Below, piece by piece: positions 1 to 64,000 of a stretch of DNA of 64,000 nt. Location of the stretch: positions 128,809-192,808 of the forward strand of contig CAWGXL010000011.1 of the NCBI GenBank assembly GCA_963826535.1. The letters are read 5' to 3'. Source of the stretch: an uncultured bacterium (GTDB lineage: Bacteria > Patescibacteriota > Microgenomatia > Levybacterales > UBA12049). The notes under the pieces were generated by a model. The model was given only the letters and a program-made list of their open reading frames with translations, made no database searches and was not told the origin of the DNA. The position numbers were made by a program, and so were the translations under genes. Positions within the stretch are counted from its first letter, which is position 1. Each line of letters begins with the position of its first letter.

Positions 1-1
1 A

Positions 2-259
2 GTGCTTGCAATACTCGAAAAATTGCGCTTGTCACCTATTGCAGCATGGCATTATAAAACAATGCCGGTCGCCTCTTATGTCGCGATTGATAAAGCCGAG
101 AAATTGCTCGATTGGCATCCAAAAAAATCAAATAAGCAGCTATTTTTGGAAAGTTATTTATGGTATAAAAAAAATAGAGCCAAAGTCATAAATCGAGTCG
201 GCAACACACATAGGGTGGGATGGAATTTTAAGATTTTAAATTTAGTGTCCAGATTTTAA
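2..259 (+). CDS. NAD-dependent sugar epimerase/dehydratase, C-terminal fragment (gene begins upstream of window)
   Basis: ORF runs off the 5' edge. The tail 'LLDWHPKKS...LESYLWYKKN' resembles the conserved C-terminal segment of SDR-type nucleotide-sugar epimerases. Confidence 0.4.
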   Translation: MLAILEKLRLSPIAAWHYKTMPVASYVAIDKAEKLLDWHPKKSNKQLFLESYLWYKKNRAKVINRVGNTHRVGWNFKILNLVSRF

Positions 260-292
260 AAATATCTTACGCTTTAAGCACTATTTGAAATG

Positions 293-411
293 TTGTCATT
301 CCGAGCGTAGTCGAGGAATCTCACACCGCAGATCTGTTAAAACAAATTAGTGGTATGAGATCCCTCCACTGCTCCCGATTAAATCGGGATTGGTCGGGAT
401 GACAATCTTGT
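293..411. mobile_element. MITE-like palindromic element, copy 1 (subfamily A)
   Basis: Terminal inverted repeats TTGTCATTCCGA / TCGGGATGACAA. Internal perfect hairpin TCCCGATTAAATCGGGA. Intergenic; related copies at 38697, 46585 and 47357. Confidence 0.5.
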
Positions 412-423
412 AACTTTTAAACT

Positions 424-963
424 ATGAATATCGGTTTCGATTTAGACAATGTATTTATCAATACCCCGCCTTTTATTCCAAAATCTTTTATAGATAAGCT
501 ATATAAAAAAAGAGACAATGGAATATTGTTATATAGAATACCCGGTAAGTCCGAACAAATTGTGAGAAAATTAAGCCACTTGTCCCTTTTCCGGCCTGCA
601 ATAAAAGAGAATTTGGTGTTTCTTCAAAGTCTCCCCAAAGACAAAAACAAATTATATTTAATCTCCAGTAGATTCAAATTTTTAGAGAACAGAACAAATA
701 GAATAATACAAAAATACCATTTATATAAAATTTTTGATGGCATGTATTTTAATTTTTCCAATGAGCAGCCGCATATTTTTAAAAACAGAATTATTAAAAA
801 TCTAAAACTTGACTATTATATTGACGACGACTTATCCCTTTTAAAATACGTCGCTCAACTTAACCCAAAAACTAAATTTTTCTGGCTCGACCATGCCAAA
901 GAAAAGCGGTCACTTGAGAAAAATATTACTAGCATTTCTAAACTTTCAAAAATTTTCTCATAA
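424..963 (+). CDS. HAD-superfamily hydrolase
   Basis: N-terminal 'IGFDLDNV' (HAD motif I DxDx[TV]) and late 'YIDDD' acidic motif. Sits in a glycosylation gene context. Confidence 0.5.
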   Translation: MNIGFDLDNVFINTPPFIPKSFIDKLYKKRDNGILLYRIPGKSEQIVRKLSHLSLFRPAIKENLVFLQSLPKDKNKLYLISSRFKFLENRTNRIIQKYHLYKIFDGMYFNFSNEQPHIFKNRIIKNLKLDYYIDDDLSLLKYVAQLNPKTKFFWLDHAKEKRSLEKNITSISKLSKIFS

Positions 964-965
964 TT

Positions 966-3260
966 ATGAATCCTTCCGATATATATGCAGTTCTACAATG
1001 GTGGTTGACCATCTTTATTATAGGTACCGGCTTCCTGCCGATTACGCTTTTGCTCTTCTCTAGTTTTTTTGACAAAGGGTATATTTTCTCCAAAGTTCTA
1101 GGAGTCGCTATAGCTTCATATGCTGTTTTTATTTTCGGCATCCTTCATCTTGTGCCTTTCAACCAAATAACAGCGTTTTTTGTTTTTTTATTTGTTGCTA
1201 TTGTGTTTACTTATTTTCTTCCAATGAAATGGCATGTTATTTATTTATTGAAACATAATTGGAAAATATTTATTTTTGAAGAGATTTTCTTTTTAGTCGC
1301 GATTTTTACTTGGGTCTATATTCATAGTTATAATCCGGATATTCATGGGCTGGAGAAATATATGGACTATGGGTTTATAAATTCAATACTGCGAGCCGAT
1401 TACTTCCCTCCAAAAGATATGTGGTTCCCGCCTGAGTTGATCAATTACTATTACTACGGTCATTTTATTACCGCATTTCTCACCAAACTCTCCGGGGTGC
1501 CTTCAGCTCTCACGTTTAATATCATGTTATCAACTATTTTTGCATGGTGCCTGACTGAGACATTCTCGATCGGCGCGAATCTATTCACATTCGCGCATAA
1601 AAAATTGCCGCAGGCAAAAATTAAATTTAAGCTGATCGTAGCAGGTTTATTAACTGCGCTTTTGACAACACTAGGCGGAAATTTGCATATCATCTACGCG
1701 TTTTTCGCACCGTATAAAACCGATAACCCAAAACCATTCTGGGAATTGGATTTTTTACCTTTGACTTTTCCGAACTCTTATTGGTACCCCAATGCCACAA
1801 GATATATTTATAATACAATTCATGAATTTCCGATTTATTCCTGGGTTGTTGCAGATGTGCACGGACACGTCCTGGATATTCCGTTTGTCCTTTTAATTAT
1901 AGCTTTGCTTTTAGCGCTATTTATTAAGGCAGATCCATCTGCTGAAGAGGAAATAACTGATGAAAAGTGGCACAAGTCCTGGATCATGCACGCCAAATTA
2001 AGACGATTTACAGCTAATTTCTCACTTCACCCACTCTCAATCATTCTTTTGGGTTTTTTGCTTGCTATAATGTATATGACCAACGCATGGGATGGAGCAA
2101 TCTATTTACTGCTAGTAGCACTTGTGATTTTTTACTTAGTTCGGGAAAGAATAAGCGAAGAGTCCAATGCATCACTTGTATCAGAACGCCCAAAACTTGA
2201 TATCATTGCAGCAAAAGGACAACGCCGCCCCAAATTCAAAATTCCTAAATCATTCTGGTTGTTTTATATTCGTTTATTTGTACCCATTATTCTAGTAGTA
2301 ACTACTTTTATAATTTTTTCTTTTCCCTATAACCATTATTTTAAACCTTTTGTTTCCGGAATTGGAGTTCTTTGTGCACCGTCTTTTCTAACGAAAATAG
2401 GTCAATTGGGGCCATTTATATTTGAAGCGGAACACTGTCAGCGTTCATTTTGGTGGGAATTTTTAATGCTATATGGATTCTTCTACTTTTTTGTTTTTAC
2501 GTTCATAATATACCTGGTTTGGAAAAAAAAGATTCTACGTATAGATGTGTTCGTACTGCTTTTAATTATCCTTTCATCACTTCTGATTTTTCTGCCGGAA
2601 TTCATCTATGTAAAAGATATATATCCTGCGCATTTTCGGGCTAACACTATGTTTAAATTGGTATTCCAAGCATTTATTATGCTCTCGCTTGTAAGTGTGT
2701 ATGTTATTGCGAGAATTTCACAAAGTCGTGTGCGTTTTATCTTTTTCCCAATTTCACTTGTTTTAATTATGCTAGTAATGACCTACCCGTATATGGCTAT
2801 TGGTTCATATTATGGGGATTTAAAAGCATATAAAGGACTGCATGGGACCACATATTTAAATACGCTTTATCCCAGCGATTATGCCGGAATTTTATGGCTT
2901 AATGCCTATGTAAAAGGTCAGCCTGTAATTTTGGAAGCACAAGGTGATTCTTATACTGATTATGCACGTGTTTCTGCAAATACGGGTCTACCAACAGTAC
3001 TGGGATGGACGGTACACGAATGGCTCTGGAGAGGAGAATACAGTATTCCGGCACCCAGGATTACAGATATAACAAATATATATGAAACTAATGATTTAGA
3101 TGTAGCTAAAAAATTGCTGAAAAAATATAAGGTAAAATACGTCTTTATCGGTACAATGGAATACGAAAAATATCCCAATCTTGATGAGAAAAAATTTGAG
3201 AAATTAGGAAAAGTGGTTTTTCAACAAGATAAAACTAAAATATATGAAATTTTAAGGTGA
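966..3260 (+). CDS. DUF2298-like polytopic membrane protein, putative GT-C-type glycosyltransferase
   Basis: 764 aa with more than 12 hydrophobic helices. 'GLEKYMDYGFINSILRADYFPPKDMWFPPELINYYYYGHF' is typical of DUF2298 proteins of CPR and archaea. Confidence 0.5.
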   Translation: MNPSDIYAVLQWWLTIFIIGTGFLPITLLLFSSFFDKGYIFSKVLGVAIASYAVFIFGILHLVPFNQITAFFVFLFVAIVFTYFLPMKWHVIYLLKHNWKIFIFEEIFFLVAIFTWVYIHSYNPDIHGLEKYMDYGFINSILRADYFPPKDMWFPPELINYYYYGHFITAFLTKLSGVPSALTFNIMLSTIFAWCLTETFSIGANLFTFAHKKLPQAKIKFKLIVAGLLTALLTTLGGNLHIIYAFFAPYKTDNPKPFWELDFLPLTFPNSYWYPNATRYIYNTIHEFPIYSWVVADVHGHVLDIPFVLLIIALLLALFIKADPSAEEEITDEKWHKSWIMHAKLRRFTANFSLHPLSIILLGFLLAIMYMTNAWDGAIYLLLVALVIFYLVRERISEESNASLVSERPKLDIIAAKGQRRPKFKIPKSFWLFYIRLFVPIILVVTTFIIFSFPYNHYFKPFVSGIGVLCAPSFLTKIGQLGPFIFEAEHCQRSFWWEFLMLYGFFYFFVFTFIIYLVWKKKILRIDVFVLLLIILSSLLIFLPEFIYVKDIYPAHFRANTMFKLVFQAFIMLSLVSVYVIARISQSRVRFIFFPISLVLIMLVMTYPYMAIGSYYGDLKAYKGLHGTTYLNTLYPSDYAGILWLNAYVKGQPVILEAQGDSYTDYARVSANTGLPTVLGWTVHEWLWRGEYSIPAPRITDITNIYETNDLDVAKKLLKKYKVKYVFIGTMEYEKYPNLDEKKFEKLGKVVFQQDKTKIYEILR

Positions 3261-3273
3261 AATTTATTCCTAT

Positions 3274-3762
3274 ATGCCAGAACACAGTGAGGGCGTTCCA
3301 GTATCTGAAGAAGAATTCTCTCAGGAGATACTGAAAGAATCAGTAGGTCATTTAAAGGATAAATTTGAAATGCAATTTGAAACTTCTAGAATAAATAAAT
3401 ATGGAATTAGGATGGATAAATATAGAGGAAAGTCATCGATAGTGGATCCTAACTCTTTAAGCGTATATTATCAAAATGATCAAAATTTTCTTCGTATAGG
3501 TGAACCATTATGGAAGATAGATAAACCAAATAAAGATAGAGTGGAAATTTATAGAGTCAAAGGTAACATAACAGAAGGAATAATTATAGAAACAAGAGCG
3601 CCCTACTTAGTACAATATGAATATACACAGTTTAGCCATTACGATTTGAACTCTCCTAAAGCAAAAAGTGAGGTGGAGGAAAATGTACTGATTAAAAATA
3701 CCCAAGGCACTATTTTAAAGGCTGAGGGGTTAATCTCAGACATTCCCCAGGTTTTAAAATGA
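3274..3762 (+). CDS. hypothetical protein
   Basis: Clean 162-aa ORF directly after the preceding gene; no recognisable motif. Confidence 0.4.
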   Translation: MPEHSEGVPVSEEEFSQEILKESVGHLKDKFEMQFETSRINKYGIRMDKYRGKSSIVDPNSLSVYYQNDQNFLRIGEPLWKIDKPNKDRVEIYRVKGNITEGIIIETRAPYLVQYEYTQFSHYDLNSPKAKSEVEENVLIKNTQGTILKAEGLISDIPQVLK

Positions 3763-3855
3763 TTTAAGTTTATCAAGGTTGAATCCATATATTTTGTGAC
3801 AATTGTAAAAGTCGCATTAGAAAATTAACACAACTTGCAATATTATGATGAAGAA

Positions 3856-4995
3856 TTATGGTGAAGGTTTTTTGGAAGTGATGTTGCTGCAGTTGCCTTT
3901 ATTTATTTCACAATCAACATATTTCTTAATTTCTGAATAGTTTCCATTACCTGCGGCCGGGATAAGTACCCATTGCATTCCATACTCATCTCTAGTCTGC
4001 GGTATCATAAGTAACCCGGCCCGGCCGGTTATACTATCTCCGGTATCCAGAATAGCGCTTTTAATTTTGGCTTCTTGTAACTTTTGGGTAAGTCTAATGA
4101 AGTCATCATATTCATCTTCCTTGATATCGCTTGCAACGCTATCCTTTACAACATTAATTAGATCTAAAGCTATGACTGGGTTAAGAAGTACATCTAGGGA
4201 AAATATTTTCTCTTTAAAAGCTTCAATTATTTTCTCCTGCCTAATCGAGCGGGCAAAATCAGATCCTTCCTGGCCAAGCGCGTGACGTGAACGAACATAT
4301 TTTAGTGCTGTTGTTCCATCCATAAGAGAGGAACCTTTATCAAAATGCAGATGTTCATACCTGCAAGGAAAAAACTCAGACTCGGTCGCACTACCTGTAG
4401 CAATTTGCGCTGAAAAGGAGGCAATATCTGTTTCATTAAATCCACAGGGGTCCACTTCTTTGCCGGTAACCGGATATGCGTAATCATCAAAAGCGCGATC
4501 AACTGTGACATCAAGTCCTCCAAGCTTATCAACCGCTTTTGTAAATCCATCAAAGTCAATTTTTATAGCATAATCAACATCCAAACCAAGTACTTTTCCG
4601 ACAATTGCCTTGGCCATTAATAATCCTCCACCTTTCTGCTCCATTTCTCCATAAGTATAGGCGGAGTTAATTTTTGCTTTAAGTTCAGGTGCCCAAAGAT
4701 CGCGCGGAATTGAAACAAGCAAGGCATTTTTAGTATTTGGATCAATGGTGGCAAAAATAATCGTATCGGTCAGATCAGGGCCCTCATGTACCCCGCCTCC
4801 AACACCTAGAAGAAGAACATTAATCCGTTTTTTTTCCGTCTGTTTTAATTCAATTTTATTGTTCGTAACTACCTGTACGCCTATTGAAAAATATTTCCAA
4901 GCCTTAACTCCTATTATTCCAAGAATCACTATAAAAAAAACAATTAACACCAAGACTCCCTTGTTTAAATTCTTTGAATTTCGTTGAGTTCGCAT
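3856..4995 (-). CDS. LytR-CpsA-Psr (LCP) family cell-envelope phosphotransferase
   Basis: N-terminal TM anchor followed by 'NVLLLGVGGG...DTIIFATIDPNTKNALLVSIPRDLW', the LCP-domain signature. Confidence 0.85.
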   Translation of the reverse strand: MRTQRNSKNLNKGVLVLIVFFIVILGIIGVKAWKYFSIGVQVVTNNKIELKQTEKKRINVLLLGVGGGVHEGPDLTDTIIFATIDPNTKNALLVSIPRDLWAPELKAKINSAYTYGEMEQKGGGLLMAKAIVGKVLGLDVDYAIKIDFDGFTKAVDKLGGLDVTVDRAFDDYAYPVTGKEVDPCGFNETDIASFSAQIATGSATESEFFPCRYEHLHFDKGSSLMDGTTALKYVRSRHALGQEGSDFARSIRQEKIIEAFKEKIFSLDVLLNPVIALDLINVVKDSVASDIKEDEYDDFIRLTQKLQEAKIKSAILDTGDSITGRAGLLMIPQTRDEYGMQWVLIPAAGNGNYSEIKKYVDCEINKGNCSNITSKKPSP

Positions 4996-5001
4996 AAATA
5001 G

Positions 5002-5676
5002 CTAGAGAGAAGCGTTTTTGATCAGGTCTGTGAATTTAAGCGCATCGAGACTGGCGGCGCCTATTAACGCGCCGCTAATATGTTCCATTTGCACAAAACT
5101 CCGAATGTTTGCGCTGGTCACACTACCCCCGTAAAGCACAGAGGTAATGTTCGGATATTTATTTATAATCATGCCCGCTACCCTTTGCGCGTTTTCAGGC
5201 GTATCAGGATTGCCGGTTCCGATTGCGGTAGGCGGTTCATAAGCTACTAAACTAACTCCAACTGGCACAACGGTATTCTCATTTTGAATGCAATAAATTG
5301 GTGTTAAACCCGCTACCAGTGCCTGTGTAACTTTTGCAGCAAGCATCGCATCGTCCTCCTTAAAATTAATCCGTCTTTCGGAATGACCGATAATCGTATA
5401 GTCTGCGAATTCTTTAACCTGTTTGGCGTTAACCTCGCCAGTATAAGCGCCCTGTTCAAAAGGGGAAAGATCTTGTGCCCCGAGTGCGAGTTGCATTTTA
5501 TGATCATTTATCCAAGAATGCACATACGGAAGGAGCGTAAACGCAGGACAGAGAATAATTTCTTTGTCCTCGAATTTATTATTTGAAGTTATATCAAGGA
5601 ATGCTTTCAGCCAATCATGAGCTTCTTGGCTGTTCTTGTTTGATTTCCAGTTGGCAATGAGAAAAACCTTCTTCAT
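5002..5676 (-). CDS. tpiA: triosephosphate isomerase
   Basis: 'IANWKSN', 'IIGHSERR' and 'AYEPPTAIGTG' match the TIM catalytic motifs. Confidence 0.85.
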   Translation of the reverse strand: MKKVFLIANWKSNKNSQEAHDWLKAFLDITSNNKFEDKEIILCPAFTLLPYVHSWINDHKMQLALGAQDLSPFEQGAYTGEVNAKQVKEFADYTIIGHSERRINFKEDDAMLAAKVTQALVAGLTPIYCIQNENTVVPVGVSLVAYEPPTAIGTGNPDTPENAQRVAGMIINKYPNITSVLYGGSVTSANIRSFVQMEHISGALIGAASLDALKFTDLIKNASL

Positions 5677-5720
5677 GTGATAAAATTTGATATAGGAATT
5701 AAGTTTAATTATTATACTCT

Positions 5721-7550
5721 ATGACAGACACACTACTCAAGGATTTAAATCCGCAGCAGCAAAAAGCGGTATTGCAAACAGATGGGCCAACAATAATACT
5801 CGCGGGTGCGGGAAGCGGAAAAACCCGTGTTCTCATGTATAAAGTAATATATTTAATGCTGGTAAAAAAGATTCCCCCCGAATCAATATTGGCAGTCACA
5901 TTTACCAACAAAGCTGCTAATGAAATGAAAGAGCGGATCGCGCGATATCTATTGGAAAACAGTCTGGATAAATTACAGGGAAAGCCCTGGCTCTCAACGT
6001 TCCATTCGCTCTGTGCGAAAATACTGCGCATTGATGGCAAGCATATCGGCTTCTCACCGAAATTCGCAATCTATGATTCTCAAGACCAGATTGAAGCGAC
6101 CAAAGTGGCAATGAACAAGCTTATGATTTCGACAAAAGACTTTAAACCATCATCCATACATGCGACTATTTCATCTGCTAAAAACGAACTAATTACGAGC
6201 GAGGATTATCCGATATATGCGAGGGGATATTTTCAAGAGACAGTCGCCAAAATTTACCCTGTGTATCAATCACTGCTGAAAGAAAACGATGCGCTTGATT
6301 TCGATGATTTAATCTTACTAACGATCCGGTTATTTAAGGAAAATGAACAAGTTCTTAAAAAATATCAAGCCCGGTTTGAATATTTACTAGTAGACGAATA
6401 TCAGGATACCAACAGGGCTCAATATTTGCTAACGCGACTCTTAAGCGCGAAATATCAAAATATTTGTGTAGTCGGGGATTTCTCACAAAGTATATATAGC
6501 TGGCGGGGAGCCGACTACCGCAACCTTATACGATTCAAAGACGACTATAAGGGCACAAAGACATTTTCCCTGGAGCAAAATTACCGTTCAACCCAAATAA
6601 TTCTAGATGGAGCAACAACTATTGTCGGGAAGAATATGTCGCATCCGATACTCAAACTCTGGACAAAAAATCCGCAAGGCGAGGAAATAGAAATTTACGA
6701 AGCGAATAGTGAACAGGATGAAGCAGAATTTATTATTCGTAAAATTATAGAGCTGAATATAAAAAGTTTACATGAGGTGGCTGTTTTATATCGTACCAAC
6801 GCCCAATCCCGTGTACTCGAAGAAGTATTGCTGCATCATTCGGTCCCATATATTCTCATTGGGGGTATCAGATTCTACGAGCGCAAGGAAGTAAAAGACG
6901 TGCTCTCCTATCTTCGACTTATTGATAACCCCAAAGATATGATCTCCTACCGCAGAGCGGAAAAGCTTGGGAAGGGCAGGCTCGCCAAATTTCTGGAATA
7001 CCAAAATAAAATTGAAAGTAAAAGTAATATTAAAACTATTGATGTTTTAGACGGGGTTTTAAAAGCAACACAATATCTGGATTTATATGATGAGAAAATT
7101 GTAGAAGACAGTACGCGCCTCGAAAACATAAAAGAACTTCGCTCAGTCGCAATCAGTTTTCCTGATTTGACAGACTTTTTGGAAAATGTAGCGTTGGTTG
7201 AACAGGAATATTTATCCGATAAGACAAAAAACCTGCCTGCCGGCAGGCAGGAGAATGCGATCACGCTCATGACGCTACACGCTGCTAAAGGGCTGGAATT
7301 CCCGGCTGTTTTTATGATCGGCATGGAAGAAGGACTTTTTCCCCATAGCCGGAGTCTTATGGATAGACATGAACTTGAGGAAGAACGCCGCCTTTGTTAT
7401 GTTGGCATGACGCGCGCTAAAGATAAACTATTCCTGACATATGCGAGAAGGAGACTATTTTTTGGGCAGCGAACGAGTAATACCATTTCCCGTTTTCTGC
7501 TAGAATTACCTGAACATTTAGTTATCAAAAAGGAAACAGTTGAGTACTAG
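5721..7550 (+). CDS. uvrD: ATP-dependent DNA helicase, UvrD/PcrA family
   Basis: Walker A 'AGAGSGKTRVL', 'LVDEYQDTN' and 'TLHAAKGLEF' motifs of SF1 UvrD helicases. Confidence 0.9.
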   Translation: MTDTLLKDLNPQQQKAVLQTDGPTIILAGAGSGKTRVLMYKVIYLMLVKKIPPESILAVTFTNKAANEMKERIARYLLENSLDKLQGKPWLSTFHSLCAKILRIDGKHIGFSPKFAIYDSQDQIEATKVAMNKLMISTKDFKPSSIHATISSAKNELITSEDYPIYARGYFQETVAKIYPVYQSLLKENDALDFDDLILLTIRLFKENEQVLKKYQARFEYLLVDEYQDTNRAQYLLTRLLSAKYQNICVVGDFSQSIYSWRGADYRNLIRFKDDYKGTKTFSLEQNYRSTQIILDGATTIVGKNMSHPILKLWTKNPQGEEIEIYEANSEQDEAEFIIRKIIELNIKSLHEVAVLYRTNAQSRVLEEVLLHHSVPYILIGGIRFYERKEVKDVLSYLRLIDNPKDMISYRRAEKLGKGRLAKFLEYQNKIESKSNIKTIDVLDGVLKATQYLDLYDEKIVEDSTRLENIKELRSVAISFPDLTDFLENVALVEQEYLSDKTKNLPAGRQENAITLMTLHAAKGLEFPAVFMIGMEEGLFPHSRSLMDRHELEEERRLCYVGMTRAKDKLFLTYARRRLFFGQRTSNTISRFLLELPEHLVIKKETVEY

Positions 7551-7552
7551 TT

Positions 7553-8590
7553 ATGGAGATCCGTGTAATTACAGAAAAAGAGAGAGATGCATATAATGCT
7601 GTTGTTATTCATCCCCTCCAGTCTTTTGAATGGGGAGAATTTCGGGAGAAAACCGGAATCAAAGTCGTACGCCGTGCCTTTATTGAAAAAGAAAAAATAG
7701 TAAATGGCTTTTCGCTTACAATTCACAAAATCCCCCACACGCAATTTAATATCGGCTATCTTCCAAAAGGAAATATGCCGGATCAAGAATTATTGAAAGA
7801 ATTACAAAAAATTGGTAGAGCGGAAAAATGTATTTTCATTCAGCTTGAACCAAATGTTCAAAAAAATTCAGGTCAACCATCAACCATCAACCATAAATTA
7901 TTAGCACCAGCTGCCCATCCCCTATTTACTAAATATACATTTTTTTTAGACTTAACTAAATCCGAGGATGAGCTGTTAAAAGTTATGCATCCGAAGGCAC
8001 GTTACAATATTCGGGTTGCTATCAAGCATGGTGTTGAAATTATTGAAGAGAATTCCAAAAATGCGTTTGATGAATATTGGAGACTTATGGAAGAAACAAC
8101 CAGGAGACAAGGTTTTTATGCGCACTCCGAAAAGTATCATCGATTGATGTGGGAAACATTAGATAAAACAAAAATCAAAAATCAAAAATCAAAACAAATT
8201 AATGAATTAACCGCTCATTTGTTAACAGCTAGATATAAAGACAAAATTCTGACCGCCTGGATTCTTTTTGTCTTCAAAGACACCATATATTATCCATATG
8301 GCGCGTCAAGTAATGAAAATAGAGAAGTAATGGCAAGTAATTTGATCATGTGGGAGGCAATACGCTTTGGGAAAAAATTGGGATTAAAGAAATTTGATAT
8401 GTGGGGCGCGCTCGGTCCAAATCCAGATCGCAAAGATCCATGGTTTGGGTTTCATACTTTTAAAGAGAAATATGCACCGGAACATGTGGAATTCATCGGG
8501 AGTTACGATCTGGTAATTAATCCATTACTTTATCAAGTTTATAAACTCGTAGACAAACTCCGCTGGTTTTATTTGAAATTGAAAAAATAA
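7553..8590 (+). CDS. FemAB-family peptidoglycan peptide-bridge aminoacyltransferase
   Basis: 'HPKARYNIRVAIKHGVEI', a C-terminal 'FK..Y' block and ~340 aa length are typical of the FemABX/MurM fold. Start overlaps the uvrD stop. Confidence 0.7.
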   Translation: MEIRVITEKERDAYNAVVIHPLQSFEWGEFREKTGIKVVRRAFIEKEKIVNGFSLTIHKIPHTQFNIGYLPKGNMPDQELLKELQKIGRAEKCIFIQLEPNVQKNSGQPSTINHKLLAPAAHPLFTKYTFFLDLTKSEDELLKVMHPKARYNIRVAIKHGVEIIEENSKNAFDEYWRLMEETTRRQGFYAHSEKYHRLMWETLDKTKIKNQKSKQINELTAHLLTARYKDKILTAWILFVFKDTIYYPYGASSNENREVMASNLIMWEAIRFGKKLGLKKFDMWGALGPNPDRKDPWFGFHTFKEKYAPEHVEFIGSYDLVINPLLYQVYKLVDKLRWFYLKLKK

Positions 8591-8631
8591 GATATCAAAT
8601 AATAAGTTACGGATTCTTCTGTTTTTTAATT

Positions 8632-9036
8632 TTATTGAGGTAAACCCAAATGCTTTTCAATTTTTGTAACTCGTCTATCCAGCTTAGTATCACCCTCATC
8701 ATAATTTCTGGCAATAATATCAACAGTTTTTCTAAGCCAGTGCAGATCTTTTTTGATCAGCTTTAATTTTTTCTCAACAACCTTTTCAATTCTTGGCTCA
8801 AGACTACCATCAATTCTATTTATATCTTCCTTAACCCCATTTAAATCTTTTCTAACACTACTTATATCTTCTTTAACACTACTTATATCTTCTTTAATAG
8901 GCTTGAGTTTTTCTTCAATAACAGAATCAATCCCCTTAATATCCTCCTTAACAGGTTTAAGTTTAGCTTCAACCACGGAGTCAATCTCCTCGTGCATGAT
9001 GGATCTTATTTCTGTTAAATCATTTTTCGTCAACAT
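8632..9036 (-). CDS. coiled-coil repeat protein
   Basis: Repeated 'IEEKLKPIKEDI / SSVKEDISSV / NGVKEDINRI' heptad-like units. Contains a perfect 21-bp in-frame tandem duplication. Confidence 0.5.
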   Translation of the reverse strand: MLTKNDLTEIRSIMHEEIDSVVEAKLKPVKEDIKGIDSVIEEKLKPIKEDISSVKEDISSVRKDLNGVKEDINRIDGSLEPRIEKVVEKKLKLIKKDLHWLRKTVDIIARNYDEGDTKLDRRVTKIEKHLGLPQ

Positions 9037-9101
9037 AGAATTATATTATTAATAAAGAAGGGGCTTATTACAAGAGGGCAAACTATATCAAAAAGAGAGG
9101 A

Positions 9102-9638
9102 CTATTTTTTATTTTTTGGAATTTCATAGAGATAGATTTCATTTTTTAAATCTTGATGAATTATCGGCATATCAAGTTTATATACAACGGTGACAATACG
9201 CGTACCGGGCTTAAGTTCCTTAAGCAATTTCGGACGAAGCTTGGCCAGAGCTTTGGGTACAAGATACATAAAGACGACTGTCGCCTCTGTTATATCTGAG
9301 CTGAAAAAGTTTTTTCTGATAATTTTAACTTTCTTCCATTGACCGCTCAGCAAAACCATAAGCTTGGCAAGCGCTACACGCAAAGGATCTATCTCGACCC
9401 CGACTGCACGCGCACCAAACTCCTTTGCTGCGGTAATCAAAAACATTGCGTCGCCTGAACCAAGATCATATACAACATCATTTTTACCAATTTTTGCAAA
9501 CTTACATACGAGCCGTGAACGTTTGCTATCCGTGCGCCACCATGGGGACCAGGGACTATCCGGAGGCCAAACCATAGATAATAAGAAAACTAATAAAAGG
9601 ATGGTTACAAATAGGATTAAATAAGTAATGAGCTCCAT
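9102..9638 (-). CDS. class I SAM-dependent methyltransferase with N-terminal TM helix
   Basis: 'VYDLGSGDAMFLITAAKEFGARAVGVEIDP' is a SAM-binding motif I / post-I pair. Confidence 0.7.
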   Translation of the reverse strand: MELITYLILFVTILLLVFLLSMVWPPDSPWSPWWRTDSKRSRLVCKFAKIGKNDVVYDLGSGDAMFLITAAKEFGARAVGVEIDPLRVALAKLMVLLSGQWKKVKIIRKNFFSSDITEATVVFMYLVPKALAKLRPKLLKELKPGTRIVTVVYKLDMPIIHQDLKNEIYLYEIPKNKK

Positions 9639-9641
9639 CTA

Positions 9642-9989
9642 TTATAAAAATACTTTCCCTATAATACTCTTCTTTTCTATCATACCAAATTTTCGGCTAT
9701 CAGTGCTTGCGTTTGTGTTATCTCCAGTGACAAAATATGTATTGTTTTCAATTTTTTGAATTCGTTTAATCAGTATCTTTCCATCGCGTGGATCTATAAG
9801 CGCAATAATATCAAATATTTGGGGATTTTTAAAAATGTAAGCAAACCTGTTAACCAACACCGTAGAGTTGTTTTGAAATGTTGGAACCATACTATTTCCT
9901 AAAATTCTAAATCTGTAAATAGGGGAAAAATTAAGAAAAAAAGCTCTAAACAGATTTTGTCTTCTTGAAGACAACATCGATTTCATCAA
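9642..9989 (-). CDS. sodX: S26-family signal-peptidase-like protease, putative Ni-SOD maturation protease
   Basis: 'GNSMVPTF' (catalytic Ser box) and 'GDNTNASTDSR' (box E) of type I signal peptidases. Immediately downstream of and overlapping sodN, as for SodX. Confidence 0.65.
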   Translation of the reverse strand: MMKSMLSSRRQNLFRAFFLNFSPIYRFRILGNSMVPTFQNNSTVLVNRFAYIFKNPQIFDIIALIDPRDGKILIKRIQKIENNTYFVTGDNTNASTDSRKFGMIEKKSIIGKVFL

Positions 9990-10362
9990 TAAGAGCTAGT
10001 AATTTTTGTGCATCAGCCGGATCTACCGATTTTTTTGTTTGCCCTGCTGCTTTTGTTGCCCGCCAAAAGAGATCATGCAACGCAGGAAATTTTATCACAT
10101 GTTCCGGTTTAAAATAGTCTGTCCAAAGTACCCAAAGGTGATGTTTTACCAATTCTGCCCGTTCTTCTTTAATAAGGATTGCGCGTATGCGGAATATTTC
10201 ATCCTTTGATTCCCGATACTTATTCATTGTATTGAGGATGCTTTCAGCTTCAATCTTTGCCTGAGCCGGATCATAAACGCCGCATGGCAAATCACAATGG
10301 GCGTAAGCTGTTTGGGTCGGAAGAAGATTTGCAAGAATCTGATAGAGCGTAAGTCTCATCAA
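9946..10362 (-). CDS. sodN: nickel-containing superoxide dismutase precursor
   Basis: Leader 'MMRLTLYQILANLLPTQTAYA' followed by 'HCDLPCGVYDPAQA', the Ni-hook motif exposed after leader cleavage. Confidence 0.85.
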   Translation of the reverse strand: MMRLTLYQILANLLPTQTAYAHCDLPCGVYDPAQAKIEAESILNTMNKYRESKDEIFRIRAILIKEERAELVKHHLWVLWTDYFKPEHVIKFPALHDLFWRATKAAGQTKKSVDPADAQKLLALIDEIDVVFKKTKSV

Positions 10363-10457
10363 AAAATGATACTATTCTGAAAGACAAAAATCAAGTCGTA
10401 AAATAGTAAGAAGAGCAACATTTGACTTTTATATTAACAATATACTAATGTCATAGT

Positions 10458-11174
10458 ATGAAATATTTGAAACAAACACTTCTAATTTTTGTACTTGTTC
10501 TATTTGGTATTGTAATATATTTTTCTGCTTCACTTGGACTAACAAGTCTTTTTATCTTTCCTATTTTAATTATTTCCGGATATATTATTTATTATTTGCA
10601 TAAACAATTTGAAGAGGATAATAAAAAACAGCTTGAACAGAGTGTAAAGTATGCGATAGAAGACATCGAGGCCGCGGAATGGATTAAAAATTCTCTTATC
10701 CCGCAAACTATAGCGAAAGCCAGGAGAAAACATTGGACCTTAATTATTTATAGTTTTATTTTCGCGGCGGGAATTTATTTTCTATGGAGCTATTTAAATG
10801 CGGACTTGTTAACTGCGATACGTGACCTGATCTTGGCGTGCATTTTATTTTGGTTACTTATATATTATATTTACTCTGCACCATTTATTTTCAACTGGTT
10901 CATACGCTTCCTGCCTGGAAAAATAAAAAAATATAATTTTGGAGATTGGGGAAGGGCTTATTTTTTTCTATTACCGGTTAGTATTATCATTTATTTGCTT
11001 TATCCCATTGAGAGTTTACTTAAGGATTTAGCAGGTAAACTTGTGTCAATTCCTATTTTCTTTCTGATATATACATTTTCATTTCTAAGCCTTTACAGTA
11101 TGATGTATATCTATAAAGATATGCAAAAAGAAGAGAAAAAACAACTTGAAAAGGAAATAAAAGATCTACTTTAA
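10458..11174 (+). CDS. hypothetical multi-pass membrane protein
   Basis: Several hydrophobic helices and a C-terminal Lys/Glu-rich tail. Confidence 0.45.
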   Translation: MKYLKQTLLIFVLVLFGIVIYFSASLGLTSLFIFPILIISGYIIYYLHKQFEEDNKKQLEQSVKYAIEDIEAAEWIKNSLIPQTIAKARRKHWTLIIYSFIFAAGIYFLWSYLNADLLTAIRDLILACILFWLLIYYIYSAPFIFNWFIRFLPGKIKKYNFGDWGRAYFFLLPVSIIIYLLYPIESLLKDLAGKLVSIPIFFLIYTFSFLSLYSMMYIYKDMQKEEKKQLEKEIKDLL

Positions 11175-11213
11175 ATGCTTGCCTGTCTGTTGAAAAGTCA
11201 GTTATCAAGCAAA

Positions 11214-12293
11214 TTATATTTTCACTAACTTTTCGCAGAATTGTGCTGCCTTGAGCATATCTGAAATAAGAACATATTCCCGAGATGTATGTGCGTCATA
11301 GTCGCCTATACCCACACAAACTGACTCGATGCCTTGTGCATGAAAGATGTTAACATCTGTTCCACCGCCCATTGATTCCAACTTCGCAGTGAGTCCCATT
11401 TGCTTCAGCACTTTTTTCACGTGTTGTATAACACGATGGTTTTCTTCAAAAAGATAGGGGTTAAATACTCTTTCTATTTTAAGTTCAATTTGTGTTTCAG
11501 GATGTCTTTGCATGACTGCGTTAAATACCTTATCAAAATGGAGAGAGTGTTTTTCCAGTTTCTTAAGATCACGACTGCGAATTTCTGCTTTGAAATGAGC
11601 ACGTTCAGGTACGGCATTACGAGCGCTTCCGCCTTCTATGAGCCCGACGTTGGCAGTCGTTTCATGATCAATCCGCCCGACTTCAAGCTTCGAGATTATC
11701 TCCGCAACTATTTTTATTGCCGAATATCCTTTTTCAGGTTCCACACCGGCATGTGCTCCCCTTCCAATGATTGTGACATCAATACTATTATAACCCGGAG
11801 CGGAATTAACGATGGTGTTAACACTATTAAGTCCATCAAAGGTCACCCCTTGCTTGGCTGTTAATTTACTATAGTCAAGATTCACCGCCCCAAGTAGACC
11901 AATTTCTTCGCTCAGTGTAAAAACAACTTCAATAGGCAGATGTTTGTGCTTTTCTTCTTTTAAAGAGGTAAGCGCTTCTAATATTTCCGCAACCCCGGCT
12001 TTTGCATCTCCGCCAAGAATTGTCCGGCCATCAGATGTAATTTTATCGTCCCGTATAATAGGCTTGATGCCCTTTCCCGGCTCAACAGTATCAAGGTGAG
12101 AATTAAGCATGAATGAATCGCCCACTCCTTTAAATTTGGCAATGATATTTCCATACGAATCAAGTTCTATACTTGCTCCAAGCACTTTTAATCTTCTGAT
12201 TACTTCCTTAACTATCATCTGTTCGTCACCGGATGGACTATCGATTTTTACGAGGTCGATAAATGTCTGCACAAGCCGATCTTTACGTATCAT
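11214..12293 (-). CDS. M20/M42-family metallopeptidase (PepT-like)
   Basis: 'NSHLDTV', 'ILGGDAKAG' and 'SEEIGLLGA' match metal-ligand blocks of M20 peptidases. Confidence 0.6.
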   Translation of the reverse strand: MIRKDRLVQTFIDLVKIDSPSGDEQMIVKEVIRRLKVLGASIELDSYGNIIAKFKGVGDSFMLNSHLDTVEPGKGIKPIIRDDKITSDGRTILGGDAKAGVAEILEALTSLKEEKHKHLPIEVVFTLSEEIGLLGAVNLDYSKLTAKQGVTFDGLNSVNTIVNSAPGYNSIDVTIIGRGAHAGVEPEKGYSAIKIVAEIISKLEVGRIDHETTANVGLIEGGSARNAVPERAHFKAEIRSRDLKKLEKHSLHFDKVFNAVMQRHPETQIELKIERVFNPYLFEENHRVIQHVKKVLKQMGLTAKLESMGGGTDVNIFHAQGIESVCVGIGDYDAHTSREYVLISDMLKAAQFCEKLVKI

Positions 12294-12351
12294 AACTTGC
12301 TGTAAGTATGCCAGGATTTAATTGTTACGTCAAGTGAAATAGATTAGTAGA

Positions 12352-13011
12352 TTAATTTTTGTTTCCCGCCAATTGATTGGCAAGTTTATCTGCGCGCGTA
12401 TTGTTTACGTCGCCTGAGTGTCCAATCACCTTTTCAAAATACACTTTTAAATTATAATGCTTAATTAGCGCCTCAATTTTTTGAAAAATTTCTATGTTTT
12501 GTTTAATTTGATTGCTTGGTTTCTTTATATTATTAATTGTAATTTGACTATCCGAATAAATTTTTACTTTTTGGTATTGATTTTTAGCTGCCCAATCTAG
12601 TGCATGAAAAATAGCCAATCCCTCAGCAACATTATTGGTTTGCTTAGTGCCCGGTACCAGTCCTGCTTTTTCGATTACACCAGCAACAAAAGCCCAAGCA
12701 GCCCTAGCATTATGTTGCCCGTTAAAAACACAAGCGCCGTCAGTCCATATCTCAATGTCATACTTATTCCTGTCATTCTGAGGTGTAACAGAAGAATCCT
12801 CTTCAAATAGAGAACGAGATCCTTCGACAAGCTCAGGATGACTCACTACGTTCGTCACTTTAAACTTGTCGTCATGATAAATTTTGTGACAGTAGGGACA
12901 AAAATAATATGCAGTGTAATAATATGGTTGTTTTAACTGCGACGGTTTTTTTTGTGTCTTGCGCTGGATTAACTTACTTCCACAGGTTCTACATCTTTTC
13001 TGCTCTGACAT
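12352..13011 (-). CDS. rnhA: ribonuclease HI with N-terminal zinc-ribbon
   Basis: 'IEIWTDGAC', 'YSDSQ' and 'GHSGDVNNTRADKLA' catalytic DEDD/His blocks. N-terminal CxxC...CxxC. Confidence 0.85.
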   Translation of the reverse strand: MSEQKRCRTCGSKLIQRKTQKKPSQLKQPYYYTAYYFCPYCHKIYHDDKFKVTNVVSHPELVEGSRSLFEEDSSVTPQNDRNKYDIEIWTDGACVFNGQHNARAAWAFVAGVIEKAGLVPGTKQTNNVAEGLAIFHALDWAAKNQYQKVKIYSDSQITINNIKKPSNQIKQNIEIFQKIEALIKHYNLKVYFEKVIGHSGDVNNTRADKLANQLAGNKN

Positions 13012-13089
13012 AATAAGGCTATTATAGCATCTATGTTAAATAATAAACTTCTACAGTGAAGATTATATGGTCCAGGAGAATGGAGAAAG

Positions 13090-14562
13090 TTAAGATGACT
13101 TTTTTTGTACTTGGAGATGTTTAGTAAGTATTAAGCGCGCAGTGTCGTCAAGGTCAGAACGTTCTTGTGCCTCTAATAGAATTTCTTTTGATCGTTTAGA
13201 GTCCTCGAGTTGCGATATTGCAAGAATTGCTTCTATTTGAACCTCAGCAGATTTTTCTTCAAGAAGTGTCGTTCTTATAGCCTCAATTGCTTCTTTATTA
13301 CTCATGTAAAACAGCGACGCGACAGCTACTGCTCGAACGTGTTTACTTTCGTCTGTTTTCATTGAATCGATTAAGACTGCCGTAATAGCAGGGTGGGGAT
13401 GTGTCGCTAGCTCTTTAATAGCGGCTACACGTATGGAAACTCTGTTGTTTTTCAAATCTATATACAACTTTGCTAGTTCAGGGACTGATTTTATTTCTGA
13501 TTCTTTGTTGAATTTTTCTGCAACCTTGTTAATAAACTTTTCGATTGAATTCCGTATGTTTTCATCATTATTTTCTTCAATAGTGTTTATTTCTGCCATG
13601 AACTCTTTCAGGGCGGTGCCTCCCAGTGTTAATAGTTCCGAGAAGCCGATATCCAATGGATGGGTTCTTTCCGGCGTATTAAGAATGTTGATATTTTTGC
13701 TTGCGTTTGGAGAAACGATAATAACGCGCATATTTTTCAGTCGATTTGTAATCTGAGCTTTGATATGTAGGTCTCTCAAGCTATTGCCGGCAATGATTAA
13801 GATCTTTGTTTCCCTCAAAACATCACCAAATAAGGAGCTCAGTTGAGAATAAGGATCTCCAAAAATCTCTTTTTCTAGAGTAGGAATAATCATAAGAGGC
13901 TTCAGAACTTGGTCGTTTCTCGTTAAGTGAAAATCATAAGCAGGTAATGAGTATCCACGATCAAGCCGGTGAAATACTTTACCAGTGGCATCTACATACC
14001 AGTTCACAGATCCATGCAATTTTATTATGCGTAGTGCTTCGGCAAAAGTACCCTCCCAATTTGCTACCGTCTGACTACCTTCAGTTTTGAAACCATCAGA
14101 GTAAGGTAGCTTCAGCTGTTCGCTAACATATTCAAGAATTCTATCATAGTTTGTTGTGAAAACGTGCATTGGTGCTACCTTACTTAATTCTAGAATTATC
14201 TTGAACTCTCTTTGAGCTTTTGGTCTGTCAAATCGTTCACATGTGTCCACAATAAAAGCATCAAGGTAGCCCCGGAGCTGACGTGCTGTCTCTAACTTTT
14301 TCTTTATGTGATCTGTTTCAGTTACTCCAAGTAATACCATGCCCTCCGTTCCGGTTGTGATAACTTGTAAATCTGCCAAAAGGGTTTCGAGATCATTATC
14401 TCTTTTGCCACCAGATATTTCTAACTCCTTAAGAAATGCAAAGCATCCCGGATGCCGACTTTCAAGATAATCTCTAAATTGCGCATAGAATCCAGCCATC
14501 ATTGGTACACTATATGGCGACGATGCTCCTGCTCCAAGGAGAAAGGATATTGGATAGGTCAT
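13090..14562 (-). CDS. SIR2_2-family (putative NADase) protein with C-terminal HEAT/PBS-lyase-like repeats
   Basis: 'FLLGAGAS', 'VFTTNYDRILE' and 'KLHGSVNW' are SIR2_2 hallmarks. The C-terminus has repeated 'VR.AA...L' HEAT units. The start overlaps the stop of the upstream ATPase (ATGA). Confidence 0.8.
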   Translation of the reverse strand: MTYPISFLLGAGASSPYSVPMMAGFYAQFRDYLESRHPGCFAFLKELEISGGKRDNDLETLLADLQVITTGTEGMVLLGVTETDHIKKKLETARQLRGYLDAFIVDTCERFDRPKAQREFKIILELSKVAPMHVFTTNYDRILEYVSEQLKLPYSDGFKTEGSQTVANWEGTFAEALRIIKLHGSVNWYVDATGKVFHRLDRGYSLPAYDFHLTRNDQVLKPLMIIPTLEKEIFGDPYSQLSSLFGDVLRETKILIIAGNSLRDLHIKAQITNRLKNMRVIIVSPNASKNINILNTPERTHPLDIGFSELLTLGGTALKEFMAEINTIEENNDENIRNSIEKFINKVAEKFNKESEIKSVPELAKLYIDLKNNRVSIRVAAIKELATHPHPAITAVLIDSMKTDESKHVRAVAVASLFYMSNKEAIEAIRTTLLEEKSAEVQIEAILAISQLEDSKRSKEILLEAQERSDLDDTARLILTKHLQVQKKSS

Positions 14563-16436
14563 TCTTTCCTCTCCTCCTTTTTTATCAGTTCGTCAATCTT
14601 ATTTTTCAAGAATTCCTTCAAGAGAGGACTAGTTGAGAGCTGTGCTTTTTCATGAAGTTCCGGGTCAGTCAGCAACTTTTTGATCTTCCTCTGAGCAGAT
14701 ACAGTCCCATAAGCACTATCAAGATCTAGGTAGACCTGAAGTAATTGTCTTCTGACAGGATTACCTGCTACTTCAGGAATTATTTTCAGAATTTCTTGGA
14801 CTTCTTTGCTCGAAAAATTCATCAATTTTCCTCCTACATCTCTTATGACACGATCAGTGGTGTCTGGAAGATCAACCAGCTTAAACTCCTGTTCAAGTCC
14901 TAATAGCAGACTGAATAATTCGCTTTCCGCTATTGGTTCGAGCATAACTTCTTCCAAAGTTGCTTCATCAACGTGAATCCATCTGTATGAGTTTTTGCTA
15001 CATTCTTGGGATAAAATATCAGCTTCATGAAAGTTGACATTCTGTGTTTGTCCGTTGATCTCTACAGGAAAAGTTCTGTTCTGACATCGAATCACGAGTT
15101 CTCCTCTTAAGAGGAGATGTGCTATTCTTATATCTCTTGTTTGGACAGATTCTGTAATTTGTGCTGAACTGCTGCCTTGTTGAATCGATTGTTGGAATTG
15201 CTTCACTGCTTCTTCCTCTCTTACATAGTATAATCTTTTCGTATCCTTTGCCTTATCGATAATTGCTTTGACTGATAATCTTTTGTCAACTCCCAACTCC
15301 CTTACTCGTATCACTTTGGGTAACAAATTCTCGAGTTTTTGCAGGATATCGTTATCAAGGATTGATTTGGTTTGTCCGTAGTAAAGAATTGCAACATATT
15401 TGTCTATTTGGCCCATATCTACGCCTTTTGGGTCGTCTTCCAACGACTTTTCTATTTCACCAATTTTTTTTCTGACCAGTTGATTATAAAAACTTAGAAG
15501 ACGTTTCCCCAATTCCTGCCACTTATCATCGGGCTGGAATCCATCTCTACTCATCAAGATATTCAGTCCTCCAGGAAGAACGTCAATTTCGCCAATATAT
15601 CCTACTGCATGTTGGGAAATAAGAGTCTTATCATTATCTAATACCAGAAAGCCACCATTGCAAATGGTAAGGCTGCTCTGGATTGTCGCGCCGGCACTCT
15701 CCCATGTGTTATCAAGTGCAAGGAATCCTGATATTACGGAGGAATCTTTCACTTCAATTGCTCCTTCGATATTCGCGCCTTTCCATTTTTCAGTAACCTT
15801 CTTTTTCTCTTGCGTATCTACTTTTTCTATTTCGATAAACGATGCGTGTCTAGCATATTGTTCTACAGCATCAGAAACTTGATTGGCATTCATTGCCCCG
15901 CTAGGCTTCAATAAGAGCTTTACGGAAGTTCCACGGAGAGTGGGAATATCGGTAATTTCCACAAACTTTTCTTTTGGACCCATAACAGCAAATGCGATTC
16001 CAGTTTCTTCCTCCATTTTAGTTTTTACCTCAACTCTGTCAGCAACTCCAAAGCAACTCAAAATCCCGATCCCGAATTTTCCGATTTGGAAGTTTTTATT
16101 TCCAGACTGTTTAAGAAGTGCTTGTATATGAGGGACATCTTGTTTGGATGCTCCGACTGTAGCAAAGCTTTTTTGCAAGGATTCTTTGTTCATTCCTAGA
16201 CCATCATCGGTAATCTCAACCCAGTTTTCAGCAACAGAATAGCGTACTAAAATATTCGGAGAATAAGATGGATACTTGATTTTTTGAAGGCTGCATGCAT
16301 CCTCGGCATTTTGTAAAAGCTCCCGTATTGCAGTATATGCGGATTTATAGAGGTTATTTCCAATCAGGAGATCAAAGACATTATCATGGAGAGTAAAACG
16401 CATATCTTTCATAATATTATGGGAGGCTAGTTTCAT
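14559..16436 (-). CDS. Hsp90/HtpG-like GHKL ATPase (divergent)
   Basis: Bergerat-fold motifs 'IRELLQNAEDA', 'ITDDGLGM' and 'IGKFGIGILSCF'. Further HtpG-like blocks ('GTSVKLLLKP', 'ASFIEIEK', 'LNILMSRD'). 625 aa, about HtpG length. Confidence 0.7.
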   Translation of the reverse strand: MKLASHNIMKDMRFTLHDNVFDLLIGNNLYKSAYTAIRELLQNAEDACSLQKIKYPSYSPNILVRYSVAENWVEITDDGLGMNKESLQKSFATVGASKQDVPHIQALLKQSGNKNFQIGKFGIGILSCFGVADRVEVKTKMEEETGIAFAVMGPKEKFVEITDIPTLRGTSVKLLLKPSGAMNANQVSDAVEQYARHASFIEIEKVDTQEKKKVTEKWKGANIEGAIEVKDSSVISGFLALDNTWESAGATIQSSLTICNGGFLVLDNDKTLISQHAVGYIGEIDVLPGGLNILMSRDGFQPDDKWQELGKRLLSFYNQLVRKKIGEIEKSLEDDPKGVDMGQIDKYVAILYYGQTKSILDNDILQKLENLLPKVIRVRELGVDKRLSVKAIIDKAKDTKRLYYVREEEAVKQFQQSIQQGSSSAQITESVQTRDIRIAHLLLRGELVIRCQNRTFPVEINGQTQNVNFHEADILSQECSKNSYRWIHVDEATLEEVMLEPIAESELFSLLLGLEQEFKLVDLPDTTDRVIRDVGGKLMNFSSKEVQEILKIIPEVAGNPVRRQLLQVYLDLDSAYGTVSAQRKIKKLLTDPELHEKAQLSTSPLLKEFLKNKIDELIKKEERKE

Positions 16437-16450
16437 ATTGAGCTTTTTGT

Positions 16451-16468
16451 AGTGCTAATTTTAGCACT
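16451..16468. promoter_or_regulatory. inverted repeat AGTGCTAA-tt-TTAGCACT upstream of the ATPase/SIR2 operon
   Basis: 8-bp arms with a 2-bp spacer, 15 bp upstream of the ATG at 16436 on the minus strand, inside a 300-bp AT-rich divergent promoter region. Confidence 0.3.
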
Positions 16469-16738
16469 TTATGCTCATGATTGATAGTTACCGGCTGATT
16501 CTAAATTCGGATAAAAGGAGAGAAGGTAAAATAGTCGTCAGGCTTAAAATTTGAGAAAATAGTTTCGGACTTCTGTAAGTCCTTAGGATAGTTAAGCAAT
16601 CAATCCAACATCCAACATCATTAGTAAAATTAAGTGAGTTTTCTTCGGGAGAAAGAAAAAGCGGAAAGCTGAACTACTTGGGGGGCGTAAATTGCTCAGG
16701 TAGTTGCAAAAGTTTGAAAAAAAGTTTATTATTTAAAT

Positions 16739-17179
16739 ATGGAGACAGGAAATTTTTTTCAAGTTCCGGTTAATTATTTTGCGGTTTTGTTGTGCGCTAT
16801 TGCAAGTATGGTGATAGGCTTTCTTTGGTATGGTCCGCTTTTTGGAAAACAATGGATGAAATTAGTTGGAATGACAGCCCAACATATGGCAAAAGCCAAA
16901 AAAGACATGCCTCAAACATATACGATAATGTTTATTTCCTCTCTTGTTATGGCTTATGTGCTTTTCCACTTTATATGGTATGCAGCGCCGGGAAACTACA
17001 CTCTCTTAATTTCAGTTAAAACCGCGATTTGGGCATGGCTTGGATTTGTTGCTACAGTGAGTTTGACAAAATTCTTATTCTCGCCTGAAAGAAAGTCAGT
17101 TAAACTTCTATTTATTGAAACGGGTTTTCATTTAGTAACTCTTATTGCGATGGGTATAATTTTTTATCTCCTCAAATAA
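16739..17179 (+). CDS. small integral membrane protein (DUF1761-like)
   Basis: Four predicted TM helices and 'LWYGPLFGKQW'-type motif. Confidence 0.45.
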   Translation: METGNFFQVPVNYFAVLLCAIASMVIGFLWYGPLFGKQWMKLVGMTAQHMAKAKKDMPQTYTIMFISSLVMAYVLFHFIWYAAPGNYTLLISVKTAIWAWLGFVATVSLTKFLFSPERKSVKLLFIETGFHLVTLIAMGIIFYLLK

Positions 17180-17212
17180 CTACTTTCCTATCTAAATCTA
17201 AAAAAGGCAAGT

Positions 17213-17584
17213 TTACTTTTTGTCGTAGTCGTAAAATACCACTTCTATATTGTGGTCATCGGGGTCATAGACAAAAGCGGCGTAATATCCGGGCCAATAT
17301 TCTTTGCGATATCCAGGCGCTCCGTTGTCGCGGGCTCCTGCTAAAAGAGCAGCTTTATAAAAATCCTTTACTTCCTTTTTGTTTTTTGCTTCAAAGGCAA
17401 CGTGTGACTTTGTTACCCCTTCTTTAATTCCGTGGATCCATAAGTCTGTATTTTTCCCGTCATTGAAACCTGCAGCCTCACCAAACTCCATCTTCTTTGT
17501 ATAACCCAAAGTCGCTAATGTTTTGGTATAAAAAGCTTTTGATTTTTTATAATTACTTACGGGGAGGGATGTGTGCGCGATCAT
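17213..17584 (-). CDS. VOC-family (glyoxalase/bleomycin-resistance fold) protein
   Basis: Paired beta-alpha-beta-beta-beta modules with 'H..LPV' at the N-terminus and 'HVAFEA...YDPDDHNIEVV' at the C-terminus. Confidence 0.65.
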   Translation of the reverse strand: MIAHTSLPVSNYKKSKAFYTKTLATLGYTKKMEFGEAAGFNDGKNTDLWIHGIKEGVTKSHVAFEAKNKKEVKDFYKAALLAGARDNGAPGYRKEYWPGYYAAFVYDPDDHNIEVVFYDYDKK

Positions 17585-17665
17585 AATCGCATATTAGCAG
17601 ATCAAAAGTTAAATTTCCAGTAAGAATAATTCTACTGCCTAAATGTGAACTACATTGACCAGACC

Positions 17666-18004
17666 TCATGCCTTCTGAGATCTATGTAACCAGTTGTTAC
17701 TTATTTTATCGTTATGGCAAAATATAAGATTCTCTTTTTCTATGTGGCTCATCTGCTTTATTTCCTCTTCCCGCTGACATGCCAATTCATTAGTTAAGTA
17801 TTTTTCATAAATCATAAGCTTCACGGGCCGCCTTGCGCGAGTGTATTTAGCACCATTTACCAGTTTACCATTGTGCTGCAGTAATCTTTTCGGTAAGTCA
17901 ATCGTTTTGCCTGTATAATATGTCCCATCAGCACACCTCACAATATAAACAAAATATTTTTTAGAAACGAAGTCAGACTGACTCATATTATTATGGTAAA
18001 GCAA
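17666..18004 (-). CDS. GIY-YIG nuclease-family protein (UPF0213/YhbQ-like)
   Basis: '[28 protein letters not shown]' (GIY...YIG) and 'AKYTRARRP'. Confidence 0.75.
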
Positions 18005-18087
18005 AAAAGAACAAATGCCAATAGGCTAATATCTAATTAATACTTTCACTTTTATTCGAAAATTAATATGCTATACTCTATTTTATT

Positions 18088-18516
18088 ATGGGAGAAAATT
18101 TAATTGCAAAAAGTTCAATCGTGATAAATGCTCCGGTTGCAAAAGTTTGGGATGCTCTGGTAAATCCCGATATGATTAAGCAATATATGTTCGGAACCAA
18201 TGTTGTCTCAGATTGGAAGGCGCGCAGTCCGGTTGTTTGGAAAGGTGTTTGGAAAGGTAAAGCGTATGAGGACAAAGGTGTGATTCTCAAAATAGAGCCG
18301 GAGAAAAAACTTCAATATACGCATTTCAGCCCGCTTTCAGGCGCTTCTGATATTCCTGAAAACTATCATACCCTGACCTATGAATTGAAAGAGCAAGGAG
18401 ACAATATGCAAGTAATACTATCTCAAGATAATAATTCAAGCGAAAAGGAGCGGGAGCATTCGCAAAAAATGTGGGCTAGTATGTTGGAAGGCTTAAAGAA
18501 AGTTTTGGAAAAGTGA
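18088..18516 (+). CDS. SRPBCC/AHSA1-family protein
   Basis: 'INAPVAKVWDALVNPDMIKQYMFG' matches the N-terminal block of Aha1/START-like SRPBCC proteins. Confidence 0.65.
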   Translation: MGENLIAKSSIVINAPVAKVWDALVNPDMIKQYMFGTNVVSDWKARSPVVWKGVWKGKAYEDKGVILKIEPEKKLQYTHFSPLSGASDIPENYHTLTYELKEQGDNMQVILSQDNNSSEKEREHSQKMWASMLEGLKKVLEK

Positions 18517-18545
18517 ATCTATTCACAATAAAAAAATAAACAACT

Positions 18546-19280
18546 ATGAGTACCAAGAAAAAATGGAATTTTAGCGGGTTAAAAGCGCTTTTTATCAATT
18601 GCACACTTACGAAGTCGCCAGAACCAAGCCACACAGAACGGCTTATCAAAGTTAGTCGTAAGATTATGGATAAGCGAGGCGCGAAGACCGAGCTCATCCG
18701 CGCGATTGACCGCGATATTGCGACTGGGGTTTACCCAGACATGCGGGAACATGGATGGAAGACAGACGAGTGGCCAGGGATTTATAAGAAGAAAGTGATG
18801 GCGGCAGATATACTTGTTCTTTGCGGGCCGATTTGGCTTGGCGACAATAGTTCACAGATGAAAAAGATCATTGAGCGTCTATACTCTTGTTCCGGTCTTC
18901 TTAATGATAAAGGACAATATGCATATTATGGAAAAGTTGGTGGAGCAATTATTACCGGCAACGAGGATGGAATAAAACACTGCACAATGAATATTCTTTA
19001 TAGCTTGCAGCATATCGGCTACACCATCCCACCGCAAGCCGATGCCGGATGGATCGGGGAAGCAGGGCCGGGTGCAAGTTATGGGGACCGCGATAAAGAC
19101 GGCACCATTGCTGGCATAAATAATGACTTTACAAACCGTAACACTACCTTTATGACTTGGAACTTAATGCATTTGGCTAAAATGCTTAAAGATAATGGAG
19201 GCATACCGGCATACGGTAACCAGCGAAGCGAATGGGATGCAGGAGCCAGATTTGATTTTGAGAATCCAGAGTACCGATAG
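18546..19280 (+). CDS. flavodoxin-like fold NAD(P)H-dependent FMN reductase
   Basis: 'LFINCTLTKSP' N-terminal FMN-binding loop and 'ADILVLCGPIWLG', typical of the NADPH-dependent FMN reductase family. Confidence 0.6.
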   Translation: MSTKKKWNFSGLKALFINCTLTKSPEPSHTERLIKVSRKIMDKRGAKTELIRAIDRDIATGVYPDMREHGWKTDEWPGIYKKKVMAADILVLCGPIWLGDNSSQMKKIIERLYSCSGLLNDKGQYAYYGKVGGAIITGNEDGIKHCTMNILYSLQHIGYTIPPQADAGWIGEAGPGASYGDRDKDGTIAGINNDFTNRNTTFMTWNLMHLAKMLKDNGGIPAYGNQRSEWDAGARFDFENPEYR

Positions 19281-19301
19281 AGCCTTATCAATTTACACCC
19301 T

Positions 19302-19583
19302 TCAGTGAAAACTGTGGTGTTTGCGGTAGAGAAAGTGTTGGACCAGCGTAATTCCCCACATTATAACTCCTGCTGTAAAAGAGATGAGTGGAAGATACGC
19401 GCCTGTTGCGATAAAGAAACCAATTTGAGATATATAAAATCCTAATGCAATTAATATTGTAAGTAGAGGTTGACCGGAGCGTTTTTCACGATAATTTTTG
19501 GCAATTTGAGCAGGAATTCCAACTAACACTAAAGCCAGAGAAAAAACACTGACTAAAATACTTAATAGAAAAACTAAATCCAC
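19302..19583 (-). CDS. small membrane protein
   Basis: 93 aa with three hydrophobic helices. Confidence 0.4.
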   Translation of the reverse strand: MDLVFLLSILVSVFSLALVLVGIPAQIAKNYREKRSGQPLLTILIALGFYISQIGFFIATGAYLPLISFTAGVIMWGITLVQHFLYRKHHSFH

Positions 19584-19802
19584 GACACATATGATTTTAG
19601 CACGTTTTTAAGCGGTTGGGTCATGCAGATCTACATCTTGCTGCATTTTATATTAACTACTTTGACACACCGAAATTTAGAGTGATTGAACATTTCAAAA
19701 TAGATTAAAAATAATTGCTAAGCCGGGTCGAACTGAAGTCGGATGAAATATAAAGTAATTTTACTCTAAAGTCGAATATTATTTGATATAATAACTTTAT
19801 AT

Positions 19803-20696
19803 ATGTCCGGAGAAAATACTGAACAAAGTGACGGACCAGAAAAATTACAGATGAATAGACATGAAGGACATATTCAAGTTTCGGGTGGAAAAGTCTGGTA
19901 TGAAAGAATCGGCGAGCAAAAAGGCATTCCTCTTCTAATCGTTCATGGAGGCCCAGGGTATCCGCATGATTATCTAAAGCCGTTAGAAAAACTTGCAAGT
20001 AATCGCGAAGTTATTTTTTACGATCAACTTGGTTGCGGTAATTCAGATAAGCCAACAGATAAATCACTTTGGACTCTTGAGCGGTTTGTAACTGAAACTC
20101 AAGAGGTTATCAAGGGTCTTGAACTAAAAGACTATGATGTTCTAGGCCATTCATGGGGCGCAGGCTTAGGAGCCGAGGTTGCTCTTAACAATCCGCAAGG
20201 ATTAAGGCGTCTAATTCTTGCTGATCCATATCTCAGTAATCCCTTAATGGAAAAAGACCTAAAAAAACTTCGCGGACAACTACCGCAAGATATGCAAACG
20301 GCTCTTAAAACAGACAGTCCTGAATCAGATGCTTATAAGTTAGCCTTGAACGAATTTTACAAACGGTATTTCTGGGGACAGGACAATATTCCATCATATG
20401 CACTAGACGCAGATCGGAAATTCAACAGGGAAATATTTAATCAAATGGTGGGCCCCGATGAATTTAATGCCAGCGGCAATCTTAAAAACTTTGACTTAAC
20501 CAAGAGACTGCGGGAAATAAATATTCCTGTTCTTTTCCAATGCGGCCGATTTGATGAAGCGACGCCGGAAACTACTTCATATTTTCAAAGTTTGATTCCA
20601 AATGCCCAAATAGAAATTTTCGAACAAAGCGCGCACAACCCCCACGTGACCGAAACTGAGAAATACCTGCGAACTGTTGAAATCTTTTTACGATGA
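19803..20696 (+). CDS. pip: proline iminopeptidase (alpha/beta-hydrolase, S33)
   Basis: 'VHGGPGYPHDY' and nucleophile elbow 'GHSWGAGL'. Confidence 0.8.
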   Translation: MSGENTEQSDGPEKLQMNRHEGHIQVSGGKVWYERIGEQKGIPLLIVHGGPGYPHDYLKPLEKLASNREVIFYDQLGCGNSDKPTDKSLWTLERFVTETQEVIKGLELKDYDVLGHSWGAGLGAEVALNNPQGLRRLILADPYLSNPLMEKDLKKLRGQLPQDMQTALKTDSPESDAYKLALNEFYKRYFWGQDNIPSYALDADRKFNREIFNQMVGPDEFNASGNLKNFDLTKRLREINIPVLFQCGRFDEATPETTSYFQSLIPNAQIEIFEQSAHNPHVTETEKYLRTVEIFLR

Positions 20697-21032
20697 AATA
20701 ATCCTTGTATATTAGCAGTCGATTTTGTAATAGCCAAACCGATTTTAATGCTGGATTGGTATTGACATATCTTCCAATCTCTGGGAAGCTTAGAGTAGTG
20801 AATAATCCAGATATAACGCCGGTGAATAAAAAGCAGGAAAGAGTAGATGAGCTTGATGTCATCGGTGGAGTATTTGTAACTTTGCTCCGGAATACTATCA
20901 ATCGAATAAAACAACGTTTTCAACCACGTAAACAAGAATAAGTTTTGAGTGAAGTATAAATTTATTCGACCGCATGAGTAACCCTTGGTTTGAATAAGCA
21001 AAGGATGAAGCAAAATAAGCTAAAACTTCAGA

Positions 21033-21105
21033 CCTGCGCCTGACATTTGTACGGTCAAGTAGTCGACGGTGGATTGTTGGGTCGCTATATATTTATTGTA
21101 ACATT
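21033..21105. repeat. degenerate partial copy of the tfoX 5' end and upstream region (direct repeat with 24757-24828)
   Basis: About 85% identity over 72 bp to 24757-24828. Start codon mutated (ATG to ATA on the minus strand); retains only the 'ATQQSTVDYLTVQMSGAG' remnant. Confidence 0.55.
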
Positions 21106-21166
21106 CTTGATTCTTACAGAATTATGATTTACTTTGTTTAATTTTTTGCTATAATAAATTTTAGAT

Positions 21167-21550
21167 ATGTTCAAAGCTTCTAAGGCGTTCAGTAGTTTTT
21201 CAACAAATGACCTTTCAAAGTCTAAGGAATTTTATGGCAAGATCCTTGGTCTAAAGGTCGTAGAATTCAAAGCAATGGGTATTTTGAACTTAAGCCTAGC
21301 CGGAGGAGGAAAAGTGATGATTTATCCGAAGGACAATCATATCCCGGCGAGCTTTACGGTTCTTAACTTTCCTGTTAATAATATCGTTCAAGCAGTGGAC
21401 GCATTGACAAAGAAAGGTGTGAAATTTGAACAGTATACGGGCGAGATTAAAACCGATAAAAAGGGGATATCTCGAGGCGAAGGAGTAAGTATGGCTTGGT
21501 TTAAAGACCCGGCAGGAAATATACTCTCTGTACTAGAAGAAAAGGAATAA
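21167..21550 (+). CDS. VOC/glyoxalase-like domain protein
   Basis: '[21 protein letters not shown]' and '[16 protein letters not shown]', typical of the glyoxalase fold. Confidence 0.6.
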
Positions 21551-21629
21551 CCGTTCCTTCCTACCTTCAATCCGCACTTATTGCATACCCTCTTGACACT
21601 AACGTTACGTCATAGTTTATAATCCTCTT

Positions 21630-22388
21630 ATGACTTACACAGTGAATCAACTCGCAAAGCTTGCCGGAATCAGCGTCCGGACACTACATTATTATGATGA
21701 GATCGGACTTCTTAAACCGTCGTTTGCCAAAGCTAACGGTTATCGTTGTTATGGAGAGAAACAACTCGTAAAGTTACAGCAAATTCTTTTCTTCAGAGAA
21801 TTAGAATTCCCGCTCGAAAAGATTAAGCAAATTATGCAGTCCCCCCGTTTTGATTCGGTTGCGGCTCTTGCAGATCAGCAGAAACTTCTAGAGCTTAAGC
21901 AGAAAAAAATTGAAAGATTAATTAAAACAATTACTAAAACAATTCAGTCATTGAAAGGAGGTGGGTATATGAACAACGATGATAAATATTCCGCATTTAA
22001 TGATCCAACGTATCAAAAATACAAAGAGGAAGTGGAACAGCGGTGGGGGAACACTGAGGCATATAAGCAATCAATAGAAAGAGTCGGGAAAATGTCCAAA
22101 GTTGAACTTGATCGGGTCAAAGCTGAAGCTGAAGAAATTACACAATCTACAGCTACACTGCAGATCCAAGGATTTTCTCCGACCAGTCCTGAAGTACAGA
22201 AACAGATAAACCGTTTTTACCGTCATCTCCATAACTTCTATGATCCCAGTTATGAAATGTTCAAAGGGCTTGGACAAATGTATGTGGATGACCCACGGTT
22301 TACAGCAGTATATGAGAAACATGCAAAGGGATTTGCTAAGTATATGCGTGATGCGATGGCTTTTTATGCAGATGAGCATGATAAATAA
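21630..22388 (+). CDS. MerR-family transcriptional regulator with TipAS-like C-terminal domain
   Basis: 'YTVNQLAKLAGISVRTLHYYDEIGLL' MerR HTH. Long C-terminal domain with 'FNDPTYQKYKEE...RFYRHL' as in TipAS/Mta. Confidence 0.8.
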   Translation: MTYTVNQLAKLAGISVRTLHYYDEIGLLKPSFAKANGYRCYGEKQLVKLQQILFFRELEFPLEKIKQIMQSPRFDSVAALADQQKLLELKQKKIERLIKTITKTIQSLKGGGYMNNDDKYSAFNDPTYQKYKEEVEQRWGNTEAYKQSIERVGKMSKVELDRVKAEAEEITQSTATLQIQGFSPTSPEVQKQINRFYRHLHNFYDPSYEMFKGLGQMYVDDPRFTAVYEKHAKGFAKYMRDAMAFYADEHDK

Positions 22389-22418
22389 GAGACGTGGATG
22401 TGTCAATTGAAGGAGAAA

Positions 22419-23177
22419 TCAAGGTATTCTGCGTTTTGCAATAAAAATCATTTCAGGACTTTCGGCACTTTTAGGCTTGCTGTCCCAGTCTCCATAAATG
22501 TTTTCTACCGAGAAACCTACATCTGTTAATGATTTAATGAGTTCTTTCTGAGTCCAAAACCTCAACTCATTCGTTGACACTATTACTTCTCCAGATTTTG
22601 TGAAAAGATAGTGAATATCGTAACGTACCTTCTCGCCATTAGTATCTAAGAATTTAACCCACCATTCAACTTGTCCTGCTTTCGGATCGTTAAGTTTTTG
22701 GTGCGATTCCTCAGTCGGCCATGTAGCAAATGGTAAAATGAGAGGGTTTCGGCTTTCAAAGGCAATATGACCACCGGGCTTTAGCGCTTTATGGAAAACC
22801 TTGAGCGTTTCTAGCCAATTTTCATCTTCAAGGAAGAACTGAGCTACATGACCAGTCATAATCACAAGGTCAGCTTGTATGTTACCCAGCTGCTGTGTAC
22901 CTCCCTCTATCCATAGCACGTGTTTGCCATCACATCTTTGCCTTGCAAGCTCAAGCATTCGTCCTGATGGATCAACACCAATCATGTGATGACCTTTTTT
23001 GGCCAATGCGCAAGTTAGTAGACCAGAGCCGCAACCGAAATCAATAATTGATGATGCCACTAGTTTTGTTGCAAGTTCTAAATAGAACCCTTCATAGCTT
23101 GCGATTGGATTTATTGTGTCATAGATTGCGACAAGACGTGGATCTGAGAACTCACTGTAGGTTGGTTTTTTATTCAT
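22419..23177 (-). CDS. class I SAM-dependent methyltransferase
   Basis: 'IIDFGCGSGLLTCALAKKGHHMIGVDPS'. Confidence 0.75.
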   Translation of the reverse strand: MNKKPTYSEFSDPRLVAIYDTINPIASYEGFYLELATKLVASSIIDFGCGSGLLTCALAKKGHHMIGVDPSGRMLELARQRCDGKHVLWIEGGTQQLGNIQADLVIMTGHVAQFFLEDENWLETLKVFHKALKPGGHIAFESRNPLILPFATWPTEESHQKLNDPKAGQVEWWVKFLDTNGEKVRYDIHYLFTKSGEVIVSTNELRFWTQKELIKSLTDVGFSVENIYGDWDSKPKSAESPEMIFIAKRRIP

Positions 23178-23238
23178 AGTGCATAACCCTATTGTATCAA
23201 AGTAAAATTTCCAAATTGTAATTTTTTAATTTCCTCAC

Positions 23239-23982
23239 ATGGTCTCACCTGGTATACTTTTGATAATGAGATATCTGCTTATTCTTTTTATCTTATTCGG
23301 AGTTGTAGGATTTATATATAATTCTTATATGAATAATCATTTGAAAACGAATACGCATAAATATAGATATTTTGTTGTTGGAGATTCATATAGTATTGGA
23401 GAAGGTGCGACAAAAGAAGAATCATGGCCGAGTTTGTTAACAAAACATTTACAGGATAGTGGTGTAGATATTGAATTAATTGCAAACCCATCGGTAACGG
23501 GTTGGACAACGCAACAGGCAATTGATAATGAATTACCACTTTACGAATCTTCCGAAGTTACATTTGCCTCGCTTCAAATTGGCGTAAATGACTGGGCGCA
23601 GGGAGTAGATAAGGACACATTCCACAAGAATTTAGTAATACTTCTTGATAGAATGCAAAAAAAGTTACCCGAGAAAAATCTTCTCCTACTGGTAACTATT
23701 CCTGATTTTGGTGTTACACCTACAGGTGAACTCTTTGGTAATGGAGTTGATGTTTCAAAAGGTATTGAGGAATTTAATCAAATTATAAAAGATGAAGCTA
23801 AGACGCGGCAACTTCCTATTGTTGATATTTATCCCGTGTCTAGACAAATGCAAAATAATCCGGATTTAGTTGCTCAGGATGGACTGCACCCATCTGCAAA
23901 AGAATACAAAATATGGGAAAGTTTGATTTATCCGGTTGCGTACAAATTATTAAGTGACGATCAACAAGCTGTTAAGAAGTAA
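23239..23982 (+). CDS. SGNH/GDSL-family hydrolase (N-terminal signal anchor)
   Basis: 'YFVVGDSYSIGEG' (GDS block I) and C-terminal 'DGLHP' block V. Confidence 0.75.
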   Translation: MVSPGILLIMRYLLILFILFGVVGFIYNSYMNNHLKTNTHKYRYFVVGDSYSIGEGATKEESWPSLLTKHLQDSGVDIELIANPSVTGWTTQQAIDNELPLYESSEVTFASLQIGVNDWAQGVDKDTFHKNLVILLDRMQKKLPEKNLLLLVTIPDFGVTPTGELFGNGVDVSKGIEEFNQIIKDEAKTRQLPIVDIYPVSRQMQNNPDLVAQDGLHPSAKEYKIWESLIYPVAYKLLSDDQQAVKK

Positions 23983-24023
23983 TGAGTGTAAAGCAACTCC
24001 AACCTTTGATATAATTTTAACTA

Positions 24024-24461
24024 ATGAGTGATTACGACCCAAATTATATTCCTCATAAAACATATGCATTAATTGGTCAAAAAGCTGTTATTCTGAATAA
24101 CCAAAAACAGATATTGGTTTTGCAACGGTCAGATAAATCAGGGGCAGGCGGCAAATGGTCGCTGGCCGGCGGGGCGTTGGAGGATAAAGAAGAACCGTAT
24201 AGTGCAATTAAAAGAGAGATTAAAGAAGAAACCCATCTGGAAGTATCTGAATTGAAACCTTATTATTTACGAACGTATACGACTAAAGATAATGATTTTG
24301 TTTTAATTGTAGCTTATCGTTGTAATACGAACTCGGAAAAGGTAGTTTTAAACTGGGAACATGATAATTATAAATGGTGTACAAGAGATGAAGCGTTGCA
24401 ATTAGAACTTACTGAGGACGGTAGATTTTTTATAGAACATTTTGATAATAATAGCTTCTGA
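24024..24461 (+). CDS. NUDIX hydrolase
   Basis: Nudix box 'GGALEDKEEPYSAIKREIKEETHLEV'. Confidence 0.8.
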   Translation: MSDYDPNYIPHKTYALIGQKAVILNNQKQILVLQRSDKSGAGGKWSLAGGALEDKEEPYSAIKREIKEETHLEVSELKPYYLRTYTTKDNDFVLIVAYRCNTNSEKVVLNWEHDNYKWCTRDEALQLELTEDGRFFIEHFDNNSF

Positions 24462-24491
24462 GCCGAACTAACCGGAGGGTTTTTATCATTT

Positions 24492-24860
24492 CTACTTTTT
24501 CGGTTTTGGTAGTGGGAGTTCTGCGGCGGTTTTGGCGATAAGTTGTGAAAGCAGGTCTCGGTCTTCCCAATAATCACCACTGATATAAAAATAGGGTTTG
24601 GCTCCAGGATAAGGCGGAGTTTCTTCTACGGAGCCGATTATATCTCTACCGGCTTTGGTTGGTTTGACGAAAAGCATCTCATCACAAACCAGAGCGACAA
24701 CTTTGTCATTGCAATAGATTGCGTATTCGCCAAACATCTTCCGAGATCTGATAACTCCTGCTCCTGACATCTGTTCGGTCAAATAATCGACCGTGGATTG
24801 TTTGGTTGCCATATTTTTAGTGTAACATAAACGATTTCTTCGATTTTTTTCGGAATTCAT
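24492..24860 (-). CDS. tfoX: TfoX/Sxy N-terminal-domain protein (true start probably ATG at 24812)
   Basis: 'MFGEYAIYCNDKVVALVCDEMLFVKP' matches the TfoX_N domain. The conserved upstream block at 24813-24828 suggests translation starts at 'MATKQSTV'. Confidence 0.65.
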   Translation of the reverse strand: MNSEKNRRNRLCYTKNMATKQSTVDYLTEQMSGAGVIRSRKMFGEYAIYCNDKVVALVCDEMLFVKPTKAGRDIIGSVEETPPYPGAKPYFYISGDYWEDRDLLSQLIAKTAAELPLPKPKK

Positions 24861-24989
24861 AATCTATGATATATTTTGTCCTACTTGACCTCGAATAGTT
24901 TTCTGACTATTATTTAATTATCCTAAAGTCTATTATAAATCTACTTTTTTAGGTTTAGGAGAATATTTGGGAGGGGGTGAGTTTCAGAA

Positions 24990-25229
24990 ATGAATAAGAG
25001 TACTACAATTAAGTCCTCACATGTGAGATTCGGCAAAAGAACGTACTTTTTTGATGTGAATGTTACTTCGAAAGATATAAAGTATCTCAAGATAACAGAA
25101 TCAAAATTTGTTGAAGAAGGAAAACCTAGAATATACAATTCCTTCATTCTTTTTCCGGAAAACGTGGCAGACTTCCAGAAAAATCTTTCCGAGATTGTCC
25201 AGCATCTGGAGTTATCCAAAAATATCTAG
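24990..25229 (+). CDS. PUR-alpha-like small nucleic-acid-binding protein (DUF3276-like)
   Basis: 'KSSHVRFGKRTYFFDVNVTSKDIKYLKITESK' resembles bacterial Pur-alpha repeat proteins. Strong SD GGAGGGGGTGA 8 nt upstream. Confidence 0.5.
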   Translation: MNKSTTIKSSHVRFGKRTYFFDVNVTSKDIKYLKITESKFVEEGKPRIYNSFILFPENVADFQKNLSEIVQHLELSKNI

Positions 25230-25300
25230 GGATTAGGATTGTTCTTTAGACACGTACCGGAACGACTCGTGCTTAATGCAAGGAGGTGTAAAGGGTAAAT

Positions 25301-28300
25301 TTAAATAGCGGGTGGGGTCTCTGCTGGTTGTTCTGTTGGTTGTATAATTTCGGCTTCTTTTACTTCTTCCGTATCGTATCCGGCCACAGGGATTAAACGG
25401 CCGATAATAACGTTTTCTTTTAAACCCAAGAGTTTGTCTTCCCGTCCTTCGAGAGCTGCTTCGGTGAGTACACGGGTAGTTTCTTGGAAGGATGCGGCTG
25501 ATAGCCATGAGTCAGAGAATAGCGCGGATTTGGTAATCCCAAGAATTACTTGTCGTCCGGTTGCCGGCTCTCCACCTTCGGAGAGTACTTCAGCATTTAT
25601 TTCTTCAAATTTAGCCTTGGTAATAAAGTCTCCAGGAATTAGTGATGTATCGCCGACCATCTCGACAATTATCTTATCCGACATCTTACGAATAATGACT
25701 TCAAAGTGCTTGTCATTAATACCGATTCCCTGAGACTCATAAACTTTTTGGACTTGGGTAATTAGATAACGCTGGACCATAAGCAATCCACTGATCTTGA
25801 GTATTTCTTTTGGATCAAGATTACCTTCAGCTAGCGGTGTGCCGGCTGTTATCTCATCTCCGTCTGAAACTGCAAGTGACGCCGATAGCGGAACGAAGTA
25901 TTCTTGGGATTCAGGCGGCTTAATTAGAGTATTTCTGACTTGAATGCGATGGCCTTCGTTCGATGTTTCAATTTTTACTTTGCCTGTGACTTCAGAAATG
26001 CTGGCTAGATTTTTGGGGGTGCGCATTTCAAAAAGCTCCTCAACGCGAGGTAAACCCTGGGTCACGTCAGACATAACTATACCACCATAGTGCTTGACCT
26101 TCATTGTCAACTGTGTTCCTGGCTCTCCAATACTTTGCGCAGCCATAACTCCGACAGGGACACCAAGCTCTACTTTGTGTTTGGTCGATAAATCCCAACC
26201 ATAACAATTAGCGCATAATCCGTAGGCAAGTTTACAAACCAAAGGTGAACGAACAATAACTTCTTCAATTTCGTTTTCTTCTAAAACGACCGCATTTTCT
26301 TCATTTATTTCATCCCCTGCTTTGAGTAAGGTTTTTTTGGTTTTCTTATGATTAACATTGCTTGCTAGAATTCTACCAACTACGCGATCCGCGAGTTTGC
26401 TTGTGCGGTCTTTATCATCCTGACGCACAGTCAATCCCTCAGTTGCACCACAATCGTCAAGTCTAATAATAACTTCATGCGCGACATCAACGAGTCTTCG
26501 AGTGAGATATCCGGCATTTGCAGTCTTAAGAGCCGAATCTGTTAATCCTTTTCTTGAACCACGAGCGGACGCGACATATTCAAATATTGATAATCCTTCC
26601 CGGAAATTTGATTTAATCGGGAGTTCGACAATTTTACCAAGCGGATCAACTATTAATCCACGGATCGCCGAGAGCTGTTTGAGCTGTTCGACACCGGCTC
26701 TGGTTCCTCCTGAATCTATGCTAATTTTGATTGGATTGGAGGATTTTACACTATCCCATGTCAAGCTGGCAATTTCATCCGTTGTCCTAAGCCAGACATC
26801 ATTGGAAAGTCTTTTCTTTTCATTAAGTGTAATCAGCCCTTGCTGGTATTCATCGTCTATTATGGCTACTTTTTTCTCAGCATTCTTCACTAATTCAGCT
26901 TTTTCAGGAATGATTTCATTGTCAAAAACAGAAACGCTGATACCTGAAATTGTCGCCGCAAAGAAACCAAGATTTTTAATCTTATCAATCAATTCTGCGA
27001 CTTGTTCCGATGGGTACATCTTCATGGCCTTGGTGGTTATGCGTTTTATCCTTGATGCATTAATACCTTCGTTAATAAATCCGAAGTCTGAGGGAAGTAA
27101 TTCATTGAACTTCAGTCTGCCGATCGTGGTTTCAATAATTTTTGCCTCTCCATTGGAACCTAAACGGACTTTGATCGGCTCACGTAATTGAACTTTGCCT
27201 AGATCATAAGCAAGTAGGCTATTATTTGTATTGCTAAAGATAGGTTGTTTATTTTCCTCTTTGCGAGCTTGTTCATCAAGACTCGTCATATAATAGATAC
27301 CTAGAGCCATTTCTTTGTTTGGAAGTGTAATCGGATCTCCGTTGGCAGGCTTAAGCAGGTTGTGGGAAGGCATCATGAGATTTATAGCTTCTTCCTGGGC
27401 TTTTCTAGACAATGGGATATGAACAGCCATTTGATCTCCGTCAAAGTCCGCATTGTAACCTGCACAAACACAAGGATGAAGTTGAATCGCTGAGCCTTCT
27501 ATTAAAACCGGGAAGAACGCCTGAATGCCCAACTTATGCAAGGTTGGTGCCCGATTAAGAAGAACAGGATGTTCCTTCGTGATTTCTTCCAGTATATCGA
27601 ATACTTCCGGCGGGCGTTTTTTTATGTAGCGTTTAGCTGATTTAATGTTTGTCGCAAGACCCCGTACGATGACTTCCCTAAGAATAAAAGGCTTGAACAT
27701 CTCGAGCGCCATTTCCTTGGGTAATCCGCATTGAGAAAGCTTGAGTTCCGGACCTACAACGATAACTGAACGACCAGAATAATCTACTCGCTTTCCAAGA
27801 AGATTTTGACGGAACCGTCCCTGCTTACCACGCAACATATCGGATAACGAACGCAGCATGGTTGCCGTGGTCTGGTTGCTTCTTTGTGAAGAATCTATTA
27901 GGGAATCAACTGATTCCTGTAACATTCTTTTTTCATTACGGAGAATAATTTCCGGAGCGCCGAGCGCCAGTAGATGTTTCAATCTGTTATTTCGATTAAT
28001 TACTCTTCTATATAAGTCGTTCAGATCCGAAGTCGCAAATCGTCCACCGGATAGCTGTACCATGGGTCGAAGGTCTGAAGGAATAACGGGAAGAACAGTC
28101 AACACCATGGCTGAAGGGTTTACACCGGTTTTGCGCAATGATTCAATAAGCCTGAGCCGTTTTACAATCTTTAAATACCGCTGGCCGCCGGCTTTTTCAG
28201 CATCAGTCCGAAGACTCGCAATAAGTGTCGACAAATCAAGGCTGGTGATTATTTCGAGCAGAGCCTCTGAACCGGTTTTGATTGTAAAAAAGATTGGAAT

Positions 28301-29101
28301 ATCATATTCCAGGAGTTTGAAATATTCGTCTTCAGATAAAACGCTCCCGGCTCTCAGGCTTTTTAGTAATTTTGTAAATGTTTCTGATATCTCATCAATT
28401 TTTTGGGATTCCGAATCGATCGTGTCACCGGTATGCATTAATTTTTGTCTTTTTGTCAGCTCTACTTCCTCATGAATCAATTGTTTTTGAACCCCTGCGA
28501 CTTTGGTGGATTTTAATTCTTTTTTCTTCCCCTCTGCTTCTTTATTGATCCGTTCTTCTTCTGCCTGTTTCTTTTTTTGTAAGATATCTTTTCTTTTCAT
28601 TATGCTTGCAGTAAATAGCTCAAGGGCATCCTTCTTTTTATCTTCGTCAATTTTTGTGATTAAATAGGATGAATAATAAATGATTGATTCGAGATTTTTT
28701 TGAGGAATATCCAGCAATAGCGACATTGTTGAAGACGCCCCTTTAAAATACCAAACATGCGCAACCGGAGATGCAAGCGTTATATGCCCAAGTCGCTCGC
28801 GTCTAACGCGGGAAAGTGTTACTTCGACACCACATTTATCGCATATTATACCTCTGTATCTGATTCTTTTGTATTTGCCGCAGTAACATTCCCAATCTTT
28901 GGTGGGTCCAAAAATTCTTTCATCAAATAAGCCGTCTTTTTCCGGACGAAGTGTGCGGTAATTTATTGTTTCAGGCTTGGTGACTTCTCCATATGACCAC
29001 AGGAGAACATCCTCGCTTTTGGCTAATAAAAGCTTTAGCGACTTGAAGTCGGAAATATTGAGATCCTTAGTTAAATTTTTATTAAAGTTTCTATTATTCA
29101 T
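25301..29101 (-). CDS. rpoC: DNA-directed RNA polymerase subunit beta-prime
   Basis: Zinc-binding 'CGKYKRIRYRGIICDKCGVEV', catalytic 'NADFDGDQMAVH', and bridge-helix/trigger-loop blocks. Lys-rich insertion near residue 190. Confidence 0.95.
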   Translation of the reverse strand: MNNRNFNKNLTKDLNISDFKSLKLLLAKSEDVLLWSYGEVTKPETINYRTLRPEKDGLFDERIFGPTKDWECYCGKYKRIRYRGIICDKCGVEVTLSRVRRERLGHITLASPVAHVWYFKGASSTMSLLLDIPQKNLESIIYYSSYLITKIDEDKKKDALELFTASIMKRKDILQKKKQAEEERINKEAEGKKKELKSTKVAGVQKQLIHEEVELTKRQKLMHTGDTIDSESQKIDEISETFTKLLKSLRAGSVLSEDEYFKLLEYDIPIFFTIKTGSEALLEIITSLDLSTLIASLRTDAEKAGGQRYLKIVKRLRLIESLRKTGVNPSAMVLTVLPVIPSDLRPMVQLSGGRFATSDLNDLYRRVINRNNRLKHLLALGAPEIILRNEKRMLQESVDSLIDSSQRSNQTTATMLRSLSDMLRGKQGRFRQNLLGKRVDYSGRSVIVVGPELKLSQCGLPKEMALEMFKPFILREVIVRGLATNIKSAKRYIKKRPPEVFDILEEITKEHPVLLNRAPTLHKLGIQAFFPVLIEGSAIQLHPCVCAGYNADFDGDQMAVHIPLSRKAQEEAINLMMPSHNLLKPANGDPITLPNKEMALGIYYMTSLDEQARKEENKQPIFSNTNNSLLAYDLGKVQLREPIKVRLGSNGEAKIIETTIGRLKFNELLPSDFGFINEGINASRIKRITTKAMKMYPSEQVAELIDKIKNLGFFAATISGISVSVFDNEIIPEKAELVKNAEKKVAIIDDEYQQGLITLNEKKRLSNDVWLRTTDEIASLTWDSVKSSNPIKISIDSGGTRAGVEQLKQLSAIRGLIVDPLGKIVELPIKSNFREGLSIFEYVASARGSRKGLTDSALKTANAGYLTRRLVDVAHEVIIRLDDCGATEGLTVRQDDKDRTSKLADRVVGRILASNVNHKKTKKTLLKAGDEINEENAVVLEENEIEEVIVRSPLVCKLAYGLCANCYGWDLSTKHKVELGVPVGVMAAQSIGEPGTQLTMKVKHYGGIVMSDVTQGLPRVEELFEMRTPKNLASISEVTGKVKIETSNEGHRIQVRNTLIKPPESQEYFVPLSASLAVSDGDEITAGTPLAEGNLDPKEILKISGLLMVQRYLITQVQKVYESQGIGINDKHFEVIIRKMSDKIIVEMVGDTSLIPGDFITKAKFEEINAEVLSEGGEPATGRQVILGITKSALFSDSWLSAASFQETTRVLTEAALEGREDKLLGLKENVIIGRLIPVAGYDTEEVKEAEIIQPTEQPAETPPAI

Positions 29102-29115
29102 TAAACTGTTTCTCC

Positions 29116-32100
29116 TTACCCTGTCTTTTCGGCCGATTGGTCAACCTCTTCGGTGGGCGGGACTTCTGGTGTTGCTGCGGTTTCAATTTTGTCAGTTTTG
29201 TCGATAACCTCTTGCGCTTCAAGTGATTTCTGTAGTTCCACAACCTGATCTTTAATTTTTTCAGAAGCGACTTCTTCTTTCACTTCAACTGCTTCATTAT
29301 AGACTACCGCACCTACCGGCACAACATTTAGCCCGAGAGACTGTAATTCTTTGATAAGTACTTTGAAAGATTCGGGAACTTTGGGTGTTGGGATGTCGGT
29401 TCCTTTGACAATAGCTTCAAATGCCTTTGCACGACCTACTATATCGTCCGATTTAATAGTTAACATTTCTTGTAAAATATAGCGCGCGCGATGTGCCTCC
29501 AATGCCCAGACTTCCATTTCTCCTAATCTCTGTCCACCCATTTGTGCTTTTCCACCGAGGGGTTGTTGGGTAACTAGCGAATATGGACCTGTTGAGCGCG
29601 CGTGTGTTTTATCTTCAACCATGTGAATAAGTTTCATAATATATTCAATTCCAACAACAACTTCATTTTGGTATGGCAAACCTGTACGACCATCTAATAA
29701 TTGAACCTTGCCATGAACTGGCAGCCCTGCTTGCTTAAGTAATTTGACAATTTTGTCTTCGGAAATTTTTTCAAAAACAGGTACGCCAATTTTCATATTG
29801 AGTTTTTGTGCGGCAAAACCAAGATGCGCTTCAAGAAGTTGACCCAGATTCATACGGGCAAGCACGCTAATCGGAGAAATAATGATATCAATCGGTGTGC
29901 CGTCGGACAGACACGGCATGTCAGCGATTGGCAGAATTCGGGAAATAATTCCTTTATTTCCGTGCCGGCCGGCCAATTTGTCGCCAACAACTACATGACG
30001 GAATTGGGCGACTTCAATAATAATCTTTCGAGTGGTGCCCGGTTCAAGCTCGTCGCCCTGTTTTCTATCGAGGATTTGAATATTAATAACTGTTCCTCTT
30101 TCACCATGCGGCATACGAAGGCTGGTATCGCGAACTTCACGTGCTTGTTCTCCAAAGATGGCGCGGAGTAATCTTTCTTCGGCTGTTAATTCCGTTTCGC
30201 CTTTGGGAGCAATTTTGCCAACTAAAATATCTCCAGGCGAAACTTCACTTCCGAGCACGACAATCCCGGTTTCATCAAGATTGGCAAGGTCTTCTTCTGA
30301 GACATTTGGGATATCGCGGGTTGTTTCTTCCGGCCCAAGTTTGGTTTCGACAACAGCAGCTTCATATTTCTCAATATGAATTGAAGATAGAATATTTTCT
30401 TTGACCAAACGATCCGAGATGACAATAGCATCTTCATATCCCAATCCGTCAAGCGATGCATATGCAATCAGGAGATTTCGTCCAAGGGCTAATTCTCCGT
30501 TTTGGGCTGAGGGTCCATCAATAATAACATCTTCCTTCTTAACTGATTGTCCCATAACCACAAGCGGACGCTGTGTATAGGAGGTTGCTTGTGATGTCCG
30601 CTGGAATGTCTCGACTTTGTATGTTTCTTTTTTATCACCTTTACCTTCTATTACTACTTTTTCAGAATCGACATAGATTATTTTTCCGTTAAACGGGGCC
30701 TTCACTACTCTTTTCATAACTTCCGCAATGGTCGACTCCATGCCGGTGCCAACAATCGGACTCTCGGGATGAACAAGCGGCACAGCCTGACATTGCATGT
30801 GTGTTCCCATAAGTGCACGGTTGGCTTCGTCATGGGCAATAAAAGGAATTAATGATGCCGAAGTACCGACTACCTGACGCGGCACGACATCAATGTATTC
30901 AATTGCTTCGCGGTCAACTTCGATAAAGTCTCCCTTATATCTTGCGGGAACCCGTTGGTCTAGTATTTCTCCTTTATCCGAGATGGAAATACCTGCATGA
31001 GTTATGTGATGCCCTAATTCGTCATCTGCTGTCAGATAAACGATTTCATCGGTAATTTTAACAGAATTTTTCCCTCCTCTTTTCTCTTTTATAACTTTCT
31101 TGTAAGGGGATTCAAGGAAACCATATTCATTTACTTTTGCATAGAGGGCTTTATATGTTACGAGACCAATATTTGGACCTTCAGGACTTCTAATCGGATC
31201 AATTCTTCCATATTGAGAACTGTTGATATCGCGAATAGAAAATGCGGCTCTTTCTCTGGAAATACCTCCTGTTCCCATGACAGTTAAACGGTTAAGATTG
31301 TCGATTTCAGAAAGCGGATTGGTTTGGTCGAGGATAGTTGAGAGTTGGGAAGTACGAAAGAATTCATTAATGGCTGCCATAATCGGACGTGCATTGATAA
31401 GATTGGCAACAGCTATGGGTGTATCCGGCTGCAGAAGGCTCATGCGTTCCTTAATGCTTCTTTCAACTCTAAGAATTCCAAGGCGGAAGGCATTAATGGC
31501 GACCAGTTCTCCAACACTTCTGACTCGGCGATTGGCAAGACTATCAATGTCATCAATATCACCCCTACCTTGCTCAAGCATTATAAGGTAGGAGATTGTG
31601 GCTATAATATCATCTACGTTCAAAACATGTTCCTCAGATGGGGTAAAACCCGGGACCTTCTTGAGGCGTTTGTTTATTTTATATCTCCCAACAACTCCGA
31701 GATCATAGCGGCGATTATTGAAGAAGAGATTGGTAAAATATTCTCTAACTTTATCCAAAACAATCGGCTCACCCGGATGCATTTTTTTGAAAATTTCGAC
31801 AATTGCCTCTATTTCATTGCTTGCTTCATCCTTCTCTAAGGTATTATCGATAAATGATATTTCCCTACCTTCTTCCAGGTTCTTGAATTTTTCTTTAATG
31901 GCAGCATTCTCTGAAATTCCGAGCGCACGTAAAAATGTGGTTGCAAGAAATTTGCGTCTGCGGTCAATTTTTACTGTAATCGTACCATAACGAGTTGTGG
32001 CAAACTCGAGCCAAGAACCATGAGTTGGGCGAATTTCTGTGGAGTAAAGTGTCCTGCCGGTAATTGGGTCTTGTGTTCCAATAAAAAATACTCCCGGAGA

Positions 32101-32565
32101 GCGCACTAACTGATTGACTACTGCTCTCTCGATACCATTTACAATAAAAGTTCCCCTTTCTGTCATTTGCGGAATATCGCCCAAGAATACTTCTGCTTCA
32201 TAAGTAGCATTGGTTTTTTTGTTAGTTAAAGTGACTTTTACGGTAAGCGGCGCATTGTAAGTAAGTCCTTTTATGAGCGCTGTTTCGGGATCAATAGTAG
32301 GCTTGCCGACTTTATGTTCACTGAAGTAAAGGCTCCAATTCTTTCCGGTGAAATCATCAACAGGAGAAATTTCATGTAGAACCTCTGCTATGCCTTTTTC
32401 CTGAAATAATTTATATGAATTTTTTTGGACTGCCAAAAGATCAAGTTCCGGTAATATAAGATGACTTTTTCCCCAATTTTGTCTGATTATATTGTTATTT
32501 GGTGGTAAAACTTGCTTTGGCATGTGAGAAATTCTATTAAGCAGGATATCCTCTATAACACGCAA
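29116..32565 (-). CDS. rpoB: DNA-directed RNA polymerase subunit beta
   Basis: Rif-cluster-like 'LSQFMDQ'-region equivalents, 'GDKLAGRHGNKG', and C-terminal 'EMEVWALEA'. Directly upstream of rpoC. Confidence 0.95.
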   Translation of the reverse strand: MRVIEDILLNRISHMPKQVLPPNNNIIRQNWGKSHLILPELDLLAVQKNSYKLFQEKGIAEVLHEISPVDDFTGKNWSLYFSEHKVGKPTIDPETALIKGLTYNAPLTVKVTLTNKKTNATYEAEVFLGDIPQMTERGTFIVNGIERAVVNQLVRSPGVFFIGTQDPITGRTLYSTEIRPTHGSWLEFATTRYGTITVKIDRRRKFLATTFLRALGISENAAIKEKFKNLEEGREISFIDNTLEKDEASNEIEAIVEIFKKMHPGEPIVLDKVREYFTNLFFNNRRYDLGVVGRYKINKRLKKVPGFTPSEEHVLNVDDIIATISYLIMLEQGRGDIDDIDSLANRRVRSVGELVAINAFRLGILRVERSIKERMSLLQPDTPIAVANLINARPIMAAINEFFRTSQLSTILDQTNPLSEIDNLNRLTVMGTGGISRERAAFSIRDINSSQYGRIDPIRSPEGPNIGLVTYKALYAKVNEYGFLESPYKKVIKEKRGGKNSVKITDEIVYLTADDELGHHITHAGISISDKGEILDQRVPARYKGDFIEVDREAIEYIDVVPRQVVGTSASLIPFIAHDEANRALMGTHMQCQAVPLVHPESPIVGTGMESTIAEVMKRVVKAPFNGKIIYVDSEKVVIEGKGDKKETYKVETFQRTSQATSYTQRPLVVMGQSVKKEDVIIDGPSAQNGELALGRNLLIAYASLDGLGYEDAIVISDRLVKENILSSIHIEKYEAAVVETKLGPEETTRDIPNVSEEDLANLDETGIVVLGSEVSPGDILVGKIAPKGETELTAEERLLRAIFGEQAREVRDTSLRMPHGERGTVINIQILDRKQGDELEPGTTRKIIIEVAQFRHVVVGDKLAGRHGNKGIISRILPIADMPCLSDGTPIDIIISPISVLARMNLGQLLEAHLGFAAQKLNMKIGVPVFEKISEDKIVKLLKQAGLPVHGKVQLLDGRTGLPYQNEVVVGIEYIMKLIHMVEDKTHARSTGPYSLVTQQPLGGKAQMGGQRLGEMEVWALEAHRARYILQEMLTIKSDDIVGRAKAFEAIVKGTDIPTPKVPESFKVLIKELQSLGLNVVPVGAVVYNEAVEVKEEVASEKIKDQVVELQKSLEAQEVIDKTDKIETAATPEVPPTEEVDQSAEKTG

Positions 32566-32659
32566 TAAAAAATACTGGGGCCTGGCCCTTATATTTTTGA
32601 TTGAAAGAGAGTCTTTGTAATGTATAGCATATAAACTATATGCATGTCAATACCTTTGG

Positions 32660-33403
32660 TTATGGTATAAGAGATTGTCGTGGCTGACTAGGTGGATCAA
32701 TATATATTATTTGTTGTTCGGTTTTTTTGCTCTTTTCTCTTTCTGTACTTTTTCGATCTTGGGTTAGAACTTTGGATTTATTTTCATAAGGAGGCGACTT
32801 AGATTGAAATGCCGGCAATTTAGACTTAGCCTGACCTTGGCCAAGACTCTTTTCCGGCGTTTTTGATTTGTTGACATTACTATCCGGTTCTTGCTTGTTG
32901 GAATGTTTATCATTATTAGTACGAGGCACTTCAATAGCAATAAACGTTCCACGTTTTGCGGCAGCGCTAGTACCTGTTATCGCATCATGCAGCAATTCGT
33001 ATCCTTGTCCGGCAATTCTAACTTTTACTTCGTTTTCTGTCTTATCGAGTATGGCAAGCTCCATTGCCCGCTCATCACCTTTTCCCGTATTGGTGAAGAT
33101 CCCAATACAATCGTGTTTCGGCGGACAAAATTTCTCAATTATCACCTGGGCAGAAATCCTGTCTGCCTCAGACAACGCTTCTGTAGCTGCTTCACCCGTT
33201 ATAGGATCGACGGTGGCAGTGTCTTCTCTATCAATCGCACTCATATTATATGGGGTTGCGCATCCTCCCAATGCTATAGCTTCTGACCCTACAAGCAACA
33301 TAGCAAAGAGAGTATTTTTTGACTTGCTTTTACTACTTGTATTTACTTCATTAGTCTTTGGAGGTTTTGGAAAAAGTTCTCTATTAGGTGAAGATTCCTT
33401 CAT
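32660..33403 (-). CDS. putative lipoprotein
   Basis: Hydrophobic stretch ending 'IALGGC' (lipobox-like) after a Lys/Ser-rich N-terminus; the remainder has no recognisable domain. Confidence 0.4.
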   Translation of the reverse strand: MKESSPNRELFPKPPKTNEVNTSSKSKSKNTLFAMLLVGSEAIALGGCATPYNMSAIDREDTATVDPITGEAATEALSEADRISAQVIIEKFCPPKHDCIGIFTNTGKGDERAMELAILDKTENEVKVRIAGQGYELLHDAITGTSAAAKRGTFIAIEVPRTNNDKHSNKQEPDSNVNKSKTPEKSLGQGQAKSKLPAFQSKSPPYENKSKVLTQDRKSTEREKSKKTEQQIIYIDPPSQPRQSLIP

Positions 33404-33475
33404 ACTCTCGGGGAGGTATACTTATTTAACATAAAATTAGAATACTGTCAATTTTCCGATAGCAGTTTAGTCGGG

Positions 33476-35287
33476 TTATTTTATTGCTTCTATCTCAGGA
33501 TATTTAACCATGGTCGGGACTTTAAAACTTGGTAATCTCTCTACCTTGCTAGTGGCTGTTGCTAATATGACAATTCTTTCCTTCCTTCCATTACGTTTAG
33601 GGTCTATAATTCCCGCTGAAATATTTATAGCCTCGCGAAGATCTTTCTTAGATTTCTTTTGGTTATTGTCCAAATTCCCCAATACTGTATACGTAACTAC
33701 AGCATTAGGCATCAAAATATTATTACCACCAACATTAACCTCGATCGGAGCCCAATTATTTCGATCCAGATTAAGCTTTCCATTTGGAGCCCATACCACA
33801 ATTCGCTCTCTTGGTTTTTCTTTCAGCCCGAATGCAAATACGCCACGATCTTTAAGCCACTTACCAATATTACTATACCTTATAGCTCCCGTTCCTTTCC
33901 AACTCTCATTTGCCTTTGGTTTCATAATAAGGGTAGCCCCGGTATCGGTTATTTCAACCTGCAATCCCTTTTCGTTCCCATCGGCCACTTCTGGGGTGCC
34001 ATTATCAAGGTACTCCACATTCCTCCAATCCCTTGAAATCTGCTTTAGAACAGCATTAGAATTCACACTTCCGGACTCGGATTTGGCTTCATCTCCCCAG
34101 GCGGTATTCTTCCCATCCAAACGCACTTCGAAATTTCCCAACTTTTTTAGTTCGATAAATTCTTTGTTAACAAGTTCACGTTGTAACTCAGGTTGAAGAT
34201 AAGAATTAGGGACAAGATTAGTAGTTTGAGGATTGGTAATTATATTATCCGGCACCTTTGATTCGACAGGTTTATCCGGCGGTGATGCGGGACAAGCAGC
34301 TAATGCTAGGGTAGAAAATAACACTCCTGTTCTAAATCTATTGCGTAGGCTTTTATTTTTACTCCTTTGATTTTTAGAAATATCTAAAGATTTACTTAGA
34401 TAAGGGCTAGAGTCTATTTTAAATCCTTCTGTTTTTCTTGCTTCTTGTCTTTCTTTCAGCCTATCCTCCCATGCTTTGGTGTGTGTATACGATATTTTTG
34501 GATCCCCTGATTCTTCCATAACTATGCTTTGATTGAATTGTTGCTCTGCCTTTGTCGCAAATTCTTCAGTGTTAAACTTTATATTGCTTACACCCTCTGC
34601 AAGATGTTTTGCGACTTCTGAGTAATCTGCATGATAGAATCTACCAAAAGCTTCCAGTAACGAAATTTCGCTTACTTTTATTTTGCCTGTTTGTTTATCT
34701 TTTTCATTTATTTTTACGGCCGGTTTTTGGGCTTCTATTAACTCCTCTGCAGTAAGTTTTGTTCCAACTTGAAATGCGAAGTAGCCTAAATCGCCTTTAC
34801 CCTTACCATCTTTGGCAAAATATTCATCATACAATTTCCCTGCACCATTGTTTACTGAAATACCAAGTTTTCTCAACATTTGTTCTTCCGGCTTGTCTTT
34901 AAATTTAAGTAGAAGCTTATTTGTGGTATCCAGCCAATTCAGCTTCTGTTGCGCAAAAGACATGTCCTTATATTCACTATCTGAGCCATTCCAATATTCA
35001 CTTCGTTTATGCATGGATCCGCTGGTAATCGTTTTAGTTTCAATGGGCACATTAGCATTTATCTTATTTTTTACTTCTTGTAGTTTTTGCACAAGAGCTA
35101 CTCCTGGACCGGGCATCGAACCGTCAAACAGAAGTTTCGCTTGAAGTGCAATATGGGGTTCACCAAGCAATGGTTTTTTCGTAGCAACCTCCGGGATTGC
35201 AAATCCCATAAGAGCCGGTTCTGCTAAACGTCGTTGACTCGCGCGGATAAAGCTCTCCGGATTGGGTCTTGTTAACTCGGGATTCAT
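33476..35287 (-). CDS. hypothetical large protein (internal hydrophobic/lipobox-like segment 'LFSTLALAAC')
   Basis: 603-aa continuous ORF. No N-terminal signal, but an internal TM plus 'LAAC' near residue 320 suggests two domains or an alternative start. Confidence 0.4.
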   Translation of the reverse strand: MNPELTRPNPESFIRASQRRLAEPALMGFAIPEVATKKPLLGEPHIALQAKLLFDGSMPGPGVALVQKLQEVKNKINANVPIETKTITSGSMHKRSEYWNGSDSEYKDMSFAQQKLNWLDTTNKLLLKFKDKPEEQMLRKLGISVNNGAGKLYDEYFAKDGKGKGDLGYFAFQVGTKLTAEELIEAQKPAVKINEKDKQTGKIKVSEISLLEAFGRFYHADYSEVAKHLAEGVSNIKFNTEEFATKAEQQFNQSIVMEESGDPKISYTHTKAWEDRLKERQEARKTEGFKIDSSPYLSKSLDISKNQRSKNKSLRNRFRTGVLFSTLALAACPASPPDKPVESKVPDNIITNPQTTNLVPNSYLQPELQRELVNKEFIELKKLGNFEVRLDGKNTAWGDEAKSESGSVNSNAVLKQISRDWRNVEYLDNGTPEVADGNEKGLQVEITDTGATLIMKPKANESWKGTGAIRYSNIGKWLKDRGVFAFGLKEKPRERIVVWAPNGKLNLDRNNWAPIEVNVGGNNILMPNAVVTYTVLGNLDNNQKKSKKDLREAINISAGIIDPKRNGRKERIVILATATSKVERLPSFKVPTMVKYPEIEAIK

Positions 35288-35408
35288 TATTTGGCATTAT
35301 AGCCAGCCTTATAATAGTTGTCAACTATTCGATTTAGATTATAGAATGAGGTCTATCTGCGAATTTCGTTGGATGATATGATAATGAACCGGATTTTTCA
35401 AGCAGTCT

Positions 35409-37094
35409 CTAAGGAGATAGCTTGTCTGCGCCGACAAGCTCTTGAATTTTACTGAATCCTTCCCGCCAATTACGTAGCTTTCTAAAGGCTAAAAGATAAG
35501 TGCTTGCCTCTTTTACATTAAAAAGCCAAGTTAAGAAAAGATAAAGGCTAAGTCCCGCCATGCTTGATATGCCAGTCAAAAAAATAAGATTAATTGTCCT
35601 TGTAGTGTCAAATACCAGCTGATCGAGAAGTTTGATCGGAATATAAAGTGCGAACGCGGTAAAAAAGGTTGAAACAAAAAATTTTACCCATGGCACAAAA
35701 AACGAACGCTTATTAAATCCGCCAACTTTCGCGTCAAGCAAAAGAAAAAGAACAACAAGCTGAACAATACTGCTGATACTAAAGGCAATTGCTAATCCCT
35801 CGACACCCGAATCCATGTAATCTATCCTTAAATGCCAGACTATAATAAAAAGATAGGCCGCGACCACAAATAGCACATTAGTTATAGCGCTGACAACGAG
35901 AGGAGTTTTTGTATCATGCAATGCATAAAATCCCCGCAATATCAATGTAATGAGAGCTTGAGCAAAAATAGAAATTGCAAAAAATTTCAATGTATCTCCT
36001 GTCAATACAGTAGAAGGCCAGTCAAGTTTGGGCGCTCCATAGACCAAGCGTACCAAAGGAATACGCAAAACAAGTATAAGAGCTGAAATCGGCAAGACGA
36101 TATAAAGCATTTGGTTAAAACTATTTATAAAAGTCGACTTAAAATCGTCCAGGCGATCTTTTTCTCTTGCCAAAATAGGGAATGCTGCCTGAGCAATTGC
36201 GTTTCCGAAAAGCACGACAGGGGCAAAGGCAAGCGTTTTCGCTAAATCAAAGATAGTATTCATTTTTGTTGGTTCAGGAAGAAGAGATATAAAAGCACCT
36301 ATAGCAACTATCGATGAATTTCCGATTATTACCGAGATTGCCCGCGGCCACATCATGTGCCCCACTTTTTTAATACCATCCAGTACCGAAGCCGTCCAGG
36401 AGAGGCTAAATTTAAAACCAACTTTAAGAGCCAACGGAATTTGAACCAAAACAAAAATAAGCGCTCCCAATACTGAGCCGATCATAGCGGAATAGATTCC
36501 AAAAGTTGAAGCGAATATTAAAATTCCGGCAATTATACCAACATTATAAAAAGCTGCAGCCATAGCCGGGATAAGGAAATTATTATACGATTGCAGCAAG
36601 GCAGTAAAAAATGTGCCGATAATAAACAAAAATTCACTGAAAATATAAATTCTAGTCATATTAACCATTATCGTCATCTCTTGTTCAGTTAAATGTCCAC
36701 CTAGATTAAATATTTGTAAAATTGACTCGGCAAAAAATGCCAAAATGCAAGAGATAATTAAAAATAGGATAAAACCGATAAAAAGAAGAGTAGATGCCAT
36801 CTTATGCCCTTCTTGTTCATTACCTTTATGAATATAGCCTGTAAATATAGGAATAAATGCAGATGTAAGTGCCGCGGCGATAGTCAACTGGAATATATAA
36901 TCCGGAAGGTAAGATGCATAAAAATAAATTCCTACCTGGGATACGCCAAAAATAGAAATCATTAAGCGTTGACGGATGAGACCGAGCACCTGTGAGAAAA
37001 CTACAGTAGCCATAATAACAAAGGCCGCGGAGAGAATATTGGTCTGCCGTTTTGACAATAAATCAAGACTTTTCCATAAAAAATTATTACGCAT
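35409..37094 (-). CDS. murJ: lipid II flippase MurJ/MviN
   Basis: 561 aa with 14 predicted TM helices. The N-terminal 'AAFVIMATVVFSQVLGLIRQRLMISIFG' is characteristic of MurJ. Confidence 0.8.
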   Translation of the reverse strand: MRNNFLWKSLDLLSKRQTNILSAAFVIMATVVFSQVLGLIRQRLMISIFGVSQVGIYFYASYLPDYIFQLTIAAALTSAFIPIFTGYIHKGNEQEGHKMASTLLFIGFILFLIISCILAFFAESILQIFNLGGHLTEQEMTIMVNMTRIYIFSEFLFIIGTFFTALLQSYNNFLIPAMAAAFYNVGIIAGILIFASTFGIYSAMIGSVLGALIFVLVQIPLALKVGFKFSLSWTASVLDGIKKVGHMMWPRAISVIIGNSSIVAIGAFISLLPEPTKMNTIFDLAKTLAFAPVVLFGNAIAQAAFPILAREKDRLDDFKSTFINSFNQMLYIVLPISALILVLRIPLVRLVYGAPKLDWPSTVLTGDTLKFFAISIFAQALITLILRGFYALHDTKTPLVVSAITNVLFVVAAYLFIIVWHLRIDYMDSGVEGLAIAFSISSIVQLVVLFLLLDAKVGGFNKRSFFVPWVKFFVSTFFTAFALYIPIKLLDQLVFDTTRTINLIFLTGISSMAGLSLYLFLTWLFNVKEASTYLLAFRKLRNWREGFSKIQELVGADKLSP

Positions 37095-37136
37095 AGCGCA
37101 GTTGTGTTTTTAAGTATAGCATGCTAAAATGGCAAA

Positions 37137-37385
37137 ATGCCAGTATTGCATAACGCCAAAAAAAAGTTAAAACAGGATAAAAAACGTGCCATACATAATC
37201 GCAAAATAAAAGCACAATTTAGAGAGTTAATTAAAGCAGCAAAGCTGGGAAAAAAGCCTGATATTATAAGTCGCGCATTCAGCAGCATCGATCGCGCTGC
37301 AAAGCACAATATAATTCACAAAAATAAAGCAGCCAGGATGAAAGCTTCAATTGCAAAAATAACAACCCCTCATAAATCTGCCTAA
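37137..37385 (+). CDS. rpsT: 30S ribosomal protein bS20
   Basis: 'AKKKLKQDKKRAIHNRKIK...KASIAK', a basic all-helical S20 profile of about S20 length (82 aa). Confidence 0.85.
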   Translation: MPVLHNAKKKLKQDKKRAIHNRKIKAQFRELIKAAKLGKKPDIISRAFSSIDRAAKHNIIHKNKAARMKASIAKITTPHKSA

Positions 37386-37406
37386 TTTCTGTGATAAAAT
37401 AATAAT

Positions 37407-38666
37407 ATGCTAGATATTAAATTCATCCGCGAAAATCCGGAGTTAGTTCAGAAAGCGTCCAGAGATAAAAAGGTTGAGGTTGATATCAATCATCTGCTTG
37501 AAATCGATAAAAAGAAACAACAACTGCAAAAATCAGTACAGTCGCTGCAACAAGAACGGAATGCGTTTGCGAAAAATATTAAGGGCAAACCTACAAATGA
37601 GCAAGTAGAAGAAGGCAAAAAAATAAAAGTAAAGCTTGAGAAAGAAGAGAATGCATTTAATGCTGTAAATGAGGAACTGGATGCAATATTGCGCAAGATC
37701 CCCAACGTTGCAAAGTCTGATGTAAAAGTTGGAAAAGACGAGTCAGAGAATGAAGTGTTGCGCAAATATAAAGAGCCAACTAAATTTACATTTAAACCAA
37801 AAGACCATTTGGAAATTGGAGAAGCGTTAGATATTATTAATGTAAAGACAGCAGCGAAAGTTTCAGGTACTCGCTTTGGCTATTTAAAAAATGAAGGGGT
37901 ACTATTGGAGTTTGCACTCAAACAGCTCGCTTTTGACACTCTTATCCCACAAGGATTCATTCCGGTTCTGCCGCCGGTTCTAGTAAAAAAAGAAATTATG
38001 GAAGGATTGGGCTATACGGAATTGGGAGAAGACGCAAATATATTTTTTCTCGAAAAAGATAATTTATACCTTGTTGGCACATCGGAGCAAGCTCTGGTGC
38101 CAATGCACAAAGATGAGGTGCTAAAAAAAGAAGAATTACCTAAGCGCTATGTTGGCTTTTCTACTTCTTTCCGCCGTGAAGCCGGCAGCTATGGGAAAGA
38201 TACGCGCGGTATTTTTCGTGTCCATCAATTTGACAAAGTCGAAATGGTTTCCTTTGTTGCAGAAGGCGATGATGATAGGGAACATGAATATATGCTGGCA
38301 ATAGAGGAAAAGTTTTTCCAAATGCTTGAAATCCCCTATCAAGTTGTGAGAATTTGTACAGGCGATTTAGGATTTAATGCTGCAAGAAAATATGATATTG
38401 AAGCGTGGATTCCTTCACAAAATAAATATCGCGAAGTTACTTCTACTTCAACAGTGACAGACTTTCAATCCAGAAGATTAAATATGCGCTATCAAGATGG
38501 TAATGAAAAGAAATATATGCAAGTGCTCAATGGCACAGCATTTTCCATGAACCGGCCGATTATTGCTATTCTTGAGAATTATCAACAAGAAGACGGGAGT
38601 GTCGTGATTCCGGAAGTGTTAAGAAAATATATCGGTAAAGATATTATAAAACCACATAAAACTTAA
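37407..38666 (+). CDS. serS: seryl-tRNA synthetase
   Basis: 'MLDIKFIRENPE' N-terminal coiled-coil arm and class II motifs ('FRRE', 'GLGYTELGED'). Confidence 0.9.
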   Translation: MLDIKFIRENPELVQKASRDKKVEVDINHLLEIDKKKQQLQKSVQSLQQERNAFAKNIKGKPTNEQVEEGKKIKVKLEKEENAFNAVNEELDAILRKIPNVAKSDVKVGKDESENEVLRKYKEPTKFTFKPKDHLEIGEALDIINVKTAAKVSGTRFGYLKNEGVLLEFALKQLAFDTLIPQGFIPVLPPVLVKKEIMEGLGYTELGEDANIFFLEKDNLYLVGTSEQALVPMHKDEVLKKEELPKRYVGFSTSFRREAGSYGKDTRGIFRVHQFDKVEMVSFVAEGDDDREHEYMLAIEEKFFQMLEIPYQVVRICTGDLGFNAARKYDIEAWIPSQNKYREVTSTSTVTDFQSRRLNMRYQDGNEKKYMQVLNGTAFSMNRPIIAILENYQQEDGSVVIPEVLRKYIGKDIIKPHKT

Positions 38667-38696
38667 ACAATTAGTATGATTTACTCATATTATGCA

Positions 38697-38810
38697 GTTG
38701 TCATTCCCGCGAACGCGGGAATCCAGGAGGTAAAATAATTTTTTACATTTTATCTTTATAAGGAAGAGTTATTTATATCTTCTGGATTCCCCTGTCCAGG
38801 GGAATGACAA
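38697..38810. mobile_element. MITE-like palindromic element, copy 2 (subfamily B)
   Basis: Perfect 11-bp TIRs TTGTCATTCCC / GGGAATGACAA. Each end folds into a perfect hairpin (ATTCCCGCGaaCGCGGGAAT; ATTCCCCTGtcCAGGGGAAT). Shares flanking motif TTTACTCAT.TTA.GCA with copy 4. Confidence 0.55.
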
Positions 38811-38843
38811 ATTATTTTTGCGTAACATGAGCAAGTAAGAAAT

Positions 38844-39755
38844 ATGATTTTTCTTGAAAAATACGAACTCCTGAAAAAATCTATTCCTGTGGCGGCGCTT
38901 GTGCTTGGTAATTCGGTTGACTGTGAATATTCAGATTTTATAACTTTATGTAAGAATTGCTACTATTGTTTTGATGCGTCTTATATAGAAGACAGTATGT
39001 ATGTTGTCCTGGGAGCTTTTAATAAAAATCTTGTGGACTGTCTTGCCATGGCTGACTCTGAGAAATGTTATGGATGCGTAGAGTCTACTAAATGCCACAG
39101 TTCTACTTATTTATTACATTGTAATAATTGTACCGATTGTCATTTTTCATCGTATTTAAATGCTTGCTCTGATTGTTTTGGTTGTGTTGGTCTTAACCAT
39201 AAGAAGTATTGTATCTTCAACAAGCAATACTCCAAAGTAGAATACTTTAAGAAAATAGAAGAGCTGAAAAGTGAGAAACCAGAAAATCTTCTTGAGCAAA
39301 TGCGTAAACTCAAAAAACAAATACCACATCCTGCAACTTATCAATCTAATAGCGAAAATTGTCCGTTTGGAAATTACGTATATAATTCTAATAACTGTTA
39401 TTGGATCTTTAATACATTTTACTTTGAAAATTGCGGATATGCATATTACTCAGCAATTGCAAAGAACTGTTGGGATATGTATTGTTCAGGTGGAAGCAAA
39501 GAAGAAAACGGCATGACTGAAAAATGTTACGAGATGGTTGCTTCAAGGCCAAGTAACTATGAGTGCGCATATCAATTTATATCCCAATACTGTACGAATT
39601 GCTATTATGGCATTGATCTTAGAAATTGCTCCGACTGTTTTGGCTGCGTAGGACTGACCAATAAAAAATACTGTATTTTAAATAACCAATTGACCAAAGA
39701 ACGGTATGAAAATGCTGTTAAAGAAATCAAAAAAGAGCTTGGGTGGAAAGTTTAA
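38844..39755 (+). CDS. cysteine-rich repeat protein (about 32 Cys, internal duplication), paralog 1
   Basis: Repeated CxxC pairs. Each half ends 'NC[ST]DCFGCVGL..KKYCI.N.Q' followed by '...IKKELGW'. 303 aa. Confidence 0.6.
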   Translation: MIFLEKYELLKKSIPVAALVLGNSVDCEYSDFITLCKNCYYCFDASYIEDSMYVVLGAFNKNLVDCLAMADSEKCYGCVESTKCHSSTYLLHCNNCTDCHFSSYLNACSDCFGCVGLNHKKYCIFNKQYSKVEYFKKIEELKSEKPENLLEQMRKLKKQIPHPATYQSNSENCPFGNYVYNSNNCYWIFNTFYFENCGYAYYSAIAKNCWDMYCSGGSKEENGMTEKCYEMVASRPSNYECAYQFISQYCTNCYYGIDLRNCSDCFGCVGLTNKKYCILNNQLTKERYENAVKEIKKELGWKV

Positions 39756-39812
39756 TTTAAAATTTAGAATTTATAATTCAGAATTGTATGGTTGATGATT
39801 TGATTTTTTATT

Positions 39813-40721
39813 ATGACCTTCTTTGATAAATTTGAACTCCTGAAAAAATCCATTCCTGTTCCGGCGGTGACGATTGTAGATACTGTGGATTGTGAATATG
39901 TAGATGGCGTCTATCTAAGCAAAAATTGTTACTTTTGTTTCGTTTGCTTTGATCTTGAAGACGGTGCTTATAACACACTAGGATTCTATTGTAAAAAACT
40001 TGTAGATTGTGACGCAGTGGATGCGTCAGAGAAATGCTATGAAAGCATAAATTCTTCTAAATGTTACAATTCTACATATCTAATAGATTGTAATAGCTGT
40101 ACCGATTGTCATTTTTCAACATTTTTGATTTCTTGCACTGATTGTTTTGGATGTGTTGGATTAACTCATAAAAAATATTGTATCTTTAACAAACAGTTCT
40201 CCAAAGGAGAATACTTTAAGAGTGTAGAAGAATTAAAAAAAGAGAAGCCGGAAAAGATCCTGGCCAAAATGTTTAAACTGAAACAAACCATACCCCATCC
40301 TGCCAGCCAACAGTTTAACAATGAAAATTGTCCATATGGAGATTATATAATTGGCTCAAAGAACATGTATTGGAGTTTTAATAGTTATTATGGTGAAAAC
40401 TCCGGATATACATATGTTACAGGACTTATAAAAAACTGCTGGGATATATTATTGGGAGGGGGAAATCGAACTAAAAAAACTTATTCTGAGCGATGCTATG
40501 AACTTTCGTATTCAAACCATTGTTATAACTCCGCGTTTTTACAAGATTGTTTTGATTGCACCAATTGTTCTTATAATACATACCTAAGAAACTGTTCGGA
40601 TTGTTTTGGTTGTGTCGGGTTAACAAACAAAAAATACTGCATATTTAATAATCAGCTTACAAAAGAGCAGTATGGAAAAACCGTTAAAGTGATAAAAAAA
40701 GAGCTTGGGTGGAATTATTAG
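39813..40721 (+). CDS. cysteine-rich repeat protein, paralog 2 (tandem duplicate of 38844-39755)
   Basis: Same architecture and motifs as paralog 1 ('CTDCFGCVGLTHKKYCIFNKQ', 'CSDCFGCVGLTNKKYCIFNNQLTKEQY...IKKELGWNY'). 302 aa. Confidence 0.6.
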   Translation: MTFFDKFELLKKSIPVPAVTIVDTVDCEYVDGVYLSKNCYFCFVCFDLEDGAYNTLGFYCKKLVDCDAVDASEKCYESINSSKCYNSTYLIDCNSCTDCHFSTFLISCTDCFGCVGLTHKKYCIFNKQFSKGEYFKSVEELKKEKPEKILAKMFKLKQTIPHPASQQFNNENCPYGDYIIGSKNMYWSFNSYYGENSGYTYVTGLIKNCWDILLGGGNRTKKTYSERCYELSYSNHCYNSAFLQDCFDCTNCSYNTYLRNCSDCFGCVGLTNKKYCIFNNQLTKEQYGKTVKVIKKELGWNY

Positions 40722-42113
40722 TTATTAAAATGAGCAGCAAGCAAAAATTACAATCTATTAATCCTTCAAACTATCAAGCTCTAGGAACAGTTGATATTTC
40801 AACAGCTCAAGAGATTGAAGGAAAAGTTAAGCTTGCAAGAAGCGCGCAAAAGAAATGGGCTGATTTGGGTATTGCCAATAGAGTATCGGTTTTGAAAAAT
40901 GCTTTTGAAGATTTTAAAAAACAAAAAGAAATGTTTATTCTATTGCAGTCAAGAGAGATGGGAATGCCCGTTAACGAATCTCTTATTGATTTTAATTCAA
41001 CCATTGATTATGCAAATTGGAATTTTGAAAATGCAGAAAAGTATTTAAGGCCTGAAACCACTTTTGAAAATGAGCGCGAAATCCACCAAGTTTTTCATGA
41101 ACCCATCGGCGTTTCGGCAGCTATTGTTCCTTGGAATTTTCCTTTCGCAAATTTTGTATGGGGCACTCTTCAAAGTTTAATCGCCGGCAATACAGTTGTT
41201 TTCAAACATTCCGAAGGAATGTCCGTTATGTGGAAAATTCATAGATGAGATTTTTACTAAGCACTTACCCAAAGGAGTTTTTAATGAGGTGTATGGAGGC
41301 GGAGAAGTTGGAAATTCACTAGTTAATCAAAACATTAATATGATTGCTTTTACGGGGAGCACTAAGACCGGAAAGAAGATATATGAGATAGCAGGAAAGA
41401 AATTCATAAAAGCAGTAATGGAGTTAGGTGGATCTGCGCCTGGCGTAGTATTTGAGGATGCCGATCTTGATTTAGCTGTTGGGAATATCTGCTTCAATAG
41501 GTTACTTAATCAGGGGCAATGTTGCGATGGGTTAAAACGCCTTATCGTGCATGAAAGTATATTTGATGAAGTTGTGAAAAAAGTTGCTACTACTTTTTCA
41601 GCTAAAAAGGTAGGAAACGCTACAGACAAGCATACTGAAGTCGGCCCACTTGTTGCGAAAAGACAACTTGAATTGCTTATTTCTCAGGTTGAAGACGCAA
41701 AGACAAAAGGCGCAAAAGTGATTACGGGTGGCAATTCACTTGAAGACAAACTAGGCGGCGCGTTTTTTGAGCCAACAGTATTAACAGGTATTACAAACGA
41801 CATGCGGGTCTGGAATGAAGAAGTGTTTGGTCCGGTTTTGCCAATTGTAAAATTTAAAACCGAACAAGAAGCAATTGAGCTTGCCAATCAGACGGTTTAT
41901 GGCTTAGGTTCGTATGTGTTTACAAACGATAAAGATAAAGCAGAGAGAGTAACAAGCGCGATTGAATCCGGCATGGTGAGCGTCAATGGCACAAATTATA
42001 TTATGCCGTTTAATCCATTTGGAGGCTACAAAAATTCCGGAATTGGAAGAGAACATGGTAGATATGGGTTTGACGTAGTGACGCAGATAAAGATTATTGC
42101 TAAAAATAAATAA
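40709..42113 (+). pseudogene. aldehyde dehydrogenase family, interrupted by +1 frameshift near 41215
   Basis: Two overlapping ORFs (40709-41248 and 41196-42113) together span a full ALDH ('GNTVVFKHSE' | 'ECPLCGKF...', catalytic 'GQCCDG', 'ELGGSAP'). One extra base in 'CCGAAGGAATG'. Confidence 0.7.
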
Positions 42114-42193
42114 AGACGCCAGCCCATCAAGCGTACGACAAGGTAAATATTTAGTGGCAGAAACTTTTTCCTAGATGATATAATTCTCAAATC

Positions 42194-43336
42194 ATGGTAG
42201 GAGCTGAAAGAAGTGAAGGACTATTAGAATATCCAAGAACTATTACTTTAGGTCATTTTTGGACAGGATTAATGACTGGTAGATTTGAACCTTTATCGGA
42301 CGATAAGAAAGCGGACTTGGATTTTGAATATCTAAAACACAAACCTCTAACATCTCCCAATCAGCAAGAAGTGGCAGACATTAAATGGGCTGTCCGTGAT
42401 GCTGTTGATTACGTTAATTCTGAAAAATTTAGAGCGCTTGCAGAAGATCAGTTGACGTATATAGATCCAGCTAAAATAGCAGAAGCTTTTAACTTTTCAG
42501 ATCGACAAAAATTTAGAGAGTGGCTTCAATATCCTCATCTCATAAATGTAAGCAGGATTAACGAAGATAACAGGCAAGTGTTTGAGGAATTTATAGAAAA
42601 AGCAGGGATCAAGCCCCTGTCTTCAGAGAATAAAGTGAGACTGTTATCTAACGTAGAAAATTGGCATAGTCTAAGATTTAAAGACGGTAGCACTGATATC
42701 CCCTTGACTCATCAAGAAATCGGGTCATTAGACAAATATTCTATGTTTGCTGATGAATCTAAAGAAGAAGTTCACAGAATAATAGAAACTAAAGAAAATT
42801 TTAGATCATTGACAGCAAGAGTAAGGCAAAGAGTTGGAAGAGATAAGTTAGCAGTTTTAGATGTAGGCGGGGGTAGTGGCCGAGCCTTACGAGATATGAA
42901 GGCAATAGACAGCGACATTGAAACGTTCAATCTGACTATGCACGAGCAACCTGTTATGTATCCTGTAGATCATGTGATTTTATGTCCGGCAGAAAGAATG
43001 CCAGCAGATTTTGAAGAGAGAATGGATATTATTATATCTAATATGGCTTTTACCCAAGTCAGCCTACCACATTTGGCAATGCGCAATGTGATTAAATCGC
43101 TTTCTGTGGGCGGGGAAGCAATGATAATGAATGTTGGAATAGATAAAGTTCCTAAGAGATTTGAACAAGAAGATGCAGAGGGTTTAGTATTGAACGCCGC
43201 TCAACAGATTAAAGAATTAGGTAATATGGGTCTAATAGATGTAAAATTTACTGGCTTACACGATAGGCATGGGTTAGATTTTCACTGGGTTAATATGAAT
43301 GTTGTAAAAAAGAAATCAGTTAAGGGGATTCTGTAA
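42194..43336 (+). CDS. class I SAM-dependent methyltransferase with ~200-aa N-terminal extension
   Basis: 'LAVLDVGGGSGRALRDM' motif I in the C-terminal half. Confidence 0.6.
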   Translation: MVGAERSEGLLEYPRTITLGHFWTGLMTGRFEPLSDDKKADLDFEYLKHKPLTSPNQQEVADIKWAVRDAVDYVNSEKFRALAEDQLTYIDPAKIAEAFNFSDRQKFREWLQYPHLINVSRINEDNRQVFEEFIEKAGIKPLSSENKVRLLSNVENWHSLRFKDGSTDIPLTHQEIGSLDKYSMFADESKEEVHRIIETKENFRSLTARVRQRVGRDKLAVLDVGGGSGRALRDMKAIDSDIETFNLTMHEQPVMYPVDHVILCPAERMPADFEERMDIIISNMAFTQVSLPHLAMRNVIKSLSVGGEAMIMNVGIDKVPKRFEQEDAEGLVLNAAQQIKELGNMGLIDVKFTGLHDRHGLDFHWVNMNVVKKKSVKGIL

Positions 43337-43587
43337 TTTTAACAGACAATCACGAGCGCCTCATGATTTACAAAAAGTAGATTAAGTTTCTAAAAAATAA
43401 TGAGGATTATTGAGTTTTTTTCGGTTGACGGAGAAAAAAATGAGAGTTGAAAATTAAATAATTTCTCCTACTGATTTAGTAAATTGAAAATTACTAAAAA
43501 TTTTAGCCTCGAAAAATATTAAATTTTATTTGTGATTTTTACTGCAATAACAACTAAAATTAATAGTTTTGAAGCAATAAAAAAATC

Positions 43588-43620
43588 TTGACAATTTTAC
43601 GCATACGATACAGTATATAT
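43588..43620 (+). promoter_or_regulatory. putative sigma70-like promoter (TTGACA ... TATATAT)
   Basis: Perfect -35 hexamer TTGACA at 43588-43593 and an AT-rich TATATA about 20 bp downstream (long spacer). Precedes the poly-Lys micro-ORF. Confidence 0.3.
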
Positions 43621-43671
43621 ATTAGCCTGTAACTGACATAATTTTTAACAGGTTGGAGGGGGTGATAGAAC

Positions 43672-43701
43672 ATGGCAAAAAAGAAAAAGAAGAAGAAGTA
43701 G
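43672..43701 (+). other. micro-ORF MAKKKKKKK with canonical SD (GGAGGGGGTGA)
   Basis: ATG 7 nt after the SD, seven Lys codons, then TAG. Followed 37 nt later by an intrinsic-terminator hairpin. Confidence 0.25.
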
Positions 43702-43737
43702 GTTGGTATAATAGTATTACCAACTGATCAATTGGTA

Positions 43738-43783
43738 AAATCCCCTGCCCATTGGTGGGGGATTTTTTTTGAAAGAGCAACGA
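43738..43783. terminator. rho-independent terminator hairpin (TCCCC-TGCCCATTGG-TGGGGGA + T8), possibly bidirectional
   Basis: GC stem followed by TTTTTTTT on the plus strand. Lies immediately 3' of the minus-strand PKD gene stop (43785). Confidence 0.5.
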
Positions 43784-43784
43784 T

Positions 43785-44651
43785 TCACTTCTTTTTTCTT
43801 GGTAATTTTTTGAGGACCAAAGCACCAGCTACACCAAGCAGTGATACTCCAAGTACTGCTGTGCCAATAATTAATAAATGCCTTTGGGGATCTTCCGCTT
43901 CACGATTATTAGAATCAAAGATAGCATCATTTCTGATATCCACATAGGATTGAGATATAAACCCGTTTTCATCTTTAATTTGTAGTGCGGGTGAGACATA
44001 GTTTAACAGTAGATATTTATGCCCAGTAGTAACCTGTTTACCTGTTTTCCCGTCTCCGAAATCCCAAAGGTATTCAATGATCTTGGACGTTGGAGCTATT
44101 GATTCAGAGGCGTCTAATACCAGATTGTTATTTAGGTTTATATCTAAACTCACCTTAGTTGGATCGTCAATTTTTTTACCGTTTACCTTTATCACCGCCT
44201 TCGGGAGTTGATAATTTTTATCGGGAATGATATTTAACTGAACAGATTCTATCAACTGAACAGGAATACTGGAATCAAATTCAGTGTTGATAGTCAATAT
44301 ATAAGAGCCTTTTTTTTTATACTGATGGGTATTTTTCAAGCCTTGGGCTTTTGTTCCGTCTCCGAAATCCCAGGAAAACTTAGTTTGGTTAATTATCTCC
44401 TCTGTAACGGCTTGTTTGAGTAAAGTTGTATCTATTTCAAATGTAATTGGCTGATTTACAAGGAAGTTATCCGAAGAAATATCCTGGGGCACTGTGAAGT
44501 TTGTAGGGTAAATCTCAACTGTTTGCAATAGAGATTCGTTAGGCAGCTCACCATTGATTTTGAAAAATGGAGGCAGACCCGCGCCATGAGCCTCAACAGC
44601 TTGAGGGAACATACATAGCAACAAGAATGCAAAAATGAGAGACTTCATCAT
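43785..44651 (-). CDS. exported PKD-domain protein with C-terminal TM anchor (start revised to MMKSL)
   Basis: Signal peptide '...FPQAVEA|HGAG', two PKD signatures 'WDFGDGTKAQG' and 'WDFGDGKTGKQ', C-terminal 'LLIIGTAVLGVSLLGVAGALVLKKLPRKKK'. The upstream part of the listed ORF is a terminator plus tandem repeat, not coding. Confidence 0.7.
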   Translation of the reverse strand: MMKSLIFAFLLLCMFPQAVEAHGAGLPPFFKINGELPNESLLQTVEIYPTNFTVPQDISSDNFLVNQPITFEIDTTLLKQAVTEEIINQTKFSWDFGDGTKAQGLKNTHQYKKKGSYILTINTEFDSSIPVQLIESVQLNIIPDKNYQLPKAVIKVNGKKIDDPTKVSLDINLNNNLVLDASESIAPTSKIIEYLWDFGDGKTGKQVTTGHKYLLLNYVSPALQIKDENGFISQSYVDIRNDAIFDSNNREAEDPQRHLLIIGTAVLGVSLLGVAGALVLKKLPRKKK

Positions 44652-44687
44652 ATAGCTATTGTACCAAATATAGCTATTGTACCAAAA
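44652..44687. repeat. 18-bp tandem direct repeat (ATAGCTATTGTACCAAAT x2) in the 5' leader of the PKD gene
   Basis: Two adjacent copies between the upstream terminator and the ATG. Each contains TACAAT (minus strand: TTGGTACAATAGCTAT). Confidence 0.5.
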
Positions 44688-44688
44688 A

Positions 44689-44713
44689 GGGCGGTTGTTA
44701 CACCGCCCTCTCT
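44689..44713 (-). terminator. intrinsic terminator of the YcnI-like gene
   Basis: Stem GGGCGGT / ACCGCCC with a 6-nt loop followed by T5 on the minus strand, about 55 nt after the stop at 44767. Confidence 0.5.
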
Positions 44714-44766
44714 TTTGTCCCGATTGAATCGAGATTGCTCTAAGTATTAATTGTGCATGCTTTGCT

Positions 44767-45450
44767 TTATCTTTTCTTTCGCGTTTGCATCCACAAAGAA
44801 ACACCTGCTCCAACCAGCGCTAATACGCTTAGGATTAAAGGTAAATTGTTTTGTGTTGAACCCTCTACTGCTGCAGTATTTGCAGATGCACCAGGACCAG
44901 GCGCGGCAGAAAGGTCATTTCTGACATTAGTCACAGAAAATGGATTAGGAGCATTTTCATCATGCTCACCTTCTATATGAGGATTATTTTTTGCATATTC
45001 CTCAACCGTTTTTGCGTCCTTATCCCATGCGACTACTTCTCCGCTACCATAAGTTTGGTATGCCAACCAGTTTAAGGATGTTTCCTCTGCCGGAGCTTGA
45101 GCACTAAAAACAAATTCATCTCTTTGTTCAGCAGGAATACTTCCTCCTGACCAAATGATTTCTGTAACTTTAGCGTCCTCTCCAACACCTGCCTTTTTAA
45201 GTTGTATTGTCCAACCCGGCTTAACATTAGGTCTGACGCTCTGTAATCCTTCCGGAATAAGAAGTCTTAAACCAATAGTAGGAGTGTCTTCTTCAGTGGG
45301 CACACTGACAACAAAGTTGGTACGCTGCGCAACCCCAACCTCGCTTGGTCTTACAACCACATGCGCCAATGCGGGTGCAGCACTTAGGCTTAATCCCATT
45401 ATGGTAACAAGCACTACGCTAATATATTTTTTAATATTCATATAAATCAC
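44767..45450 (-). CDS. YcnI-like (DUF1775) copper-binding exported protein with C-terminal TM anchor
   Basis: Signal peptide ending 'APALA|HVVVRPSE' (N-terminal His), 'FVVSVPTEED' block, C-terminal 'LPLILSVLALVGAGVSLWMQTRKKR'. Confidence 0.6.
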   Translation of the reverse strand: MIYMNIKKYISVVLVTIMGLSLSAAPALAHVVVRPSEVGVAQRTNFVVSVPTEEDTPTIGLRLLIPEGLQSVRPNVKPGWTIQLKKAGVGEDAKVTEIIWSGGSIPAEQRDEFVFSAQAPAEETSLNWLAYQTYGSGEVVAWDKDAKTVEEYAKNNPHIEGEHDENAPNPFSVTNVRNDLSAAPGPGASANTAAVEGSTQNNLPLILSVLALVGAGVSLWMQTRKKR

Positions 45451-45531
45451 CTCCTTTCATTATGGACTAGGCAATAATTTGCCAGTAAACGAATACTTAG
45501 AGCTGGACCTGCCTGCCGGCAGGCAGGAAAA

Positions 45532-45897
45532 TTAAGAGAAAACAGGAGGTGATCTATTGTTTACCGAAGGGGTAAATAGGAACGGACGAAAAACATTAGG
45601 ATTATTTTCACTTTCCTGAACAAAAGTAACACTAGTAAAAACTTCAAACGGAACTGTGGTATCGCTAATTTGGGGTATACAGCAAGGATGGTGCTCCTTG
45701 GAATCTGCTGTTTGGTGATGATAGGCAAATGTTAACTTAGCAGGATTTAAGTGGATTGCAGTAAAAACAACAAGAAGCGTAATGACTAATACTTGAAACT
45801 TTGATAAATTTAAAAGTTTATCTTTAAGAAGAATTATGAAAGCTAAGACTAAGGGAGTAAAAATTAGAAGATAATGTGCTAAATGATCATGCTCCAT
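45532..45897 (-). CDS. small membrane protein
   Basis: Two to three hydrophobic helices; His-rich N-terminus 'MEHDHLAHY'. Confidence 0.4.
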   Translation of the reverse strand: MEHDHLAHYLLIFTPLVLAFIILLKDKLLNLSKFQVLVITLLVVFTAIHLNPAKLTFAYHHQTADSKEHHPCCIPQISDTTVPFEVFTSVTFVQESENNPNVFRPFLFTPSVNNRSPPVFS

Positions 45898-45898
45898 A

Positions 45899-46369
45899 TT
45901 ATTTTTTTGCTGTACTTTTTATGCCTTTTTTAATAACAACCCAAATTAAAAGTGCGACTGCTAAAAAGCCGACTGAGATATGAAAAATATGCGTTAAAAC
46001 CCAGTTATTAATTTCAGGTTGGGCAGGTGCGGTTTGTTCTGCTGCTGTTTGTAAATTCTCGGATATTCTTTCTACCCGTAAGTCATATTCTAGCGTAAAA
46101 TCATTGAAAGCTCCAGGAGAATTAGGCTTCCCTACAATTCTTACTTTATAAACATCTCTTTGCGGAAATGTAAAGGACAGGCTGGCATTTGAAAGAGAAG
46201 GATTGGTATTATTAGAAAAAAGCTGCTGACTAAAAATTTCTTTTCCTGATTGCAAAATAGAAATAGTGCAATCGCAGTCAACAGGCTTAAATTTATTTTC
46301 TTTATCTTTAAACTCAAAGTAGAAATCACTTTGTTCACCAGCAATTGGATCATCTTCTGGGGGTAACAT
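45899..46369 (-). CDS. hypothetical protein with C-terminal TM anchor
   Basis: 156 aa with C-terminal 'ISVGFLAVALLIWVVIKK'. Adjacent to the metal-handling genes. Confidence 0.4.
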   Translation of the reverse strand: MLPPEDDPIAGEQSDFYFEFKDKENKFKPVDCDCTISILQSGKEIFSQQLFSNNTNPSLSNASLSFTFPQRDVYKVRIVGKPNSPGAFNDFTLEYDLRVERISENLQTAAEQTAPAQPEINNWVLTHIFHISVGFLAVALLIWVVIKKGIKSTAKK

Positions 46370-46584
46370 GCATCACCGCCCCTACTGAACCACTTGCTTT
46401 TAGTACATGAGCGTAAGCGGCATTGGAAGAAGTAAAAAGGATAAATACTAACAAAAATGAAGCTAAGATATGTATCATAAACCTTACCTAATAAAGATAT
46501 TCTACTGGATTTGGGCTGTAAAGTCAGCTGGTAATGCTGTGCATCCGGCTATGGTAACTGTTCACAAGTCTAACATGAAATTGT

Positions 46585-46659
46585 CATCGCGATCCCGATT
46601 TAATCGGGAGTGGCGATCTTTAAAGATTGCTTCGCTACGCTCGCAATGACAAAATCGTA
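46585..46659. mobile_element. MITE-like palindromic element, copy 3 (subfamily A, short, inverted relative to copy 1)
   Basis: TIRs TTGTCATCGCGA / TCGCAATGACAA. Hairpin TCCCGATTTAATCGGGA. The reverse complement aligns to copy 1 apart from an internal deletion of about 45 nt. Confidence 0.5.
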
Positions 46660-46722
46660 TCAGAACCGTGAACTGTTACCGGTTATGCAGGAGCTTGACT
46701 TTAAATATATATCTGGTGTATT

Positions 46723-47319
46723 TTGTATATAGCTATGACTTTAAAGTCAACTTTCAAGATTTTTCTCCCACTCGCAATACTCCTTTTTGTCTTTCCATCA
46801 CCCGCACACGCTCATCTTATGGGAGGAAATGGAATTGTCAGCGGCTTGACTCATCCATTAATTGGTATCGACCACCTACTGGCAATGGTAGCTGTGGGAA
46901 TAATTAGCACACAAATTAAAGCCCGGACAATTTGGATTGTTCCTGCGGCTTTTATATGTTTCATGCTGGTTGGCGGGATACTTGCTATGAGTGTTGGTAT
47001 ACCGTTTATTGAAATAGGAATCGCATTATCTGTGCTTGTTTTAGGGATTGCAATAGCAATGGCACAAAAGTTTTCTCTTGGAATAGTCATAGCATGTGTT
47101 GCTTTTTTTGGGCTGTTTCATGGGCACGCACATGGTGGAGAAATGCCATTAATTGCTCATCCGGCATTGTATGCATCAGGCTTTGTGCTCTCCACAATAT
47201 TTCTACATTTTATGGGAGTATTGTTAGGACTTTACGCCCGTAGAACAAATTTGATGCTTAGAATGTTAAGGTTATCCGGGGCGGCAATAAGTATGGCCGG
47301 TGTCTTCTTCCTGTTATAA
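46723..47319 (+). CDS. hupE: HupE/UreJ-family Ni/Co transporter
   Basis: Signal peptide '...SPAHA|HLMGG', 'GIDHLLAMVAVG' and C-terminal 'HGHAHG', typical of HupE/UreJ. Confidence 0.8.
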   Translation: MYIAMTLKSTFKIFLPLAILLFVFPSPAHAHLMGGNGIVSGLTHPLIGIDHLLAMVAVGIISTQIKARTIWIVPAAFICFMLVGGILAMSVGIPFIEIGIALSVLVLGIAIAMAQKFSLGIVIACVAFFGLFHGHAHGGEMPLIAHPALYASGFVLSTIFLHFMGVLLGLYARRTNLMLRMLRLSGAAISMAGVFFLL

Positions 47320-47356
47320 GTGGTTTTATTTTACTCATGTTACGCAATATCTTCCT

Positions 47357-47423
47357 CGTCATTCCTGCGAAAGCAGGAATCTTTTTAATGAAATTTCTGG
47401 ATTCCCGCCTGCGCGGGAATGAC
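47357..47423. mobile_element. MITE-like palindromic element, copy 4 (subfamily B, short)
   Basis: TIRs CGTCATTCC / GGAATGACG. Hairpins ATTCCTGCGaaaGCAGGAAT and ATTCCCGCctgcGCGGGAAT. Same TTTACTCAT.TTA.GCA left flank as copy 2. Confidence 0.5.
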
Positions 47424-47439
47424 GGTGCGTAAAGTGATT

Positions 47440-49008
47440 TTATTCTAAACTGATAGTAAAATCAGCGGTAAATAATTTATTGTCAGGATTAAACTCCGCA
47501 AAAACTCTATAAATACCGGGCTTTATTGGTCCGTATAAACCTAAAGGCAGGAACTTCACATCAGGACCACCGTTTTCGCTTGGTTTTGGAGCTACCAGAT
47601 TTGCAGGATGAACATGTAAATAATCATAGGTTTTCTGATTGATCATGACTAAATGACCGAATGAAGCGAGGTATGGCTTGAGTGTTGTAATAGGTTGTTT
47701 TGAAAAAGCATCTTTGATTGTAAAGGTAAGCTCCTGTTGGCCAACAGATAGTAGTTGCGCTTTGAGGGGTTTGGGGTAATTCAAGGTAACTTCATAATTT
47801 CCAAAAGTTTTTGAAAGAGCACTATCAGGCTGTGCATTTGAAACTGTTGTATTCACTACATTCCCAACATTTAGAGTAAAAGCAAATTGTTGCTCAATTG
47901 CACCTAGCGGCTGGAAGCCTTTGTAGAGATGATATATACCTATCTTGGGAAATTGTGTTGTGATATTAAACTCACTTGCGTTTTGTGCCGGGTGGATGTG
48001 ATTGAAATAATTTAACTCGCTATCAACGATGATAAGGTGACTAGGCCTTTCATATACTCTCGCGAATAGATTGACCCGGTTTCCGCTGGCAGCATCATAT
48101 ACCTTAAAAGTAAGCGGCACATCCTGGTTTGGCCTTACAATTTCCGGGTGGTCAAAATCAACTGTGAAGCGTCTTGTTTTATCTCCTTTGAGTCCGGGAA
48201 TATTTGGAAGACTATTAGATCCTAAATTTGAGTTGCCAAGCTGAGCTTGTTTGGCAATTTGAATATGTTGTGCATGTATTCCAAGAGATGATAGAGAATC
48301 CTTAGGAATTAGAGTCAGAAAAAAATAAGATGCAACAATCCCTATAACTAACGCAAAACTTATTCCAAACTGTGGAGCAAAGACAAGTTTCTTTTGCAAA
48401 AAAGCATCAAAACGCAGTGCTTCTAGTGCTAAAAGAAACATTAAAGCGATAAAAAGAATTTGAGGAATTAAGGTAGATAAATCATAAAAATGTGTCCCTA
48501 ACATTAAAGCGTGAATCAGGATAAAAACACCGGCTAAGTAGACAAAGCGATGGAGAAGTTTCCATCTTGGAAATGTCAATTTTGCAATAAAAGCGTCGAA
48601 GGAAGTTAAAGCCATAAGAAAAAGAATAATAAGTGCTATAAAACTTAGAGTTATAGCAAGCAGATATTTATCGCTTAAAAAGCCTAGCCCTTGAAAACCT
48701 CCCAGTTGGCCGAAAAATGACAGAAGCGCATGGAGCAAACCAAAATAAAAAGCGGAGACACCAATTGCCCGACGAGCTTTTAAGAACTGATCCCGAAATG
48801 GAAATTTTTGAAAAGAAAAACATAACGGCCCGACTAGTAGAGCTAAATATAAAAACGCAAGCGCTGTAAGAGCATAGATTTGCTGAAGACGGATTAGCTG
48901 TGTTTGCTCAGAGGAAGAAGTTGAAGTCACCCAGTAATAAACTCCAAGAGAGAATATCAAGCTAAAAACTATTACATAAAATCGTATATTCTTTAATAAA
49001 GAATCCAT
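47440..49008 (-). CDS. membrane protein: N-terminal ferric-reductase-like (di-heme b) TM domain plus C-terminal duplicated His-rich extracytoplasmic domain
   Basis: TM helices carrying paired His ('LLHALLSF', 'LLHRFVYLAGVFILIHALML'). The C-terminal half has two repeats, each with 'HxHP' ('FNHIHPAQ', 'YLHVHPAN') and a 'GIY' block. Confidence 0.45.
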   Translation of the reverse strand: MDSLLKNIRFYVIVFSLIFSLGVYYWVTSTSSSEQTQLIRLQQIYALTALAFLYLALLVGPLCFSFQKFPFRDQFLKARRAIGVSAFYFGLLHALLSFFGQLGGFQGLGFLSDKYLLAITLSFIALIILFLMALTSFDAFIAKLTFPRWKLLHRFVYLAGVFILIHALMLGTHFYDLSTLIPQILFIALMFLLALEALRFDAFLQKKLVFAPQFGISFALVIGIVASYFFLTLIPKDSLSSLGIHAQHIQIAKQAQLGNSNLGSNSLPNIPGLKGDKTRRFTVDFDHPEIVRPNQDVPLTFKVYDAASGNRVNLFARVYERPSHLIIVDSELNYFNHIHPAQNASEFNITTQFPKIGIYHLYKGFQPLGAIEQQFAFTLNVGNVVNTTVSNAQPDSALSKTFGNYEVTLNYPKPLKAQLLSVGQQELTFTIKDAFSKQPITTLKPYLASFGHLVMINQKTYDYLHVHPANLVAPKPSENGGPDVKFLPLGLYGPIKPGIYRVFAEFNPDNKLFTADFTISLE

Positions 49009-49062
49009 AATACATTTACGCCTATAAAGCTAATTTTTGACAATTTCCAACCGAGATAAGTT

Positions 49063-49521
49063 TTATTTTGTCGGTTGTCCAAACGCAGGTGTGTTTGGTG
49101 TAAAAGGCAGTGTACCTTCTCTGGAAATGTAAGCGTCATAACCACCTTTTATCAATAAATCGTGTTGTTGGCGAACACAAATGGCGTCATATGCGCCACA
49201 CACTATTACCGGTCTTCCTCTGGGAACATCAGCTCTTTGAGATGGCCCGGCAGTTGTGTAATCAAAATTATTTTCTATAATGCCTATTTCTTTAAGCAGC
49301 ATTTGGCGGGTTTCTTCGTCTATTTCTTGATCGCTTTTAATTACATTCTTATGGACTACGACATAGAATGGTGACCTATCTTTAACTTGTCCGGTTTCAT
49401 CAAAAAACTCTCGATAAGACCTAACTAGCGGAGTATTTATACGCTCTTTAAGTACTAATGCTCTTTGGTGTTCAGCATCCGCCTTATCAAGAAGAGTATC
49501 TATATCAATATATTCACCCAT
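49063..49521 (-). CDS. hypothetical protein
   Basis: 152-aa ORF with no confident motif. Confidence 0.35.
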   Translation of the reverse strand: MGEYIDIDTLLDKADAEHQRALVLKERINTPLVRSYREFFDETGQVKDRSPFYVVVHKNVIKSDQEIDEETRQMLLKEIGIIENNFDYTTAGPSQRADVPRGRPVIVCGAYDAICVRQQHDLLIKGGYDAYISREGTLPFTPNTPAFGQPTK

Positions 49522-49605
49522 ACTTATATTGTATCAGAAGCAAATATTGCTTTGTAGATATGTATGTATTGACAAAAAAGTAACCACTGTATATACTTTG
49601 GTTAT

Positions 49606-49881
49606 ATGCAGACAGTTATACACATAAAAGCGGACAGAGAGGTTAAAGAGAATGCTATGAGTGCAGCAAAAGAGCTTGGACTTACATTAAGCGATGTCAT
49701 AAATGCGGCACTGCGAAATTTCATCAGAACAAGAGAGGTTATTTTTACTTCGCGGCCGCGTATGACGCCGGAGCTTGAAAAGTTACTGAACAAGGTTGAG
49801 TCTGATATTAAAAGGAAAAGAAACCTTTTCGGACCTTTTACAAACTCTGAGGAGATTGACAAATTTCTTGATTCTCGATGA
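49606..49881 (+). CDS. dinJ: type II antitoxin, DinJ/RelB family
   Basis: N-terminal ribbon-helix-helix-like 'VIHIKADREVKENAMSAAKELGLTLSDVINAAL'. 4-bp overlap with the downstream toxin. Confidence 0.65.
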   Translation: MQTVIHIKADREVKENAMSAAKELGLTLSDVINAALRNFIRTREVIFTSRPRMTPELEKLLNKVESDIKRKRNLFGPFTNSEEIDKFLDSR

Positions 49882-50135
49882 AAGTTTATCTTCATAAAAG
49901 TTTTTTTAAGGGCTATAAAAGGCTAAACAAATCACAACAAAATAAATTTAAAGAAAGAAAAAATCTGTTTCTCCTAGACGAATATAATCCAATTCTCAAT
50001 AATCATTCTCTTACTGGCCAGTACAAAGGATACAAAAGCATAAATGTGAGCGGGGACTTACGAGCGATATTTAAACAGAATAAAGAAATCGTGATTTTTG
50101 TAGCGGTTGGCTCTCATAGTAAATTGTATGGCTGA
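49878..50135 (+). CDS. yafQ: type II toxin, YafQ/RelE family mRNA interferase
   Basis: 'SLTGQYKGYKSINVSGDLRAIFKQNKEIVIFVAVGSHSKLY' is the RelE/YafQ C-terminal signature. Confidence 0.65.
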   Translation: MKVYLHKSFFKGYKRLNKSQQNKFKERKNLFLLDEYNPILNNHSLTGQYKGYKSINVSGDLRAIFKQNKEIVIFVAVGSHSKLYG

Positions 50136-50189
50136 ATGGTTATTTAGTAAGGGATTTTTATTGAGGCTATTTTATGGTAAGATATATTT

Positions 50190-52943
50190 ATGCTCAAATA
50201 CTTCTCAAAATTCTTAGATTCCAATATCCGGGAAATTAATCGCTTCAAGCCTGTGGTTGCGGAAATAAACGCATTGGAGGAAAAAGTAAAAAAATTAAAG
50301 GACAAAGACTTTGCGAAAAAAACGCAGGAGTTAAAGCAACGAGTTGCAGATGGAGAAAAGCTAAATCAAGTTCTTCCCGAAGCATTTGCGCTTGCCCGCG
50401 AGGCATCACGACGCGCAAGCGGTCTGCGTCACTTTGATGTTCAGCTTATGGCAGCAATGACACTCGCGCAGGGAAAAATCGCAGAACAGAAAACGGGTGA
50501 GGGGAAAACGCTCTCTGCTGTTCCTGCCTTATACTTACATAGCTTGACCGGACGCGGAGTACACTTGGTTACGGTGAATGATTATCTTGCCCGCCGCGAT
50601 GCAGGCTGGATGGGACCAATTTTCAATCTGCTTGGCGTTTCCGTATCCTCCATTATCAACAACCAGTCATTTATTTTTGATACAACCCACACAGTAGAAG
50701 ACACAAATGATTTCCGTCTGCGACATCTCAAACCTGTGGATCGTAAGCAAGCATATGCGGCTGATGTAACTTATGGCATTAACTCGGAATTCGGTTTTGA
50801 TTATCTGCGTGATAATATGGCACCTGACCTCAACAGCGTTGTGCAACGAGGATATTATTACGCGATCGTTGACGAGGTTGATTCTGTACTAATAGATGAG
50901 GCGAGGACTCCGCACATTATTTCCGCCCCTGATGAAGCTCCGTCTCAGCGGTATTATGAATATGCTAAGGTAGTTGATAAGTTGACTTCTGTTCTTGATT
51001 ATAAAATCGACGAAAAATTACGCACCACACATCTGACTGATCACGGTATTGCTAAAATTGAGAAACTATATGGCATTACAGACATTTACGAAAAAGATTT
51101 TGACACAATCTACCATTTAGAGGCGGCACTCAAAGCCCGTGCGCTTTTCCATAAAGAGAAAGATTATATTGTGAAAGACGGACAGGTAATTTTAGTTGAC
51201 GAATTTACAGGAAGGCTTATGGAGGGCAGAAGACTCTCAGAAGGAATTCATCAAGCAATTGAAGCCAAAGAAGGAGTCGCGATTCAGCGCGAATCCAAGA
51301 CACTGGCTACGGTTTCACTACAGAATTACTTCCGCATGTACGAAAATCTCGCAGGTATGACCGGCACGGCGCTTACGGAAGCCGAGGAGTTTCGTAAGAT
51401 ATATAAGCTAGATGTCATAGTTATTCCAACTCATGTTAATGTAACGCGTAAGGATGCACGGGATGCGGTTTACAAGACAGTCAATGCCAAATTTACAGCA
51501 GTTGTTTCCGAAATTGAAAGGGCGCATAAAGCGGGACAGCCAATTTTGGTCGGTACTACATCTATAGATAAAAACGAAATTATTTCGCAAATGCTAAAAA
51601 GAAAAGGCATAAAACACGAACTCCTCAATGCCAAAAATCATCTTAAAGAAGCACAGATCATCTCCGACGCAGGAAAAAAAGACGCAGTCACTATAGCAAC
51701 CAACATGGCGGGACGCGGTGTTGATATAGTGCTCGGCGGAGATATGCCCAAGCATAAAGACGGCAGGCCTAAGACCGAAACTCCGGAGTATAAAGCATGG
51801 GAGAAAGGCCACAAAGCAGTTGTAGATCGCGGCGGTCTATATGTCATTGGCACCGAGCGTCATGAATCGCGGCGCATTGATAATCAATTACGCGGACGTT
51901 CGGGGCGGCAAGGGGATCCCGGGGATTCCCGTTTTTTTGTCGCGTTAAATGATGATATTATGCGCCTGTTTGGCGGAGACCGGATCGCAGGAATTATGAC
52001 CAGATTTAACATGCCTGAAGATGTACCGCTTGAACATCCACTAGTTTCCAAATCCATTGAAAATGCCCAGGTAAAAGTGGAAGGATTTAATTTTGATAGC
52101 CGTAAACATCTCGTTCAATACGATGACGTACTTAATAAGCAGCGCGAAATTGTTTATAGGCTGCGACGAACGATCTTAGAAAAAGCAGCCACTGGGGACG
52201 CGACGCTCAAAGATGAGGTCCAAAAACGACTTTATCATGCCATCAAAACGTTCGTGGATGTATCTATCGCGCAATTAAATATTGAACCGGGGGCGATCAA
52301 TGAAAAAATTGTCGAGGATTTCACAACTATTATTCCTTTTGACGAAGCTTCCAAAAAGCAACTCGTTACCCAATTGCAACAAAGGCAACTACCAGAGGAA
52401 AAAACAGAATTCCTTACAAAAATAATCGATGATCTTTATATCAAACGCGAAGAACAGATCGGTAGTCCTCTCATGCGTCAAGTCGAAAAAATTGTCATGC
52501 TTTCGGTGCTGGATAATCTCTGGATGAACCATCTTGACGCAGTGGATAACCTCCGCCAGGGAATCGGACTTCGCGGTTATGCTCAGAAAGATCCATTGGT
52601 TGAATACAAAAACGAGGGCTATCGTATGTTCGAACAGCTTATGTGGGCAATTGACGATGAAATAGTCCACAGAATATTCAAAGTCCAAATCCAGGGGGAA
52701 CAACAGCTCCAACAACCACACGTCCACGTTCACGCAGTCACCAATACACCGGCAAGTGAAATTGGTGAGGATGCGAAAAGAGTGCAGGAAGTACAAAGAA
52801 ATCGCAGAACAGTAACTCAACCGGCAACCGCTGCAGCAATTGTCGGTTCAGCAGATCTTCAGAAAAAACTGGGGCGCAACGATCCTTGTCCATGCGGGTC
52901 AGGAAAAAAGTGGAAGAAGTGCCACTATCCAAATATTCCCTAG
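50190..52943 (+). CDS. secA: preprotein translocase ATPase SecA
   Basis: Walker A 'EQKTGEGKTL', DEAD-like 'VDEVDSVLIDEARTP', and C-terminal zinc finger 'CPCGSGKKWKKCH'. Confidence 0.95.
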   Translation: MLKYFSKFLDSNIREINRFKPVVAEINALEEKVKKLKDKDFAKKTQELKQRVADGEKLNQVLPEAFALAREASRRASGLRHFDVQLMAAMTLAQGKIAEQKTGEGKTLSAVPALYLHSLTGRGVHLVTVNDYLARRDAGWMGPIFNLLGVSVSSIINNQSFIFDTTHTVEDTNDFRLRHLKPVDRKQAYAADVTYGINSEFGFDYLRDNMAPDLNSVVQRGYYYAIVDEVDSVLIDEARTPHIISAPDEAPSQRYYEYAKVVDKLTSVLDYKIDEKLRTTHLTDHGIAKIEKLYGITDIYEKDFDTIYHLEAALKARALFHKEKDYIVKDGQVILVDEFTGRLMEGRRLSEGIHQAIEAKEGVAIQRESKTLATVSLQNYFRMYENLAGMTGTALTEAEEFRKIYKLDVIVIPTHVNVTRKDARDAVYKTVNAKFTAVVSEIERAHKAGQPILVGTTSIDKNEIISQMLKRKGIKHELLNAKNHLKEAQIISDAGKKDAVTIATNMAGRGVDIVLGGDMPKHKDGRPKTETPEYKAWEKGHKAVVDRGGLYVIGTERHESRRIDNQLRGRSGRQGDPGDSRFFVALNDDIMRLFGGDRIAGIMTRFNMPEDVPLEHPLVSKSIENAQVKVEGFNFDSRKHLVQYDDVLNKQREIVYRLRRTILEKAATGDATLKDEVQKRLYHAIKTFVDVSIAQLNIEPGAINEKIVEDFTTIIPFDEASKKQLVTQLQQRQLPEEKTEFLTKIIDDLYIKREEQIGSPLMRQVEKIVMLSVLDNLWMNHLDAVDNLRQGIGLRGYAQKDPLVEYKNEGYRMFEQLMWAIDDEIVHRIFKVQIQGEQQLQQPHVHVHAVTNTPASEIGEDAKRVQEVQRNRRTVTQPATAAAIVGSADLQKKLGRNDPCPCGSGKKWKKCHYPNIP

Positions 52944-52996
52944 ATGGCATGCTTGTTTCACCTTCCAGGTAAAGGATTGTTCATCGGATATCAGCT

Positions 52997-53476
52997 ATGA
53001 AAGTTGAAAACATTAAAACAGCACAAAGAATAATTGAAAAAGTTTTATATATCACAATTGCTACCGTGACAAAGAGTGGTACTCCTTGGAACACTCCAGT
53101 TTTTAGTGCTTATGATAAAGATTACAACTTCTATTGGGGATCATATAGCGATAGTCAACATTCAAAAAACTTAAGAGCTAATAGTAATTTATTCTTAGTG
53201 ATCTATGACTCTACTGTTCCTGCAGGGACAGGTGAAGGTGTGTATGTCAAAGCTCGTGGGATAGAGTTAGAGGATTCTGAAGAAATCGCATTCGCGCATA
53301 ACCTTCTTAATAAACGACACTCGGTGCCGTATTGGAAAATAAAACAAGTAAAAGGCGCAGGCCCAATCCGCCTATATAAAGCAGTCCCTCAAAAATTCTG
53401 GTTAAACGGAGAGGGCGAGATTAGGGGAAATTATATTGACAAACTAGAGGGAATTGACCTGTCGCATAATGAGTAA
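52997..53476 (+). CDS. pyridoxamine 5'-phosphate oxidase-like FMN-binding split-barrel protein
   Basis: 'LYITIATVTKSGTPWNTPVFSAYD' and 'LFLVIYDS' match the PNPOx-like fold pattern. Confidence 0.45.
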   Translation: MKVENIKTAQRIIEKVLYITIATVTKSGTPWNTPVFSAYDKDYNFYWGSYSDSQHSKNLRANSNLFLVIYDSTVPAGTGEGVYVKARGIELEDSEEIAFAHNLLNKRHSVPYWKIKQVKGAGPIRLYKAVPQKFWLNGEGEIRGNYIDKLEGIDLSHNE

Positions 53477-53562
53477 AGATAATATCAAGAATTTAGCCGG
53501 AGCAAGTTTGTAACTTGCTCCGAAATGTTACTACGGCGAGCATAGAGGCTAATCCACGATTT

Positions 53563-53584
53563 TACAAATTTACGCAAATTTGTA
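53563..53584. promoter_or_regulatory. inverted repeat TACAAATTT-acgc-AAATTTGTA upstream of hicB
   Basis: 9-bp perfect arms with a 4-bp spacer, about 105 bp upstream of the hicB start. Confidence 0.3.
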
Positions 53585-53624
53585 AAAAAATATTTACACC
53601 CATGAAATTTATATGGTAACCTAT

Positions 53625-53650
53625 TTGGATAACATTTCAAAAAATGCTAC
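53625..53650. repeat. ~35-bp repeated motif, copy 1 (TTGGATAACATTTCAAAAAATGCTAC)
   Basis: Shares the core CATTTCAAAAAATGC (itself an inverted repeat GCATTT/AAATGC) and the left flank CCTATTTGGA with the copies at 54197 and 55836. Confidence 0.45.
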
Positions 53651-53687
53651 TTTTAGAATACATATTAACAGAGTATAATACAGGTAT

Positions 53688-53936
53688 ATGAAGAAACGTG
53701 AAATAAAAACTAATACATTTACATTTCCCGTCATCATAGAAAAAGATGAAGATGGGTTTTTCGTTGCTGATTGTCCTGATCTTCAGGGATGTCATACACA
53801 AGGAAAAAGCTTAGAGGAGGCGATAACAAATATCCGGGACGCGATCAAGATACATGTCAAAATTTTGCGAGAAGATAAAGAAGAAATCCCCCAACTAGAA
53901 GCTGTAAGCTTAACTTCATTACAAATAGCAATATAA
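53688..53936 (+). CDS. hicB: HicB-family antitoxin (UPF0150)
   Basis: 'FPVIIEKDEDGFFVADCPDLQGCHTQGKSLEEAITNIRDAI' matches the HicB/UPF0150 fold signature. Confidence 0.75.
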   Translation: MKKREIKTNTFTFPVIIEKDEDGFFVADCPDLQGCHTQGKSLEEAITNIRDAIKIHVKILREDKEEIPQLEAVSLTSLQIAI

Positions 53937-54169
53937 TGTCGAAATTGCCGCAAGTCAAAGCAAGAGATTTAATCAAAATAGTCGAAAAACTTGGTTTTGC
54001 TTTTAGAGACCAAAGCGGTAGTCATGCGGTTTATATTCACTAGGATGGAAGAAGAACGACCATCTCGGTTCATCCAACAGACACAATTGGAACAGGATTG
54101 CTGACAAAAATAATCAAGAAAGATTTGCAAATTAGCAGAAATGATTTTCTTAAATTGCTTAAAAAATAG
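53936..54169 (+). pseudogene. hicA: HicA-family toxin with in-frame TAG at codon 36 (54041-54043)
   Basis: Translates to 'MSKLPQVKARDLIKIVEKLGFAFRDQSGSHAVYIH*DGRRTTISVHPTDTIGTGLLTKIIKKDL', i.e. the HicA 'GSH...HxDGRR...HP' signature split by a stop. TAATG overlap with hicB. Confidence 0.65.
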
Positions 54170-54196
54170 AAGCTAATGGGCTTGTGTGGTAGCCTA

Positions 54197-54230
54197 ATTG
54201 GATGGCATTTCAAAAAATGCCAATATCCTC
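54197..54230. repeat. ~35-bp repeated motif, copy 2
   Basis: AATTGGATGGCATTTCAAAAAATGCCAATATCCTC, 28 nt after the hicA stop. Confidence 0.45.
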
Positions 54231-54295
54231 AGGTTCCGTAGGCGTGAAGACTATCACACTCAGGATTTGCAAACACCTAGCTATAAGGTATGGGT

Positions 54296-54726
54296 TTATT
54301 CTAAAACAGAAAGTAGTTTTAATTTTATTTCTTCTTTTAACTCTCCTTGTTCAATAAGCGATTCGATAATTTCTGATAGTAAATCTTTATCTATTCTCTT
54401 CTGAGCTACCCATAATACAATATTTTCCATTTCTATAATAAATGTACCCACCCTACGTCCATAACCATTAATTTCTAAAAAAAACCCCCTAACGCAATAG
54501 CGGATCGTTTATTGCCATCTGAGAAAGCGTGATTCATTGCAACAGAATAAACAATATGCGTTAGCTTATCTGATATAGTTGGATAGTATTTGTCATTCCT
54601 GACGTGCTCAATTACACTTTCAAGAAGTCCGACATCATGCATTCCTAAAGATCCACCCGAGATCTCTATTATCTTGTCATGCGTTTGGATTGCATGCTTA
54701 AGATCAAAGTAAAGAATCAAAAACAT
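54296..54726 (-). pseudogene. doc: Doc/Fic-family toxin, -1 frameshift in an A8 homopolymer (54477-54484)
   Basis: N-terminal frame gives '...HAFSDGNKRSAIALGGFF*' (Fic motif HxFx[DE]GNKR). The remainder '(L)EINGYGRRVGTFIIEMEN...' continues in the +1 frame; one more A would restore 'GGFFLEINGY'. Confidence 0.7.
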
Positions 54727-54730
54727 AGAT

Positions 54731-55756
54731 TTATTTATCTTTTAGCCGTTTAAACACCTCTTTATTTTCTTTTATTCTTTTTTCTAATTCTTTACTTTTT
54801 TCCCCAAGAAATCTTTCAAATTCTTCTGTATTTAAGGGCTGTATATAATTACTTAATTCTGGATGAATAATACCTCGTAAAGCATTATCTCTGCTGGACA
54901 TTTTTATTCTTACTACTTCAATTTGTGGTTTCCAAATAGGATTATTCTCAAATTCTCCAAATAGCTGATTGGTTTCTTCTTCATTTAATTTTCTTTTTAG
55001 CTCTTCAAATTTCTTTTTTATTTCGTGGGCTAAACCGGTTTCATATGAAGCTATTATTGTTAATACCTCTGCGTACATCGTATCTCTCATATTGTCTTCT
55101 TTAGTTAATTCCAATATATTCTTATATTCATGAGCTTTTTCTTTAAAAATACTAGTATAAATTTTATTAGTATAATTTAAATATTTAATATTACCACCCA
55201 TGTTTACGTAACGTTTTAATGCTTCCAAGAATTCTTTTCTATAATTTTGCCCTATATACAAACTAATTAAATAATCATCATCTCGTTGATTTATATATTT
55301 TGTACTTCCGCCTGTTTTTTTACTAACTACATCTATAACAATATTAAGAATTACACCTCTTAAAATACGTGCTTTTTCACTTTCTTTTAAGAGCATTCCT
55401 AAGTTTAAAAATGCTCTAAAATTAAATAAACCAAGGTTTCTAGTTTTGCGAGTGACATTGATGTCACTCGCAAATTGATTCGTGAAGCTAGCCAGTCTAT
55501 CTCCTGTTAAAACTTCATAACCATTTTCTTCTAACTCATCGCTATATTTAGCTAAATATCTACGTAATGTTCGGAGGTCAATTTCATAAAAAGAAATTAT
55601 TTGTTCAGCAGTATATCTGTATTCATTTTCAAATTTAACTCCTTTTATGCCGACCGCTTTTTGAGCATGCTCCAATGCAAAAGGATTGTTTAGTATGTTT
55701 TTTCTATCTAATGCGGAGCTATCTAACTTTGCAGGTGCTTTACGTTTCACGACCAT
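54731..55756 (-). CDS. rhuM: RhuM-family protein (commonly paired with Fic/Doc)
   Basis: 'AEQIISFYEIDLRTLRRYLAKYSDELEENGYEVLTGDRLASF' resembles the RhuM N-terminal region. 4-bp gap to doc. Confidence 0.65.
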   Translation of the reverse strand: MVVKRKAPAKLDSSALDRKNILNNPFALEHAQKAVGIKGVKFENEYRYTAEQIISFYEIDLRTLRRYLAKYSDELEENGYEVLTGDRLASFTNQFASDINVTRKTRNLGLFNFRAFLNLGMLLKESEKARILRGVILNIVIDVVSKKTGGSTKYINQRDDDYLISLYIGQNYRKEFLEALKRYVNMGGNIKYLNYTNKIYTSIFKEKAHEYKNILELTKEDNMRDTMYAEVLTIIASYETGLAHEIKKKFEELKRKLNEEETNQLFGEFENNPIWKPQIEVVRIKMSSRDNALRGIIHPELSNYIQPLNTEEFERFLGEKSKELEKRIKENKEVFKRLKDK

Positions 55757-55835
55757 ATTATATCATTATTATTTGTTAATTTGATAAGATAATAAACAAG
55801 GTTGCACATAAATGAGGAAGAGTCCGGTACCCTAT

Positions 55836-55868
55836 TTGACAAACAATTCAAAAAATGCCAATATCCCA
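55836..55868. repeat. ~35-bp repeated motif, copy 3
   Basis: TTTGACAAACAATTCAAAAAATGCCAATATCCC, about 80 bp upstream of the rhuM start on the minus strand. Confidence 0.45.
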
Positions 55869-55962
55869 ATATTCCTTAAATTTCCCATGTGGTATATCTG
55901 TAACCACCTCCCAAACTTATCAATCTAGTATTTTCAGATAGCTTGATTTATAATCAGATTAT

Positions 55963-56394
55963 ATGAAAATGAGCTTTATTATTTATATAGTTATAGGGGC
56001 AATTATACTCGGCGGACTGTTCTTTGTTTTCAAACCGAAAACGCAAAATTCCATAACCCCAAATTCTCAAGTAACGACGGGAGAAAAAAAAGAATCAACA
56101 CGAAATGAGGTTACACCGCAGTCAAATAAAAAAACATTTGACTTAGCCATTAAAAATAAACAAATTGTTTCCGGTGAGCAAACTTTAAAGGTTAATCAAG
56201 AGGATGAAGTAACTATTATGATTACGTCAGATGTGGCGGATGAATTCCATCTTCATGCTTATGATAAGATTGTAAAGCTTGAGCCAAACATACAAGCGAC
56301 GCTCACCTTTACAGCAAATCTTTCCGGGAGGTATCCTTTTGAACTTGAGCAATCGGGAACAGAACTTGGTTTTTTGGAAGTACAACCGAAATGA
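55963..56394 (+). CDS. membrane-anchored cupredoxin-like protein
   Basis: N-terminal TM; C-terminal 'VTIMITSDVADEFHLHAYD' His-x-His and a beta-rich pattern. Confidence 0.4.
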   Translation: MKMSFIIYIVIGAIILGGLFFVFKPKTQNSITPNSQVTTGEKKESTRNEVTPQSNKKTFDLAIKNKQIVSGEQTLKVNQEDEVTIMITSDVADEFHLHAYDKIVKLEPNIQATLTFTANLSGRYPFELEQSGTELGFLEVQPK

Positions 56395-56400
56395 TTGTAA

Positions 56401-57792
56401 ATGATAAAAGTAATTTCAGTTTTAATCACTCTTTTACTCCCCTTTATCTTCCCTAATGCAACTTCAGCTCATGCATTTGGCCAATTGTACAATTTGCCTA
56501 TTCCTTTTTGGATGTATCTGTATGGAGGAGCAGCAGCAATTGTCGTCTCGTTTCTGATTATTGGCTTTTTTTTCAATAACAACATCAATCCGACTAATTA
56601 TCCAAAACGTGACATATCAAAAAATCTTTTTGTCCGATTTCTGAATGCGCGCAAAACTGTAGCTCTTCTTAAAGTATTAAGCGTTTTTCTTCTTTTCCTG
56701 ACGATTATTTCAGGATTTATTGGAACAAATAGATCAACTGCAAATTTTAATATGACATTTTTTTGGATTATCTTTGTTCTTGGTCTTATGTACTTTACTG
56801 CGCTTTTTGGTAATGTTTGGGCAATTCTCAATCCATTGAAAATTATAGCTGACAAAGCTGAAACTTTATGGCCAAAGCTTATTAAAGGTAATACTAAGTA
56901 TCCTGAGAAACTCGGATATTATCCGGCTTTGCTATTATATTTCATCTTTATATGGATCGAGCTATTTTTTGGCACCACCCCTTTTTCACTTTCCTTTCTG
57001 ATTTTATATTATTTTGTTTTTAACATTTATGGTGTGCTTGTTTTTGGTAAAAAAGATTGGTTTAAGTATGGTGAATTTTTTAGTGTTCTCCTGCGTTTAA
57101 TCGGAAAAATTGCTTTATTTGAAAATGACAAAGGGGTGGTGTACGCGCGACCACCGTTTGTTGGTCTTTTGAAAGGTAAAGCGGAACAATTAAGCTTGCT
57201 CTTTTTTATAATCTTTATGCTTTCATCAACTGCTTTTGATGGGTTTCATAATACGCAAATATTTTATGATTTAATACCTGTAAATGTGAACTCCTATCTA
57301 CTTTCCCAGACAATAGGCTTAGCTTTTTCTCTAGTTTTCTTTTTACTTATATACTTAATTCTTATGTTTCTTGCAAAATTAATAACTAAGAGCGCAATTC
57401 CATTAAGAAATTTAGCATTACAATTTTCATTTTCTCTTATCCCAATTGCTTTAGTTTATAATATCGCTCATTATTATACTTTGCTCCTTACCCAAGGGCA
57501 GACTATAATTCGACTCATATCGGATCCATTTGGATTTGGTTGGGATTTATTTCACTCTGCAGGTTATGAAATAAATTATGCGGTTATTGATATGAACTTC
57601 ATTTGGCATTCTCAAATAGCATTTATTCTTGTAGGTCATATCGCTGCTGTTTATATCGCACATATTATTGCACTTCGGACTTTCCCAACACATAAAAAAG
57701 CCTTACTTAGCCAAATACCAATGCTTATATTAATGGTAGTCTATACTATGATAGGACTTTGGATTTTGGCTCAACAAGTTACAAACGGATAA
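56401..57792 (+). CDS. polytopic membrane protein with cleavable signal and predicted N-terminal His
   Basis: Signal peptide '...PNATSA|HAFGQLYNLPIPFWMYLYGG'. More than 10 TM helices. Confidence 0.5.
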   Translation: MIKVISVLITLLLPFIFPNATSAHAFGQLYNLPIPFWMYLYGGAAAIVVSFLIIGFFFNNNINPTNYPKRDISKNLFVRFLNARKTVALLKVLSVFLLFLTIISGFIGTNRSTANFNMTFFWIIFVLGLMYFTALFGNVWAILNPLKIIADKAETLWPKLIKGNTKYPEKLGYYPALLLYFIFIWIELFFGTTPFSLSFLILYYFVFNIYGVLVFGKKDWFKYGEFFSVLLRLIGKIALFENDKGVVYARPPFVGLLKGKAEQLSLLFFIIFMLSSTAFDGFHNTQIFYDLIPVNVNSYLLSQTIGLAFSLVFFLLIYLILMFLAKLITKSAIPLRNLALQFSFSLIPIALVYNIAHYYTLLLTQGQTIIRLISDPFGFGWDLFHSAGYEINYAVIDMNFIWHSQIAFILVGHIAAVYIAHIIALRTFPTHKKALLSQIPMLILMVVYTMIGLWILAQQVTNG

Positions 57793-58427
57793 TAATGAAA
57801 GTTTTAATACTCATTTTTCTTGCCATTTTTTGCTTCTGTTTCTTAGTACATCCTGCTGATGCGCATATTAATGGTCAATCAGTTTTTAAAATTAACGGAA
57901 GAAATACAATAGTTGAACCGGTTAAAAACTTACGCTCCATAGATGAACTTCAGGATATAGCTCCTGAAGAGCATGGAATAAATCAAACCTTAACATTTGA
58001 GGTAGAAATTGCAAAATACCCGACCCCAAAGAATATATTTGAAAGGACAAATTTCATATGGGATTTCGCCGATGGAACAGGAAAACAAACAATTAAGTAT
58101 GGGTTCAAGAATACCCACATTTACAGTAAAGAAGGACAATATCTAATAACTGTTTATGCTGACTATAAATCAGCAGGTTTTACCCTTGAACCGCAATTAT
58201 TACAATCGGTAATAATACACATCAATTCTAAAATATTACAAGGGAAATCAGAGCAAAATACATTATCACAAACTGTACAAAATACACAAAATAAACAAGA
58301 AGGATTATCACAATTATTTCTGTATTTATTTCCGGCAATCATAGTTGGAATTGGAATTTATATTTATTTTTTCTTAATAAGAAAATCCAAAAGGCGTAAA
58401 AAAGTAACAAATAGAAAGTCCACCTGA
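57759..58427 (+). CDS. exported PKD-domain protein with C-terminal TM anchor (paralog of 43785-44651)
   Basis: Signal peptide '...HPADA|HINGQSVFKING', 'WDFADGTGKQ', and 'KNTHIYSKEGQYLITVY' versus 'KNTHQYKKKGSYILTIN' in the paralog. Confidence 0.65.
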   Translation: MDFGSTSYKRIIMKVLILIFLAIFCFCFLVHPADAHINGQSVFKINGRNTIVEPVKNLRSIDELQDIAPEEHGINQTLTFEVEIAKYPTPKNIFERTNFIWDFADGTGKQTIKYGFKNTHIYSKEGQYLITVYADYKSAGFTLEPQLLQSVIIHINSKILQGKSEQNTLSQTVQNTQNKQEGLSQLFLYLFPAIIVGIGIYIYFFLIRKSKRRKKVTNRKST

Positions 58428-58446
58428 TATTGCGTAAAGTTAACCT

Positions 58447-59007
58447 ATGAAATTGTTCACGTTTTTATTTATCAGTTTTTTTATTTTTATGTTCTTTACT
58501 TATTCAAGCTACGCACATTCCGGTGGGGGGTTAATTGGAGATTATGTTGTTTCATTTACACAAGAACCATTATCACCATTAGTCGGCGATTTTGTAAAAG
58601 TAACGATTACGATAAATGACAAAAACGGACAACCTGTTACTGATCTAAAAGGAAAACTTCTTATAAAACAATTAATCGTAAAACAATATGTCGGGAAAGA
58701 ATCCGATCAGGACTATAATGAGATATTTAGTAAGCAGGAAAAGACTGGCCTAAATGGGAATATTGCTCTTGAATATAAATTTCAGGAAGAAGCAGTATAT
58801 GATGTAGAGTTTCATTGGGGTGAGGATGAAGAAACGCAAAGTACAGGTATGCAGATACAACCTAGAAATCAATCTTCATTTTTTTCTCCTACGAGTGCGA
58901 TAGAAAATATCTGGCTTCTTGTAGGCGTAGCGACAACAGGAGTTATCATAGGCGCAATCGGCACGTCAATTTTACTAACCACAACACTTCATCCTAAAAG
59001 GTTGTAA
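58447..59007 (+). CDS. exported protein with N-terminal His and C-terminal TM anchor (YtkA/FixH-like fold?)
   Basis: Signal peptide '...YSSYA|HSGGGLIGDYVVSF', C-terminal 'LLVGVATTGVIIGAIGTSILL'. Confidence 0.45.
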   Translation: MKLFTFLFISFFIFMFFTYSSYAHSGGGLIGDYVVSFTQEPLSPLVGDFVKVTITINDKNGQPVTDLKGKLLIKQLIVKQYVGKESDQDYNEIFSKQEKTGLNGNIALEYKFQEEAVYDVEFHWGEDEETQSTGMQIQPRNQSSFFSPTSAIENIWLLVGVATTGVIIGAIGTSILLTTTLHPKRL

Positions 59008-59375
59008 ATGGGTTATTTTGGATTATAATATTCCATAAGATCAATATAAAAAATGTCTTGTCAACGATATAAACCGTAAAAGTTGAGGTTTTTTGAAGAG
59101 TAGATACTATAGCTAGTACATGCGTGCTTATAAAATACTTTTAATTATCTTAAAGACATTGATTAATATTGAAATCAAAGGTAAGTACTGACTTTAAAAA
59201 TCCCAGCATTCCTGAGACAAAGAATTAAAAACCTTATTGTTTTTCTCCGCATTTCTCTTTTCCTCACACCTTGTTATATTCCAGATAAAAAAAGAGGTAA
59301 TCGAAACTATTAAAAAAAATTCCAATCGAATCACTGAAGGAAAATAAAGCTTAATATCTTAAAGTATACAATCTA

Positions 59376-60770
59376 TTAAGTTGCTATTTTTTTAAGCATT
59401 TCAACTGAATCACTATCTCTACCCTCGCTCGCCAACTTGCTTAGCGCTACAAGTTTAGTTTTAAAAGAATCTTTGTAATCATCGTTCATGCTTTTATATA
59501 TTTTTGGTTTAATTTTTATAACCTTTTCCTCTTTAGTGAATAATTCTTCGTGTAGTTTTTCTCCGGAGCGTATTCCAATAAATTTTATTTTGATATCTTT
59601 ATTCGGAATTAAGTTTGAAAGCCTGATTAGTTTATGAACGAGATCTACTATTTTTATTTTCTTACCCATATCTAATACAAAAACTTCTCCACCAATACCT
59701 ATTTGAATAGATTGCAGTAACAAATTTGCAGCTTCCGGAATCGTCATAAAAAATCTTGTCATCTTTGGATGGGTAACTGTTATTGGTCCTCCTTGAGCAA
59801 TTTGTTTTTTAAATGTTGGAATGACGCTTCCTTGGCTGTCGAGTACATTGCCAAAGCGTACGACAATGAATTTTGTATTGTTTTTTTTATTGAGACTCCT
59901 AACAATATATTCTCCAATTAATTTAGTCATCCCCATAACGCTTTTTGGCTTAACGGCTTTATCTGTTGAAATAAATAGAAATTTCTCGGTATTTGATGAA
60001 TTCGCTTCTGTAGCCAAAATTTCGGTCCCCAAAATATTGTTCTTAATTGCCTCTGACGGGTTTTCTTCCATCATAGGTACATGTTTGAATGCAGCTGTAT
60101 GAAAAACAAGATTAGGGCGATATTCACTGAATACTTGATGTACTTTACGACGATCTTGTATGTTCCCTACGACTTTAATATATTTTACGCCTGGAAAGCT
60201 TTCCTTAAATTCATTATCTAAATTGAATAATCCATTTTCCCACCAGTCAAAAAGAATTAGTAGCTTAGGTTTATAAGAAGCAATTTGGCGACTTAATTCT
60301 GAGCCAATCGAACCCGCTGCTCCCGTAACCAGAATAGTCTTTTCTTTTAAGTATGATTCAAGTTCTATTACATCGCTTTTTACAATTGGTCTATTTAATA
60401 AGTCCTCTACGTGAACCTCTCTTACTCTTTTAATTTCTGCCTTTCCTTCAATTATTTCTTTAACATTAGGTACTATTTTGAATATTACTTTTTCTTTCAG
60501 GCAGGCGTCTACTACTTTTTCTACTATAGCACCTTCAGCTGAAGGAATAGCTATAAGTACTTCGTCTACTTTTTTTTGTTTTATAATTTTTTGGAGATCT
60601 TTTATCTTTCCTAAAACCTTCAAGGAGTAAAAGGTTTTACCTTGCTTTACATTGTCATCATCAACAAATCCTACGGGATTTAAGTTAAGATCAGGATACC
60701 TTTTTATTTCTTTGGCAATATCTATTCCAGCTACCCCGGCACCAACTATAATTACTATTTTCTTAATCAT
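59376..60770 (-). CDS. polysaccharide biosynthesis protein CapD/PglF-like NDP-sugar 4,6-dehydratase
   Basis: 'ILVTGAAGSIGSEL' and a two-Rossmann architecture of about 460 aa. Confidence 0.85.
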   Translation of the reverse strand: MIKKIVIIVGAGVAGIDIAKEIKRYPDLNLNPVGFVDDDNVKQGKTFYSLKVLGKIKDLQKIIKQKKVDEVLIAIPSAEGAIVEKVVDACLKEKVIFKIVPNVKEIIEGKAEIKRVREVHVEDLLNRPIVKSDVIELESYLKEKTILVTGAAGSIGSELSRQIASYKPKLLILFDWWENGLFNLDNEFKESFPGVKYIKVVGNIQDRRKVHQVFSEYRPNLVFHTAAFKHVPMMEENPSEAIKNNILGTEILATEANSSNTEKFLFISTDKAVKPKSVMGMTKLIGEYIVRSLNKKNNTKFIVVRFGNVLDSQGSVIPTFKKQIAQGGPITVTHPKMTRFFMTIPEAANLLLQSIQIGIGGEVFVLDMGKKIKIVDLVHKLIRLSNLIPNKDIKIKFIGIRSGEKLHEELFTKEEKVIKIKPKIYKSMNDDYKDSFKTKLVALSKLASEGRDSDSVEMLKKIAT

Positions 60771-60795
60771 AACATTTATCTTCTTATCAGCATTC

Positions 60796-61710
60796 TTATT
60801 GAATTGTCCATGAGTTAAAAGTTCTTAAAATCCCTTCCTGTAGGTCAATTTTGGGTTTCCAATCTAACATTCGTTGACTTTTTTTAAAACTTCCTACAAA
60901 TTTTTCGTCAAAAGAATCGTTTGTGCTGTAATCTATATATATTTCTCTTTTTGAAATATTACTTATTGTTTCAGCCAGTTTTTTAATACTTGTCTCATTA
61001 CCTGAGCAAATATTAAAAACTTCACTTTTTTTAATATCTAACTTTATAACTTTTAAAAAAGCATCTACAACATCGTCTATATATATAAAATCTCTTACGT
61101 GCTGACCTCTATTTATGACTATCTTTTCATTTTTAAAGGACGCGTTTATGAAATTGGCAACTACCGAAGAATAATTAATTTTTGAGTCAGGACCGTATAC
61201 ATTGGAAATTCTTAGAATCACACTATTTAATCCAAACAGGTTGCAATAAGTATTGATAATTTTTTCACAAATTAACTTTGAAAGTCCGTAATAATTTCTA
61301 GGAACTGTAATTGATCGTTCAGTCAGTAAGCTGTAAATGTTTTGCCTATATACGGCAAAAGTTGATGCAAAAATAATTTTATATTTGCGACTATCAGATT
61401 TTCTTATGGCTTCAAGTATTTTTAGAGTCAGGATTATATTTGTTTTTAATACATCCAGTGAATTACCTCTATTTAAGCCAGCCAGGTGAATAACAACGCT
61501 ACAGTCTTTAATCTGATTCTGAATAGTAGAGACACTTTTAAAATCTTTTTTTTCGAGTACCTTTGTCTTAAGATTAGATTTAAGCAATTTACCAACCAAA
61601 TGTCTGCCAATAAATCCTTGGCTTCCTGTTATAAGTATTTTATTCTTAGACATAAATAAACTTTCCCTATATCGGGAATGTAGGGAATGATACCACAGAA
61701 TGGTTTGCAA
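60796..61710 (-). CDS. NAD-dependent epimerase/dehydratase
   Basis: 'ILITGSQGFIGRHLV' and 'YGLSK' (YxxxK). Confidence 0.8.
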   Translation of the reverse strand: MQTILWYHSLHSRYRESLFMSKNKILITGSQGFIGRHLVGKLLKSNLKTKVLEKKDFKSVSTIQNQIKDCSVVIHLAGLNRGNSLDVLKTNIILTLKILEAIRKSDSRKYKIIFASTFAVYRQNIYSLLTERSITVPRNYYGLSKLICEKIINTYCNLFGLNSVILRISNVYGPDSKINYSSVVANFINASFKNEKIVINRGQHVRDFIYIDDVVDAFLKVIKLDIKKSEVFNICSGNETSIKKLAETISNISKREIYIDYSTNDSFDEKFVGSFKKSQRMLDWKPKIDLQEGILRTFNSWTIQ

Positions 61711-62039
61711 GTAAAATAATATAAGACCGTTGACAACTATATAAGATTATACTAAACTAACTCAAACTAATGCGAATTATAGATTACAGTATTAAAATAA
61801 ACTTTTTAACACTTAAGGAAGCGCAAGATATTTACAAAAAACCCTTTAACGGTACATGGAATCATTAAGAAAAAAACTACTAGCAATAAAAATAGGAAGA
61901 AAATACTGAATAGAGAAGAAGGATTTGGATAAATTTATTAAGTTTAATAAATCTTATTAGGTCAAATAGGTTTTTAAACAACTGCTCAATCTTACGAAAG
62001 TAGATTGGGTTTTTTTATGGAAAATTAAGAAAGTAAAAA

Positions 62040-62504
62040 ATGAAAGTAAATGAAAAGGTCTTGCGCTTGATTACAATTAGCCTTTGGCTGATTGCATGCA
62101 TCGAATTTGGAATTGCAGGAGTGATCTATGCTAATTTATTGGGTTCTAATATTCCCAATATTATTGCTCTAGCTACTACAGTTAAGCCCGAAACATATAC
62201 CGAATTATATTTTGAGAATCACTTAAATCTTCCCGGCAAAATCGAGCTAAACCGGAATTACCCTTTTAAATTTACAATTCATAATCTCGAAAACAAGGAC
62301 GTAGTTTACGTATATGAGGTTTATATAGTTGTAAATGGAGAAAAACGAATTATTGATGAAGCTTCTGTTTTTGTAAAAAGCGGTGATTATAGAACGATTG
62401 AGGAGATTTATGTAACTAGGCGCCCGACTGCAAGAGGAAAAATAATAGTTAACTTGATAAATAAAAACCAACAAATAGATTTTTGGATAGAAGACAATTT
62501 ATGA
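62040..62504 (+). CDS. hypothetical membrane-anchored protein
   Basis: N-terminal TM 'LITISLWLIACIEFGIAGVIYANLL'. Confidence 0.4.
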   Translation: MKVNEKVLRLITISLWLIACIEFGIAGVIYANLLGSNIPNIIALATTVKPETYTELYFENHLNLPGKIELNRNYPFKFTIHNLENKDVVYVYEVYIVVNGEKRIIDEASVFVKSGDYRTIEEIYVTRRPTARGKIIVNLINKNQQIDFWIEDNL

Positions 62505-63637
62505 AAATAGTATTTGTAAGTGATAGGGTATACCCATACTTTAAAGGGGGAGCCGAAAAAAGATACTGGGAGATTGCAAGAAGACTAACAAAAAAAGGGC
62601 ATGAAATCCATTTTTTTACGGGGCAGTGGCCGGGGATGGAAAGAGAAATGGTTATCGAGGAGATTAGTCTTCACGCTGTATATAAGGTAAAAAAATTTTA
62701 TATTAACGGCAAGAAATCCATTCTCGAATCTATAAAATATTCCTTATTGCTCTTTCCCTATTTATTAAAACATGATTATGATTTGATTGAGTGTGAGCAG
62801 TTTCCAATTCTTTCAATATTTTCTTGCAAGCTCGCATCGCTTATTAAAGAAAAGCCTTTAGTTGTTACTTGGCATGAGGTGTGGAGTTTTTCTTATTGGA
62901 AAAAATACATCGGTTTAAAAGGCATATTAGGTTATATATTGGATAAATCAGCAGTTCTAATGGCAGATACAATTATCTCCGTATCAGACCAAACTACACG
63001 AAATCTAGTGAAGAATCCGTTTATAACAAGCAGGATTATAACGATTACTAACGGCGTAGATGAAAATCACATCAATAAAATCTGTAAATCGAAAGACACA
63101 TGCGATATTATTTTTGCGGGTAGATTAATGGCACATAAAAATGTAGACGTGCTCCTAAAATCAATAGGATTTATAAAAAAAGAATACCCCTCTGTTAAAG
63201 TTCTGGTAGTAGGTGATGGACCGGAGCTTCCCAAACTTCAATATTTAACCACCATATTAAGCCTGGAAAATAATGTGAAATTCATTAATTTTTTTCCCAG
63301 CCAAAATGATTTATATTCGCTTATGAAATCTTCAAAAGTATTTGTTCTACCTTCAACCAGGGAAGGATTCGGAATGGTTGCACTCGAGGCAAATGCGTGC
63401 GGAATTCCGGTCGTAACGATTAATCACAAAGATAATGCTGCCAAAGATTTAATTGAACACGGGAAAAACGGCTACACCTGTGAGTTGGACGAGAACGAAA
63501 TAGCGGCATTCGTAATAAAGTTATTTAAAAATAACGTAAACTTTGTAGCTTCATCTGATTTTGCAAGCTCATATGATTGGAATAATATTGCAGAGCAAAT
63601 CGAGTCTGCTTACTCGCTATGGCTGACAACAAAATAA
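62483..63637 (+). CDS. GT4-family glycosyltransferase
   Basis: 'GFGMVALEANACGIPVV' (E-x7-E region) and the N-terminal 'GGAEK' block. Confidence 0.85.
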   Translation: MDRRQFMKIVFVSDRVYPYFKGGAEKRYWEIARRLTKKGHEIHFFTGQWPGMEREMVIEEISLHAVYKVKKFYINGKKSILESIKYSLLLFPYLLKHDYDLIECEQFPILSIFSCKLASLIKEKPLVVTWHEVWSFSYWKKYIGLKGILGYILDKSAVLMADTIISVSDQTTRNLVKNPFITSRIITITNGVDENHINKICKSKDTCDIIFAGRLMAHKNVDVLLKSIGFIKKEYPSVKVLVVGDGPELPKLQYLTTILSLENNVKFINFFPSQNDLYSLMKSSKVFVLPSTREGFGMVALEANACGIPVVTINHKDNAAKDLIEHGKNGYTCELDENEIAAFVIKLFKNNVNFVASSDFASSYDWNNIAEQIESAYSLWLTTK

Positions 63638-64000
63638 AAATTATACACACTCCTGTCAGATTTTATCCTTATATGGGTGGAGTTGAACATAGTACGTATC
63701 ATCTTTGTCGCGAACTAATAAAAATGGGCTGTAATATTGAAGTAATCTGCGCAAAAACCTCAAGCAATGAATCCAATAATATTGGCGGAATTGTTGTTAG
63801 GAGATTAAAATCCTTTTTTAAAATTACAAATACAAACATAACTCTTACGCTACCGTTTGAAATTTTAAAAAGCAAGTTTGATGTCATGCATACACATATG
63901 CCTACCCCATGGTCAGCAGACATAAGTATATTAATGGGAAAACTAATGGGAAAGAAAACCGTAATTACAATTCATAACGATATGGATAAAACGGGATTTT
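63619..64000 (+). CDS. GT4-family glycosyltransferase, N-terminal fragment (runs off window)
   Basis: 'IIHTPVRFYPYMGGVEHSTYHLCREL' is a GT4 N-terminal domain. The ATG overlaps the end of the previous gene. Confidence 0.65.
   Translation, partial: MADNKIKIIHTPVRFYPYMGGVEHSTYHLCRELIKMGCNIEVICAKTSSNESNNIGGIVVRRLKSFFKITNTNITLTLPFEILKSKFDVMHTHMPTPWSADISILMGKLMGKKTVITIHNDMDKTGF

Follow-up and report, generated by a model that had tools for sequence, protein, structure and literature searches.

A conserved Patescibacteria gene cassette of surface-anchored N-terminal-histidine proteins and a membrane electron-transfer protein

The window, by which we mean the whole 64,000-nucleotide stretch of DNA that was analyzed, holds a gene cassette that is conserved in Patescibacteria (CPR) and combines a membrane electron-transfer protein, FRD522, with several surface-anchored N-terminal-histidine proteins. 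Most of the parts of this cassette have no earlier description. We favor, with moderate confidence, the view that the cassette handles a redox-active metal, for which copper is the likeliest candidate, at the outer face of the cytoplasmic membrane by capture, reduction and relay.

Table 1. Features of the cassette and related genes in the window. A slash marks the predicted signal peptidase cleavage site, here and in the text.
Feature	Position	Strand	Basis
sodX-type S26 peptidase	9642-9989	-	Pfam Peptidase_S26, E=4e-21
sodN	9946-10362	-	HCDLPCGVY motif; Pfam Sod_Ni, E=6e-42
PKD/N-terminal-His protein	43785-44651	-	Pfam PKD_4, E=2e-18
Promoter-like site, 5´ of PKD gene	44685-44658		
Hairpin, 5´ of PKD gene	44688-44709		
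YcnI-like DUF1775 protein	44767-45441	-	Pfam DUF1775, E=7.8e-23
Small CC protein, two-TM membrane protein	45532-45897	-	Conserved motifs
rep4, fourth N-terminal-His protein, frameshifted	45899-46478	-	Sequence reading, alignment
hupE/ureJ-type Ni/Co permease	46723-47319	+	Pfam HupE_UreJ, E=1.5e-50
Terminator-like hairpin	47361-47380		
FRD522 (522 aa)	47440-49008	-	Pfam Ferric_reduct, E=6.8e-10
Module B, second set of N-terminal-His proteins, outside cassette	55963-59007	+	
Module B: cupredoxin-like protein, 143 aa	55963-56394	+	E=4e-5, below cut-off
Module B: polytopic membrane protein, 463 aa, TSA/HAFGQLY	56401-57792	+	
Module B: one-domain PKD paralogue, ADA/HINGQSVFKING	57795-58427	+	
Module B: Ig-like anchored protein (Ig186), SYA/HSGGG	58447-59007	+	

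Gene order and conservation of the cassette

The order FRD522, rep4, (small CC protein), YcnI-like and PKD recurs on one strand among 76 related loci, and the four-gene order on a single strand is seen in L001, L002 and metagenome loci. rep4 follows FRD522 in 54 of 59 loci. Where the sequence extends at least 3 kb downstream of FRD522 (23 loci), rep4 is present in 20, PKD in 19, YcnI in 14 and all three in 12. FRD522 is the best-conserved cassette gene (50–66% identity). The original prediction of a metal locus that pairs exported N-terminal-His proteins with a transmembrane reductase is supported, and the gene order marks the locus as a conserved unit rather than a chance neighborhood. All the open reading frames of that prediction were found in place and its named genes stand, but it overlooked two cassette genes, the frameshifted rep4 and the small CC protein; module B comes in addition.

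An additional C within the run at 46359–46363 disrupts the window copy of rep4, and the deposited genome calls just a 156-aa stump (P0241). In contrast, rep4 is intact in 60/60 copies of the related loci. The cassette may therefore not be fully functional in the window genome.

HupE had been counted as a member of the cluster. However, hupE lies on the strand opposite to the cassette, inserted between FRD522 and rep4, and no HupE homologue occurs in the 23 loci with sufficient downstream sequence (0/23) or in any other related locus. hupE is a regular member of the HupE/UreJ Ni/Co permeases and has both the signal peptide and the N-terminal His, but unlike the cassette genes it is an insertion specific to the window genome and lies outside the conserved cassette. 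As an independent permease it probably serves NiSOD, whose gene lies 34 kb away.

Exported proteins with a predicted N-terminal histidine

Cleavage sites were judged by a rule-based check of the n-region charge, the hydrophobic core and the -3/-1 residues. Lys or Arg is present in the n-region of PKD, YcnI-like and HupE and absent from that of the repaired rep4; all four have a hydrophobic core with a KD of 2.5–3.2, Ala or Val at -3 and Ala at -1. In the first three, the signal peptide is of the canonical Sec type and the site is AxA/H, as originally proposed. The sequences at the predicted sites are MMKSLIFAFLLLCMFPQAVEA/HGAG (PKD), SAAPALA/HVVV (YcnI-like) and SPAHA/HLMGG (HupE), and the predicted site of rep4 is AYA/HVLKASGSVGAVMHVTPEDDP. 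A crude scan of all 67 window ORFs showed His at +1 wherever the Sec signal peptide was convincing and an AxA site was present.

Loss of the histidine in homologues had been named as an observation that would speak against the prediction. Anchored homologues of rep4 (53/53) and of the YcnI-like protein (25/25) all retain Ala at -1 and His at +1. In the PKD family, -1 is Ala in 107 of 109 homologues, and +1 is His in 97, with Asn in 11 and Asp in 1. Conservation steps up from ~0.3 in the signal peptide to ~0.7 exactly at the cleavage site. The three anchored proteins, rep4, the YcnI-like protein and PKD, thus share a signal peptide and a conserved AxA/H site.

In the PKD protein (237 homologues), the VEA/HGAGLPPFFKING extension is followed by two sandwiches of the PKD type, and a TM segment at the C-terminus anchors the protein. 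Its AF2 model has a pLDDT of 92.6, falling to ~72 in the flexible N-terminal extension, and its Foldseek matches are PKD domains. Besides the structural PKD His109, no second His for a full brace is conserved in the family. The statement that the family has no assigned function holds: sources label it just 'PKD domain-containing protein' or 'hypothetical', and our literature search found no paper on it.

The YcnI-like protein, which also has a C-terminal TM anchor, aligns with B. subtilis YcnI (PDB 7ME6/7MEK; E=2.5e-11) starting at His1. In B. subtilis YcnI, His, Glu and Trp have ligand roles for Cu(II), which is bound with a Kd of ~2 nM (PMC8424229). The equivalent set, including the Glu50 and Trp137 counterparts, is complete in 27/27 copies, so that the YcnI-like protein carries the full predicted mono-histidine-brace Cu(II) ligand set.

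rep4 represents a new family that is exported, β-rich and C-terminally anchored. Its alignment has the invariant residues H1, G10, H14, P17, D19, P21 and C45-x-C47; against Pfam it gives a sub-threshold Ig-like_KY match (E=0.0014) and no CopC match. The small CC protein has the conserved motifs HPCC[IAM]PQ and, at the C-terminus, NN[KR]SPP. In L112 and L120 the small CC protein and rep4 form one polypeptide, and this puts the CC motif on the extracytoplasmic side.

The gene order of module B is repeated in L003 and L156, and Ig186 matches a YtkA-like profile with an hhalign probability of 63%. As for copper enzymes, the window shows just the weak cupredoxin-like match in this module.

The membrane reductase FRD522

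FRD522 contains a predicted haem b transmembrane domain with a flavin pocket, a seventh TM helix, an IHxQHI linker helix and two Ig-like extracytoplasmic domains (AF2 model, pLDDT 86.9). Each outer domain bears one invariant H...HxHP triad, H324/H337/H339 and H452/H465/H467, with the HxHP motifs HIHP at 337–340 and HVHP at 465–468. The earlier description of a ferric-reductase-like TM domain with a duplicated outer domain was accurate, but 'di-heme' was not, because FRD522 has only one invariant bis-His pair (H93 and H166, in 77/77 homologues). Also conserved are R79/R80 and W149; at position 153, 66/77 homologues have His and 5 have Gln. The MsrQ counterparts of these residues are His91/His164, Arg77/78, Trp147 and His151, the last of which is Gln in STEAP (PMC12525009; PMC3591440). 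The NCBIfam MsrQ model gives E=7e-9 and 35 bits, under its cut-off of 130. The TM domain is thus assigned by its residue signature to the MsrQ/STEAP class, with one predicted haem and a flavin pocket.

Within the FRD superfamily, the six-TM domain resembles MsrQ (YedZ) and the STEAP metalloreductases: a His pair holds a single predicted outer haem, the first canonical haem His is replaced by Arg, and Arg-Arg, Trp and His/Gln form the flavin pocket. STEAPs reduce extracellular Fe(III) and Cu(II). Unlike STEAP2-4, FRD522 has no cytoplasmic oxidoreductase domain; unlike MsrQ, it has no MsrP partner; and unlike both, it is fused to a seventh TM helix and two extracytoplasmic domains with predicted metal sites. 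An NADPH-dependent FMN reductase gene adjoins the cassette in divergent orientation in L155.

The outer domains have 2390 relatives, and in some of these they are joined to an HMBD, cupredoxin or PKD domain. Of 67 non-FRD relatives, HMBD occurs in 13 and Cupredoxin_1 in 4, and 13 match Pfam YtkA, with 9.3e-9 as the best value. The outer domains are probably distant YtkA-like sandwiches, a link that rests on the relatives because the window's own domains match no Pfam model. YtkA/CtaK has a role in CuA assembly, and the Cu importer YcnJ also contains a YtkA domain (PMC13344008). PKD, Ferric_reduct and YtkA-like domains are combined in one polypeptide in the natural fusion P0437; in P0418, Pfam detects the N-terminal PKD alone and the C-terminal tandem domain comes from a phmmer match.

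Metal preference and possible roles

Copper is most likely favored over nickel, judging from the Cu(II) ligands of the YcnI-like protein, the YtkA/HMBD/cupredoxin context and the CxC and CC motifs, since nickel needs no reduction and most of the metal-specific evidence is of the copper type. The closest known system is B. subtilis ycnKJI (YcnI, a DUF1775 chaperone; YcnJ, a CopC-CopD-YtkA importer), which shares an anchored DUF1775 protein with a His/Glu/Trp mono-histidine brace, YtkA-type extracytoplasmic domains on a polytopic membrane protein, other N-terminal-His sandwich proteins within the operon and an organism whose envelope is Gram-positive-like. In contrast, the cassette has no CopC domain, CopD domain or YcnK regulator; where YcnJ has a CopD permease it has a haem/flavin electron conduit of the MsrQ/STEAP type, neither rep4 nor PKD belongs to the CopC family, and its YtkA-like domains are duplicated and bear the H...HxHP triad.

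Nickel supply, in which the tethered N-terminal-His proteins would fish Ni(II) for a permease, such as HupE in the window or the DsbD_2-type domain of P0104, and ultimately for NiSOD, is an unlikely alternative. The window encodes sodN and sodX, with NiSOD as the sole nickel enzyme among its annotated ORFs, and hupE sits inside the cassette. The originally proposed link to sodN is weak at a distance of 34 kb. Of the co-occurrences suggested at the time, that with hupE fails at the other loci, whereas 3 of the 28 longer loci (L112, L116 and L121) have sodN at a distance of 0.3–3.3 kb from the cassette, compared with ~0.3 expected in 269 kb of flank. P0104 fuses a PKD relative to a DsbD_2-type permease domain with a His-rich loop, but it has no cassette beside it. 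The 'Anglerases' Ang-1 and Ang-2, among other signal-strapped metalloproteins, resemble the cassette proteins in the signal peptide directly before His, the Ig-like β-sandwich, the mono-histidine-brace logic and the physical coupling to a membrane protein, for which P0104 is the parallel here; Ang-1 binds Ni with a Kd of 220 nM and Cu with a Kd of 74 nM (Franco Cairo et al., 2025; PMC12537917). Unlike these proteins of Pseudomonadota and Actinomycetota, which are fused to HupE/UreJ-2, the cassette proteins of CPR bacteria are free-standing and tail-anchored, have PKD, DUF1775 and rep4 folds and are partnered with a reductase; the Anglerase paper does not mention the cassette families. Against nickel, no other locus has HupE, the best-conserved gene encodes a reductase that Ni(II) uptake does not need, the YcnI ligand set is a characterized Cu(II) site, and the outer domains occur in HMBD, cupredoxin and YtkA contexts. 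Of the original Ni (or Cu) supply route, the metal locus is retained, with nickel as the less probable metal. The Asn and Asp variants at +1 of the PKD family count against the copper reading.

Extracytoplasmic defence against oxidative stress is similarly improbable. In this reading, the MsrQ-like protein would export electrons to metal centers on its outer domains or on the His-brace proteins, and these centers would remove superoxide or peroxide, or would maintain surface proteins in the reduced state alongside MsrPQ. The MsrQ/STEAP signature of FRD522, the nearby sodN in three loci and the DsbB or VKOR plus DsbA-like genes of module B relatives are consistent with such a role. So is msrA, which 5 of 28 loci, from diverse lineages, have at no more than 4.5 kb from the cassette; it overlaps the FRD522 start on the same strand in L002, its one occurrence within the operon, and also adjoins a PKD gene in L004. 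However, stress and copper genes are often co-regulated and adjacency therefore cannot discriminate; the cassette has no MsrP or other known acceptor enzyme, its conserved residues resemble metal chaperones and no known catalytic site, and its YcnI and YtkA relatives are copper-trafficking proteins.

A surface LPMO-like copper oxygenase, formed by the N-terminal-His protein(s), acting on host or environmental polymers and driven by the membrane reductase in the role that CYBDOM proteins have for LPMOs, would suit CPR bacteria, which live attached to hosts, as well as the tethered N-terminal-His protein with its often polymer-binding PKD domains and the transmembrane electron source that the operon itself provides for it, in P0437 even within one polypeptide. 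It is nevertheless very improbable: the PKD model shows two ordinary sandwiches and a flexible extension with no LPMO-like fold or flat face, no LPMO is among the top Foldseek matches, the second brace His is not conserved, His1 is Asn in 10% of homologues, and the closest analogues, Ang-1 and Ang-2, have negligible oxidase activity (PMC12537917).

The cassette lacks a copper permease, CopC/CopD, CopZ/CopA and a copper regulator; the permease that serves it is encoded outside, and module B is a candidate source. For copper handling, we propose that the tethered proteins would catch Cu(II) at the cell surface through the N-terminal amine and imidazole, as B. subtilis YcnI does with nanomolar affinity (PMC8424229), and hand it to the YtkA-like His sites of FRD522. 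There, electrons supplied by a cytoplasmic flavin reductase and carried across the membrane via FMN and haem b would convert Cu(II) to Cu(I). Cu(I) would then pass to the thiol sites, the CxC of rep4 and the small protein's HPCC, and from there be imported or loaded into extracytoplasmic copper proteins.

Gene content and conserved order of the locus

The stretch at 43785-49008 contains six genes, compared with four in the original prediction, whose observation is confirmed and extended by two missed genes (rep4 and the small CC gene) and by a second group of histidine-first exported proteins (module B). The window is AT-rich (GC ~0.38), and the closest homologues of its proteins are found in Patescibacteria/CPR (Curtissbacteria, Daviesbacteria, Saccharimonadales and 'Patescibacteria group').

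Genes of the cassette, hupE, sodN and module B (module B lies at 55963-59007)
Gene or product	Position	Strand	Match or motif
FRD522, 522-aa ferric-reductase-like membrane protein	47440-49008	-	Pfam Ferric_reduct 6.8e-10
rep4, N-terminal-His family (frameshifted)	45899-46478	-	reading of sequence
Small CC protein, 121-aa membrane protein	45532-45897	-	
YcnI-like protein	44767-45441	-	Pfam DUF1775 (PF07987) 7.8e-23
PKD protein	43785-44651	-	Pfam PKD_4 2e-18
hupE	46723-47319	+, between FRD522 and rep4	Pfam HupE_UreJ (PF04955) 1.5e-50, full-length
sodN	9946-10362	-	HCDLPCGVY; Sod_Ni 6e-42; 34 kb from cassette
Module B, cupredoxin-like protein		+	DEFHLHAYD; Cupredoxin_1 4e-5, below cut-off
Module B, 463-aa polytopic membrane protein		+	no family match; start ...TSA/HAFGQLYNLPIP
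Module B, one-domain PKD paralogue		+	ADA/HINGQSVFKING
Module B, anchored Ig-like protein (Ig186)		+	SYA/HSGGG; weak YtkA-like profile match, hhalign 63% probability

A metagenome scan with the FRD522 family yielded 72 loci, to which L001/L002 and L154/L155 were added. A locus search with the smaller PKD alignment was swamped by a generic WDFGDG pattern, and only L001-L004 held true family members. Across the loci the same-strand order is FRD522, rep4 (which the small CC gene can follow), the YcnI-like gene and the PKD gene. rep4 is next after FRD522 in 54/59 loci with at least 700 bp downstream of FRD522. Where at least 3 kb is available downstream, rep4 is present in 20/23 loci, the PKD gene in 19/23 and the YcnI-like gene in 14/23, and all three occur together in 12/23. 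FRD522 is the best-conserved member (50-66% identity), and the PKD protein shares 35-50%. Predicted natural fusions further tie the cassette parts together: P0437 (787 aa) joins PKD, Ferric_reduct and YtkA-like domains; P0418 (809 aa) has an N-terminal PKD domain as its sole Pfam match (no Ferric_reduct or YtkA) and a C-terminal tandem domain recognized by a phmmer match; and in two loci the small CC protein is joined to rep4.

The original prediction counted HupE as part of the cluster. A HupE homologue was found in 0/23 loci with room for it and in none of the related loci examined, and hupE of the window lies on the opposite strand and has a separate terminator-like hairpin (47361-47380). 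We therefore regard hupE as a neighbour in this one genome and not as a cassette component. Between the YcnI-like and PKD genes there is likewise a hairpin, together with a promoter-like site.

The cassette's intergenic regions contain small palindromes (46553-46680 and 45508-45527) that look like MITE-type or terminator elements. The element CATTGCGAGCGTAGCGAAGCAATC in the 46553-46680 region has no second copy in the window and sits between near-perfect 13-nt inverted arms (GGTAACAGTTCAC and GTGAACAGTTACC), and CCTGCCTGCCGGCAGGCAGG is located between the small CC and YcnI-like genes. A RelB/YafQ toxin-antitoxin pair (49606-50135, +) separates the cassette from secA. Two adjoining paralogous 300-aa proteins (38844-39755 and 39813-40721, +) are very rich in Cys-containing repeats and have no match in Pfam. 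A sodX-type S26 peptidase gene adjoins sodN and overlaps its 3' end (sodN/sodX pair 9642-10362, -); the end of the sodN pro-peptide, TAYA/HCDLPCG, has the AxA/H look of Sec substrates.

A ferric-reductase-like membrane domain with two outer domains

To place FRD522 among the haem-containing reductases, the criteria of the YedZ/MsrQ/STEAP class (an outer haem His pair, and Arg in place of the first canonical haem His) were taken from PMC3591440 and PMC12525009. FRD522 has the outer His pair, the Arg replacement and the flavin-pocket residues. H93 and H166 are invariant among 77 homologues (77/77 each), R79 and R80 are kept in 71/77 and 69/77, W149 in at least 90%, and H153 in 66/77, with Gln in 5. 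These residues correspond to the haem ligands His91/His164 of E. coli MsrQ and to Arg77, Arg78, Trp147 and His151 of its FMN pocket, and STEAP carries Gln at the MsrQ His151 position (PMC12525009). A weak alignment with STEAP1 places the same His residues, and a profile search against PDB sequences returned weak STEAP matches only. Because the haem and flavin-pocket residues of MsrQ/STEAP are conserved, FRD522 is assigned by sequence to the single-haem plus flavin class and not to the di-haem class. The four canonical haem His (two in TM3 and two in TM5) expected of the 'di-heme' reductase first proposed are not all present; TM3 has H93 only, the first His position is Arg and H153 is not invariant, which rejects a NOX/FRE type. 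FRD522 is not MsrQ proper either, scoring 35.4 bits against an NCBIfam cut-off of 130 with no MsrP-like gene in any locus. Fre is the cytoplasmic electron donor of MsrQ. In a single case, L155, an NADPH-dependent FMN reductase gene (3496-4062, -) is divergent beside the cassette; by analogy with Fre, its product could possibly donate electrons to the cassette from the cytoplasm.

The AF2 model of FRD522 (pLDDT 86.9) consists of six TM helices and a seventh (residues 216-233), so that everything after it lies outside. An invariant IHxQHI helix forms part of a low-confidence linker, which is followed by two Ig-like sandwiches (residues 281-381 and 399-521). Each sandwich bears one His on one strand and an HxHP motif on the next; H324/H337/H339 and H452/H465/H467, all conserved in 77/77, are read in the model as candidate three-His metal sites. 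Foldseek of the model against the PDB returned generic tandem Ig/FnIII domains only and no metal-protein match.

A phmmer search with residues 237-522 over 1.84 billion representatives produced 2390 matches (886 below 1e-10), many of which have no fused reductase. Among 67 non-reductase relatives, a heavy-metal-binding domain (HMBD) and Pfam YtkA (PF13115; best 9.3e-9) are each found in 13, Cupredoxin_1 in 4, PKD in 2 and a c-type cytochrome domain in 1. The outer domains of FRD522 in the window have no Pfam match even at E<=10, and are therefore described, from these relatives, as probable distant members of the YtkA-like group. YtkA/CtaK assists in CuA-centre assembly, and the copper importer YcnJ, with which YcnI is partnered, has a terminal YtkA domain (PMC12362106, PMC13344008). 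For this reason the cassette parallels the extracytoplasmic parts of B. subtilis ycnJI, with a haem/flavin electron conduit where YcnJ has a CopD permease. CopC/CopD of the ycnKJI type gave no Pfam match on any cassette protein, and neighbour clustering found no CopC-CopD importer or YcnK.

Histidine-first proteins of the cassette and module B

Signal-peptide cleavage was judged by rule-based anatomy, conservation of the site and the onset of conservation. As originally predicted for the PKD protein, the YcnI-like protein and HupE, the cleavage predicted at A/H would leave His as the first mature residue. The n-regions of these three proteins are basic, while that of repaired rep4 contains no K/R; the hydrophobic cores of all four have a mean KD of 2.5-3.2 over 10 residues, and small residues occupy -3/-1 (VEA/H in PKD, ALA/H in YcnI-like, AHA/H in HupE and AYA/H in rep4). 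Homologues keep the His: -1 Ala and +1 His are found in 53/53 anchored rep4 homologues and 25/25 anchored YcnI-like homologues, and the PKD alignment (109 sequences) has -1 Ala in 107/109 and +1 His in 97, Asn in 11 and Asp in 1, with the Asn confined to one subclade ('ANGAGLPPFF'). The top-residue frequency rises from ~0.3 inside the signal peptides to ~0.7 from +1 on, and the step falls exactly at the predicted site. In a crude scan of all 67 non-overlapping window ORFs, each one that combines an AxA site with a convincing Sec signal peptide has His at +1, which is far from chance and reflects the two modules of such proteins that the window carries. The mature His of YcnI is experimentally established in B. 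subtilis (PMC8424229).

The YcnI-like protein scores 81.9 bits (PF07987 cut-off 25) and matches the PDB entry of B. subtilis YcnI (7ME6) with E=2.5e-11, aligning from His1 with the equivalents of Glu50 and Trp137 kept. The His, Glu and Trp set is present in 27/27 CPR copies. In YcnI this site provides Cu(II) ligands and a cation-pi partner, with a Kd of ~2 nM (PMC8424229). The YcnI-like protein is thus a DUF1775 protein with a putative Cu(II) mono-histidine brace.

The model of the PKD protein (pLDDT 92.6) contains a signal helix, an N-terminal extension, two ordinary PKD sandwiches and a C-terminal TM helix. The extension starts at His22 (pLDDT ~72) and adds a short strand (residues 30-32). 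Foldseek returned PKD domains only (ColG/ColH/PrtV; TM 0.8-0.9 on target) and no metal-protein match. Asp57 ('LPQD') is near-invariant in the family, and is the best sequence candidate for a second ligand besides His22. In its architecture the protein resembles the anglerases (Franco Cairo et al. 2025), in which an Ig-like domain with His as first residue binds Cu (and Ni) by means of a mono-histidine brace and is joined to a HupE/UreJ-2 permease (PMC12537917). In contrast, the window proteins stand alone, each with one C-terminal anchor, and the sole fused relative, P0104, is joined to DsbD_2 and not to HupE_UreJ_2. The anglerase entry 9GCE is not among the top 50 Foldseek matches of the PKD model, and neither PKD nor DUF1775 cassettes, ferric reductases or CPR come up in PMC12537917.

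rep4 is broken in the window. The ATG at 46478, upstream of a 156-aa ORF (45899-46369), opens MIHILASFLLVFILFTSSNAAYA/HVLKASGSVGAVMHVTP and then meets a stop; once the five-C run at 46359-46363 is shortened by one C, a 192-aa protein is recovered. In the deposited genome, too, the annotated product is just the 156-aa stump (P0241). The reading frame is intact in 60/60 copies from related loci, which have in common the motif H-[IV]-L-x6-G-A-V-L-H-I-D-P-E-D-D-P. An aldehyde dehydrogenase gene 5 kb away (40709-42113, +) is likewise broken, one additional G near 41215 (VVFKHSE/ECPLCG) dividing it into two overlapping ORFs, so an assembly indel appears more likely than a recent pseudogene; because of this split in a conserved enzyme and the intact homologues, programmed frameshifting was rejected. 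The alignment shows invariant H1, G10, H14, P17, D19, P21 and C45-x-C47 and a C-terminal anchor. The family has no significant match in Pfam, NCBIfam or PDB sequences (chance Ig matches only in the PDB profile search), and hhalign finds no relation to FRD522 (5.6% probability) or to Ig186. rep4 is not CopC, as it has no CopC Pfam match and its invariant H1, H14, D19 and CxC differ from His1 plus D-x-H of CopC.

In the small CC protein, two TM helices are accompanied by a conserved HPCC[IAM]PQ motif and by a tail with the sequence NN[KR]SPP. It is fused behind the rep4 anchor in L112 and L120, which places the CC motif outside the membrane. An apparent rep4-PKD 'fusion' in L134 is a single case of read-through that retains the PKD signal peptide, and it is given no weight here.

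Module B begins 7 kb downstream of the cassette. Its order recurs at two further loci. Genes for VKOR, a DsbA-like protein and a ZIP transporter lie upstream of it in L003, and L156 has it together with DsbB and a DsbA-like gene. Two partners thus recur beside the PKD/N-terminal-His family: the reductase and the 463-aa membrane protein, which is a candidate for the permease that the cassette lacks.

Which metal, and what the cassette may do

The original prediction is partly borne out: a metal locus with a reductive step stands, and copper is the probable metal. Copper is favoured by the YcnI ligand set, by the context of YtkA, HMBD and cupredoxin domains, by the very need for a reductase and by the soft-ligand CxC and CC motifs, and we rank it first. 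With slightly better than even confidence, we consider the locus to serve extracytoplasmic copper capture, reduction and relay.

Two readings follow, and both are improbable to a similar degree. The first is a nickel supply route. hupE lies inside the cassette in the window, the genome encodes NiSOD, and sodN is located 0.3-3.3 kb from the cassette in L112 (4319-4735), L116 (11000-11512) and L121 (6983-7474), distant lineages with an FRD identity of only 44-50%. Three sodN genes compare with ~0.3 expected in 269 kb of flank for a 0.9-Mb genome (Poisson P ~0.004). In P0104 (L153 8001-9479) a PKD protein is joined to a DsbD_2 membrane domain that bears a His-rich loop and the motif LHALTPGHGKG, and the DsbD_2 Pfam family presumably includes UreH-type Ni permeases. 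However, HupE is missing from the related loci, and the link of sodN to the module is weak in the window, where 34 kb lie between them; hupE and sodN form a separate nickel story. The second reading is redox (oxidative-stress) defence. msrA lies within 4.5 kb of the cassette in 5/28 longer loci of diverse lineages (L002, 5034-5552; L082; L104; L109; L121), overlaps the start of FRD522 on the same strand in L002, and is next to a PKD gene in L004 (msrA at 9717-10262); the lack of MsrP-like genes speaks against this role. An APE1 copper/superoxide paper (PMC13254101) concerns an unrelated domain and was set aside. An LPMO-like oxidative system is very improbable, as the PKD model has tandem PKD sandwiches and no LPMO is among the Foldseek matches listed, which also rejects the PKD protein as an LPMO-type brace enzyme.

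Copper acquisition by bacteria is poorly understood, as is the question of whether import is preceded by reduction of Cu(II). To our knowledge, few copper import systems are known, e.g. YcnJ/YcnI, CopCD and CuiT. The copper reading is of a known kind, in which histidine-brace chaperones and an FRD-type metalloreductase traffic copper outside the cytoplasm, and the combination is undescribed. A transmembrane electron conduit is coupled to copper-chaperone-type domains and three histidine-first proteins, sometimes in one polypeptide, and the reduction step is therefore directly testable. The rep4, PKD/N-terminal-His, HPCC and 463-aa families are undescribed, and several undescribed families are thereby added to the small set of N-terminal-histidine metalloproteins. 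The cassette shows that CPR bacteria, for all their ultra-small genomes, retain a dedicated metal module that is well conserved, and it sets this module apart from NiSOD and the nickel permease, which are easily conflated with it. Going further, and with less than even probability, we tentatively propose that the cassette may act in bacteria as a dedicated reductase and relay for cupric ions, in which FRD522 would be a single-haem flavocytochrome reducing the Cu(II) that tethered histidine-brace proteins hold, and the resulting Cu(I) would then be passed on to thiol sites. If true, Patescibacteria would possess a new, previously unrecognized copper-uptake or copper-loading machine composed of three or four undescribed families (rep4, PKD/N-terminal-His, the small HPCC protein and the 463-aa membrane protein of module B). 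In a wilder variant of this proposal, catalysis at the host surface by the histidine-brace proteins would be powered by the reductase.
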